IMG/VR virus record: IMGVR_UViG_2684622542_000005
From: a virus
Lineage: Duplodnaviria > Heunggongvirae > Uroviricota > Caudoviricetes
Length of the DNA stretch: 44,309 nucleotides
Direction: 5' to 3' (one strand)
Part shown: positions 1 through 44,309 of the stretch, piece by piece
How the letters are laid out: each line of letters starts with the position of its first letter
How positions within the stretch are numbered: position 1 is the first letter of the stretch
Position numbers and translations under genes: made by a program
The notes under the pieces: model-generated
Database searches by the model: none
Seen by the model: only the letters and a program-made list of their open reading frames with translations
What the model was told of the DNA's origin: nothing

Positions 1-1
1 G

Positions 2-199
2 CTATTACCTTCTTCAGAGAGCCCCCAGCTACTTCCTGTGACTCTCGATGCAGCTGCCGAACAGCCAGAATCGCTCGCAGAGGACCCGAAAACCCTCAGT
101 ATCAGCTGTGAGGTAACGTTCCGGCACGGGACGCTCCGCTTCAATGGCAATGTCAGCGAAAAGCTCCTGACTCTGCTGATACAGGAACTGAAGCGATGA
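2..199 (+). CDS. IS66-family accessory protein (orf1/TnpA), 5' end outside window
   Basis: Open frame from the window edge ending ...LLTLLIQELKR*; its stop overlaps the ATG of the following tnpB (ATGA), the usual IS66 orf1-orf2 coupling. Confidence 0.5.
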   Translation, partial: LLPSSESPQLLPVTLDAAAEQPESLAEDPKTLSISCEVTFRHGTLRFNGNVSEKLLTLLIQELKR

Positions 200-519
200 T
201 CCCGTTACCTTCCGGGATCAAAATTTGGCTGGTTGCCGGTATCACCGATATGAGAAATGGCTTCAACGGCCTGGCTGCGAAAGTACAGACGGCGCTGAAA
301 GACGATCCCATGTCCGGCCATGTTTTCATTTTCCGGGGCCGCAGCGGCAGTCAGGTTAAACTGCTGTGGTCCACCAGTGACGGACTGTGCCTCCTGACCA
401 AACGGCTGGAGCGTGGGCGCTTCGCCTGGCCGTCAGCCCGTGATGGCAAAGTGTTCCTTACACAGGCGCAGCTGGCGATGCTGCTGGAAGGTATCGACTG
501 GCGACATATAACCAGGTGA
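196..519 (+). CDS. tnpB: IS66-family TnpB (orf2), C-terminus probably clipped by prophage insertion
   Basis: 107 aa MIPLPSGIKIWLVAGITDMRNGFNGL...FIFRGRSGSQVKLLW matches the conserved IS66 Orf2 pattern; the last residues (ITR*) run into the prophage left-end repeat. Confidence 0.85.
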   Translation: MIPLPSGIKIWLVAGITDMRNGFNGLAAKVQTALKDDPMSGHVFIFRGRSGSQVKLLWSTSDGLCLLTKRLERGRFAWPSARDGKVFLTQAQLAMLLEGIDWRHITR

Positions 520-682
520 ATCATTTGATACCGACAAGGGGTTTAGTGAAAGGAGGTGAAATCACCTGTAAGATACTGAAATAAAACAGGTGATGGCTAG
601 ATGTGCGGATAAGGTCTATTTGATACCGATTGTGCAATAATTAGTCATTTATTATAAAATCGGCAACTCATTTGATACTGTG
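519..682. repeat. Prophage left end (attL-like): three putative transposase-binding repeats
   Basis: CATTTGATACCGA (522-534), CTATTTGATACCGAT (616-630), CTCATTTGATACTG (667-680); the reverse complement recurs three times at the right end. Confidence 0.55.
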
Positions 683-752
683 GTTTTAGTCTTTTAAGGC
701 GTTCCAAACAATGCGAAATACTCGATATAGTGCAAAATGCGGGCTAATGCTA

Positions 753-1298
753 TTAACCCGCTTTTGGTTCTACCGCGTTAGATTTGCGACTTCTCTCAGT
801 TTCTTCCAAAATCTCTCTGACGCGTTCGTCAGACATACCTTCAAGCTGTAATGCAGCTATTCTTTTCCTTCCTTCTAAGCGGATTAGATCTTGATTTTCA
901 GGCTCTAACAACCGAGCTAAGTACTTGGCTCCATTCAGAACCAAATTTTTCGATAGCTGCTCTAAGTCTTTTTCATCAAGTGCGCTGATAATCGTCATAA
1001 TTATCTTCTTGCTTTCATCTTGATTTTCCTTGATCTCACACCGATTCACTTGTGATGCATCACTGAATCCACATAGCCACTCAACACTTACTCCTTCGAT
1101 AGACGCAATCTGAAGGGCGACACTTAAGGATGGCTCAGTGCCACGAGACAGATAATTGTTTAGTGTTGAAAATGAAAGCCCCCAATCTCTTGCTGCAGCT
1201 CTGACGCTGCGGGAGCCAATCAGCCTTTTCAGACGCTCAGCAATGCTTTCTTTTCTACCACCAGGAAAAGAAAGAGATGTTGTTGTTTGCTTGTTCAT
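753..1298 (-). CDS. Prophage repressor (Mu c-like position, HTH DNA-binding)
   Basis: 181 aa, leftward gene at the left end, divergent from the early operon; N-terminal helix-turn-helix (SVRAAARDWGLSFSTLNNYL), coiled-coil-like C-terminus. Confidence 0.7.
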   Translation of the reverse strand: MNKQTTTSLSFPGGRKESIAERLKRLIGSRSVRAAARDWGLSFSTLNNYLSRGTEPSLSVALQIASIEGVSVEWLCGFSDASQVNRCEIKENQDESKKIIMTIISALDEKDLEQLSKNLVLNGAKYLARLLEPENQDLIRLEGRKRIAALQLEGMSDERVREILEETERSRKSNAVEPKAG

Positions 1299-1578
1299 TT
1301 TCTTTTCTTCCTATCAATTTGANNNNNNNNNNNNNNNNNNNNNNNNNNNNNNNNNNNNNNNNNNNNNNNNNNNNNNNNNNNNNNNNNNNNNNNNNNNNNN
1401 NNNNNNNNNNNNNNNNNNNNNNNNNNNNNNNNNNNNNNNNNNNNNNNNNNNNNNNNNNNNNNNNNNNNNNNNNNNNNNNNNNNNNNNNNNNNNNNNNNNN
1501 NNNNNNNNNNNNNNNNNNNNNNNNNNNNNNNNNNNNNNNNNNNNNNNNNNNNNNNNNNNNNNNNNNNNNNNNNNNNNN

Positions 1579-1719
1579 CGTAAAGCTGGCGTGGGTCAGA
1601 ACAATCTGTACAACGCGGTATACCGCCATGTTCCCAAGTATGAGGGGATTATCGCGGAATGCCTGGGGGTGCCGCCCGAGGAGATTTGGCCCAGCCGCTA
1701 CATTCGTAAGGTCGCGTAA
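1579..1719 (+). CDS. ner: Ner-like DNA-binding protein, C-terminal part (N-terminus lost in N-run)
   Basis: C-terminal ...GIIAECLGVPPEEIWPSRY resembles the Ner/Nlp family C-terminus; sits immediately upstream of the transposase as in Mu. Confidence 0.7.
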   Translation, partial: RKAGVGQNNLYNAVYRHVPKYEGIIAECLGVPPEEIWPSRYIRKVA

Positions 1720-1721
1720 TT

Positions 1722-3809
1722 ATGTTTGCTTCAGTTAAAGAACTGGTTGGATTACCGGGGATGCCGGGAACGGAGCAAGGCGTTCGCTATTCAATCAGGA
1801 AGTATGCAACCAGCGAAACCAGCAGACGCCGCAAGAAAGGCGCTAAAGGTTTTGAATACAGCATTGACTGTTTACCTGAAGTGACACAGCAGGCATTACG
1901 CGAACGTTATGCCCTGCAACTGATGACGCAAAAAGCCGATGAATCACCGGCTCCGGTGGTGACAAAGGCCAGACGCTCGTCTGCCGTGGTTGATGCGGTG
2001 GAGGCATATCGCGGATCACCACAACTGATGGTCGAACGCCTCAATGCCCTGACTGAAAACCAGCGCCAGGTGGCAGACGCACGCATTGCGATCGTCAGTG
2101 AGGTGCTGAAATTCACGCAACAACCCGGTTTCAGCTGCGCTAAAGCTATCCGGTTCCTCGTTAACAGCCTGGCACGATCACAACTGGACGAGCGCATTGT
2201 GGCAATGGTTGAGACGGCGAACGCCAAAAAGGGAAACAGCCGCGCGTTGAGTGAAATCACGCTGAAACGCTGGATTGCGGCCTTTAACAAGGCACAGAAC
2301 GCCGCTGAACGCCTGCTTTTACTGGCACCGGGTAAACGCCAGGAAATAAAAGCCGAAGATATTAACTGGCTGCCCGAATTTCTGGCGCAGTATCGCCAGT
2401 CAAACGGCCGACCAATGACCGAGGCTTACGAGGATTTTGTTGCTGAATGGCAGCACCGGCACGCTGATGAGCCTTATATGCTCGATATCATGCCCTCTTA
2501 TGACACCATTCGCCGCGCAATGAAGAAACTGCCGGAAGTGGTGAAACAAAAAGGCCGGGTAACTGGCAGTGAATACCGTCAGCTTGAGGGATTCACGCGC
2601 CGCGACTGGTCCAGAATGCCGGTGAATTATGTCTGGATTGGTGACGGTCACGGCATGAAGCTGAAATGCGCGCACCCGGTTCACGGGCGGCCATTCGCAC
2701 CGGAAGTGACCTTTGTTATCGACGGTGGCACGCGCTTTGTGGTGGGCTGGAGCCTTGACCTGGCTGAAAATGTTTTCGCCGTAGCCGGTGCCATACAGCA
2801 CGGTATTCGCCATCATGGCAAACCGTTTCTGTATTACTCGGATAATGGCTCCGGGGAAACCGCCGACGTCCTGGATAAGGAGATTGTGGGGATACTGCCA
2901 CGACTGGGGATTAATCACCCGACAGGGATTGCCGGTAATCCGCAGGGACGGGGCATTATCGAACGGCTTAACCGCACATTACCGATGCGCATAGCCCGTA
3001 AATACCGCACCTATTTCGGGAAAGGAGCAGATCGCGAGACGTTACGTAAAACCAACCGCGATTTACGCTCGGCATTCAGTGCCCTGCAACAGGGCAAACG
3101 GCTGAACGCCCGGCAGCAGTCAGCGATGCGTGATTTACCGTCCTGGTCTGAACTGATTGATGCCATTCGTGACGGTGTTGAGTGGTACAACAACCGGCCG
3201 CACGATGAATTACCCATGAAGCCGAACGGTAAACATTACAGCCCGGCGGAGTTCAGAAAAAAACGCCTGGCGGAAGAGGACACGGAAATTGAATGGCTGT
3301 CCGATGTTGAACTGCGGGATATGTTCCGGCCGATGGTGGAGCGCCCTGTAAGACGCTGTGAAATACGCTGGCTGAATAATATTTACTACGCGCCCGAGCT
3401 GCGTGACGAGCATGGCCGTAAGGTACTTATCAGCTATGACATTCATGATGCCGAACGAATTACCGTGCGCCGCCCGGATGGCAGCGTGATTTGCGAGGCG
3501 GTATGGGACGGCAATAAACGCGAAGCCTTCCCTGTCAGCGCGGAATACTACAAACAGCAGCAGCGCCTTAAAGGCATGCGTAAACGCGCAGAGGAAAAAA
3601 TCCGTGATGCCGAGGATGAGGTTGTCAACGTGCTGGAGCACAAGCCGCAGGAGCCCTGGCTGGAAAACATATACCGCCCTGTGGGTAATACGGTGACCGT
3701 TCAGCAACCGGTCGCTGACGATGAACCTGATGAAGAATACGAGCGTAATTTCCAGCGGGGATTGCAACTGCTCGAAGCGAAATTAAAAGAAAGTGATCCG
3801 CTGGCCTGA
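1722..3809 (+). CDS. Mu-type DDE transposase (MuA-like)
   Basis: 695 aa, follows ner, precedes an AAA+ ATPase; size and position match MuA. Confidence 0.9.
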   Translation: MFASVKELVGLPGMPGTEQGVRYSIRKYATSETSRRRKKGAKGFEYSIDCLPEVTQQALRERYALQLMTQKADESPAPVVTKARRSSAVVDAVEAYRGSPQLMVERLNALTENQRQVADARIAIVSEVLKFTQQPGFSCAKAIRFLVNSLARSQLDERIVAMVETANAKKGNSRALSEITLKRWIAAFNKAQNAAERLLLLAPGKRQEIKAEDINWLPEFLAQYRQSNGRPMTEAYEDFVAEWQHRHADEPYMLDIMPSYDTIRRAMKKLPEVVKQKGRVTGSEYRQLEGFTRRDWSRMPVNYVWIGDGHGMKLKCAHPVHGRPFAPEVTFVIDGGTRFVVGWSLDLAENVFAVAGAIQHGIRHHGKPFLYYSDNGSGETADVLDKEIVGILPRLGINHPTGIAGNPQGRGIIERLNRTLPMRIARKYRTYFGKGADRETLRKTNRDLRSAFSALQQGKRLNARQQSAMRDLPSWSELIDAIRDGVEWYNNRPHDELPMKPNGKHYSPAEFRKKRLAEEDTEIEWLSDVELRDMFRPMVERPVRRCEIRWLNNIYYAPELRDEHGRKVLISYDIHDAERITVRRPDGSVICEAVWDGNKREAFPVSAEYYKQQQRLKGMRKRAEEKIRDAEDEVVNVLEHKPQEPWLENIYRPVGNTVTVQQPVADDEPDEEYERNFQRGLQLLEAKLKESDPLA

Positions 3810-3891
3810 AATAAAAAAATAACCCGAGGGGTGACTCAGGTTATTTGAGGTTTCAGTCTCGGAGAATGCTGTCTCAAGCGAGGTGAATAAT

Positions 3892-4824
3892 ATGACCGAT
3901 ATTAACGATGTAATCAAGACCATTGATGAACTTATTGATGGCGGCGTACTGACGCAGTATGCCATCGCCAGAGAGGCGGGAATTTCCGACGGCACATTAT
4001 CGGCTTTCCGTAAGGGAAAATATAAAGGCGATAACGCTGCTGTGGCTGCTTCCCTGCGCTCCTGGTATGAGAACTGGAATAAACAAAGCGCACTGCCGGA
4101 ACCGCCGCAGTTTGTGGAAACTCAGACAGTCCAGGAGCTGCGCGCACTGTTTCAGGCGGTTCGCCTGATGGGCTGTATTAACGTTATTGTGGGCGTACCG
4201 GGTGTGGGTAAAACGGCCACTGCCCGTAATTACTGCCAGGAGCAACCAAACACCTGGATGATCACCCTGTCACCCGCGCACTCCAGCGTCACGGAGTGTC
4301 TGCTGGAGCTGGCCGATGCGCTGGGGATTGATTACACCCGCGCGAACAAAGGGGCATTATCCCGCGCCATCCGCCGTCGCCTGATGGGAACGCGTGGACT
4401 GGTGATTGTGGATGAGGCGGATCATCTTGGTATTGACGGTCTGGAGCAACTCCGGGCAATTCAGGACGCCACGGGGATCGGGATGGTGCTTATTGGTAAC
4501 CCGCGCGGATTGTTTAAAGGTGGACGCCGCGCCTTTGATGATTTATCGCGCCTGTTCAGCCGTCTTGCCCGTACAAAACAACTTCGCAAGGCCAAAAAGG
4601 CGGATGTGCTGGCCATTGCCATGGCGTGGGGGATCAGTGGTGAGGCCGAGCTGGCCGTCATGCAGGCTATCGCTGAAAAGCCGGGAGCGTTACGCGTTCT
4701 GACACATACGCTTAACCAGGCGTGGCTCACCGCCAGCGGTGAAGGCGCGGCGCTGACAGAAAAACATATTAATGCGGCCTTTAAAGAGGTTTATACCAAC
4801 CCTGAATTACTCTCACAGGTGTGA
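3892..4824 (+). CDS. Transposition ATPase / target DNA activator (MuB-like, AAA+)
   Basis: Walker A GVPGVGKTAT and Walker B VIVDEADHL; N-terminal HTH; GAGGTG ribosome-binding site 7 nt before ATG 3892 (ORF track begins at GTG 3883). Confidence 0.9.
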   Translation: MTDINDVIKTIDELIDGGVLTQYAIAREAGISDGTLSAFRKGKYKGDNAAVAASLRSWYENWNKQSALPEPPQFVETQTVQELRALFQAVRLMGCINVIVGVPGVGKTATARNYCQEQPNTWMITLSPAHSSVTECLLELADALGIDYTRANKGALSRAIRRRLMGTRGLVIVDEADHLGIDGLEQLRAIQDATGIGMVLIGNPRGLFKGGRRAFDDLSRLFSRLARTKQLRKAKKADVLAIAMAWGISGEAELAVMQAIAEKPGALRVLTHTLNQAWLTASGEGAALTEKHINAAFKEVYTNPELLSQV

Positions 4825-4826
4825 TT

Positions 4827-5048
4827 ATGGCGGTATTTAATATTCCTGATATTTACGGACGCTTTTACCTGGTTAATTTCGATAACGTGAAGGTGATTTC
4901 ACTGGCCGAAAATAAAGAATGTGGCGATTTACTTTTTGAATTTAATGACCGCACACGAATGGTGATATCTGCCGGACTTGATCGCGAAGGTGCGACAGAA
5001 GTTTACAGCGGAATATGCCGTTCTGTTGGTGCGAAACAAGTCAGCTAA
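4827..5048 (+). CDS. Hypothetical early-region protein
   Basis: ORF starting 3 nt after the MuB stop; ATG 4827 preferred over GTG 4821. Confidence 0.5.
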   Translation: MAVFNIPDIYGRFYLVNFDNVKVISLAENKECGDLLFEFNDRTRMVISAGLDREGATEVYSGICRSVGAKQVS

Positions 5049-5060
5049 ATGAGGTGTTAT

Positions 5061-5315
5061 ATGAATATGCAATCCTGCGGTAACAAAATGAATTTATTCG
5101 ACTCCCTGAACAGCGCGCGCCGTCTGACCGAACTTGCCGGTGCGGTACTGGAACGCAGTAAGCGCTATCCGCAACGTTTTGCACTGAAAACCACGCCGCC
5201 GGTAGGCAACGTGCAGGGAACCGGTGAAATTGAAATCACCATACAGACCAACGGCCTGCGCCGCCGTGTGAAGGCCACCCGCATCAGCGGCTGCACGGTT
5301 TACTGGGAGGTGTGA
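5061..5315 (+). CDS. Hypothetical early-region protein
   Basis: ORF with GAGGTG 4 nt before ATG 5061; start uncertain (5049/5061/5067). Confidence 0.45.
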   Translation: MNMQSCGNKMNLFDSLNSARRLTELAGAVLERSKRYPQRFALKTTPPVGNVQGTGEIEITIQTNGLRRRVKATRISGCTVYWEV

Positions 5316-5316
5316 G

Positions 5317-5598
5317 GTGAAAAAAAATCTCATTGCATGGGCGTGGTCGAGTGGTCTTATTGAGTTTGGTTACGTCCTGCCGGAAGGTGCATTGCCGATA
5401 GTTGCCGGAAAGCCTGCCACGGTACGGCATGTGATTGAGGTTATGGCGCGTCATGGACGTGATGAACAGGAGCAGTTACTGGTTCCGGGGATACCGGAAG
5501 CGGTGACGGAGGAAGAAGCCTTTAATGCCATGATTCGGTTCTGCCGTGAGGTTAGACGCCGGGTCAGTTATCCAAACAGAACGAGGACCAGAGGATGA
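5317..5598 (+). CDS. Hypothetical early-region protein
   Basis: 93-aa ORF with GTG start, tightly packed after the previous ORF. Confidence 0.5.
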   Translation: MKKNLIAWAWSSGLIEFGYVLPEGALPIVAGKPATVRHVIEVMARHGRDEQEQLLVPGIPEAVTEEEAFNAMIRFCREVRRRVSYPNRTRTRG

Positions 5599-5867
5599 GT
5601 AAAGTCGTACGCATTATTTTCGAATACAAGGAAGATGTTATCTGCAAAAACTCTGATGGCAGCACGCACAGAGGGGTAAGTCTGGATATACGTTCAACCG
5701 GAATAAAGAAGAAAGATAATGGACCCGCCATGATTTTTGGGGTGGTTATGCTGGCAGAAAGCAGAAACTTCGCAGAGTTTGTGGCAATGAAAGCCAGTGC
5801 ATTCATGAAAGACAGAGGCATGGCTTCCGGGGTTATTAACGGTAATGAATTTAATCAACAGGGGTAA
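5595..5867 (+). CDS. Hypothetical early-region protein (paralog A)
   Basis: N-terminus MSKVVRIIFEYKEDV; overlaps the previous stop by 4 nt. Confidence 0.55.
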   Translation: MSKVVRIIFEYKEDVICKNSDGSTHRGVSLDIRSTGIKKKDNGPAMIFGVVMLAESRNFAEFVAMKASAFMKDRGMASGVINGNEFNQQG

Positions 5868-5871
5868 TTCC

Positions 5872-6165
5872 ATGAGCAAAGTACGCGTTATTTTTGAATT
5901 TAATCATGTTTCGCATGACGAAAAGTTGGCAGGCAATGACTGTGTTGAAGTGCATGAAAAGATTGGAGTGGATGTGAAAACAGAACGTGATACGGATAAC
6001 AGGCCGACGTCACTCTGTGACGTTTATGCAAGTATTCTCCAGTATCACAGTCCTGCAATTATTCAGTTTCTCTCAGCGGAATTTCAGGCATCTGCACAGT
6101 CTTTTGGAGCGGATGCCATCATTAAACGCCACCGCGTGCATAAAGCATCAGGCACACTGCAATAA
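5872..6165 (+). CDS. Hypothetical early-region protein (paralog B)
   Basis: N-terminus MSKVRVIFEFNHV echoes the preceding ORF, suggesting tandem duplication. Confidence 0.55.
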   Translation: MSKVRVIFEFNHVSHDEKLAGNDCVEVHEKIGVDVKTERDTDNRPTSLCDVYASILQYHSPAIIQFLSAEFQASAQSFGADAIIKRHRVHKASGTLQ

Positions 6166-6176
6166 GGAAAAACAAA

Positions 6177-6707
6177 ATGGCTAAACGCGTTACAAAATTA
6201 AAGGCCGCAGCCGAGGCGGCACCGCAGACCCGGGAAGAAGTCAGCCGTGATATCCGCACCCTGGGAGATATTCAGCGAGAGGCGCTGCGCCTGGAAACGG
6301 CGATGAATGACGAAGTGGCAGAAATCACCGCCCGTTATACGCCGCAGATTGAAAATCTTAAAAAGCAAATCAAAGTGCTTTTTAAAGGGATTCAGGACTG
6401 GTGCAAAACCAACCGTGATGAGCTGACGAACGGCGGCAAAACCAAAACAGCCAATCTGACCACCGGAACGGTGTCATGGCGGCTGGGAACGCCATCATGC
6501 AGCGTCAGCCGTGATGTGGAAGGTGTGATTGAAATGCTGCGCCGTATGGGGCTTGAGCGTTTCATCCGCACGAAAGAGGAAGTGAACAAGGAAGCCGTCC
6601 TGGCGGAGCCGGATGCTGTGAAAGGCATTGCCGGTATCAAGGTGAATAAAGGCGCTGAAAGTTTTTATGTCGAGCCTTTTGAACAGGACGCCGGACTGAA
6701 TAAATAA
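6177..6707 (+). CDS. gam: Host-nuclease inhibitor Gam (Mu Gam-like)
   Basis: 176 aa, size and early-region position as Mu Gam; charged coiled-coil N-terminus. Confidence 0.8.
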   Translation: MAKRVTKLKAAAEAAPQTREEVSRDIRTLGDIQREALRLETAMNDEVAEITARYTPQIENLKKQIKVLFKGIQDWCKTNRDELTNGGKTKTANLTTGTVSWRLGTPSCSVSRDVEGVIEMLRRMGLERFIRTKEEVNKEAVLAEPDAVKGIAGIKVNKGAESFYVEPFEQDAGLNK

Positions 6708-6852
6708 CACCGCATTAATCAATTAAATATCACTTCATTTTAATTATGGCGCTCGCGTCAGGGGACTGCTTGCGCCTGAAAACAGAAAATAAGGGTTAAG
6801 AAATATGAAATACGTTTATATCGTCATTAATAATGTGGTGGGGAAATAAATC

Positions 6853-7386
6853 ATGATTGATGCAAAAGTGCTTGAAGGGGTTAAAAACTGGCTGTGTATT
6901 TATGGCCGCCTGACCTGCGGTGTACTGGCTGAAAAAATGAATATGCCGCCATCCTCCATGGTTTATTTTCTGCGTGATGCGGTTGATGCAGGCGTGCTGA
7001 CGGAATGTAACGGTTTTTATGATATTCCGCGTCCCCGCCCGGTGCAGCCGGTTCGTCGCAAATGCAGCCAGGAATCTGCGGCTGATGATGTTCAGTGGTG
7101 CGGCTTCAGAAAATCCCTGCCATGGATTGAGGGGCATGATATTCCGTCGATGGCGTGGGAATTTGCTCAGGGCGTTCTGACCTGTGAAACCGTTTATGTG
7201 GTGGCTGAAGTTGATGAGCAGGCCATGAAAGAAGGCGTGCCCCAGTTTGTGATGGCGTATATCGACATACGCCTGGGCGTCATTATCTGCGGTTTAAGCG
7301 GCTGGAATATCACTGAACATGTTCTGCGCTACCTGATTGTTGACCGGACAGCAGCGCCTGCCGGGATATCTGCGGAGGTGGCGTAA
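6853..7386 (+). CDS. Hypothetical protein, possible winged-helix N-terminus
   Basis: 177-aa ORF with AT-rich upstream region; no function assignable. Confidence 0.55.
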   Translation: MIDAKVLEGVKNWLCIYGRLTCGVLAEKMNMPPSSMVYFLRDAVDAGVLTECNGFYDIPRPRPVQPVRRKCSQESAADDVQWCGFRKSLPWIEGHDIPSMAWEFAQGVLTCETVYVVAEVDEQAMKEGVPQFVMAYIDIRLGVIICGLSGWNITEHVLRYLIVDRTAAPAGISAEVA

Positions 7387-7901
7387 TGTTCTTTAAAACA
7401 TCAAACCCTTCCGCGCTGGCTGCGTGGCAAAAATACCAGCAGGACTGCCAGAAAGTTAAGGATGAGGCAAAACGCCTTGAGGCCGTGCTGAATGTTGCGT
7501 GCCGGTCGGTATTTGTATCCGGTATCAGTGGATTTTACTTTAAGGGACTGCGTTTTACGGAGGACAAATATCCTTTTCATCGCGACTTATGGCGAAAACC
7601 GACTGCGTCGAATGGCTGGAGCTGCACACCGCGCACATCACGTATCCCTAAAACCCTGCGTGTTGCCTCTGATGAACTGAACAGTCTGTGGCGTGAATAT
7701 TCGCCCGTCACGTATGCCAGAACCGATGCGCTGTTGTTCTGGTTGGGTATTGATTTCTCGGCAATCCTGTTTGGCCCTGTGAAGTGGTTCTGCGTTGACG
7801 ATGTGATTTACCTTCAGTGCGGCGTAAAACCCGCAAAACAGAAAATGACCGAAATACTGTCTGATGAGTTTTATGCTGCTGAAAAGCGAGTCAGGGGGTG
7901 A
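7386..7901 (+). CDS. Hypothetical protein
   Basis: 171-aa ORF whose start overlaps the previous stop. Confidence 0.55.
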   Translation: MFFKTSNPSALAAWQKYQQDCQKVKDEAKRLEAVLNVACRSVFVSGISGFYFKGLRFTEDKYPFHRDLWRKPTASNGWSCTPRTSRIPKTLRVASDELNSLWREYSPVTYARTDALLFWLGIDFSAILFGPVKWFCVDDVIYLQCGVKPAKQKMTEILSDEFYAAEKRVRG

Positions 7902-7904
7902 TGC

Positions 7905-8456
7905 ATGATGAAATTACAACCCATGGGACTAAAAGGTCGCGCCCCCGCTCATGTCCGTCCGTGGACACCTGAAGAAGATGCGCTGCTGATTGCGCTTTAT
8001 TCATCCACCCCGGTTAAGGATATTGCTGCCAGAATAAAAAGAACTGTCTGGGCTGTATATAACCGGACTGGTGTATTGCGCAGTTCATACCCGGAGTTAC
8101 TGAAATATAAACACCCAAGATTTACACCTGATGAAGATAAGTTTATTCGAAAAAATGCCAGAACAATGACCTGCCAGCAAATGGGAGAATATCTCGGACG
8201 TAATAAAGATTCTGTCAGATGTCGGGCAGGAATGATTGGTGCTGGATTAACAAAGTGCGGAGAGTTACGCCCCGGCACGCGCATATCTGATGATGATGTA
8301 CGTCTTATACGTGAGCTGCGTGATTCCGATTACCCACGCCGTCTGTCATTCCGGGAAATTGGCGAAAAGTTTGGAATATCTGAACATTCTGCTCACGCAG
8401 TTTATTACCGTCGCCGGACTGCCGAGGACGCTGTATTACGGGAGTTAACGCCATGA
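7905..8456 (+). CDS. Hypothetical DNA-binding protein with tandem Myb/SANT-like repeats
   Basis: Repeated W/FTP(E/D)ED motifs (RPWTPEEDALL, RFTPDEDKFI) plus a C-terminal HTH-like segment. Confidence 0.55.
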   Translation: MMKLQPMGLKGRAPAHVRPWTPEEDALLIALYSSTPVKDIAARIKRTVWAVYNRTGVLRSSYPELLKYKHPRFTPDEDKFIRKNARTMTCQQMGEYLGRNKDSVRCRAGMIGAGLTKCGELRPGTRISDDDVRLIRELRDSDYPRRLSFREIGEKFGISEHSAHAVYYRRRTAEDAVLRELTP

Positions 8457-8785
8457 TAACGACCTTATTTGTTGAATCAGATGAACCTCTTGTGTGTGCC
8501 GCCGGAATGCCGCTCTGTGGCGGAACGCTGACCGGCGTTTATTTCGGGGATTTGCGCGGTTATCCCTGGCATTCACTGGATGACGCATTTCCGCCTGATA
8601 TGGAGGCTGTCGTGCTGATTGTTCAGTATGGTGACCAACAGGAACTGCGCATCGGCCATATGGGGTATGAAGGCTTTTTTATTGATGAAGAAACCGGAGC
8701 CTGCCTTGAAGATGAGGACGGACAGGTGACGCACTGGTGCCATCTTTCGGCCTTGCCGGAATTACAGGGGATACATAATGGATGA
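8453..8785 (+). CDS. Hypothetical protein
   Basis: 110-aa ORF overlapping the previous stop. Confidence 0.5.
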   Translation: MITTLFVESDEPLVCAAGMPLCGGTLTGVYFGDLRGYPWHSLDDAFPPDMEAVVLIVQYGDQQELRIGHMGYEGFFIDEETGACLEDEDGQVTHWCHLSALPELQGIHNG

Positions 8786-8921
8786 GCAAATTGTTGAATG
8801 TCCCACCTGTGGAAATGAGGACCCGGAGTATCTGAAAGAGTGCCCACATTGTGGTGAGATAAAATGTAACCACTGCGATATGGGCGACGACACTGCATGT
8901 ATAAATTGTGAGGATGAATAA
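8778..8921 (+). CDS. Small Cys-rich zinc-ribbon-like protein (47 aa)
   Basis: MDEQIVECPTCGNEDPEYLKECPHCGEIKCNHCDMGDDTACINCEDE; four CxxC pairs; absent from the ORF track, which omits ORFs under 60 aa. Confidence 0.45.
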   Translation: MDEQIVECPTCGNEDPEYLKECPHCGEIKCNHCDMGDDTACINCEDE

Positions 8922-8922
8922 T

Positions 8923-9210
8923 ATGGAAAAAGAAATCAAATTTGCGCCTAAATCTATCGACGAAGAACTGGCTAAAATCGGCATGCTTGAACGTATGCGG
9001 GACATTATCGAATATGCGATAAAAGAAAATCTTGCAGCCAGAGAAGCCCTTTTGATAATGGAGCGGGAGATTAACCTGATTAAGGATGCTGTATCTCTGG
9101 ATAATAAAATAGCCCGCGAGGAATACGTTCGCCGTAGGCTCGGTGTTGATGGTTCAGCAATTCTTACATCTGAACATTATGCAAAAATTTTTAATCTTTT
9201 TCAGCGGTAA
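8923..9210 (+). CDS. Hypothetical protein
   Basis: ORF starting MEKEIKF (ATG 8923); ORF track start 8908 is an upstream extension. Confidence 0.5.
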   Translation: MEKEIKFAPKSIDEELAKIGMLERMRDIIEYAIKENLAAREALLIMEREINLIKDAVSLDNKIAREEYVRRRLGVDGSAILTSEHYAKIFNLFQR

Positions 9211-9430
9211 TCCCCATACAGGCCCGGAGATTGTCGAAATGCCAGTCGGTATTAATATATGAGCCATCCTGGATATCTTCTGCATTTTCCGGGGTAGAGT
9301 TTTTTTGAGCGAGATTGATAATATGTATTGCCTCCTCACGGGAAATCAGCCCCTTATCGAACAGGGTTACCATAAGATTTCCAGCCATTGTGAATGCGGC
9401 AACATCAAGTGCATTTTTTATATCTGACAT
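9191..9430 (-). CDS. Hypothetical protein on the opposite strand within the early region
   Basis: 79-aa ORF exactly filling the gap between two plus-strand genes; globular-looking composition. Confidence 0.4.
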   Translation of the reverse strand: MSDIKNALDVAAFTMAGNLMVTLFDKGLISREEAIHIINLAQKNSTPENAEDIQDGSYINTDWHFDNLRACMGITAEKD

Positions 9431-9500
9431 AGATTTTTCCTTTTATGTTAATTGACATGGCGGTGCGGTAACACCGCCCATTTTTTATGGAGCCACGATA

Positions 9501-10013
9501 ATGAATCGCGCTTCCCTGATTACCTTAATACATGTCGCAAAACGCGATCTACAGCTTGACCATGATACCTATACATCCGCGCTGCTGGCAGCCACCGGCA
9601 AATCCAGTTGCCGTGATATGTCACCCGGTGAGTTATCCCGCGTGCTGGATGTTTTCAAAAAACGCGGTTTTAAAGTGCGTCAGAAGCCGGTTAACCGGGC
9701 CTTAAAACCGGGTACGGTGACCGCCAAAATTCGCGCCATCTGGAAAGTGATGCACCGGCAGGGATTTATCTCTGATGGCGGGGAAACGGCCCTTAACCGC
9801 TGGGTGAAATCGCAGACGGCCGCGCAGAACGACGGCGAAGGTGTGGCTAACTGGCAGTGGCTGGAGCAACAACCCGCGCTGGCCTCTGATGTGCTGGAGC
9901 GTCTCAAACGCTGGCACCGCCGCAAAATGCTGGCAGCCCTGGATATGTCGGAACGTGCAGTGATGAGTTATGAGCGTGTTTGCAGGCTGTATGAAAAATC
10001 ATTCCCCCGTTAA
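9501..10013 (+). CDS. gemA: GemA-like protein (Mu gp16 family)
   Basis: N-terminus MNRASLITLIHVAKRDLQLDHDTYTSALLAATGKSS..MSPGELSRVLDVFKKRGF follows the gp16/GemA pattern; sits just before the Mor/C activator. Confidence 0.7.
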   Translation: MNRASLITLIHVAKRDLQLDHDTYTSALLAATGKSSCRDMSPGELSRVLDVFKKRGFKVRQKPVNRALKPGTVTAKIRAIWKVMHRQGFISDGGETALNRWVKSQTAAQNDGEGVANWQWLEQQPALASDVLERLKRWHRRKMLAALDMSERAVMSYERVCRLYEKSFPR

Positions 10014-10017
10014 CCCC

Positions 10018-10048
10018 AAATCCCGCCACAGCGCGGGATTTTTATTTT
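10018..10048 (+). terminator. Putative intrinsic terminator after gemA
   Basis: Stem AAATCCCGC / GCGGGATTT with 5-nt loop followed by TTTATTTTAA. Confidence 0.5.
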
Positions 10049-10083
10049 AAACTTGCCCTGTGTAATGATGACCGGAGGCGGGT

Positions 10084-10506
10084 ATGGCTGAAACACAGAT
10101 GAGCATGTTTGGTGACAGCGAACAGCTGCACGCGCTGATTGACCGTCTGGATGATATTCCTGATGATGAGCTGAAAAAGAACTGGCCCGGCACGCTGCGG
10201 GACCTGGTTGATGTGATCAGTGCTGAACTGCACCGTCAGGGGATTGAACCTGCTCAGGCGGGAATGCTTGCCCGTAAGGTTGCAGCCGCACAGGCCGGGT
10301 ACATGGGCGGGCGTGGTTATTATCTCCCGGTCGGTGAATCCCTTTTCACCGAACTGCGCAATAATGAAATTTTTTCCCGCTGGAGCCAGGGCGAAAAAAT
10401 TGAAACCCTGCGCCGCCACTACCAGATGTCAGAGACGCAGATTTACTCCGTTATCCGCAACCAGCGTCGCCTGCATCAGGAACGCACGCAGCCACGGCTT
10501 TTCTGA
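10084..10506 (+). CDS. Mor/C-family transcriptional activator
   Basis: 140 aa, between gemA and the lysis gene; glycine-rich segment followed by a C-terminal HTH-like region, as in Mor/C. Confidence 0.7.
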   Translation: MAETQMSMFGDSEQLHALIDRLDDIPDDELKKNWPGTLRDLVDVISAELHRQGIEPAQAGMLARKVAAAQAGYMGGRGYYLPVGESLFTELRNNEIFSRWSQGEKIETLRRHYQMSETQIYSVIRNQRRLHQERTQPRLF

Positions 10507-10510
10507 TATT

Positions 10511-10527
10511 CCGCAAATCCTGCCCCC
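10511..10527 (+). promoter_or_regulatory. Candidate late-promoter activator site upstream of endolysin
   Basis: CCGCAAATCCTGCCCCC about 50 bp before the lys ATG; near-identical to a motif before the head protease gene. Confidence 0.35.
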
Positions 10528-10577
10528 TTTTCCTCACGGTTACGCTGACTCAGAGAACACCATGAGACAGCGTAACA

Positions 10578-11078
10578 ATGCCAAAACTCCCCGCACCCCT
10601 GCGTAAAAAGCTGATTGCCCTTGTTCTGGCCGGAGCCGGGACGTTCACCATTGCCACGCACTACACCGGCTACTGGGAAGGGAAAGAAAACACCACGTAC
10701 ATTGATCCCACCGGCACCCCCACCATCTGTTACGGCCATACCGGCCCGGATGTGAAACCGGGGATGACAAAAACTGATGAAGAGTGTCTGGAGCTGCTGG
10801 AAAAGGACATGAAATGGGCCTTTGCGGCTATCGATCGTCATGTTCAGGTGCCGCTTACCCGTGGTCAGACGGTGGCGCTGGCCTCCTGGATTTTCTGGGC
10901 CGGTGAAACGAACTTTCGCAACTCCACGCTCCTGCGCCTTATCAATGCCGGGCAGATGCCCGCGTCCTGTAAGCAGTATATCCGCTGGATTTATTCAAAG
11001 GGGGTAAAACTCCCCGGTCTTGAGGCCCGCCGTTCGGCGGATGAATGGTTATGTCGTTACGATTTGCCGAAAGTCTGA
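10578..11078 (+). CDS. lys: SAR endolysin (phage lysozyme, T4/lambda-R type)
   Basis: N-terminal hydrophobic signal-anchor (LIALVLAGAGTFTIATHYTGY) followed by the lysozyme catalytic segment YWEGKENTTYIDPTGTPTICYGHTG. Confidence 0.8.
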   Translation: MPKLPAPLRKKLIALVLAGAGTFTIATHYTGYWEGKENTTYIDPTGTPTICYGHTGPDVKPGMTKTDEECLELLEKDMKWAFAAIDRHVQVPLTRGQTVALASWIFWAGETNFRNSTLLRLINAGQMPASCKQYIRWIYSKGVKLPGLEARRSADEWLCRYDLPKV

Positions 11079-11151
11079 ACCGCTTCTGGCGACCGCTCAT
11101 GATTGCGCTGCTGTGTGCCGTTGTGCTGCTGCGGGGTGTGCTGTGTCTGCG

Positions 11152-11394
11152 GTGAACAATCCCTTACCGGCCCTGATTGCCGGAGGCTGTATGGCGGCGC
11201 TGGGGGTGATGAGCGTGCTGGCTGCCGTGGTATGGGGAATGCACCAGAAGACGCAGCGCCTTGAGGACAATAATCATGTGCTTGTGCGTGAACGGGACGA
11301 AGCCCGTCTGGTGCTGGCAAACCAGCAACGCACCCTGCAACTCATTTCACAAATCAGCAAGGCGGCCACGAATGAAAAACAGCAGAACATGCAG
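11152..11394 (+). CDS. Putative i-spanin (Rz-like), runs into N-run
   Basis: Directly after lys; predicted TM helix (PLPALIAGGCMAALGVMSVLAAVVWGM) then coiled-coil; start ambiguous (GTG 11152 or ATG 11191). Confidence 0.45.
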
Positions 11395-11654
11395 NNNNNN
11401 NNNNNNNNNNNNNNNNNNNNNNNNNNNNNNNNNNNNNNNNNNNNNNNNNNNNNNNNNNNNNNNNNNNNNNNNNNNNNNNNNNNNNNNNNNNNNNNNNNNN
11501 NNNNNNNNNNNNNNNNNNNNNNNNNNNNNNNNNNNNNNNNNNNNNNNNNNNNNNNNNNNNNNNNNNNNNNNNNNNNNNNNNNNNNNNNNNNNNNNNNNNN
11601 NNNNNNNNNNNNNNNNNNNNNNNNNNNNNNNNNNNNNNNNNNNNNNNNNNNNNN

Positions 11655-11745
11655 GGCCAGCATCCGCCGTCTGGAGACACAGCGACAGCATGAATTTACT
11701 GATATGGCCGGAACGACTGCTGTTCCGGCAGGAAAGACGAAGTAA
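11655..11745 (+). CDS. C-terminal fragment of a lysis-region gene emerging from the N-run
   Basis: Open frame ...ASIRRLETQRQHEFTDMAGTTAVPAGKTK*; may be the end of the i-spanin or an o-spanin. Confidence 0.3.
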
Positions 11746-11755
11746 GGAAAAAGGT

Positions 11756-11983
11756 ATGGATGATTCAGATTGTGCTCAGGCAGTCATGGAGCGTGCAACA
11801 GAACGCGCCCTTTGTGACCGGCTGACACGTAAGCGCCGGGTGGCGGAGACACCGGGCAGGCGTGTATGCGCGGACTGCGGGGGTGACATTCCGGCTGCCC
11901 GTCTGGTTGCCGTGCCGGATGCCATCCGTTGTGTGAACTGCCAGAACATCATGGAGGCCGGTCATGTGGGTCAGCATCGTTAA
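11756..11983 (+). CDS. TraR/DksA-family C4 zinc-finger protein
   Basis: 75 aa with CADCGG...CVNCQ four-cysteine zinc finger. Confidence 0.7.
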   Translation: MDDSDCAQAVMERATERALCDRLTRKRRVAETPGRRVCADCGGDIPAARLVAVPDAIRCVNCQNIMEAGHVGQHR

Positions 11984-12275
11984 AGATTATGTCGTGCCGA
12001 TCCTGTCGGCAACGGCCACAGCCGGGGGGATCTTCATGGCGCTGATGCGCAAAACCTTTGTCCCCCGCGAGGCCTTTGAAAAACTCTCCGACCGGGTTGA
12101 GCGGGTGGAGAGCCGGATTTCCGGCCTGCCCACGCAGCAGGAGGTGAACAGACTCAATATCGAAATCACCACCCTGCGCGGTGAGCTTAAGGCCACCAAT
12201 GCCACCCTGAAATCCGTCTCCCATCAGAACGAACTGCTGCTGGAGCAGGCTGTAAGGAAAAAACACAATGAGTGA
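11964..12275 (+). CDS. Hypothetical membrane/coiled-coil protein
   Basis: 103 aa, N-terminal hydrophobic helix then coiled-coil. Confidence 0.55.
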   Translation: MWVSIVKDYVVPILSATATAGGIFMALMRKTFVPREAFEKLSDRVERVESRISGLPTQQEVNRLNIEITTLRGELKATNATLKSVSHQNELLLEQAVRKKHNE

Positions 12276-12558
12276 TTTCATTACTGAAGATCAGCGTCTT
12301 GTCATTCTGCGGTCGCTGGCGGATTACAACGGCGAACTGGGCGAATCCGTGCTTCAGGACTGCCTGGATGATTACGGTCACCGCGTGTCCCGCGACACCG
12401 TTCATACCCACATTGCCTGGCTTGCCGAGCAGGGACTGGTGCGTAAGCGCACGCTTGTTAACGGTTATTTCATCGCTGAACTGACCGGCCGGGGTCAGGA
12501 TGTGGCGGAAGGCCGCGCCACCGTTCCGGGTGTGAAGAAACCACGCGCAAGGGGGTAA
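12268..12558 (+). CDS. Hypothetical protein
   Basis: 96-aa ORF in the position of the Mu gene preceding the small terminase. Confidence 0.55.
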   Translation: MSDFITEDQRLVILRSLADYNGELGESVLQDCLDDYGHRVSRDTVHTHIAWLAEQGLVRKRTLVNGYFIAELTGRGQDVAEGRATVPGVKKPRARG

Positions 12559-12560
12559 CG

Positions 12561-13142
12561 ATGGATAAGCCAGCGCGTGGCCGTGTACGCAAGGTGGATT
12601 TGCTCCCCGACAGCATCCGTAAGCCGCTGCTGGAAATGCTGCGTGAAAAACGTCTGACGCAGGTCCAGATCCGCGAGGAAATCAACCGTCTGATCCGTGA
12701 AGCAGGTCTGCCGGAAGAGCAGCAGCTCTCACCGGCGGCCATCAGCCGGGAAGCCTCCCGTAATGAGCTGATTGCCCGTAATCTGCGTGATTTACGCGAG
12801 CAGACAAAAGCCATGATGGCCGAACTGGGGGATAAGCCGACCGGTGAAACCACGGCACTGATTCTGGAGATGTCCCGTGCCCTGATGTACCGCCGTCTGC
12901 GTGCCGCCACCGAATCCCTGAACAGCGACAGCGATGTGGATATGCGCCTTATTAAGGACATCCTCCTGTCGGCACAGCGTGCAGAAAGTGCCGCCGAGCG
13001 CAGCATTAAGCGTGAAAAAGAAATCCGGGCCGCATTTGCTGAAGAGATGGCGAATGCGGTCACCGATGAGTTGCGCGGCGTGGATGGCATGAGCGAGCAG
13101 ATCGAATTCCGTATCAGGCAGATGCTGCTGGGTAAGGCGTAG
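12561..13142 (+). CDS. Putative terminase small subunit / DNA-binding protein (Mu gp27-like)
   Basis: 193 aa immediately upstream of the large terminase region. Confidence 0.65.
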   Translation: MDKPARGRVRKVDLLPDSIRKPLLEMLREKRLTQVQIREEINRLIREAGLPEEQQLSPAAISREASRNELIARNLRDLREQTKAMMAELGDKPTGETTALILEMSRALMYRRLRAATESLNSDSDVDMRLIKDILLSAQRAESAAERSIKREKEIRAAFAEEMANAVTDELRGVDGMSEQIEFRIRQMLLGKA

Positions 13143-13152
13143 GAGGTGAATC

Positions 13153-13401
13153 ATGGCAACAGATAACCGCTCACTGATGAGCAGTGCCCATCAGAAAGCA
13201 TTCAGTCTTGCAACACAGTTACCTCCTGAAACCATAAAGGTATGTCGTGAGTTGACTGAACTCAGCATTGCCGGGGAAATATCCCTGGAACAACTGCATT
13301 CGCTGCTGGCAGAGGCTGCCACTGATGAGTTGAGCGGCGTGGACGTGATGACTGAAGAGCTTGAGTCCCGAATCAAAAGCATTCTGACAGGTAAAGCATG
13401 A
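13153..13401 (+). CDS. Hypothetical small protein sharing a C-terminal motif with the preceding gene
   Basis: C-terminus TDELSGVDVMTEELESRIKSILTGKA parallels TDELRGVDGMSEQIEFRIRQMLLGKA of the upstream protein. Confidence 0.5.
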   Translation: MATDNRSLMSSAHQKAFSLATQLPPETIKVCRELTELSIAGEISLEQLHSLLAEAATDELSGVDVMTEELESRIKSILTGKA

Positions 13402-15065
13402 TGAACAAAGCCAGAGAAACGTCGCCTTCACTGATGCAAATGACGCCTCCCCGCAAAATTGATCTGTCAGGTGAAAAAGCCCTGCTGGGCGTGGATGTGC
13501 CGGACAGCCTTGATTTGCCCGGTGATATGCCGGTGTTTCTGGATTATCAGGCCCGCTGGTTTGCAGATGAAAGTCAGGTCTGCATCGCGGAGAAATCCCG
13601 CCGCACCGGTCTTACCTGGGCGGAAGCCGGGCGTAACGTCATTACTGCTGCAAAACCGAAGCGTCGTGGTGGCCGCAATGTGTTTTATGTGGGATCAAAG
13701 CAGGAGATGGCGCTGGAATATATTTCTGCCTGCGCGCTGTTCTCCCGTGCCTTTAACCAGCTGGCAGATGCTGATGTGTATGAGCAGACATTCTGGGATC
13801 GGGATAAAAAAGAAGAAATTTTGACCTACATGATCCGCTTTCCGAACAGTGGATTCAAAATTCAGGCATTGTCTTCCCGTCCGTCAAACCTGCGCGGCCT
13901 TCAGGGGGATGTGGTGATTGATGAAGCCGCGTTCCACGAGTCACTGGATGAGCTTCTCAAGGCGGCAATGGCGCTCACTATGTGGGGCGCGCGCGTGCGT
14001 ATTATCTCCACGCATAACGGCGTCGATAATCTGTTTAATCAGTACATTCAGGAAGCCCGCGAGGGGCGCAAGGATTACAGCGTCCACCGCATAACCCTGG
14101 ATGATGCCATTGCGGACGGGCTGTACCGTCGTATCTGTTACGTCACCGATCAGGAATGGTCACCGGAAAGCGAGCAGAAATGGCGTGATGATCTCTACAA
14201 AAACGCCCCGACCCGTGAGGATGCCGACGAGGAATACGGCTGTATCCCGAAAAAATCCGGCGGTGCCTATATCCCCCACGCGCTTATTGAAATGGCGATG
14301 ATCCGCGACATCCCGATTCTGACGTTTGAAGCCCCGGACAACTTCATCAGCCGTGCCGCATGGCTGCGTGAATCGGAAGTTTTAACCTGGTGTGAAGAAC
14401 ATTTAAAACCGCTTTTAGAGAAATTAAATCCCCGTTCCCGCTTCAGCTTCGGGGAAGACTTTGCCCGCACCGGTGACCTGTCCTGCTTTGTGCTGCTGGA
14501 AATCACCGAATCCCTGGCAAAGCGCGAGGTGTTTCGCGTGGAGCTGCGCAACCTGCCGTATGCCCAGCAGGAACAGGTGATGATGTACATCCTGACCCGC
14601 GTTCCGGCGCTGGTCGGTGCGGCGTTCGACGCCACCGGTAACGGCGGCTATCTGGCAGAGGCCGCACTGCTGGCCTTTGGCCCGGACATCATCGACTGCG
14701 TGATGTTGTCGCCGAAGTGGTACGGCGAGTGGATGCCAAAACTGAAAGCCGAGTTTGAAGATCAGAATATCCTCGTCGCCCGCCATCAGACCACGCTTGA
14801 TGATTTGCGCCATGTGAAGGTAGTGAATGGTATCCCGCAAATCGACAAGGGGCGCACGAAGGACCAGAACGCAACGGCTGCGAACGCCCGCCGCCATGGT
14901 GATTTTGCCGTGGCGCTCTGTATGGCAAACCGGGCGTCATACATGGAGGGCTTCATCCTGGATGAATCAGCCTGTCAGGCGCTACAGGAGCGGTCGCGGG
15001 CAATGGAGGGCGGTTATCGTGATGACGATGAGGCATATCATGAATTTGATCGGGGGGGCTGGTAG
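13398..15065 (+). CDS. Terminase large subunit (Mu gp28-like)
   Basis: 555 aa, precedes the portal gene. Confidence 0.85.
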   Translation: MMNKARETSPSLMQMTPPRKIDLSGEKALLGVDVPDSLDLPGDMPVFLDYQARWFADESQVCIAEKSRRTGLTWAEAGRNVITAAKPKRRGGRNVFYVGSKQEMALEYISACALFSRAFNQLADADVYEQTFWDRDKKEEILTYMIRFPNSGFKIQALSSRPSNLRGLQGDVVIDEAAFHESLDELLKAAMALTMWGARVRIISTHNGVDNLFNQYIQEAREGRKDYSVHRITLDDAIADGLYRRICYVTDQEWSPESEQKWRDDLYKNAPTREDADEEYGCIPKKSGGAYIPHALIEMAMIRDIPILTFEAPDNFISRAAWLRESEVLTWCEEHLKPLLEKLNPRSRFSFGEDFARTGDLSCFVLLEITESLAKREVFRVELRNLPYAQQEQVMMYILTRVPALVGAAFDATGNGGYLAEAALLAFGPDIIDCVMLSPKWYGEWMPKLKAEFEDQNILVARHQTTLDDLRHVKVVNGIPQIDKGRTKDQNATAANARRHGDFAVALCMANRASYMEGFILDESACQALQERSRAMEGGYRDDDEAYHEFDRGGW

Positions 15066-16654
15066 TGGGACGCATCATTGATACTGACGGAAAACCTTTC
15101 TCCTTTGACCCGGAGATGCAGAGTGCCGCGCTGGATATTCCGCAGATTGCCAGCCGTTATATTGAACATCCGGCTTCGGGTATCACCCCGAACCGGGCGG
15201 CGCAGTGCCTTCGCGGGGCTGAACGTGGCGATCTGATTGCCCAGTCCGATCTGGCCGCTGATATTGAAGAAAAGGACACCCACCTTTTTGCGGAGCTGGG
15301 CAAGCGACGTCTTGCCATTCAGGGGGTGCCATGGAGTATTGAGCCGCCACCGAACGCCAGCGCGAATGAGAAAAAGGACGCGGAAATGCTCGACGAATAT
15401 CTGCATTCCGCAGACTGGTTTGATGCCATGCTGTTTGACGCCACGGATGCCATCCTGAAGGGCTATTCCTGCATGGAAATTGAGCACGGGATGCTCGGTA
15501 AAATGCACATCATCCGCGCCATCCGCTGGCGTGACAGCGGGCATTTCTGCCTTAACCCGGATGATTTGAGCGAACTGCGGCTGCGTGACGGCAGCCATGC
15601 CGGGGTGGCGTTTCAGCCCTTTGGCTGGATAGTGCATCAGTCGCGTTCACGCACCGGCTACGGTGGTGCGACGGGGCTTGTCAGAACGCTTATCTGGCCG
15701 TTCATTTTCAAAAACTATTCCGTGCGCGATCTGGCGGAATTTCTGGAGGTGTACGGCCTGCCAATGAAGGTCGGGAAATACCCGTCCGGGGCAACACCGG
15801 AGCAGAAAAGTGCCCTGATGCGGGCGGTGATGGATATCGGGCGACGTACAGGCGGGATCATCCCGGCCGGGATGTCGCTGGAGTTTCAGGCGGCAGCGAA
15901 CGGTCAGGCCGATCCGTTTGAAACCATGATTTCGTGGGGTGAGCGTTCCATCTCCAAAGCAATACTCGGCGGCACGCTGACCACAGAAGCCGGAGACAAA
16001 GGCGCGCGCTCGCTGGGTGAGGTGCATAACGAGGTGCGCCGGGAAATCAGGGATTCTGATTTACGCCAGCTGGCTGCAACCCTGAACCGCGATCTGGTGT
16101 ATCCGCTGTATGCCCTGAACACCGCCCACGCCATTGATATCCGTCGCCTGCCGCGTATCTGTTTCCAGACCAAAGAACCGGGGGATATCACCAAAATAGC
16201 CAGTGCGGTGATGCAACTCAGTGCGGGGATGGATATTCCTGATCCCTGGGTACGGGATCAGACCGGTATTCCACAGCCCACGCCCGGTGAAGCCATATTC
16301 CGTGTCCGTCAGAGCAGTAATGAACCGGCCATGCCTGACAGGGAAACGCTACCGGAAAAACAGGAAAAGACAGAACAGACGGCGCTTTCAGCCCGACTGC
16401 CGGAAGCGAAAAACACGCCGCGTGATGAACTGGACGACATGGGGGACGCGGTGCCTGCCCGCCGCTTACAGGAGGCCATCGATCCGGTGCTGGAGCCGGT
16501 CATTGATGTCATCAGAACGCGGGGGCTGGCGGAGGCACTGGCAGACCTGCCTGCCCTTTACCGTGAAATGGATGATTCCCGCCTGATGACGCTGCTCAGT
16601 GATGCCATGTTTGCTGCGGAAATGAAGGGGATGCTGGATGGCTCAGGGGATTGA
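15065..16654 (+). CDS. Portal protein (Mu gp29-like)
   Basis: 529 aa between terminase and head morphogenesis genes; GTG start overlaps the terminase stop. Confidence 0.85.
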   Translation: MGRIIDTDGKPFSFDPEMQSAALDIPQIASRYIEHPASGITPNRAAQCLRGAERGDLIAQSDLAADIEEKDTHLFAELGKRRLAIQGVPWSIEPPPNASANEKKDAEMLDEYLHSADWFDAMLFDATDAILKGYSCMEIEHGMLGKMHIIRAIRWRDSGHFCLNPDDLSELRLRDGSHAGVAFQPFGWIVHQSRSRTGYGGATGLVRTLIWPFIFKNYSVRDLAEFLEVYGLPMKVGKYPSGATPEQKSALMRAVMDIGRRTGGIIPAGMSLEFQAAANGQADPFETMISWGERSISKAILGGTLTTEAGDKGARSLGEVHNEVRREIRDSDLRQLAATLNRDLVYPLYALNTAHAIDIRRLPRICFQTKEPGDITKIASAVMQLSAGMDIPDPWVRDQTGIPQPTPGEAIFRVRQSSNEPAMPDRETLPEKQEKTEQTALSARLPEAKNTPRDELDDMGDAVPARRLQEAIDPVLEPVIDVIRTRGLAEALADLPALYREMDDSRLMTLLSDAMFAAEMKGMLDGSGD

Positions 16655-17969
16655 TTTAGGTTATGCCGCCACGCTTCCCTCAAAAGAGACGGTGGCATAC
16701 TTCCGCGCCAAAGGGGCGCATATCAGCTGGAACTGGTTCGAAACAGACGCGGATGTTCATGCCCGCTCATTCACGGCAGCAAAAACGGCACGGCTGGATG
16801 TGGTAACCACATTACAGGCCGAAGTGCAGCGGGCCATTGATGAGGGGATTTCACAGAAAGAATTTATCCGCACACTGACGCCACGCCTGCAAAAGCTGGG
16901 ATGGTGGGGAAAGCAGATTGTGGTGGACAGCGACGGTAACGCGGAAGAAGTGCAGCAGGGCAGTCCCCGTCGTCTGGCGCTGATTTACAACGTGAACACC
17001 CGTGTGGCTTACAATGCCGGGCGTTACACGCAGATGATGAACAACACGGACACGCATCCGTTCTGGCAGTATGTGGCGGTCATGGACAGCCGTACCCGCC
17101 CGTCGCATTCCGCCCTTAACGGTCTGGTATTCCGCTATGACGATCCGTTCTGGAAAACACACTACCCGCCCAATGGCTGGAACTGCCGCTGCCGTGTGCG
17201 GCCATTGTCTCAGGCCCGTCTGGATGCAATGGGGTTATCCGTTTCATCCGGTGAGGATCATCTCTCCACCCGCAATGTTGAGGCTGGCGTGGATAAACAG
17301 ACCGGAGAAGTCAGAGAAATGCCGGTGACCACATATTCAGATGGCGCCAGAACCATGACACCGGATGTGGGCTGGTCATATAACCCCGGCTCGGCAGCGT
17401 TCGGCACAGACCAGGCGCTGATCCGCAAACTGATCGAGGTGAAAAGCCCGGCGTTACGGGAAATGGTGGTTCAGGAGATGAACAACAGCCCGGAGCGGCA
17501 GCTGGCGTTCCGCATCTGGGCAAAAAACATCATGCAGACCCGGCGAGGTGGTAACGATATCCGCACGCTGGGCTTTATGACTGAAAGCATTGCGCAGGCA
17601 GTGGAAAGCCGGACGGGAACGCCACCGGCCCGCCTGCTGGCGATGAGCGGTAAAAATGTGCTCCATGCGGACAGTGTGAAACATCAGAATGACGGCATCG
17701 CTCTGACGCCGGAGGACTTCGGGCGCTTACCGGCAATGCTGGCAAGGCCAAAAGCGGTACTGTGGGACAAACGGCACAACAATCTGATGTATATCGTGGA
17801 AAATCAGGATGGCAGTGTGCAGATTGCCGTTAATGCACCGTACAGTCTGAAACGTCAGCCCGACAAACTGGATGTGATTGTGAATGCTTACCGGGTTATC
17901 AATATGGATAAGCTGAAATCGGATATCCGGGGCGGAATGCTTGAGGTGCTGGAAGGACAAATTGATTAA
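16638..17969 (+). CDS. Head morphogenesis protein (Mu F-like)
   Basis: 443 aa with HPFWQYVAVMDSRTRPSHSALNGLVF...NGWNCRCRV core. Confidence 0.85.
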   Translation: MAQGIDLGYAATLPSKETVAYFRAKGAHISWNWFETDADVHARSFTAAKTARLDVVTTLQAEVQRAIDEGISQKEFIRTLTPRLQKLGWWGKQIVVDSDGNAEEVQQGSPRRLALIYNVNTRVAYNAGRYTQMMNNTDTHPFWQYVAVMDSRTRPSHSALNGLVFRYDDPFWKTHYPPNGWNCRCRVRPLSQARLDAMGLSVSSGEDHLSTRNVEAGVDKQTGEVREMPVTTYSDGARTMTPDVGWSYNPGSAAFGTDQALIRKLIEVKSPALREMVVQEMNNSPERQLAFRIWAKNIMQTRRGGNDIRTLGFMTESIAQAVESRTGTPPARLLAMSGKNVLHADSVKHQNDGIALTPEDFGRLPAMLARPKAVLWDKRHNNLMYIVENQDGSVQIAVNAPYSLKRQPDKLDVIVNAYRVINMDKLKSDIRGGMLEVLEGQID

Positions 17970-17971
17970 CG

Positions 17972-18056
17972 GTCAGTGGCGGGGGTCGAACCCGCATACA
18001 TGATCCACCCGGAGGCAGGCACCGACTTTACCAGTTAAGCGTACACTGACCGCCTG
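17972..18056 (-). other. tRNA-like structured element (acceptor stem plus T-arm, no canonical anticodon arm)
   Basis: Minus strand reads GTCAGTG-TA-...-GCGGG-TTCGACC-CCCGC-CACTGAC-C: a 7-bp acceptor-like stem and a T-arm with TTCGA loop; anticodon stem could not be folded by eye. Confidence 0.3.
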
Positions 18057-18090
18057 TTTATTTTATATTCATCCTTTATGCGGAGGCAAT

Positions 18091-18564
18091 ATGTCATCCA
18101 TTGATGCAGCTGTCGTTGTTGACGTTACGCGTCTCCAGCGAGTGTTTGCCCGGCTTCAGTTTGTGGGCGGCGGAAAAGACCTGGCCCGCAGTGTGGCGGC
18201 GAGTCTTCTGTCATCGTCAGAAATGGCGTTTGAGCAGGAAAAAGAGCCGGATGGTGAACGCTGGCATGACTGGTCAGATCCTTACCGTGAGTGGCGTACC
18301 CGTAAGGGATACACGCCCGGCAAAATCCTGACGCTGAACGGCGATCTGGCCCGCCGCCTGACCACGGATTATGGCGATACCTGGGCGCTGATTGGATCAA
18401 ATGAACCTTATGCAGCCATTCATCAGTGGGGTGGCCTGCCTGGTATGCCACCGGGACCGGCGGCCATTGGCGCACGTCCGTATATGGGCTTTGATCAGGT
18501 GGCAGAACAGGAGATCATGGACGAAATCAGAAAACGCTTTAAAAAGGCCACAGAAACGCCGTAA
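18091..18564 (+). CDS. Virion morphogenesis protein (Mu G-like)
   Basis: 157 aa, between F-like and protease genes as in Mu. Confidence 0.75.
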   Translation: MSSIDAAVVVDVTRLQRVFARLQFVGGGKDLARSVAASLLSSSEMAFEQEKEPDGERWHDWSDPYREWRTRKGYTPGKILTLNGDLARRLTTDYGDTWALIGSNEPYAAIHQWGGLPGMPPGPAAIGARPYMGFDQVAEQEIMDEIRKRFKKATETP

Positions 18565-18699
18565 TGGTTTAAGGTATGCAAACGTATTACCTTACCCCCT
18601 TCAGGCGCGTGTCGTGATTTTCTAACCTGTATTTAACGGGCTTTAAAATCTGCGTGAAGCGCCTTTCTCATTCCCCCCCTGTCAGCACTTTCTGAAGTC

Positions 18700-18715
18700 C
18701 CGCAAAACCAGCCCC
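18700..18715 (+). promoter_or_regulatory. Candidate late-promoter activator site upstream of head protease gene
   Basis: CCGCAAAACCAGCCCC about 25 bp before ATG 18742, in a 177-bp gap; matches the motif upstream of lys. Confidence 0.35.
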
Positions 18716-18741
18716 AAAAATACCCGGCTTATGCTGCCGGT

Positions 18742-19875
18742 ATGAAGACAGAAAATCACCCAAAAGACGCAAATCGCCCCTCCGGTTTAGCCGTGCTTTC
18801 AGCTTCGCTGACTGCATCCGGCGACGGATGGTGTCAGTTACTGCCAGCCGGTCGGGTAAAGGCCCGTGACGGTCGCCCGGAAAAACCGACTGAAGGCTGG
18901 CTGATTAACGAATCCGCCTGTAACCGGATGAAAGCCGGGCTTTCCGCCCTGCATCAGCCGTTACTGATTGATTATGACCATCACTCCGTGAATGCGCAGA
19001 AAAACGGATTCAAGGCTATTGCTGCAGGATGGGTTAAGCCGGAAAACATCGAATGGCGTGAGGGTCAGGGGATTTTCATTAAACCTGAATGGACACCACA
19101 GGCACAAAAACATATTGATGACCGTGAATATGCCTATCTGTCTGCATATATGCATTATTTCGCTGACACCGGGGAACCCTACCTGTTGCGCATGGCTTCC
19201 CTGACGAATGATCCGGGTATTACGGGTATGAACCCTGTCGCGGCACTCAGTGCTGATGATCTCTATGTCGTTTCCCCTTCTCAGGAGCAATCCCCCATGA
19301 ATGAGCAATTACGCCAGTTGCTGACGGCGCTCGGTCTGACCGTGGCTGACGGTGACGAATTTACACCGGAACTGGGCACGGCGGCGCTGTCTGCCCTTAC
19401 CGGGATCAAAACCCGTGCGGATGCGCACGACACCCTGAAAACGCAGGTTGCCAGCCTGTCGGCAGAACTGGAAACCGCAAAAGGCACACCAACTGGCGGC
19501 ACTATTGATCTGACGAAATATGTGCCCGTTGAGACGTATAACGCCCTGCGTACCGAATATGCCGCGCTGTCGGCACAACACGGCAGCACCACGCTGGAGC
19601 AGTTGCTGGATAAGGCCGAGTCCGAAGGACGCATTTTCAAAAGCGAACGCGGATACATGGAAGGACTCGGACAACAGATTGGCGTCGCGGCACTTTCTGC
19701 ACAGCTTGACGCCCGCCAGCCGGTTGCGGCTCTGACCACTCTTCAGACCGACACCGTAACCGTGCCGGATAAAAAGACCGCCACCGCTGTGCTGTCGGCT
19801 GAAGATATCGCCGCCGCACGTCTGTTGGGTAAAACCGAAGCCGAGTTCCTGAAAATGAAAGAGGAAATGCAATAA
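18742..19875 (+). CDS. Head maturation protease / scaffold (Mu I-like)
   Basis: 377 aa upstream of and overlapping the major head gene start; Ala/Thr-rich C-terminal scaffold-like half. Confidence 0.75.
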   Translation: MKTENHPKDANRPSGLAVLSASLTASGDGWCQLLPAGRVKARDGRPEKPTEGWLINESACNRMKAGLSALHQPLLIDYDHHSVNAQKNGFKAIAAGWVKPENIEWREGQGIFIKPEWTPQAQKHIDDREYAYLSAYMHYFADTGEPYLLRMASLTNDPGITGMNPVAALSADDLYVVSPSQEQSPMNEQLRQLLTALGLTVADGDEFTPELGTAALSALTGIKTRADAHDTLKTQVASLSAELETAKGTPTGGTIDLTKYVPVETYNALRTEYAALSAQHGSTTLEQLLDKAESEGRIFKSERGYMEGLGQQIGVAALSAQLDARQPVAALTTLQTDTVTVPDKKTATAVLSAEDIAAARLLGKTEAEFLKMKEEMQ

Positions 19876-20822
19876 TGCCTACCCCGATTACACCGGCGAT
19901 GATCACCGCCCTGATGACGGGCTACCGTTCTGATTTTCAGGCCGGGATGTCCATGGCTCCGTCGCAGTACCAGAAAATTGCGATGACCGTGCCGTCCACC
20001 TCGAAATCCAACACCTACGGCTGGCTGGGGCAGTTCCCGCAGTTCCGTGAGTGGATCGGCTCCCGCGTCATCGAGAAGATGAAAGCCTATGGCTACGCCA
20101 TCGTGAACAAAACCTTTGAAGGCACCGTTGCCATTAGCCGCGATGACTTTGAAGACGACAATCTCGGCATCTACTCCCCGTTATTCCAGGAAATGGGTCG
20201 TGCCGCTGCGGCACAACCGGATGAACTGGTCTTTGCTGCACTGCGTGATGGTCTGAATGCGGCCTGCTATGACGGCCAGAACTTCTTTGATACCGAACAC
20301 CCTGTTTACCCCAAAGTGGATGGCTCCGGTGATGCACAGATGGTCAGCAATATGTTTGTGGCAAAAACCGGCTCTGTCGGTGCACAGGCGGATTACAGCG
20401 GCCCGGCCTGGTATCTGCTTGACTGCTCCCGCGCGGTAAAACCGCTGATTTATCAGGATCGCCGCAAAGCCGAACTGGTTGCCCAGACAAAAGTCGATGA
20501 AGGCCGTGCGTTTACTGATAACGAGTTTGTGTTCGGTGCTTCCGCCCGTCGCAATGTGGGCTACGGCTTCTGGCAGATGGCCTACATGATGCAGTCACCG
20601 CTGACGCTGGATGCGCTGTGGCACGGCTGGTCAGCCATGCGTGACTTTAAGGCTGACGGTGGCCGCAAACTCGGCATCAAACCCACCCATATTGTTGTCC
20701 CCACCTCGCTGGAAAAACAGGCGGTGCAGCTGCTGGAGCGCGAGCTGTTCGCAGACGGTAACGCCACAGTCTCTAACGAGATGAAGGGCAAGCTGGAGCT
20801 GGTTGTCGCGGATTATCTGTAA
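19875..20822 (+). CDS. Major head subunit (Mu T-like)
   Basis: 315 aa following protease/scaffold; a stem-loop (20830-20848) follows the stop. Confidence 0.85.
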   Translation: MPTPITPAMITALMTGYRSDFQAGMSMAPSQYQKIAMTVPSTSKSNTYGWLGQFPQFREWIGSRVIEKMKAYGYAIVNKTFEGTVAISRDDFEDDNLGIYSPLFQEMGRAAAAQPDELVFAALRDGLNAACYDGQNFFDTEHPVYPKVDGSGDAQMVSNMFVAKTGSVGAQADYSGPAWYLLDCSRAVKPLIYQDRRKAELVAQTKVDEGRAFTDNEFVFGASARRNVGYGFWQMAYMMQSPLTLDALWHGWSAMRDFKADGGRKLGIKPTHIVVPTSLEKQAVQLLERELFADGNATVSNEMKGKLELVVADYL

Positions 20823-20865
20823 ACGGTGAGCCGGGCTTACGGCCCGGCCCCTGCGGAGGGCAAAT

Positions 20866-21225
20866 ATGAATGAACATCACACTGTGGCAGCAACAGATGA
20901 TTCAGGCCTTCAGGTCAGTGGTGACAGTCCTGTCACGGTACTGGCAGAAGTGCGTTGCAGTCGTACGCATTTTCGTCGTGCGGGGTTCCTGTTCATGCGG
21001 GGACGCCAGCAGGTTGACGTCACCCCGGAGCAGCTTGCCCGACTGGAAGCGGAGCCATGCCTCACTGTACGAATACTACAGACGCCTGGTGATGATGCGG
21101 GAGCCGTGGCGGGTGTGGTTCATGCAGAGACCGGTGCAGATTTAGCCGAAGCCGAAACCGTACAGGATGCTCCCCGGAAAAAGACCGGCAATAACGCCAG
21201 ACAGGCGAAAAAGGCGCGCGCATGA
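20866..21225 (+). CDS. Hypothetical head-region protein
   Basis: 119-aa ORF between the major head and gp36-like genes. Confidence 0.5.
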   Translation: MNEHHTVAATDDSGLQVSGDSPVTVLAEVRCSRTHFRRAGFLFMRGRQQVDVTPEQLARLEAEPCLTVRILQTPGDDAGAVAGVVHAETGADLAEAETVQDAPRKKTGNNARQAKKARA

Positions 21226-21641
21226 ATTACGCCACCGAAACCGATATGCGGGCACGTTACCGCGAGGATTTGCTCAGGCCATTACTGGCCGTGCCCCGTT
21301 CGGATGAACCGGACACGCGCAAGCTGAACCGGGCACTGACGGACGCGTCTGCCCTTATCGACAGCTATCTGTCTTCCCGTTACACGCTGCCGCTGGCGGT
21401 GGTTCCGGCGGTCCTTGTTCAGCATTGCTGCACGATTGCCTTTTATTACCTGTGCGATCAGCGGGCATCCGATCAGGCGCGTGACCGTTACCGTGAGGCG
21501 CTGGCCTGGCTGAAAGATGTCATGAACGGTAACGTGCCGGTCGGCGTGGATACAGACGGTGCGGCCCCTGAATCCGGGGATTTACCGCAGGTGCAGTCTG
21601 ATGCGGCGGTGTTCGGGCGCAACCAGAAGGGCTTTATATGA
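21222..21641 (+). CDS. Head-tail joining protein (Mu gp36-like)
   Basis: 139 aa, N-terminus MNYATETDMRARYREDLL; start overlaps previous stop. Confidence 0.65.
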   Translation: MNYATETDMRARYREDLLRPLLAVPRSDEPDTRKLNRALTDASALIDSYLSSRYTLPLAVVPAVLVQHCCTIAFYYLCDQRASDQARDRYREALAWLKDVMNGNVPVGVDTDGAAPESGDLPQVQSDAAVFGRNQKGFI

Positions 21642-22201
21642 TTACGGAAACCGAGCAGGCGTACATCGCCCGTATCCGTGAGTATTTCGGGAATGAACTG
21701 GTGTCTGTTGACACACATCCCGGCGACTGGAGCGACAGCGTACTGCGCACCATGCTGATTAACGCCCCGGCTATCTATGTTGCCTGGCTGGGTGCCGGTG
21801 AAGGGCGTACCCGTGGGCGTCTGGTCAGTCACTGGGTGTTCTACGTCATCGGCGACATGCTCAATGGCCGTGAGGTCAGCCGTCCCGGGCTTTATCAGAT
21901 TGTGGCCCGCCTGATTACCGTGCTGGACGGCTTCAGAGCAGAAAAAACCTCACCGCTTTACTTTGAAAAGGCGGTCAACGGTTACACCGAAACGCAGGCA
22001 GGCAGCGGTGCCGTGATGTACGCCCTGTATTTCTCATGCGAGGAAATGATCGACCCGCTGACGGATATCAGCTCGCTGGATGATTTCCTGCGCCATTACG
22101 AAACCTTTACCGAACCGGAAGGCACGCCGGAATTTAAGGCACACATCCGTCTGCCTGGTGCAACTGCCGCCGGTGAAAACGCCGGACTGTCAGAGGAATA
22201 A
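21638..22201 (+). CDS. Mu gp37-like virion protein
   Basis: 187 aa, translationally coupled to the previous gene. Confidence 0.65.
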   Translation: MITETEQAYIARIREYFGNELVSVDTHPGDWSDSVLRTMLINAPAIYVAWLGAGEGRTRGRLVSHWVFYVIGDMLNGREVSRPGLYQIVARLITVLDGFRAEKTSPLYFEKAVNGYTETQAGSGAVMYALYFSCEEMIDPLTDISSLDDFLRHYETFTEPEGTPEFKAHIRLPGATAAGENAGLSEE

Positions 22202-22204
22202 CAG

Positions 22205-22483
22205 ATGACAACCATTTTTATTAAACCTGCGCCGGGATGCCTGATCCGCGATCCCGACACGATGACTCCGCTCTCTCAGGACGGGGAAGAGAAACCCTTC
22301 ACTCCGTTCTGGTGCCGCCGTCTTAATGATGGCGACGTCATTGTGGTGGATAAAACGGCGGAGCCTGCCCCGGCTGCCACAACTGCTAATACCGGCGCGG
22401 CGGCAAAACCAGCGGGAGCGGTAGCAGAAAAAACTGCGGCGGTGGCTGAAAAAACCGCAGCATCAGATAAGGGGACGTCCTGA
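22205..22483 (+). CDS. Mu gp38-like small protein
   Basis: 92 aa with Ala/Thr-rich tail, immediately upstream of the sheath gene. Confidence 0.55.
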   Translation: MTTIFIKPAPGCLIRDPDTMTPLSQDGEEKPFTPFWCRRLNDGDVIVVDKTAEPAPAATTANTGAAAKPAGAVAEKTAAVAEKTAASDKGTS

Positions 22484-23985
22484 TGATTAACTTTGATTAT
22501 ATCGGCGATAACAATCGCATTCCGCTGGTACAGATTGAAATCAATAATTCAATGGCCGTGACCGGCACTCCACCACAGCGTCAGGCGGTACTGTTGTTTG
22601 GTCAGGCTGCAATGAAAGACACTACCATTCAGGGGCGCGGTCAGCTTGATGTACCAGTACGTATTACCCGAGCTTCACAAGCAAGAGAACTCTGGGGGCG
22701 AGGTTCCATGATTGCACTGATGGTAGAGGAATTTATCGCCATTAACCCTGACACAGAGTTATATGCCATTGCACAGGGGGCTGGAACAGGTCAGTCCAGG
22801 GCATGCGTGATGAATATCATTGGAACAGCATTGGCAGACGGGGTGTTAAGTGTTTACATCGGCGGTCGCCGTTACCTCCTGCCCGTCAGTAAGGGGAAAA
22901 AAGGTAAAGAGCTTGTGGAAGAGCTGGCTAAGGTCATTAACGCTGACACTGATGCGCCATTCACTGCTATCGCAGCTGAAGTCAGTGGTGATAATGCTGA
23001 AGGACTTAAAGGCAGCATGGGGGTTAACGCCCGCTTTATCGGTGAATGCTCAGCTCATGATTTACGGGTGAACTATTATGACGGTGAAACTACACCGGCC
23101 GGTCTTACGCTGGAGCTCGTCGCGCCAACACAGAAGGCAACAAACCCCGATATCACCCGTAGCGTCTCAGGGATGGGGAATCGTCAGTACAACTACATCG
23201 TCATGCCCTATAAGGATGCGGCAAATCTCAAAATTCTGGCGGATGAACTGCTGAAACGCTGGGGACCGGTAAAAATGTCGGACGGTATGGTCTGGATGGC
23301 GCATACCGGCACCTTCGGTACGGCAACCAGTTTTGGTGAATCCCGTAATGACTTCCTGTTTACCTGCACTTCTATTCCTAAAGCACCAGAGCCGGATTAT
23401 GTCTGGGCTGCCTCCATTTGTGCGGTCTGTGCGCCCTCCCTGTCAACGGATCCGGCCCGACCATTACAGACACTGGCGCTGCCTGCCCGTATGGCACCTG
23501 AAGCACCGGATCGTCTGACGCGGGAAGAGCGAAACAGCCTGCTTTATACCGGCATGTCCACGGTGACCGTCGCGGCCGCGGATGTGGTGCAGATTGAACG
23601 TCAGGTGACGATGTACCGTCAGAATGCATACGGCGAAATCGATCCCAGCTATCTGGATGTGGAAACCATCTACACCCTGTCATATCTGCGTTATTCCCTG
23701 CGCACCTTTATCACGCAGCGTTTTCCGCGCCATAAACTGGCTGATGACGGGACGCCCGTTCGTGCCGGTCAGAATATCGTGACACCGGAGATCATGAAAC
23801 TTCAGTTAATTTCGCTGGGGGAAGAATGGGTGGATCTGGGACTGGTCGAAAATCTGGACACCTTTAAAAAGAATCTGCTCGTGGAGCGCAACACAAAAGA
23901 CCGTAACCGTCTGGATGTGATGTGTACACCGGATCTGGTTAACCAGTTCCGCTTCATGGCCGCGCAGATCCGTTTCATTTTGTGA
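22483..23985 (+). CDS. Tail sheath protein (Mu L-like)
   Basis: 500 aa followed by a small tube-like gene, as in contractile-tail modules. Confidence 0.85.
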   Translation: MINFDYIGDNNRIPLVQIEINNSMAVTGTPPQRQAVLLFGQAAMKDTTIQGRGQLDVPVRITRASQARELWGRGSMIALMVEEFIAINPDTELYAIAQGAGTGQSRACVMNIIGTALADGVLSVYIGGRRYLLPVSKGKKGKELVEELAKVINADTDAPFTAIAAEVSGDNAEGLKGSMGVNARFIGECSAHDLRVNYYDGETTPAGLTLELVAPTQKATNPDITRSVSGMGNRQYNYIVMPYKDAANLKILADELLKRWGPVKMSDGMVWMAHTGTFGTATSFGESRNDFLFTCTSIPKAPEPDYVWAASICAVCAPSLSTDPARPLQTLALPARMAPEAPDRLTREERNSLLYTGMSTVTVAAADVVQIERQVTMYRQNAYGEIDPSYLDVETIYTLSYLRYSLRTFITQRFPRHKLADDGTPVRAGQNIVTPEIMKLQLISLGEEWVDLGLVENLDTFKKNLLVERNTKDRNRLDVMCTPDLVNQFRFMAAQIRFIL

Positions 23986-23993
23986 GGTAAGGC

Positions 23994-24326
23994 ATGAGCG
24001 GAAAACAGTATCAGGGCACGGCCACCATCCGTGTGAACGGGCAGGAGTACGACACCCTTGAGGGGGCCACGTTCTCCCCGTCCGGCTTTGAGCGTGAAGT
24101 GGTGAAAGGCGCGAAAGTTTACGGCTATCGCGAGAAACCCCGTGAGGCGACGCTGGACTGTAAATTCCCGGCGGGCGGAGAAGGTTCACCGGCTGCCGAT
24201 GAAATCAACACCTGGACTGCGGTCACGATTGAGTTCGTGGCCGATACCGGTGAAGTCCACATGATGACGAAGGCCTGGAGCAGTGAACCGGCCTCGCTTG
24301 ACGGTGGTGGTGATATCTCCGCGAAG
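23994..24326 (+). CDS. Tail tube protein (Mu M-like), 3' end lost in N-run
   Basis: 111 aa visible before the N-run; size and position fit a tube protein. Confidence 0.75.
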
Positions 24327-24598
24327 NNNNNNNNNNNNNNNNNNNNNNNNNNNNNNNNNNNNNNNNNNNNNNNNNNNNNNNNNNNNNNNNNNNNNNNNNN
24401 NNNNNNNNNNNNNNNNNNNNNNNNNNNNNNNNNNNNNNNNNNNNNNNNNNNNNNNNNNNNNNNNNNNNNNNNNNNNNNNNNNNNNNNNNNNNNNNNNNNN
24501 NNNNNNNNNNNNNNNNNNNNNNNNNNNNNNNNNNNNNNNNNNNNNNNNNNNNNNNNNNNNNNNNNNNNNNNNNNNNNNNNNNNNNNNNNNNNNNNNNN

Positions 24599-24876
24599 AC
24601 AGCATTGATGCGGAGAGCGAGGCCGAGCGTCTTATGGAAACCCGAAACGGTCCGGTTCTTGTGGCCTCACCGGCACTGCGCGGCATTGCGCTGCTGCGCC
24701 GTCAGATTGCCGCTGTCGGCCAGATTGAGGGGCCATTGTCTCCGCGTCAGATAGGACAGCTCAGCGAGCGCGATCTCTCCCGACTGATGGCGGCAGTAAG
24801 CCTGCTTGATTCCGCGATGGCCGGAAAGCTGGTCGCTGAACGGGGGCGACCAGATGCAGTGCCGGGATCAGATTGA
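24599..24876 (+). CDS. Tail assembly chaperone-like protein, 5' end in N-run
   Basis: Open frame emerging from the N-run, directly upstream of the tape-measure gene. Confidence 0.5.
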
Positions 24877-25000
24877 AGAAGCCGCAATTGTGCTGGGGAT
24901 GGTGACAAAAAGCGGCCCGGAGTGGGCGCTTAACCTCCCCTTATCGCAGCTTTACCGGCACTGCCGACAGACCGAAAAAATTCTCAGAACGAAGCAGTAA
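24854..25000 (+). CDS. Small overlapping ORF upstream of tape measure (possible second chaperone or frameshift product)
   Basis: ATG 24854 (MQCRDQIEE...) overlaps the end of the previous gene in another frame. Confidence 0.35.
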   Translation: MQCRDQIEEAAIVLGMVTKSGPEWALNLPLSQLYRHCRQTEKILRTKQ

Positions 25001-25003
25001 CCC

Positions 25004-27061
25004 ATGGCAAAAAACCTGAAAGCCTCCCTGATTGTCGATTTACTCGGCAATATTTCTGCCAAATCCCGCCAGTGGTCACAGGAGCTGGGGGCATTCTCCC
25101 GTTCCGGCAGGACGGGGCTGGGTGGTCTTGGAAATGCAGCACGTCGTGCCGGTCAGGAGACAGAACTTGTCGGCTCCCGTATGCAGCGAACGCTTGCCGG
25201 TGTTCGTGGCAGTATCCGCACGGTGACGTCAGATTTTGACCGCCTTCAGGGCAGCATTACCGGCACCATCGGGCGGATAAGCAACCTTTACGGGATGCTG
25301 GCGGGAGGGGCTGCGGTCTACGGGTTTAATAAAGCCTTTATCCGCCCGGCCGCAGAGATGGAGAACTATATTCTGCGTCTCAACGCCATTAATCATGGCG
25401 ATACGGCAAAAACGGAAGCAGTGAAAGCCTGGGCGGTACAGAACGCCAAAGACACCACCTGGGGGCTGGCGGGGGTTATGCAGGAATACGCCTCCAGTCG
25501 CGGGTTCGGTATGAGTGACAGGGAAGCCCGTCGCTTTATTACCATGCTTCAGGATCAGGGCGGCTATCACGGCTGGTCACTGTCAGATGCACAGGGTGCG
25601 TCCCTGCAACTCAAACAGATGTTTGCCCGCCAGAGTATCCAGGCAGCGGACGCCAATATTCTGACCGGATACGGGATTAACGTTTACCAGTTGCTGGCCG
25701 ATAAGCTGGGTGTAAACCAGAAGATCATCCGTGAGAAAGGCGAGAAAGGAAAACTGGGACCGGACAGCATTCGCCTGTTATTTCAGGTGATGGCCGAACA
25801 GGCAAAAGGTGCCCAGAAAAACGCCATGAATTCCTGGACGGGAATGACGTCCATGATGGGCGATGTCTGGGACGGATTTGCCCGCGAGGTGATGGCAAAG
25901 GGACCGTTTGACAGCCTGAAAAAGAGCCTGAAAGGCTTTCTGGATTATGCTGATGCGGCACAGAAAAGCGGCTTACAGGATAAGCTGGCCACACAGACGG
26001 CCTCAGCCCTGAATCAGGGATTTGAGTATGCCAGAGACGCTGCGACCGGCTTTTACCGGGTCATTCAGAAAGTCAGGGAAACGCTTCAGGCACTGCGCGA
26101 CGCCGGTTATGGCGATGCGCTGGATCGCATTGGTCAGGGTGCGCAGACCGCCGCAAAGTACCTGATGTATATGTATCTCGCCTCCCGTGCGCTGAAGGTG
26201 CTCAGGTTTGCGGGGACGGGGGCATTACGTCTCGGCGCAACCCCCTTACGCTATGGCATGGCGATGACCTCCGTGCTGACGTCGCCCTTCCGCAAACCGC
26301 AGACCACTGTACCGGGAACGCAGCCCGGACGCGCTGGCCGGTTCCTGAATTTCCTTACCGGGGTAAATCCGGCTGCCGTTCAGCCCGTGCTGGTCACCAA
26401 TTGGCCTGCGGGTGGCCTGGCCTCAGGTGGCGGGGATGTGGTGGTCAGCGGTGACGGCAAAACCGTGCGCGGCCGTAAAAAACGCGGCCCCGGACGTGGA
26501 CGGGGTGTCACGACCGTCGTGACTGCCGGTGAGCAACTGGCGGAGAGTGCCGGTAAACAGGGCTTCTTCGGTCGTATGATGAGCCGTGCCGGTGGTCTGC
26601 TAACGGCGGCCGGAAACCGCATGGGGCTGGGGCGTTTTGCCGGGCTGTTCCGTGGTGCCGGTCGGCTGGGTGGTGGTGCCCTGTGGGCCGGTGCCATGGC
26701 GGCTCCTGTACTGCTGGACAGCAGCGCCAGTGCAGCCGATAAAGCCGGTGCCGTGGGTTCCCTTGCCGGAAGTATCGCCGGTGGCGCGCTGGGGGCGGCT
26801 GCCGGTCCGGTCGGGGTTGCCATTGGTTCCACGGTGGGCAGCTATCTCGGTGATTATCTGGGGGGCTGGCTGACGCAGGCCTGGCAGAAACTGCGTGGCG
26901 GCAGTGACGAAAACGGCGGACAGGCCACCGCGAAAACCGCCGCACGGGTGGAGCTTGTTGCCCCTGAAGGCTGGCGGGCGCGCAGTATTGATGTGGATGA
27001 TACCGCACAGCATGGCCTGGATGTGAACGTCTGGAACGGAGGGAACTATGGCCTCTACTGA
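25004..27061 (+). CDS. Tail tape measure protein
   Basis: 685 aa with a Gly/Ala-rich C-terminal third. Confidence 0.85.
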   Translation: MAKNLKASLIVDLLGNISAKSRQWSQELGAFSRSGRTGLGGLGNAARRAGQETELVGSRMQRTLAGVRGSIRTVTSDFDRLQGSITGTIGRISNLYGMLAGGAAVYGFNKAFIRPAAEMENYILRLNAINHGDTAKTEAVKAWAVQNAKDTTWGLAGVMQEYASSRGFGMSDREARRFITMLQDQGGYHGWSLSDAQGASLQLKQMFARQSIQAADANILTGYGINVYQLLADKLGVNQKIIREKGEKGKLGPDSIRLLFQVMAEQAKGAQKNAMNSWTGMTSMMGDVWDGFAREVMAKGPFDSLKKSLKGFLDYADAAQKSGLQDKLATQTASALNQGFEYARDAATGFYRVIQKVRETLQALRDAGYGDALDRIGQGAQTAAKYLMYMYLASRALKVLRFAGTGALRLGATPLRYGMAMTSVLTSPFRKPQTTVPGTQPGRAGRFLNFLTGVNPAAVQPVLVTNWPAGGLASGGGDVVVSGDGKTVRGRKKRGPGRGRGVTTVVTAGEQLAESAGKQGFFGRMMSRAGGLLTAAGNRMGLGRFAGLFRGAGRLGGGALWAGAMAAPVLLDSSASAADKAGAVGSLAGSIAGGALGAAAGPVGVAIGSTVGSYLGDYLGGWLTQAWQKLRGGSDENGGQATAKTAARVELVAPEGWRARSIDVDDTAQHGLDVNVWNGGNYGLY

Positions 27062-28406
27062 CACGCCGGGGCGTGGCTCCTTTCGTGGCGTACCGTTCCT
27101 GGTTTATCAGGAGCAGCGGGAACGGGGCGGACGTAACATTGTGCGCCGTGAATACCCACTGCGTGAAAGCGGCGGTGCGGATGATCTGGGGCCAAAACTC
27201 CCGGAGTTCACATTCACGGTTCTGGTGACCGGAGACGATCTTCAGACACAGCGAAGCCGCCTGCGTGATGCGCTGCGTGCACCCGGTGCCGGTGAACTGA
27301 TGCACCCGGATTACGGCACGTTAAACGTGCTGATAAACAGCTTTGAAAGCCGTTATAACGCCAGCGAGCAGGGAACGGTTGAGTTCACGATCAACGTGAT
27401 CCCCGCCAGTGACGATACCGCCCCTGCGGTGGCAGAAGATACGGCAGCTGCGCTGGAGCAGAAAAGCGGCTCAGCAATGAATCAGCTGTTTAACACGCTT
27501 TCAGACGGCTGGACGGTGATTTCAGACGGTCTGCATGATGTACAGGCCATGACCGACACCATCAGCGATAAGATTGATGCACTGGAGAATGCCGTTTCGG
27601 GGATGGGGATTGTGCAGGATATCAGTGCCTTTACGGCCAGTTTTACTGCCCTGAAAGGCAATGCCGCCGCCCTGATTAATGCGCCCCGTCGCATGGCTGA
27701 ATCGCTGGCCGGAATGTTTGCCGTGCTGACCGGGCTGCCCGGCGATCCTTCCCTGTCTCTGACCGGAAAAGCCGGAACGCCGTCCGGCAGCCTGACCACA
27801 AACCGTGACAGCATGGCAGAGCAGGCCATGCCGCAGCTGTACCGCACACTTTCCTCCCTGCGTTACACCCTCAGCGAACAGGATGATCCACAGCGCCTGA
27901 TTGGCCTGACGCCTGCGGCACAGAAAAATATCCGTCTGCTGCGGAGCGTGATGCAGAGTGCAACCCTGGTGTCGCAGGCACAGACGCTCGGAAAACTGCT
28001 GGATCAGGTCATCCGGCAGAATACGACGCACGTTCAGGATACTGACCGTTCGGGCGGACTGGCCTGGCTGGAAAGTTCTGCTGATGTGCAGCGTATCAAC
28101 CGGGATTTGAGCGATGCCATGGAACAACAGGTGCTGGATCTGTCCGCACAGGGCTATACCGGGACTGCCCTTGCATTACGTGATGCAGGGCTTGCGCTGA
28201 CAGAAGATTTAACCACACGGAGCGTGCATCTTCCCGGTGCTTTTCAGGTCATGGTTCGCACCACCGAACCGGCACTGGTCACGCTGTACCGTGCCACCGG
28301 CAACAGCAGTCGCTGGCAGTATTTTGTCCGCAGAAACAATATCCCCGATCCGGTTTTTGTTCCGGGTGGCCGCAGCGTGGAGGTGATCAGTGAGCAGCAG
28401 GATTGA
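27048..28406 (+). CDS. DNA circularisation protein (Mu N-like)
   Basis: 452 aa directly after the tape measure, before the baseplate hub. Confidence 0.8.
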   Translation: MASTDTPGRGSFRGVPFLVYQEQRERGGRNIVRREYPLRESGGADDLGPKLPEFTFTVLVTGDDLQTQRSRLRDALRAPGAGELMHPDYGTLNVLINSFESRYNASEQGTVEFTINVIPASDDTAPAVAEDTAAALEQKSGSAMNQLFNTLSDGWTVISDGLHDVQAMTDTISDKIDALENAVSGMGIVQDISAFTASFTALKGNAAALINAPRRMAESLAGMFAVLTGLPGDPSLSLTGKAGTPSGSLTTNRDSMAEQAMPQLYRTLSSLRYTLSEQDDPQRLIGLTPAAQKNIRLLRSVMQSATLVSQAQTLGKLLDQVIRQNTTHVQDTDRSGGLAWLESSADVQRINRDLSDAMEQQVLDLSAQGYTGTALALRDAGLALTEDLTTRSVHLPGAFQVMVRTTEPALVTLYRATGNSSRWQYFVRRNNIPDPVFVPGGRSVEVISEQQD

Positions 28407-29514
28407 ACTGTATATCGGTGGCAGTATTTTTTCCGGCTGGCTGACGGTCAGCGTCCGTCGCTCGCTGGAGCATCTGGCCGGGTCGTTTGAACTGGGGCTG
28501 ATGCTGCCCGGTGAGCGCATCCCCTCAGCCCTGCGAACCGGTCAGTCCCTGACGCTCAGAATTAACGGGCAGACGGTCATCAGTGGCTGGCTGGATCAGG
28601 TCAGTCAGCGGATCAGTGCAACCCGTCATCAGATCAGCATCAGCGGTCGGGATAAAACCGGCGACCTGGTGGACTGTGCCGCCATCCATCCCGGCAGCCA
28701 GTGGCGCAACCGGACGCTGGCACAGATTGCCGCAGATTTATGTGCGCCCTTCGGGATAGCCGTGCGCTGGCAGGTTAACGACGACACGGCTGCACGCCCC
28801 TTCAGCTCTTTTACGCTGGAAAACTCAGAAACCGTGGCGGATGCGCTGACCCGTGCTGCCCGGCATCGCGGGGTGCTGGTGACCAGTAATGCTGACGGCG
28901 ATCTGGTGTTCACCCAGGCAGGAAGCCAGCAGACGGACAGACTGGTGCTGGGAGATAACCTGCTTGATGCCGATTACAACACGGACTGGCGAGGACGATA
29001 CAGCGAATACCGTGTCCGGGGACACGGGCGCGGTGGTGGCAAACGGGGAGACAGCGAATCCGCCGCCCGTCTGGCAGCACCTGTGGGCGTCATCAGTGAT
29101 GAGCAGATCGGCCGCTACCGGTCGAAAATCATCCTCGCCGATCAACAGACAGACACCACCGGTGCACGGCAGCGTGCCCTGCGTGAAATGCGCCGTGCGA
29201 TTGCCCGTTCAGAACGGTTTTCTGCCACCGTGCGTGGCTGGTTCCGGGATGATGGCCGGTTATGGGATGTCAATCTGCTGACCGGTGTTTCAGCCCTGCG
29301 TTTCGGTATAGAACAGACTGAACTGCTGGTCTGTCAGGTGGAGTTTTTACTTGATGAACATAACGGGGAAGTCACCCGGCTGGTACTGGCACCGCGTGAC
29401 GGCTTTATCGTTCCGGCAGAGCCGGACAGTAAGGGCCGGGGTGGTTCCGGTGACGATGTTGATGCCTTTATTCGCCAGCAGATGAAAAAACAGGGGATCA
29501 GCTTTGATGAATGA
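28390..29514 (+). CDS. Baseplate hub / tail protein (Mu P, gp44-like)
   Basis: 374 aa with GTG start overlapping the upstream gene. Confidence 0.8.
   Translation: MSSRIELYIGGSIFSGWLTVSVRRSLEHLAGSFELGLMLPGERIPSALRTGQSLTLRINGQTVISGWLDQVSQRISATRHQISISGRDKTGDLVDCAAIHPGSQWRNRTLAQIAADLCAPFGIAVRWQVNDDTAARPFSSFTLENSETVADALTRAARHRGVLVTSNADGDLVFTQAGSQQTDRLVLGDNLLDADYNTDWRGRYSEYRVRGHGRGGGKRGDSESAARLAAPVGVISDEQIGRYRSKIILADQQTDTTGARQRALREMRRAIARSERFSATVRGWFRDDGRLWDVNLLTGVSALRFGIEQTELLVCQVEFLLDEHNGEVTRLVLAPRDGFIVPAEPDSKGRGGSGDDVDAFIRQQMKKQGISFDE

Positions 29515-44309: not shown

What the first reader, a model, noticed from the sequence alone, without database searches (positions are those of the whole stretch)
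4827..9430. Semi-essential early region packed with small genes of unknown function
About 13 ORFs of 47-183 aa lie between MuB and GemA, with only Gam recognisable. They include a triple Myb/SANT-like HTH protein (7905-8456) and a winged-helix-like protein (6853-7386). In Mu-like phages this region holds host-takeover and anti-nuclease functions, so these are candidates for new anti-defence or host-modulating proteins.
Basis: inference. Interest (0 to 1): 0.5.

Follow-up and report, generated by a model that had tools for sequence, protein, structure and literature searches.

The report
Accessory early operon of Mu-like prophage
This stretch is the "semi-essential" early gene block of a Mu-like prophage of E. 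coli: nine of its 13 small genes have counterparts in phage Mu, so it is an ordinary region whose genes are still mostly of unknown function.

Summary
Window 4821-9430 carries 13 tightly packed ORFs of 47-183 aa between MuB and GemA. Twelve are on the + strand and one (9191-9430) is on the - strand.

- **More than Gam is recognisable.** Nine of the 13 ORFs have counterparts in phage Mu: Kil, Gam, gp11, gp12, gp13, gp14, a gp9-like HTH protein, a distant gp15, and possibly gp7. All 13 fall into existing PHROG families.
- **Same block elsewhere.** It occurs in 232 of 5426 complete E. coli genomes.
- **The 7905-8456 protein** has three HTH repeats. It is a Mu gp9-like two-repeat unit plus one extra Myb-like repeat.
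- **The 6853-7386 protein** is Mu gp11. A low-confidence model gives a winged-helix N-terminal domain.
- **The "host nuclease inhibitor" name** on the 5317-5598 family is an annotation artefact from a frameshifted phage D3112 record.
- **Variation among relatives.** Related prophages show three gene-exchange hot spots and a mosaic pattern. This fits accessory genes, but nothing here shows anti-defence activity.
- **An unannotated gene.** The 47-aa zinc-ribbon ORF at 8778-8921 is missing from RefSeq. It is the most conserved protein shared with Mu (88% identity).

Verdict: a new member of a known kind, of modest interest.

The parts
4827..5048 (+). w01, 73 aa (alternative GTG start at 4821). 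Lineage-specific small protein inserted between B and kil relative to Mu.
   Evidence: phrog_3375, E 1.3e-46. No Pfam or NCBIfam hit. Among phage records it is found only in two Stx phages that carry an inserted copy of this Mu-like element. It shows a weak local similarity to Mor residues 30-69: Smith-Waterman z 7.2, but hhalign probability only 1.4%.
5061..5315 (+). w02, Kil-like protein, 84 aa (alternative start at 5049).
   Evidence: phrog_2679 'Kil protein for bacterial septation inhibition', E 7.8e-46. 33% identical to Mu Kil over the C-terminal 39 aa. Mu Kil cross-hits phrog_2679 at E 9.3e-5. The identical protein WP_001057199.1 is named 'Kil protein family' by NCBI. Good Shine-Dalgarno sequence before 5061.
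5317..5598 (+). w03, 93 aa (GTG start). Member of a widespread family of small phage early proteins that is wrongly labelled 'host nuclease inhibitor'.
   Evidence: phrog_1518, E 3.8e-43. The family has 546 cluster representatives (50% identity) at E<=1e-3. No Pfam or PDB relative. The label traces to a 1-nt frameshift in the D3112 record. Third-position bias against a relative: 6 of 7 differences.
5595..5867 (+). w04, 90 aa. Fast-diverging small protein and tandem paralogue of w05.
   Evidence: phrog_4107, E 1.7e-54. w04 against w05: hhalign E 7.4e-5, probability 62%, and Smith-Waterman z 6.0 with 0 of 2000 shuffles reaching it. 80-87% aa identity in relatives whose neighbouring genes are 98-100% identical.
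5872..6165 (+). w05, 97 aa (alternative start at 5845). Paralogue of w04, possibly related to Mu gp7.
   Evidence: phrog_2230, E 2.5e-38. Mu gp7 hits phrog_2230 over its full length, but only at E 0.009. The pairwise comparison with gp7 is not significant. Only 57% aa identity to the L003 orthologue.
6177..6707 (+). Gam, 176 aa. Ku-like protein that binds double-strand DNA ends.
   Evidence: PF07352, E 5.5e-42, 143.7 bits against a cut-off of 28.3. 57% identical to Mu Gam over the full length.
6708..6852 (.). Intergenic gap of 145 nt. This is gene-insertion hot spot 1.
   Evidence: In relatives a phrog_2260/DUF5420 gene of 180-192 aa sits here. It is a clean indel: window 6780-6843 is replaced by about 585 nt, and the flanks are 91-96% identical. 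No Rfam match.
6853..7386 (+). Mu gp11 homologue, 177 aa. Winged-helix-like N-terminal domain plus the Gp11_C domain.
7386..7901 (+). Mu gp12 homologue, 171 aa. Its start overlaps the gp11 stop by 1 nt.
7905..8456 (+). w09, 183 aa. DNA-binding-type protein with three HTH repeats: a Mu gp9-like two-repeat unit plus an extra N-terminal Myb-like repeat.
   Evidence: phrog_323, E 5.3e-53, the same family as Mu gp9. Repeat 2 against gp9 repeat 1 gives z 8.5. Repeat 3 against gp9 repeat 2 gives z 5.9. Repeat 1 against repeat 2 gives z 3.1. Pfam Myb, HTH_AsnC and HTH_10 hits are all below their cut-offs. RefSeq names it 'SANT/Myb-like DNA-binding domain-containing protein'. Only 72% aa identity in L003.
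8453..8785 (+). w10, 110 aa. No Mu counterpart. Gene-exchange hot spots 2 and 3 lie on either side of it.
   Evidence: phrog_6925, E 2.1e-51. A weak DUF551 hit, E 0.062, below the cut-off. No PDB hit. L003 has two extra small genes upstream of it.
8778..8921 (+). w11, 47 aa. Zinc-ribbon protein with eight cysteines, homologous to the C-terminal 41 aa of Mu gp13. RefSeq does not annotate it.
   Evidence: 88% identical to Mu gp13 residues 20-60. phrog_5584, E 3.1e-26. Against Mu there are 15 synonymous and 5 non-synonymous codon changes, and 17 of 22 differences fall at third positions. It is absent from the RefSeq feature table. Shine-Dalgarno-like sequence upstream.
8923..9210 (+). w12, Mu gp14 homologue, 95 aa (alternative GTG start at 8908).
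   Evidence: 49% identical to Mu gp14. phrog_6075, E 6.3e-44.
9191..9430 (-). w13, 79 aa, on the opposite strand. It converges on w12 and overlaps it by 20 nt. Distant homologue of Mu gp15, which is also on the minus strand at the same position.
   Evidence: phrog_32893, E 1.3e-45. Mu gp15 hits phrog_32893 at E 5.9e-4. Smith-Waterman z 4.9, with 2 of 2000 shuffles reaching it. BLASTP alone finds nothing. AAGGA sequence 7 nt before the ATG. Annotated by RefSeq.
9459..9478 (+). GC-rich hairpin followed by a T run, between w13 and gemA. Terminator-like boundary of the block.
   Evidence: 7-bp stem with 6 G-C pairs, followed by CATTTTTT. A second such hairpin follows gemA at 10018-10041. The overall number of terminator-like sites does not exceed the shuffled expectation, so this is a lead and not a demonstrated terminator.

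Best explanation
Window 4821-9430 is the semi-essential (accessory) part of the early operon of a Mu-like transposable prophage of E. coli. It is homologous in layout, and in most genes, to Mu genes kil to gp15.

By analogy with Mu, it is inferred to be read rightward from the early promoter together with ner, A and B, as one densely packed and probably translationally coupled message.

The backbone shared with Mu is:
- Kil, which kills the host or blocks division.
- Gam, a Ku-like protein that caps linear DNA ends and keeps RecBCD off them.
- The gp11 (winged-helix-like) and gp12 pair.
- A gp9-type multi-HTH DNA-binding protein.
- A gp13 zinc ribbon.
- gp14.
- An antisense gp15-like gene.

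Lineage-specific small genes (w01, w03, the w04/w05 pair and w10) are slotted into this backbone. Three sites exchange cassettes between related prophages.

Shown here: gene content, homology, conservation and mosaicism. Inferred: the transcription unit and every function other than membership of the Gam and Kil families. The products most likely act early in lytic growth on host DNA metabolism, cell division and phage gene regulation.
For: - **Flanking genes.** MuA and MuB lie upstream, and GemA and a Mor-family gene downstream.
- **Gene-by-gene identity to Mu.** Gam 57%, gp11 68%, gp12 55%, gp13 88%, gp14 49%, Kil 33% over its C-terminal part, gp9 unit 27%.
- **PHROG cross-hits.** These link Mu gp15 to w13, Mu Kil to w02, and Mu gp9 to w09.
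- **Order and strand.** The genes shared with Mu keep the same order and strand, apart from the gp9-like gene, which lies after gp12 instead of before gam. The antisense last gene is kept too.
- **DNA similarity.** The region is about 68% identical to Mu, D108 and SfMu across gam to gp14.
- **Coupling.** Overlapping or abutting junctions, each with a Shine-Dalgarno sequence.
- **Purifying selection.** Seen in codon-position patterns.
- **Distribution.** Related blocks occur in 232 of 5426 complete E. coli genomes. They carry cassette indels at the Gam|gp11, w09|w10 and w10|gemA junctions, and identity along the block is uneven.
Against: - There are no expression data, so the promoter, the operon structure and the terminators are inferred.
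- The promoter and terminator scan finds no more sites than shuffled sequence does.
- Four genes (w01, w03, w04, w10) have no Mu counterpart, and w05 has only a marginal one.
- The gp9-like gene sits after gp12 here, not before gam as in Mu.
- This phage has a CI/HTH_3-type repressor unrelated to Mu c, and only one Mor/C-family activator. Its regulation may therefore differ from Mu.
- The gp11 model is of low confidence (pLDDT 56).
Confidence: 0.85

Rival explanations
1. The uncharacterised small genes are mainly counter-defence factors, that is, inhibitors of restriction, CRISPR, RecBCD-linked or abortive-infection systems. The exchange hot spots would then be anti-defence islands.
For: - The genes are small, early, fast-diverging and exchanged as cassettes between conserved anchors. 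This is typical of phage accessory and anti-defence loci.
- Gam-family proteins interact with defence systems. A Gam homologue was reported to inhibit SIR2+HerA and DUF4297+HerA and to trigger retron Ec86 (bioRxiv 10.1101/2024.04.14.589459).
- JBD30 Gam and GemA license Gabija targeting (PMC12407980).
Against: - No ORF other than Gam is homologous to any protein with a shown anti-defence role.
- There are no Pfam, NCBIfam, PDB or PADLOC matches that point that way.
- The one suggestive name, 'host nuclease inhibitor' for w03, is an annotation artefact.
- gp11, gp12, gp13 and gp14 are conserved between this phage and Mu. gp13 is under strong purifying selection. That looks more like a fixed phage function than an arms-race gene.
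- No dedicated anti-defence HMM library was available to me.
Confidence: 0.3
2. The conserved genes (gp11, gp12, the gp9-like HTH protein, gp13, gp14) serve the phage's own programme. They would tune transposition-replication, immunity and the early-to-late switch, which are the old Mu genetic functions arm, cim and lig/gem. They would not attack the host.
For: - Two of them are DNA-binding-type proteins: a winged-helix-like domain in gp11 and three HTH repeats in w09.
- They are conserved in Mu, D108, SfMu and Yersinia Mu-like phages.
- The gp11 and gp12 genes overlap by one base and co-occur.
- The current Mu record equates Kil with cim, 'control of immunity'.
Against: - No binding sites, targets or phenotypes are known for gp9, gp11, gp12, gp13 or gp14.
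- The gp11 and gp12 families are confined to enterobacterial Mu-like phages, so they are not general parts of the transposition machinery.
- gp12 has no recognisable fold.
Confidence: 0.35
3. Some of the ORFs are not genes. The 47-aa ORF (8778-8921), which RefSeq leaves out, and the minus-strand ORF (9191-9430) could be chance reading frames. One Mu record replaces minus-strand gp15 with a plus-strand ORF.
For: - RefSeq omits 8778-8921.
- AF083977 annotates a plus-strand Mu_54 where NC_000929 has minus-strand gp15.
- Against L003, w13 shows 11 non-synonymous and 5 synonymous codon changes.
- BLASTP finds no similarity between w13 and gp15.
Against: - 8778-8921 is 88% identical in protein to Mu gp13, while its DNA is 82% identical and 17 of 22 differences fall at third positions. 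It has a Shine-Dalgarno sequence and eight cysteines spaced as CxxC pairs.
- w13 matches phrog_32893 at E 1.3e-45.
- Mu gp15 cross-hits that family at E 5.9e-4, and the two align at z 4.9, although their DNA is not detectably similar.
- The alternative plus-strand ORFs (40-46 aa, TTG starts) show no third-position bias.
Confidence: 0.1

Closest known systems
Semi-essential early region of Escherichia phage Mu (Mup05-Mup15: kil, gp6-gp9, gam, gp11-gp15; NC_000929 / AF083977)
   Same: - Same position between B and gemA.
- Same orientation, including an antisense last gene.
- Shared genes: kil, gam, gp11, gp12, gp13, gp14, a gp9-type HTH unit and a distant gp15.
- Functions are largely unknown in Mu as well (PMC3820752).
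   Different: - Only about 68% nt identity, and only over gam to gp14.
- Mu gp6 and gp8 are absent.
- w01, w03, w04 and w10 have no Mu counterpart.
- The gp9-like gene is longer (three repeats against two) and lies after gp12 instead of before gam.
- An extra gene (w01) separates B from kil.
- The phage has a CI-type repressor and a single Mor/C-type activator.
The same prophage lineage in E. coli genomes (e.g. NZ_CM128582.1, NZ_AP042574.1, NZ_CP044315.1, NZ_OZ547136.1) and inserted in Stx phages LC727895 / LC727881
   Same: - 100% identity over the whole block in NZ_CM128582.1.
- Related blocks in 232 of 5426 complete genomes.
- Same gene order.
   Different: - Relatives carry an extra DUF5420/phrog_2260 gene between gam and gp11.
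- Some carry two extra small genes before w10.
- Some carry alternative cassettes in place of gp13-gp14-gp15.
- w04, w05, w09 and the Mor-family gene are far more diverged than their neighbours.
Early regions of Pseudomonas Casadabanvirus phages (D3112, JBD24, JBD30, DMS3)
   Same: - Transposable phages with a Gam that is 54% identical to the window's Gam.
- They carry a w03-like gene of 93 aa that is 43-50% identical.
- They have a GemA homologue.
   Different: - There the w03-like gene directly follows gam, 1 nt after its stop. Here it lies two genes upstream of gam.
- No gp11, gp12, gp13, gp14 or Kil homologues were detected in the D3112 stretch examined.

Membership tests
Mu-type semi-essential early region | Lies between the transposition genes A and B and gemA/mor, on the same strand as they are. 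| tested here: met
   MuA 1722-3809 and MuB 3883-4824 (PF09077, E 7.8e-25). GemA 9501-10013 (PF06252, E 1.8e-28). Mor family 10084-10506 (PF08765).
Mu-type semi-essential early region | Contains homologues of the Mu genes kil, gam and gp11-gp15 in the same order. | tested here: met
   BLASTP identities: Kil 33% (partial), Gam 57%, gp11 68%, gp12 55%, gp13 88%, gp14 49%. gp15 is linked only by a PHROG cross-hit at E 5.9e-4 and an alignment at z 4.9. gp6 and gp8 are absent, and the gp9-like gene is displaced.
Mu-type semi-essential early region | Dispensable for plaque formation and transcribed from the early promoter Pe. | not testable with these tools
   There are no expression or deletion data. 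The consensus scans give no excess of sites over shuffled sequence.
Phage_Mu_Gam (PF07352), Ku-like end-binding protein | Full-length match above the Pfam gathering score. | tested here: met
   6177-6707: 143.7 bits against a cut-off of 28.3, profile positions 1-149 of 149. 57% identical to Mu Gam. DNA-end binding itself was not tested.
Kil (Mu-type host-killing / septation-inhibition protein) | Sequence membership of the Kil family, and a position just downstream of B. | tested here: met
   phrog_2679, E 7.8e-46. Mu Kil cross-hits at 9.3e-5. NCBI names the identical protein 'Kil protein family'. A 53%-related prophage has PF26843 Kil_protein at the same position. One gene (w01) intervenes after B. 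The killing phenotype was not tested.
Myb/SANT-like DNA-binding domain (PF00249 / PF13921), for 7905-8456 | A match above the Pfam gathering score, and three tandem repeats of that type. | tested here: inconclusive
   Myb_DNA-binding scores 19.7 bits against a cut-off of 24.4. Myb_DNA-bind_6 scores 16.5 against 22.9. Both cover repeat 1 only. Repeats 1 and 2 share the W/F-T-P-E/D-E-D motif, z 3.1. Repeat 3 matches HTH_AsnC and HTH_10 below their cut-offs, and a homeodomain at E 0.036. RefSeq uses the SANT/Myb-like name.
Winged-helix DNA-binding fold, for 6853-7386 (Mu gp11) | Three-helix bundle plus a beta wing, superposable on known winged-helix domains. | tested here: inconclusive
'Host nuclease inhibitor' (the name carried by phrog_1518 and NCBI for the 5317-5598 family) | Homology to a protein shown or reasonably inferred to inhibit a host nuclease (Mu Gam). 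| tested here: not met
   w03 has no similarity to Gam. The name comes from the D3112 'gam' CDS of 266 aa. That CDS is two genes fused by a 1-nt deletion relative to JBD24. In JBD24, Gam (172 aa) stops at TGA, and the 93-aa gene starts 1 nt later.
Known anti-defence proteins (anti-restriction, anti-CRISPR and others) | Sequence or fold homology to an experimentally shown inhibitor. | not testable with these tools
   No anti-defence HMM library (dbAPIS or AntiDefenseFinder) was available. Pfam, NCBIfam, PHROGs, PDB and PADLOC gave nothing of this kind apart from Gam.

The most novel reading that the evidence does not exclude
At least one of the following is a new kind of host-takeover or counter-defence factor with no characterised relative:
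- The lineage-specific or cassette-borne small proteins: w01, the widespread w03 family, the w04/w05 paralogue pair, w10.
- The very strongly conserved 8-Cys gp13 zinc ribbon.
- The antisense gp15-like gene, which could be a lysogeny-expressed moron.

The three exchange sites (Gam|gp11, w09|w10, w10|gemA) would then be accessory-gene hot spots that can be mined across Mu-like prophages.
Probability: 0.3. Interest if true: 0.55.

Novelty: new member of a known kind. Interest (0 to 1): 0.3.

Why it matters
Mu is a classic model phage, yet its semi-essential early genes are still mostly uncharacterised.

This prophage lineage is common in E. coli (about 4% of complete genomes). It gives a natural comparison set that separates a conserved backbone from exchangeable cassettes.
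- **Backbone:** kil, gam, gp11, gp12, gp13, gp14, gp15.
- **Exchangeable genes:** the lineage-specific small genes and the cassettes at the three hot spots.

This tells an experimenter which genes to test for core accessory functions and which to test for host- or defence-specific roles.

Two practical corrections follow. The 'host nuclease inhibitor' name of a family with more than 500 cluster representatives should be dropped. A conserved 47-aa zinc-ribbon gene is missing from RefSeq annotation.

None of this changes current understanding, so the value is incremental.

Tried and rejected
1. **Rosetta-stone idea.** I first read w03 as a stand-alone version of a C-terminal domain of Pseudomonas phage Gam. 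I rejected this. JBD24 has two separate genes, and the D3112 'fusion' is a 1-nt frameshift. Neighbourhoods of distant w03 homologues are mixed. Some lie in Mu-like early operons with Gam, and others lie in non-Mu phages with no Gam within 4 kb.
2. **w01 as a truncated Mor-like dimerisation domain.** Smith-Waterman z is 7.2 and pairwise E is 1e-5. However, hhalign probability is 1.4% and there is no Pfam Mor hit. I kept it only as a weak lead.
3. **w04/w05 as Mu gp7 homologues.** The only support is a PHROG cross-hit at E 0.009. Pairwise and hhalign comparisons are not significant.
4. **Solved-structure relatives.** Sequence searches found none for gp11, gp12, w09, w03 (single sequence and 59-sequence profile) or w10.
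6. **Family and motif scans.** PADLOC gave no match, NCBIfam gave nothing significant, only three chance-level hits at E 0.02-0.09 far below their cut-offs, and Rfam gave no significant match.
7. **Promoter and terminator scan.** No excess of sites over shuffled sequence.
8. **Literature.** I found no functional study of Mu gp6-gp9 or gp11-gp15 in the library.
9. **Fusion partners of longer w03-like proteins.** No Pfam domains.

Full report
**What is there.** The window is a Mu-like prophage of E. coli.
- Upstream of the finding lie a MuA-type transposase (1722-3809) and MuB (3883-4824; Phage-MuB_C, E 7.8e-25).
- Downstream lie GemA (9501-10013; PF06252, E 1.8e-28) and a Mor-family activator (10084-10506).
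One of them (9191-9430) is on the minus strand.
- Junctions are overlaps of 1-8 nt or gaps of 1-12 nt, except for a 145-nt gap after gam.
- Every start has a Shine-Dalgarno-like run upstream.
- All 13 products match existing PHROG families at E 1e-26 to 1e-105.
- The block is 100% identical to E. coli 600029 (NZ_CM128582.1). Related blocks occur in 232 of 5426 complete E. coli genomes, 142 of them with at least 80% coverage.
- RefSeq annotates 12 of the 13 ORFs there, mostly as hypothetical proteins.

**Comparison with Mu.** The DNA is only about 68% identical to Mu, D108, SfMu and Yersinia Mu-like phages, and only from gam to gp14. At protein level the backbone is clearly Mu's.

| Window ORF | Mu counterpart | Identity |
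|---|---|---|
| 6177-6707 | Gam | 57% (PF07352, 143.7 bits) |
| 6853-7386 | gp11 | 68% (PF25754 Gp11_C, E 5.7e-41) |
| 7386-7901 | gp12 | 55% |
| 8778-8921 | gp13, C-terminal 41 aa | 88% |
| 8923-9210 | gp14 | 49% |
| 5061-5315 | Kil | 33% over the C-terminal 39 aa |

- The Kil-like ORF belongs to phrog_2679 'Kil' (E 7.8e-46). Mu Kil cross-hits that family, and NCBI now names the identical protein 'Kil protein family'.
- The minus-strand ORF occupies the position and strand of Mu gp15. BLASTP sees nothing. However, Mu gp15 hits the w13 family phrog_32893 at E 5.9e-4, and the two align at z 4.9, with 2 of 2000 shuffles reaching that score.
- So 'only Gam recognisable' understates what can be assigned. 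The assigned Mu genes gp9 and gp11-gp15 are themselves uncharacterised. The literature still calls the SE genes 'largely unknown' (PMC3820752).

7905-8456 has three HTH-type repeats (alignment).
- Repeat 2 matches Mu gp9 repeat 1 (z 8.5).
- Repeat 3 matches gp9 repeat 2 (z 5.9).
- Repeat 1 resembles repeat 2 more weakly (z 3.1).
- The protein is therefore a gp9-type two-repeat unit with an extra N-terminal Myb-like repeat. Both proteins fall in phrog_323.
- Pfam Myb hits cover repeat 1 only and are below the cut-off (19.7 against 24.4 bits).
- Repeat 3 looks like AsnC, HTH_10 or homeodomain HTHs, also below threshold.
- 'Triple Myb/SANT' is thus roughly right on architecture and loose on family.

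6853-7386 is Mu gp11.
- An AlphaFold2 model from 26 homologues is of low confidence: mean pLDDT 56, N-terminal part 50-60, C-terminal domain 70-85.
- This supports 'winged-helix-like', with that caveat.
- The gp11 family has 222 clusters among 5.8 billion proteins, and all named ones are E. coli or Salmonella.

gp12 was also examined.
- Its start overlaps the gp11 stop by one base.
- Its family (PF26885) has 46 clusters.
- The model has pLDDT 68.6 and pTM 0.60.
- In BFVD it matches only uncharacterised viral proteins.

**Genes without a Mu counterpart.**
- **w01 (4827-5048).** It is confined to this lineage. A local similarity to Mor residues 30-69 is significant pairwise (z 7.2) but not by profile comparison.
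- **w04 and w05.** These are tandem paralogues: hhalign E 7.4e-5 and z 6.0. They diverge fast, at 80-87% and 57-100% aa identity in relatives whose neighbouring genes are 98-100% identical.
- **w10.** It has only a sub-threshold DUF551 hit.
- **w03 (5317-5598).** It belongs to a large family, with 546 cluster representatives (50% identity) at E<=1e-3, mostly stand-alone proteins of 80-110 aa. The family has no Pfam or PDB relative.

**The w03 name is an artefact.** PHROGs and NCBI call the w03 family 'host nuclease inhibitor'. I traced the name to the phage D3112 record.
- Its 266-aa 'gam' CDS is Gam-like in residues 1-161 and w03-like in residues 176-248.
- That CDS is not a real fusion. In JBD24, Gam (172 aa) ends at TGA, and the 93-aa w03-like gene starts one base later.
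- D3112 lacks one base about 50 nt before that stop.
- The canonical Gam C-terminus is present in D3112 in another frame.
- The name is therefore an artefact and says nothing about function.
- Distant w03 homologues sit in early small-gene clusters of both Mu-like and non-Mu temperate phages, with or without Gam nearby.

**Comparison across related prophages.** Three sites exchange genes.
1. **The Gam|gp11 gap.** In relatives it holds a 180-192-aa phrog_2260/DUF5420 gene. It is a clean 585-nt indel with conserved flanks.
2. **The w09|w10 junction.** One relative has two extra small genes there.
3. **The stretch between w10 and gemA.** The gp13-gp14-antisense gp15 cassette (this window, L003, Mu) is replaced by four forward genes in one relative. 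In another it is replaced by two forward genes plus an antisense DUF2513 gene. All of these are of unknown function.

Identity along the block is uneven, as expected for recombinational mosaics.
- No ORF apart from Gam is related to a protein with a shown role against host defences.
- PADLOC and Rfam gave no significant match, and NCBIfam gave only chance-level hits below its cut-offs.
- Published work does connect SE-region proteins with defence. A Gam homologue inhibits SIR2+HerA and triggers retron Ec86. JBD30 Gam and GemA license Gabija.

**An overlooked gene.** The 47-aa ORF 8778-8921 is not annotated by RefSeq.
- It has eight cysteines in four CxxC pairs.
- It is the most conserved protein shared with Mu, at 88% aa identity. 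For comparison, B is 48% and Gam is 58%.
- Against Mu it has 15 synonymous and 5 non-synonymous codon changes, and 17 of 22 differences fall at third positions.
- It is a real gene under strong constraint.

**Most likely mechanism.** By homology of layout to Mu, the block is the accessory part of the early operon.
- It is inferred to be expressed rightward with A and B after induction.
- Kil acts on host viability or division.
- Gam caps DNA ends against RecBCD.
- Two DNA-binding-type proteins (gp11, and the three-HTH protein) and several small proteins act on as yet unknown targets.
- A GC-rich hairpin with a T run at 9459-9478 precedes gemA, and another follows it at 10018-10041. In Mu a 'semi-early' promoter is annotated before gemA. 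The block may therefore end at a partial terminator. This is inferred only, because the scan as a whole shows no excess of sites over shuffles.

**Verdict.** The finding is real and correctly placed, but it is an ordinary instance of a known kind of region. Interest is modest at 0.3. The most novel reading that is still open is that one or more of the small genes is a new host-takeover or counter-defence factor. I put that at about 0.3.

Noticed in passing
L006 (phage D3112, AY394005) 2976-3776; L016 (JBD24) 675-1476: The D3112 'gam' CDS (266 aa) is two genes fused by a 1-nt deletion relative to JBD24. This is the source of the 'host nuclease inhibitor' name now carried by phrog_1518, JBD24 gp12, BcepMigl gp54 and the E. 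coli proteins of the w03 family.
   Followed up: yes
window 8778-8921 (+): This 47-aa zinc-ribbon ORF with eight cysteines is missing from the RefSeq annotation of the identical prophage. It is nevertheless the most conserved early protein shared with Mu, at 88% aa identity with mostly synonymous changes.
   Followed up: yes
window 10084-10506 (+): The window has only one Mor/C-family activator. It is closer to Mu C (40%) than to Mu Mor (28%), and it sits directly before the lysozyme gene. Mu has Mor, three small genes and then C. This suggests a one-step rather than a two-step early-to-late switch.
   Followed up: partly
window 753-1298 (-): The repressor is a CI/HTH_3-type protein (phrog_3037). 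It has no detectable similarity to Mu repressor c. The immunity module is therefore not Mu's, although the transposition and SE genes are.
   Followed up: partly
window 9459-9478 and 10018-10041 (+): Two strong terminator-like hairpins with T runs bracket gemA. The first lies in the 70-nt spacer between the divergent starts of the minus-strand ORF and gemA. Their role is untested.
   Followed up: no
window 196-519 (+): An IS66 Orf2 (TnpB_IS66, E 1.2e-37) lies just left of the prophage repressor end. In strain 600029 the identical early block is instead flanked by a truncated sgrR and queC. This copy therefore appears to sit at a different insertion site.
   Followed up: partly
window 1323-1578, 11395-11654, 24327-24598, 35358-35625: There are four masked runs of 256-272 N. 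The first removes most of the ner-like gene. None touches the finding.
   Followed up: yes
window 4827-5048 (+) against Mu Mor residues 30-69: w01 shows 38% identity over 39 aa to the N-terminal part of Mor (pairwise E 1e-5, z 7.2). Profile comparison does not support it, with hhalign probability 1.4%. If real, it would be a Mor fragment lacking the HTH.
   Followed up: partly
L002 / L007 (phage Mu) 7896-8162: The two public Mu records disagree here. NC_000929 annotates minus-strand gp15 (88 aa). AF083977 annotates a plus-strand 55-aa ORF, Mu_54. The distant similarity between Mu gp15 and the window's minus-strand ORF favours the minus-strand reading.
   Followed up: partly

What the first reader, a model, noticed from the sequence alone, without database searches (positions are those of the whole stretch)
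10511..18715. Shared 16-17-bp motif upstream of the lysis and head-protease operons
CCGCAAATCCTGCCCCC (10511-10527, before lys) and CCGCAAAACCAGCCCC (18700-18715, before the I-like gene) are near-identical and sit where Mu has activator-dependent late promoters. A weaker copy, TTCCGCAAAACAC, lies at 34688-34700 just after gin, upstream of the cargo esterase. This is a candidate binding site for the Mor/C-family activator (10084-10506).
Basis: partly seen in the sequence, partly recalled or inferred. Interest (0 to 1): 0.5.

Follow-up and report, generated by a model that had tools for sequence, protein, structure and literature searches.

The report
Late promoters of a Mu-like prophage
The repeated motif is real and most likely marks three late-gene promoters of a Mu-like E. 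coli prophage that are switched on by the phage's own C-like activator, which is an expected feature of this phage family but with a different recognition sequence from phage Mu.

Summary
The third copy is real but lies at 34692-34704, 4 nt right of the stated coordinates.

The shared element is longer than reported: TTYTGA-N4-CCGCAAAW. It occurs exactly three times in the window, always on the + strand and always intergenic (before lys, before I, after gin). A TAnnnT -10 hexamer follows 29-30 nt after CCGC, and there is no usable -35.

This is the geometry of the phage Mu C-dependent late promoters: an imperfect dyad centred near -43.5, at Mu's Plys, PI and Pmom positions. The prophage encodes a single Mor/C-family protein, 140 aa and 40% identical to Mu C.

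Across 33 related loci (518 kb) the element is found only at these positions. The dyad and -10 are conserved while the spacer varies. More distant Mu-like phages keep the geometry but use other half-sites.

I found no equivalent of Mu's PP promoter.

Verdict: a new member of a known kind, predicted by computation only. Side observations are RNA hairpins that may block translation of read-through transcripts, and a probably leaderless I mRNA.

The parts
10084..10506 (+). The only Mor/C-family transcription activator gene of the prophage (140 aa), the presumed regulator of the three sites
   Evidence: Pfam Mor E=6.7e-31. PHROG 'late transcriptional activator' E=1.4e-44. 40% identity to Mu C over 136 aa and 28% to Mu Mor. 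It is the only Mor-family CDS in the PGAP annotation of the 99.6%-identical prophage L002 and of the Sp18-type prophage L003.
10501..10518 (+). Lys-promoter operator, an imperfect dyad TTCTG-N8-CAAAT.
   Evidence: The centre at 10509.5 lies 43.5 nt upstream of the predicted +1 (10553). The sequence is invariant in 30 related loci, whereas 10 of 23 spacer positions vary.
10541..10546 (+). Predicted -10 hexamer TACGCT of the lys promoter. Predicted start is about 10552-10553
   Evidence: It lies 30 nt after CCGC, the same distance as CCATAA to the -10 in Mu Plys, PI and PP. It is invariant in relatives. The position where a -35 would sit reads TCCTGC (1 of 6), and the generic sigma-70 scan finds nothing here.
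10539..10576 (+). Inverted repeat GTTACGCTG-A-CTCA...TGAG-A-CAGCGTAAC. The 5' arm contains the -10 hexamer and the 3' arm ends 1 nt before the lys ATG (10578)
   Evidence: RNA fold -20 kcal/mol, z = -3.9, 0 of 200 shuffles as stable. The lys translation start region is among the most occluded in the related prophages when read-through RNA is modelled: rank 2 of 54 genes in L003 and third-lowest value of 42 in L002. It also shows one of the largest gains on 5' truncation. The few variable positions fall in unpaired bases.
18690..18707 (+). I-promoter operator TTCTG-N8-CAAAA.
   Evidence: The centre at 18698.5 is 43.5 nt upstream of 18742. In 10 sequence variants from 16 loci, 2 of 17 positions vary, against 8 of 23 in the spacer.
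18730..18735 (+). Predicted -10 hexamer TATGCT of the I promoter. It sits in the loop of the hairpin CCGGC-TTATGCT-GCCGG (18725-18741) and ends 6 nt before the I start codon (18742)
   Evidence: The predicted +1 falls on the A of the ATG. The same '-10, 6 nt, ATG' layout, with a hairpin of different sequence, is found in lineages L042 and L054.
34684..34701 (+). Post-gin promoter operator, TTTTG-N8-CAAAA with perfect 5-bp arms.
   Evidence: 26.1 bits. The site is kept in strain M3, where gin is deleted (L041). It is also kept as TACTGAATTAACGCAAAA in the Sp18-type prophage, where blastn aligns only part of the gin gene and not this intergenic region.
34723..34728 (+). Predicted -10 hexamer TATTCT of the post-gin promoter, 29 nt after CCGC. 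The -35 position holds a partial match, AACACA (3 of 6)
   Evidence: The Sp18-type site also has 29-nt spacing (TATGAT). A hairpin at 34719-34763 places the -10 in its 5' arm and the region before the ATG at 34764 in its 3' arm (z = -2.1, -3.4).
34764..36829 (+). Cargo gene driven by the post-gin promoter. In the window it is split into two overlapping ORFs (34764-35732 and 35681-36829)
   Evidence: The intact 689-aa ortholog in strain M3 has a SASA carbohydrate-esterase domain (E=1.2e-12) plus DUF6645 (E=3.8e-67). The window's second ORF carries DUF6645.
10578..11078 (+). Endolysin gene (lys), first gene downstream of the first promoter
   Evidence: Pfam Phage_lysozyme E=1e-36.
18742..19875 (+). 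Mu I-type head protease/scaffold gene, first gene downstream of the second promoter
   Evidence: Pfam Mu-like_Pro E=8.3e-89.

Best explanation
The three sites are the late promoters of a Mu-like prophage of E. coli.

Each promoter consists of:
- a 16-18-bp imperfect dyad (TTYTG-N8-CAAAW) centred about 43 bp upstream of the start;
- a variable spacer, C-rich at lys and I, in place of a -35 element;
- a TAnnnT -10 hexamer.

Inferred mechanism: the prophage's single Mor/C-family protein (10084-10506) binds the dyad as a multimer and recruits sigma-70 RNA polymerase, or helps it open the DNA. This turns on three units late in lytic growth: the lysis-packaging-head operon (from 10553), the head-and-tail operon (from 18742), and a cargo esterase gene at the position where Mu has Pmom (from about 34735).

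Shown here: the sequence architecture, its position, its conservation, its absence from coding DNA, and homology to the Mu promoters and to Mu C. Inferred, not shown: binding by this protein, the start sites, and dependence on the activator.
For: 1. The extended motif occurs only three times, all on the + strand, all intergenic, upstream of lys, upstream of I and after gin. It is far above chance.

2. The geometry matches Mu. It is 30 nt (29 at the post-gin site) from the half-site to TAnnnT, exactly as from CCATAA to the -10 in Mu Plys, PI and PP. The dyad centre falls at -43.5, the published position of the C site, and Mu late promoters likewise lack -35 hexamers (PMC2582627).

3. The window's lys promoter aligns base for base with Mu Plys, including TCAGAGAA downstream of the -10.

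4. The activator is a C homolog: 140 aa, 40% identical to Mu C, Pfam Mor.

5. There is a conservation footprint. In 33 related loci (518 kb) hits of at least 16 bits occur only at the three positions. At lys, 0 of 17 dyad and 0 of 6 -10 positions vary, against 10 of 23 spacer and 24 of 85 upstream coding positions. The post-gin site survives deletion of gin. It also survives in the Sp18-type prophage, where blastn does not align this intergenic region.

6. Other lineages keep the 30-nt geometry but use their own half-site at both lys and I: CCATAA (Mu, L008, L053), CCGGAA (Kluyvera/Erwinia), GCGTAA (L042) and CCGCAAA (here). Residues of the recognition helix also differ between lineages, e.g. 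Mu C Q116 becomes S or T here (the contact residues come from the 2025 cryo-EM preprint).
Against: - There is no experimental evidence for this prophage family: no start-site mapping, footprint or reporter assay was found in the searchable literature.
- The half-site differs from the Mu C consensus, so binding by the homolog is extrapolated.
- The link between helix residues and half-site is not one-to-one. L054 has K and L079 has K at the Q116 position with ATAA-type sites. L052 has A where L004 has D, yet both use CCGGAA.
- No equivalent of Mu's fourth late promoter PP was found, and the com/mom genes have no such site. The parallel with Mu is therefore incomplete.
- The predicted I start on the A of the ATG is unusual. 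It could mean the -10 assignment at that site is wrong.
Confidence: 0.85

Rival explanations
1. The sites are real regulatory elements at late promoters but are bound by a different protein. Candidates are another phage DNA-binding protein (the SANT/Myb-like protein at 7905-8456, or the TraR/DksA-like protein in the lysis region) or a host factor. In that case the Mor/C homolog would act elsewhere or bind other bases.
For: No binding data exist. The half-site CCGCAAA is unlike the Mu C half-site CCATAA. Other putative DNA-binding proteins are encoded in the prophage.
Against: The dyad sits at exactly the position and spacing of the Mu C site. Each lineage with a diverged activator has its own half-site at the same position. 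That is what co-evolution with the Mor/C protein would produce.
Confidence: 0.07
2. The similarity is left over from common ancestry or duplication of intergenic DNA, or is chance, and has no present function.
For: Only three copies exist. The pattern was partly defined after seeing the data. One 4-mismatch match on the - strand (11079) shows that such matches can arise by chance.
Against: 0 of 300 shuffles reach the observed number of matches. All copies share strand, intergenic position and an exact distance to a -10 hexamer. The dyad and -10 are conserved while the spacer and the flanking coding DNA vary. The post-gin site is kept in the Sp18-type prophage, where blastn does not align this intergenic region.
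Confidence: 0.03
3. The motif acts at the RNA level, for example as a processing, stability or antitermination signal in read-through transcripts, rather than as a DNA operator.
For: All copies are on the transcribed strand. Read-through from upstream genes is likely, since there is no terminator between the activator gene and lys. Structured RNA is predicted just downstream of each site.
Against: The motif itself is predicted to be unpaired or only weakly paired, and no Rfam family matches. The conserved partners are a DNA dyad and a -10 hexamer at fixed distance, not an RNA helix.
Confidence: 0.03

Closest known systems
[quoted passage not shown]
   Same: - Same genome positions for three of the four promoters (after C and before lys; between G and I; after gin).
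- A -10 hexamer without a -35.
- An imperfect dyad centred near -43.5, with 30 nt from the half-site to the -10.
- A C-rich region downstream of the dyad at the lys and I promoters.
- A homologous 140-aa activator.
   Different: - The half-site is CCGCAAA and the dyad TTYTG-N8-CAAAW, instead of CCATAA and TTAT-N6-ATAA.
- Recognition-helix residues differ (Q116 to S or T, A119/R120 to R/N or R/E).
- No PP equivalent was found.
- The Pmom-position promoter drives an esterase cargo gene rather than com/mom, which lie 3.4 kb further on behind a GATC-rich palindrome and have no such site.
- There is one Mor/C gene instead of two.
- No terminator separates the activator gene from the lys promoter.
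Phage Mu middle promoter Pm, activated by Mor
   Same: The activator belongs to the same protein family, and the architecture is also a dyad at -43.5. The window has a terminator-like hairpin (10018-10041) followed by CCTGTG at nearly the same distance as in Mu Pm (27 against 28 nt).
   Different: The window's activator is closer to C (40%) than to Mor (28%), and no second family member is present to act on a Pm-like promoter. The three sites studied here are upstream of late genes, not upstream of the activator gene.
T4 gene e (lysozyme), soc, 49 and I-TevI: translation blocked in long early transcripts, permitted in late transcripts that start inside the hairpin
   Same: At lys and at the post-gin gene, the region just before the start codon is predicted to pair with a segment containing the -10 hexamer. 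Only transcripts from the late promoter would lack the inhibitory arm (T4 review PMC3014915).
   Different: This is a prediction only. The phage family, promoter type and activator are all different. In Mu itself the predicted effect is weak.

Membership tests
Mor/C-dependent late promoter of Mu-like phages | A recognisable -10 hexamer but no usable -35 hexamer | tested here: met
   The -10 hexamers are TACGCT, TATGCT and TATTCT. The -35 positions read TCCTGC (1 of 6), ACCAGC (1 of 6) and AACACA (3 of 6). The generic sigma-70 scan reports no promoter at any of the three sites. The Mu rule is taken from PMC2582627.
Mor/C-dependent late promoter of Mu-like phages | An imperfect dyad of about 16 bp centred at -43.5, overlapping the -35 region | tested here: met
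   The dyad centres are at 10509.5, 18698.5 and 34692.5. That places them 43.5, 43.5 and 42.5 nt from a +1 set 7 nt after the -10. The +1 is predicted, not mapped.
Mor/C-dependent late promoter of Mu-like phages | A Mor/C-family activator encoded by the same phage | tested here: met
   Pfam Mor E=6.7e-31, and 40% identity to Mu C.
Mor/C-dependent late promoter of Mu-like phages | Located upstream of lys, I, P and mom, as in Mu | tested here: inconclusive
   Sites are present before lys, before I and directly after gin. No site lies in or before the N/P genes (best other hit 15.5 bits, no -10), and none lies before com/mom.
Mor/C-dependent late promoter of Mu-like phages | Sequence match to the Mu C-site consensus (CCATAAcCCC, TTAT-N6-ATAA) | tested here: not met
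   The half-site here is CCGCAAAWCC. This defines Mu's own specificity rather than the family: other lineages use CCGGAA or GCGTAA with the same geometry.
Mor/C-dependent late promoter of Mu-like phages | Transcription depends on the activator, and the activator binds the site | not testable with these tools
   This needs EMSA or footprinting, and reporter or start-site assays with and without the activator.
T4 gene e-type translational gating by promoter choice | A hairpin occludes the ribosome-binding region in upstream-initiated transcripts | tested here: met
   This is a prediction only. The lys hairpin has z = -3.9 to -6.1. In read-through RNA the lys and post-gin start regions rank 2nd and 3rd most occluded of 54 genes in L003, and they rank 3rd and 1st for gain on 5' truncation. 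The effect is absent for I.
T4 gene e-type translational gating by promoter choice | The late transcript starts inside the hairpin and is translated, while the long transcript is not | not testable with these tools
   This needs start-site mapping and translational fusions with and without the 5' arm.
Leaderless mRNA (gene I) | Transcription starts at the A of the start codon, and there is no Shine-Dalgarno sequence | tested here: inconclusive
   The ATG begins 6 nt after the -10 in all 10 variants of this clade and in lineages L042 and L054. No Shine-Dalgarno sequence lies upstream. The start site is not mapped.

The most novel reading that the evidence does not exclude
In this prophage clade the late promoters may double as translational gates. 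At lys and at the esterase cargo gene, the -10 hexamer lies in the 5' arm of a hairpin that hides the ribosome-binding region. Read-through RNA from the adjacent activator gene or from gin would then be untranslatable, and only late-promoter RNA would be translated, as with T4 gene e. At I, the promoter would start exactly on the AUG and give a leaderless mRNA for the head protease/scaffold. That layout is conserved, with compensating hairpin changes, in at least three lineages whose activators are only about 52% identical. Together with a single Mor/C activator and three rather than four late promoters, this would be a simpler, differently wired version of the Mu cascade.
Probability: 0.4. 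Interest if true: 0.5.

Novelty: new member of a known kind. Interest (0 to 1): 0.3.

Why it matters
This gives a concrete, testable operator and promoter map for a Mu-like prophage family. That family is present in about 230 of 5426 complete E. coli genomes, including the O157:H7 Sp18-type prophages.

Comparison across lineages gives a natural series of activator and operator variants: CCATAA, CCGGAA, GCGTAA and CCGCAAA. These could be used to work out how Mor/C-family proteins read DNA, alongside the recent Mor and C cryo-EM structures.

It also predicts that a sialate-esterase-like cargo gene is expressed only on lytic induction. On its own, though, the finding extends a well-understood system rather than revealing a new one.

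Tried and rejected
1. A fourth, PP-like site. Weight-matrix and regex scans of both strands found nothing in the tape-measure, N or P region. The best other hit scores 15.5 bits and has no -10.

2. A site before com/mom. There is only a GATC-rich palindrome at 38096-38120 and no motif.

3. Autoregulation through the 3-mismatch hit at 10014. The motif-like bases CCCC before AAATCC are replaced in relatives (L021, L027) where a copy of the hairpin has a different left flank, so I rejected it as chance overlap with a terminator-like hairpin.

4. An RNA element or tRNA. Rfam and ARAGORN find nothing in the window.

5. MuA transposase-binding sites. By eye the motif does not fit the consensus TGNTTCAYTNNAARYRCGAAAR, which I recalled from memory, and the sites are internal rather than at the prophage ends. 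I did not pursue this.

6. A simple one-residue code linking recognition-helix position 116 to the half-site. It does not hold across all lineages.

7. Literature on late promoters of Sp18-type prophages. Nothing was found in the searchable library. Chiang & Howe 1993 (PMC1205707) is not held.

8. The genome-contig scan returned only 8 loci. The viral-contig scans were more useful.
Full report
**What the window is**

The window holds a Mu-like prophage of E. coli, from the repressor-like gene at 753-1298 to a Mom-family gene ending at 39055. IS66/Tn3 fragments and host genes flank it.

It is 99.6% identical over the test region to a prophage in strain JE86-ST05 (L002). It is about 83% identical to the Sp18-type Mu-like prophage of O157:H7 (L003). 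In total, 231 of 5426 complete E. coli genomes carry a relative.

The gene order follows Mu: ner-like, A, B, gam, gemA (9501-10013), a Mor/C-family gene (10084-10506), lys (10578-11078), packaging and head genes, G (18091-18564), I (18742-19875), the tail genes, and gin (34106-34678).

**Checking the observation**

The third string is present at 34692-34704, 4 nt to the right of the stated coordinates.

The similarity continues 10 nt further upstream. The pattern TT[CT]TGA-N4-CCGC occurs three times in the window and nowhere else on either strand, at 10501, 18690 and 34684.

Each copy is followed by a TAnnnT hexamer, 30, 30 and 29 nt after CCGC: TACGCT at 10541, TATGCT at 18730 and TATTCT at 34723.

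A weight matrix gives 26.9, 26.9 and 26.1 bits for the three sites. The next best hit scores 15.5 bits and has no -10.

With the 19-nt lys site as a query and up to 4 mismatches there are 3 non-self matches. Dinucleotide shuffles give 0.13 on average, and 0 of 300 reach 3. One of the matches (11079, - strand) lacks a -10 and is probably chance.

**What the sites are**

The Mu record annotates C-dependent late promoters at four places: between C and lys, between G and I, inside N (PP), and after gin (Pmom). The three window sites occupy the first, second and fourth of these positions.

In Mu Plys, PI and PP the conserved CCATAA begins 30 nt before the -10 hexamer, the same distance as here. The window's lys promoter aligns with Mu Plys as far as a shared TCAGAGAA after the -10.

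Published work places the C site as a 16-bp imperfect dyad centred at -43.5, with bases -52 to -34 required and no -35 hexamer (PMC2582627). A 2025 cryo-EM preprint shows C bound just upstream of the -35 position as a tetramer.

If +1 is set 7 nt after the -10, the window's dyads (TTCTG-N8-CAAAT, TTCTG-N8-CAAAA, TTTTG-N8-CAAAA) are centred at -43.5, -43.5 and -42.5. The -35 positions match TTGACA at 1, 1 and 3 of 6 bases. A generic sigma-70 scan finds no promoter at any of the three sites.

The protein encoded at 10084-10506 is 140 aa long, as is Mu C. It is 40% identical to C and 28% to Mor, and it matches Pfam Mor and the PHROG 'late transcriptional activator'.

**Conservation**

I collected 33 loci of this clade, 518 kb in total: the window, L002, L003, L012-L041.

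Hits of at least 16 bits occur only upstream of lys (30 loci), upstream of I (16 loci) and after gin (window, L003). The post-gin site is also present in strain M3. None lies in coding sequence.

Among 17 variants of the lys region:
- 0 of 17 dyad positions and 0 of 6 -10 positions vary;
- 10 of 23 spacer positions vary;
- 24 of 85 positions in the activator coding sequence just upstream vary.

All 30 hits in the weight-matrix scan, which tolerates mismatches, carry the identical dyad, so this result is not an artefact of how the sequences were anchored.

At I, 2 of 17 dyad, 8 of 23 spacer and 0 of 6 -10 positions vary.

Only CC-N-G-(C/T)-C is kept at lys and I, and it is absent at the post-gin site.

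The post-gin site survives in strain M3, where gin is deleted; there the changes fall only in the spacer. It also survives in the Sp18-type prophage as TACTGAATTAACGCAAAA, followed 29 nt after its ACGC by TATGAT. There blastn aligns only part of the gin gene and not this intergenic region.

**Comparison across the family**

More distant Mu-like prophages and phages keep the 30-nt geometry, but each has its own half-site, shared between its lys and I promoters:

| Lineage | Half-site |
|---|---|
| Mu, L008, L053, L057 | CCATAA |
| L079 | AATAAC |
| Kluyvera/Erwinia (L004, L005, L045, L051) and L052 | CCGGAA |
| L042, L044 | GCGTAA |
| This clade | CCGCAAA |

The recognition helix differs in step, though not one-to-one:
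- SQPQIYQII in Mu;
- SQTQIYDII in Kluyvera;
- GQQQIYHII in L042;
- SETQIYSVI and SETQIYTVI in this clade.

This is the pattern expected if the Mor/C protein is what reads the dyad.

**How it most likely works**

The single activator is made first. How its own gene is transcribed is unclear. A terminator-like hairpin at 10018-10041 separates it from gemA, and what follows resembles Mu Pm. No second Mor-family protein exists to activate such a promoter.

The activator then binds the three dyads and enables sigma-70 RNA polymerase to start at about 10553, 18742 and 34735. Binding, start sites and activator dependence are all inferred.

**Differences from Mu**

- No PP equivalent was found. The genes from I through the tail fibres would then form one transcription unit.
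- The Pmom-position promoter drives a cargo gene. Its intact ortholog has a SASA carbohydrate-esterase domain and DUF6645. In the window the gene is split into two ORFs.
- com/mom lie further right, behind a GATC-rich palindrome, and carry no motif.

**Side observations**

Each -10 hexamer is embedded in an inverted repeat that reaches the start codon.

*lys.* GTTACGCTG-A-CTCA...TGAG-A-CAGCGTAAC (10539-10576) folds at -20 kcal/mol with z = -3.9. There is no terminator between the activator gene and lys, so read-through RNA would contain this hairpin.

I modelled read-through RNA for every gene of the related prophages. The lys start region is among the most occluded: rank 2 of 54 genes in L003, and the third-lowest value of 42 in L002. 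The post-gin start region ranks 3rd of 54 in L003. For gain in accessibility on truncation at -24, the L003 ranks are 3rd (lys) and 1st (post-gin).

Other lineages have hairpins of unrelated sequence in the same place, for example L079 ACCCTCCTT/AAGGAGGGT and L054 TTCTGTC.GTTA/TTAACGGACAGAA. In Mu itself the effect is weak, and in L005 the hairpin is degraded.

This resembles T4 gene e, where late transcripts start inside an inhibitory hairpin (PMC3014915).

*I.* The ATG begins 6 nt after the -10 in every variant of this clade, and also in lineages L042 and L054. In each, the -10 sits in the loop of a short hairpin whose arms differ between lineages. Mu, L004, L008, L053, L057 and L079 instead have 28-32 nt between the -10 and the ATG.

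The predicted start therefore falls on the A of the AUG, which would give a leaderless mRNA.

Both ideas are predictions that need experiments.

**Novelty and verdict**

The finding extends the well-studied Mu late-promoter system to a common E. coli prophage family that uses a different operator sequence. I found no prior description in the searchable literature.

I rate it a new member of a known kind and of modest interest. The translational-gating and leaderless-I predictions are the parts most worth testing.

Noticed in passing
window 10539-10576 (lys) and 34719-34763 (post-gin gene): The -10 hexamer of each late promoter lies in the 5' arm of a strong hairpin whose 3' arm ends 1 nt before the start codon (lys fold z = -3.9). 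In read-through RNA these two start regions rank 2nd and 3rd most occluded of 54 genes in L003. They open up when the 5' arm is removed, as in T4 gene e. Hairpins of unrelated sequence sit at the same place in other Mu-like lineages (L079, L054, L042, L004).
   Followed up: partly
window 18725-18744; also L042 and L054 upstream of their I genes: The I start codon begins 6 nt after the predicted -10 (TATGCT-GCCGGT-ATG) and has no Shine-Dalgarno sequence. The predicted transcription start is therefore the A of the AUG, giving a leaderless mRNA. The -10 sits in the loop of the hairpin CCGGC...GCCGG. The same layout, with different hairpin arms, occurs in two other lineages, whereas Mu and several others have 28-32 nt between the -10 and the ATG.
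   Followed up: partly
window 9501-10506: The prophage has only one Mor/C-family gene, directly after gemA, where Mu has Mor, three small genes and then C. A terminator-like hairpin (10018-10041) lies between gemA and the activator gene. It is followed 27 nt from its centre by CCTGTG, compared with 28 nt in Mu Pm. How the activator gene itself is switched on is unclear. Sp18-type relatives differ downstream of AAACTT.
   Followed up: partly
L021 and L027 (relatives), region corresponding to window 10014-10045: In some relatives the hairpin AAATCCCGCCACAGCGCGGGATTT is present twice, flanking extra DNA inserted between gemA and the activator gene. This looks like a moron-type insertion bounded by terminator copies.
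   Followed up: no
window 24000-30000: No equivalent of Mu's PP promoter (inside gene N) was found by weight matrix or regex. The head and tail genes from I onward may form a single late transcription unit in this clade.
   Followed up: yes
window 34764-35732 and 35681-36829: The gene after gin is split into two overlapping ORFs. The ortholog in strain M3 is one 689-aa protein with a SASA sialate-acetylesterase-like domain and DUF6645. The window copy therefore carries a frameshift or a sequencing error near 35680-35730.
   Followed up: partly
window 38060-39055: A com-like ORF (starting at 38165) and a Mom-family ORF (ending at 39055) lie 3.4 kb right of gin. They are preceded by a GATC-rich palindrome, AATCGATCG-N7-CGATCGATT (38096-38120), and not by the late-promoter motif. 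This is reminiscent of the Dam/OxyR control of Mu mom, which I recall from general knowledge and did not test.
   Followed up: no
window 10562-10606: A 14-codon upstream ORF (ATGAGACAGCGTAAC...TAA) overlaps the lys start in another frame. It lies within the almost invariant lys leader.
   Followed up: no
window about 17971-18050 (- strand), corresponding to L002 27970-28049: PGAP annotates a 'tRNA-OTHER' between the F-like and G genes in the near-identical prophage. ARAGORN and Rfam find no tRNA or RNA family anywhere in the window.
   Followed up: yes
window 196-519 and 39274-40231: IS66-family and Tn3-family transposase fragments flank the prophage on both sides, so it seems to have inserted into or beside decayed mobile elements. 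The host genes to the right include a TonB-dependent receptor (42001-44262, - strand).
   Followed up: no
window 18742-18800 compared with relatives: Two very different N-terminal alleles of the I protein (MKTENHPKDANRPSG... and MKTKNTPKLAYAILN...) are shuffled among otherwise close relatives. The switch begins right after the conserved promoter and ATG, which marks a mosaic boundary at the promoter.
   Followed up: no

Follow-up and report, generated by a model that had tools for sequence, protein, structure and literature searches.

The stretch of DNA analysed here (the window; 44,309 nucleotides of the virus record IMGVR_UViG_2684622542_000005) encodes a tRNA-shaped RNA of 81 nt on its minus strand, at positions 17971 to 18051 (−1 to 73 in tRNA numbering), confirming the observation of an earlier note made from the letters of the window. 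The best overall reading is that of a working small-RNA gene whose product is a tRNA mimic acting in trans, for which we estimate a probability of about 0.6. That the gene is functional and specifies a non-decoding tRNA-like RNA is very probable; action in trans as a tRNA mimic, taken as a claim of its own, is evenly balanced. The RNA family is conserved, with members in numerous Mu-like phages as well as on some small mobile islands. Full-text literature searches found no description of this RNA, and the family is apparently undescribed. Phage SfMu was reported as being without tRNA genes.

The two ends of the RNA form a closing, acceptor-like stem, with the 5' strand (G(−1) plus GUCAGUG) at 18051 to 18044 and the 3' strand (CACUGAC plus C73) at 17978 to 17971. 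The perfect 7-bp pairing of GTCAGTG with CACTGAC on the minus strand, as described in the earlier note, was borne out (18050 to 18044 with 17978 to 17972), and one extra pair was found between G(−1) at 18051 and C73 at 17971. The sequence 3' of the closing stem is GUU, without CCA. Positions 74 to 76 (17970 to 17968) are able to pair with −2 to −4 (18052 to 18054), and the same bases overlap the F stop codon at 17967 to 17969. The T arm GCGGG-UUCGACC-CCCGC is also present as first described (17995 to 17979), and is directly preceded by a variable loop of 4 nt, GUAU (17999 to 17996). The statement that no canonical D arm could be folded proved wrong. By cmscan alignment, a near-canonical D arm, GCUU-AACUGGUA-AAGU, is located at 18040 to 18025 with G18 and G19 in its loop, and U8, A9 and one additional C precede its stem. 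The lack of a canonical anticodon arm was upheld: its place is taken by a variable arm (18022 to 18000), an irregular hairpin of about 8 bp that ends in the tetraloop UCCG (18010 to 18013). Three pairs form the basal stem of this arm and five, two of them wobble pairs, the upper stem, and an internal loop separates the two. The nucleotides of the tRNA elbow, U8, A14, A15/U48, G18 G19 and U54 U55 C56, are all present in the element.

Detection by tRNA and Rfam programs, which the earlier note had proposed as a check, gave a divided answer. In a sensitive search the Rfam tRNA model (RF00005) matched the window element at 31.0 bits against the gathering threshold of 29, with an E-value of 6e-5 in the 231-nt search (about 0.01 if scaled to the whole window), but ARAGORN and the default-filter Rfam run missed it. 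Among family members, RF00005 scores of 31.0, 31.8, 37.3 and 35.9 bits were obtained for some, and others stayed at or below 26.9 (threshold 29). ARAGORN called no element in the window or in the 25 family loci run, and Rfam families other than tRNA gave no significant match in the window and family searches. The covariance model R1 gives the window element 91.8 bits, and the identical sequence in RefSeq, carried for example by E. coli FORC_069, is labelled tRNA-OTHER by the NCBI annotation pipeline. The thermodynamic stability of the fold (z-score −0.8) is uninformative on its own.

Altogether 49 distinct relatives of the element were gathered. The covariance model built from relatives finds members outside the training set at the same genomic position, with E-values of 1e-7 to 1e-18. 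Conservation of the paired positions in homologous phages, another check proposed in the earlier note, was evident from compensatory changes at 15 of the 20 pairs. The family pair counts were 93.7% paired, compared with 42–57% for slid controls, and none of 500 shuffles reached the observed value on all five measures. Covariation was strong in the closing stem (compensatory changes at 7 of 8 pairs, −1:73 included), the D arm (3 of 4 stem pairs), the basal part of the third arm (covariation at 3 of 3 pairs) and the T arm, the stem of which was 98% paired. The 10:25 pair is G-U or a mismatch, the L125–L130 group has a 5-bp version of the D stem (CGAAU/AUUCG), and the closing helix often runs beyond −1:73. 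The columns A14, A15, G18, G19 and A21 are invariant, and so are U54, U55, C56 and G57 in the 23-sequence alignment A1. Among E. coli copies, the T-loop variants G57A and A58C were found, A58C being that of the common O157 variant.

A conserved sigma-70-type promoter, belonging to the RNA itself and directed against the late genes on the opposite strand, is predicted upstream of the element. The promoter scan identified a −10 hexamer TAAAAT at 18065 to 18060 and, after a spacer of 18 nt, a −35 hexamer TTGCCT at 18089 to 18084, the latter overlapping the G Shine-Dalgarno sequence GGAGG (18082 to 18086, opposite strand). The sequence TANNNT was observed 4–14 nt upstream of the RNA in 35 of 36 distinct upstream regions, as against 27% in shuffles. 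One E. coli variant has changes only in the promoter spacer and leader, and its −10 hexamer is unchanged. Throughout the family, the closing stem has its base about 3–7 nt past the −10 hexamer, no matter how far the stem is extended. We infer that the predicted start, which together with a short extension of the closing stem is placed at 18054 to 18052, falls at the base of this stem; with such a start, both ends of the RNA would be buried in the helix. The scan of the window for a terminator 3' of the gene found none. The closing stem of L085, a member whose host is AT-rich, is followed immediately by seven consecutive U residues.

As the earlier note had stated, the element is placed on the minus strand between two plus-strand genes, the F-like head morphogenesis gene (16638 to 17969), with its stop codon one base from the RNA 3' end, and the G-like virion morphogenesis gene (18091 to 18564). 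Its absence from Mu was likewise correct, the F and G genes of Mu overlapping by 4 nt. The element was present in 28 of 80 diverse G loci, every time antisense and just upstream of G, and this placement holds at F identity as low as 43–45%. The F-G gap in a diverse set of Mu-like phages has a bimodal length, either 11 nt or less, or 85–340 nt. The apparent insertion between adjacent genes, as judged from the Mu overlap and the bimodal gaps, and the predicted conserved promoter would be traits of a moron, an independent accessory cassette with promoter and terminator of its own. The F-G slot is occupied in other Mu-like lineages by structured inserts that are also antisense but unrelated to the element, and a −10 hexamer together with a clear terminator was seen in some of these. 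A one-genome-per-species scan gave the strict pattern in Citrobacter braakii only, and the breadth of the family thus comes mostly from viral and metagenome contigs. A role of the element as an integration site for satellites was considered and rejected: the only truncated copy found, H54, represents an IS3/IS30 rearrangement and not an integrase junction.

The second context of the RNA is on small islands integrated at ileX, where it forms tandem arrays of two to three copies downstream of a Mor gene, one copy per arm type. These islands and the phage have in common only Mor and the tRNA-shaped RNA. In a third kind of element, the RNA adjoins candidate defence genes. The arrays, sharing nothing else with the phage, and the defence-gene neighbourhood together suggest action in trans. 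The second and third array copies are without a promoter of their own and, with U at −1 and A73, resemble normal substrates of RNase P, so the pairing of both ends may not fit every copy. A type III toxin-antitoxin RNA array was also considered and rejected: the island arrays end at the island end with no gene after them, and the window element is single-copy.

The constant antisense position between F and G across deep divergence could reflect a role tied to this position. The antisense RNA, or its promoter, convergent and lying over the ribosome-binding site of G, would then be a cis element controlling the late F-G message, for instance through RNase III cleavage of a duplex with the intergenic late mRNA or through transcriptional interference in lysogens. 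The constancy of position and orientation in Mu-like phages down to 43% F identity argues for such control, and so do the overlap of the −35 hexamer with the G Shine-Dalgarno sequence and the unrelated inserts of the same slot, with the signals that some of them carry. We nevertheless regard it as unlikely. Complementarity of the RNA is confined to the intergenic sequence that its own insertion produced, F and G overlapping where it is lacking, and antisense pairing needs no conserved tRNA tertiary nucleotides. Pairing of the arm with the variable 3' end of the F mRNA is not specific, cognate combinations being no better than non-cognate ones. The island and L065-type copies are on the same strand as their neighbour genes and have no F-G message to target.

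The variable arm differs in sequence across the family and is not conserved. Close relatives have UCCG or UUCG as the arm loop, and the arm type of the window is also found in distant phages. Relatives about 95% identical in nucleotide sequence elsewhere differ sharply in a block of about 400 nt (window 17701 to 18100) that comprises the last 270 nt or so of F, the RNA and its promoter. These observations suggest that the arm acts as an exchangeable module. It might then be that the tRNA-like core merely stabilises the molecule and the variable hairpin is the payload, such as a protein aptamer or a decoy mimicking a CRISPR repeat. The swapping of arm types as modules, with each type represented once in the island arrays, fits this proposal, as does the likeness in architecture to engineered tRNA scaffolds, in which an insert replaces the anticodon arm. 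The arm is also kept within a type despite saturated flanking synonymous sites, and GCC(U)GUACAGGC is common to one island arm and the type I-F repeat. The likeness to CRISPR repeats is weak, however, with nominal, uncorrected p-values of 0.03–0.04 for 4 of 21 arms and, for the window arm, a p-value of 0.30 against the repeat sequences used. In several members the arm is very small and ends in a generic tetraloop, and the long arm loops show only 9–11 nt of complementarity to their own loci, the level of chance. A payload carried by a purely stabilising core is, on balance, improbable. An RNA anti-CRISPR in the form of a solitary repeat unit was likewise rejected, the arm matches being not significant after multiple testing (21 arms). 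The minimal arms of some members, such as 4 bp under GUAA in L085, also weaken the idea that the arm sets specificity.

The 56-nt core of the RNA is 70–98% identical to the window copy, whereas the identity at fourfold-degenerate sites of F and G is only 23–49%. This comparison indicates that the flanking degenerate sites are saturated and points to strong purifying selection on the core. The degenerate tRNA or tRNA-derived remnant offered in the earlier note is contradicted by this selection, by the covariation of the helices and by the promoter in 35 of 36 regions. A decaying gene without present function could account for the missing calls of ARAGORN and default Rfam, the non-canonical anticodon arm and the A58C and G57A variants of E. 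coli. It is very hard to reconcile with an element kept at an unchanged position in phages with only 43% F protein identity, with duplication in arrays or with the conserved promoter; core selection and compensatory changes have already largely refuted it.

The terminal loop of the third arm is 4 nt in 30 of the 49 members, 3 nt in 10 and 7 nt in none, and the arm caps are dominated by the tetraloops UCCG, UUCG, GUAA and GCAA. Since the loops are mostly of 3–4 nt, UNCG and GNRA types among them, they cannot present an anticodon. CCA is encoded in no member. The −1:73 pair was GC in 13 cases, UA in 7, AU in 3, GU in 2 and UG in 1; as it is G:C, U:A, A:U or G-U depending on the lineage, no single synthetase identity is conserved. 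The G3:U70 pair is absent: the 3:70 pair is almost always C-G or U-A, and U-G was counted once. An RNA without anticodon loop and encoded CCA, and with position 73 paired, is very probably non-decoding. The unusual tRNA of the earlier note, if meant in the decoding sense, is contradicted by the same properties (0 of 49 with a 7-nt loop, no encoded CCA, discriminator base paired), and of its options the structured RNA is the one that fits. Both the RefSeq call of tRNA-Tyr for one island copy and the above-threshold RF00005 score would be in line with a true decoding tRNA, such as a suppressor or frameshifting tRNA, whose anticodon arm is aberrant or carries an intron. Such a tRNA is most improbable: a 5-bp stem combined with a 7-nt loop occurs in none of the members, the arm sequence lacks family-wide conservation, and the inserts are far below the length of bacterial group I introns.

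In the minus-strand reading, G-U pairs outnumber A-C pairs by 43 to 2, and for this reason the minus strand is taken as the RNA strand. A function of the plus strand, as a late-mRNA structure between F and G serving as processing site, attenuator or terminator, is scarcely credible: the reverse complement does fold, with a long closing stem followed by the T-rich GCCTGTTTATTTTATATT (18052 to 18069), but the G-U pairs would turn into A-C mismatches, the fold z-score is only −0.39, the scan found no terminator-like site, and the T-loop and D-loop consensus is correct only on the minus strand.

For the preferred reading, a tRNA mimic acting in trans, we propose the following mode of action. The RNA would have been inserted between F and G as a moron cassette and would be expressed mainly from the prophage, with transcription beginning at the base of the closing stem. 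The product would be neither aminoacylated nor used by the ribosome. It may instead serve as a stable mimic, the elbow and upper half of which are recognised by some tRNA-binding factor, and the variable arm, swapped as a cassette, may confer lineage specificity. The most plausible arena would be the conflict between phage, host and satellite, the RNA being for instance a decoy for a tRNA-targeting enzyme. That its function is, in particular, to act as a decoy in defence or counter-defence is a tentative suggestion. More doubtful is the full scheme, in which these RNAs would be leaderless tRNA-shaped decoys with both ends buried, the elbow binding an enzyme that recognises tRNA (RNase P, a toxin or a defence nuclease directed against tRNA, for instance), the arms setting the specificity, and the island arrays covering several phage lineages.

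If made and active, the RNA would be a natural tRNA mimic that has lost anticodon and CCA and has retained the elbow under strong selection. It would point to a tRNA-recognising partner relevant to a large branch of transposable phages and possibly to the small islands that may parasitise them. More than 100 RefSeq E. coli genomes, Shiga-toxin-producing strains included, carry the unexplained label tRNA-OTHER, and the island copy tagged tRNA-Tyr would be mislabelled. The covariation is unusually good, making the family a clean candidate for a new Rfam entry, and the F-G junction appears to be a site where Mu-like phages repeatedly harbour antisense small-RNA genes.

Compared with known RNAs, the element resembles canonical tRNA (RF00005) in the 7-bp acceptor stem, the D arm with G18 G19, the T loop of UUCGA type and the 4-nt variable loop, and residues suited to the tertiary contacts U8:A14 and A15:U48 are present. 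It differs in lacking an anticodon stem-loop and encoded CCA, in the −1:73 pair, in the extra nucleotide between position 9 and the D stem and in the predicted leaderless transcript. It also resembles the tRNA-like domain of tmRNA, in which an acceptor stem and a T arm likewise occur while an anticodon arm is lacking. It differs from tmRNA, which has G3:U70 as alanine identity pair, a CCA end, a tag reading frame and pseudoknots; ARAGORN found no tmRNA in the window, and Rfam gave only a chance match of 16.5 bits in an island spacer. Mu biology itself depends on the tRNA function of tmRNA.

Small stable phage RNAs with features of tRNA include the C4 antisense RNAs of P1 and P7, the CI antisense RNA of P4, the M3 RNA of phi80 and species 1 and 2 of T4. 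The folds of such RNAs are recognised by tRNA-processing enzymes, and some of them act in immunity. In the case of C4 and CI, RNase P makes the 5' end and exposed loops pair with the targets. The element is likewise phage-encoded, short and non-coding. Unlike C4 and CI, its loops are mostly closed tetraloops, and searches gave no Rfam match to the C4/CI family and no complementary target beyond chance.

In the Yrn1 RNA of Deinococcus, the 5' and 3' ends together make the closing stem, and a hairpin with a loop other than 7 nt stands between D and T arms, at the position of the anticodon arm (PMC4201824). The tRNA-like module of Yrn1 has the same topology as the element, whereas YrlA of Salmonella is circularly permuted relative to it, the closed hairpin of YrlA corresponding to the acceptor stem and its arms following in reverse order. 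The Y RNAs differ from the element in having a Ro60-binding stem and motif and a gene beside that for Ro60 (rsr). No Ro60 homologue was found among the annotated genes adjoining the element in the three E. coli contexts, the only ones to carry annotation, and no Y-RNA Rfam match at E-values up to 10.

The pseudo-tRNA tRNA-Other of Bacillus cereus has a regulatory and not a decoding role. In engineered tRNA scaffolds, the acceptor, D and T arms are kept and another hairpin replaces the anticodon arm. Such scaffolds are artificial and undergo processing that yields normal tRNA ends, whereas the ends of the element are predicted to be paired and unprocessed. With this difference, the tRNA-shaped RNA of Mu-like phages would represent a natural counterpart to the engineered tRNA scaffold.

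The window carries a Mu-like prophage, of which the late genes all lie on the plus strand. A spacer of 121 nt separates the F-like head morphogenesis gene (16638-17969, plus strand) from the G-like virion morphogenesis gene (18091-18564, plus strand), and the minus strand of this spacer encodes a tRNA-like RNA of 81 nt (18051 to 17971) with the sequence G-GUCAGUG-UAC-GCUU-AACUGGUA-AAGU-CG-[GUG CCUGCC UCCG GGGUG GAU CAU]-GUAU-GCGGG-UUCGACC-CCCGC-CACUGAC-C. When read from the minus-strand sequence, the acceptor stem and T arm described in the earlier note were both exactly as claimed. The same note had recognized neither a canonical D arm nor an anticodon arm; a D arm with G18 and G19 (tRNA numbering) does exist, whereas the anticodon stem-loop is indeed absent, its place being taken by a hairpin, irregular and about 8 bp long, that has a UCCG tetraloop cap (the third arm). 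The prophage (approximately 507-39183) was 78-99% identical, in blocks, to that of E. coli FORC_069 (comparison locus L056), which sits within a fimbrial usher gene. The flanks of the two differ, indicating that the prophage of the window was inserted elsewhere, as expected of a transposable phage.

The family of this RNA was gathered by scanning viral, metagenome and genome collections for its pattern and by looking for relatives of the G protein, and 49 distinct members were obtained. A covariance model trained on 23 members recovered non-training members at the same genomic position with E values of 1e-7 to 1e-18. In a 30-sequence alignment, 93.7% of cells were paired, and pairing fell to 42-57% when the partners were slid as a control. 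Conservation of the paired positions in related phages, proposed earlier as a check, was found, with compensatory double changes at 15 of the 20 pairs; none of 500 shuffles matched the observed value on any of five measures. Compensatory changes were located in 7 of 8 pairs of the closing stem, 3 of 4 of the D stem, all three basal pairs of the third arm and 2 of 5 of the T stem, where two further pairs were invariant G-C. This covariation supports all four predicted helices. In the minus-strand reading G-U pairs outnumbered A-C pairs by 43 to 2, indicating a minus-strand RNA and ruling out a plus-strand structure in the late mRNA as the selected object. The invariant single-stranded positions (U8, A14, A15, G18, G19, A21, U48, U54, U55 and C56) are those that build the tRNA elbow. 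One distant Mu-like phage (L131, 828-1134) carries three tandem units in an F-G gap of 340 nt; one of them scored 33 bits on the tRNA-Sec model, below the family threshold of 47.

The terminal loop of the third arm was of 4 nt in 30 of the 49 members (UCCG, UUCG, UCAA, GUAA, GCAA and others), 3 nt in 10, 5-6 nt in 4 and 10-18 nt in 5, and a 7-nt loop was observed in none. The length of this arm ranged from 4 bp (L085) to at least 11 bp with internal loops (L061 and L084). No member encodes CCA, and position 73 is paired with position -1 in covarying combinations (GC 13, UA 7, AU 3, GU 2, UG 1). In many members the closing helix runs on past this pair, by three pairs in the window and by 6-7 in L063 (GAGAGA/UCUCUC) and L037. 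Identity as a decoding tRNA was rejected on these features, and since the defining one, the anticodon loop, failed, the RNA was not filed as a tRNA.

Of the tRNA and Rfam searches suggested in the earlier note, ARAGORN on the window made no call for the element and Rfam with default filters gave no match, whereas Rfam with permissive filters on 17900-18130 matched tRNA (RF00005) over the full model length at 31.0 bits (gathering score 29; E 6e-5), with 24 nt of the element placed where an 18-nt stretch of the model covers the anticodon arm. RefSeq E. coli genomes label the identical sequence 'tRNA-OTHER'. The element was present in 173 of 5426 complete E. coli genomes, with at least 99% identity in 127 records. 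Among E. coli copies with the arm of the window (type A), the sole polymorphisms within the RNA fell in the T loop: A58C, a common O157:H7 variant (L005, 12632-12712) that lacks the tRNA-OTHER label in RefSeq, and G57A (L073, 1245-1325). A58 is normally conserved in tRNAs. In E. coli OkiPb01711 (L066, 6091-7067), IS3-family and IS30 elements cut one prophage copy short within the tRNA-like gene, so that what is left is the D-arm half of the gene, its promoter and G.

By promoter scan, a predicted promoter, TTGCCT-18-TAAAAT, was located at 18089-18060 on the minus strand. As a single match in 700 nt it is not significant alone; the evidence for this putative promoter is its conservation across upstream regions. 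Of 36 distinct regions preceding the element, 35 contain a TANNNT hexamer at a distance of 4-14 nt, compared with 27% in shuffles, and this hexamer is usually accompanied by TTGnnn 17-18 nt farther up. Both hexamers and the RNA were unchanged in an E. coli variant with 97% identity over the 135-nt query region, whose differences are confined to the promoter spacer, the stretch from -10 to the RNA and the sequence immediately following the RNA. The interval between the -10 hexamer and the element (5-13 nt) follows the length of the closing stem, so that the stem base always lies about 3-7 nt past the hexamer, where transcription should start. The transcript would be leaderless with a paired 5' end, and the closing stem would sequester both RNA ends. 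No terminator was found after the element in the window; in L085, from an AT-rich host, seven U directly follow the closing stem. In arrays on genomic islands the promoter is present at the first copy only, and later copies, with a U run before them and A73, resemble ordinary RNase P substrates, suggesting that processing may differ between contexts.

Three phages that elsewhere match the window at about 95% identity (L002, L028 and L040) were only 63-75% identical across a block of about 400 nt (17701-18100), which spans the last 270 nt or so of F, the RNA gene and the promoter and has the form of a sharp recombination block. Their arms differ from that of the window, and the types were named A (window), B and C. 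Type A is common to distant phages, and island arrays hold one copy per type, as in L052 (B, C, A). In these comparisons the third arm acts like a module. Across F backbones, arm type and the final 12-20 residues of F co-segregate (e.g. L042 against L014 and L016), while L013 and L021 have similar F tails and different arms. No base-pairing link between arm and F tail was found, and the co-segregation may simply reflect hitch-hiking of neighbouring sequence.

The F and G genes of Mu overlap by 4 nt. Mu has no such gene, in agreement with the earlier note, and phage SfMu was likewise reported without tRNA genes. The F-G gap, computed for 70 of 80 diverse Mu-like G loci, was bimodal (11 nt or less, or 85-340 nt). 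The element was present in 28 of the 80, in each case antisense and immediately before G, and this position was kept where F was only 43-45% identical to that of the window (L061 and L064) and also in an AT-rich host (L085). Identity of the 56-nt core to the window copy was 70-98%, against 23-49% at fourfold-degenerate sites of F and G, which are saturated. In L006 and L017 the whole RNA is 2-3 bases from the window copy, a U/C change in the tetraloop included, with saturated flanks and a different promoter spacer. Such a core between saturated flanks indicates strong purifying selection, by which the reading of the element as a remnant is ruled out. In other Mu-like lineages the gap is occupied by unrelated structured inserts, also antisense (L152, L170, L157, L147, L137, L151 and L156), among which no Rfam match was obtained; the insert of L152 and L170 (about 1099-1200, minus strand) has a -10-like hexamer, a structure of about 75 nt and a clear terminator. 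The F-G junction seems to be a slot in which antisense small-RNA genes recur. Both this shared slot and the strict position of the element favor the main rival explanation, a position-dependent role at the junction.

This rival is weakened by copies on islands, and by a complementarity of the RNA that is confined to sequence arising from its own insertion. In E. coli JNEC-KY179, tRNA-Ile (ileX) is the integration site of an island of 8 kb with the gene order integrase, hypothetical, HTH regulator, ash-family pseudogene, two Icd-like genes, hypothetical, DUF4222, RepA-family helicase, SSB, PerC, Mor and two tRNA-like genes on the same strand, the last two immediately within the end of the island. 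Mor (about 48% identity over some 100 aligned aa) and the tRNA-like RNA are all that the island has in common with the window phage, and it could be a satellite of Mu-like phages. Related metagenome contigs hold two or three copies, and tandem arrays were found in 14 of 5426 E. coli genomes. Small ileX islands (L003, 2996-3195, minus strand; L043, L046, L050 and L052) end in arrays of 2-3 tRNA-like genes and share integrase, ash, Icd-like genes, RepA-family helicase, SSB, PerC and Mor; one island copy is labelled tRNA-Tyr in RefSeq, apparently a mis-call. By the island end of L003, between Mor and the first tRNA-like gene (about 3240-3330, minus strand), GTGAAA-type direct repeats (gtgaaagaag gtgaaagaag gtgattttt gtgaaatta ... 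gtgaaatcag gtgaaataa) could be iterons or a binding-site array. In a third context (L059, L063 and L065), the RNA adjoins a gene for DUF2971, the candidate defence family PDC-S31 (PADLOC), lying 216 nt upstream of it in L065 (1-8306). At a distance of 3-4 kb lie genes for Mor, for a Mu-type capsid and for an AAA_13 ATPase of 786 aa that has a CPFC motif and is a full-length match to PDC-S06 (E 2e-180). The island and third-context copies argue for action in trans.

With a covarying minus-strand tRNA fold, a promoter-like sequence, purifying selection, insertion relative to Mu and other mobile contexts observed, we consider the element a functional non-decoding tRNA-like RNA gene at a probability of about 0.9. 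Given its antisense orientation relative to the late operon and its putative sigma-70-type promoter, the gene would be expressed chiefly from the prophage. The chances are about even that the RNA acts in trans as a mimic of the tRNA body, which would be recognized through its elbow and upper half, with the third arm as specificity module. Candidate partners are RNase P, T-loop or D-loop modification enzymes, and tRNA-directed toxins or defence nucleases; a decoy in a defence or counter-defence contest is a tentative and rather unlikely form of this role.

No description of the RNA was found in the full-text literature searched, and annotation pipelines know the family only as 'tRNA-OTHER'. Among known systems, tmRNA, C4/CI RNAs, RNA anti-CRISPRs and type III antitoxin arrays were each rejected on one defining feature. 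Neither Ro60 among annotated neighbouring genes nor a match to the Y-RNA model was found for the element. In sequence and fold the closest is tRNA, of which the defining anticodon-loop feature is failed. In topology the closest is the tRNA-like module of Deinococcus Yrn1, whose ends both lie in the closing stem and which has a short-looped hairpin at the anticodon position, while the arrangement in YrlA is permuted (PMC4201824). The element is genuine and amounts to more than a stray pseudo-tRNA: beside these systems stands a new and well-supported family of tRNA-shaped RNAs that lack an anticodon and occur in Mu-like phages and related islands.
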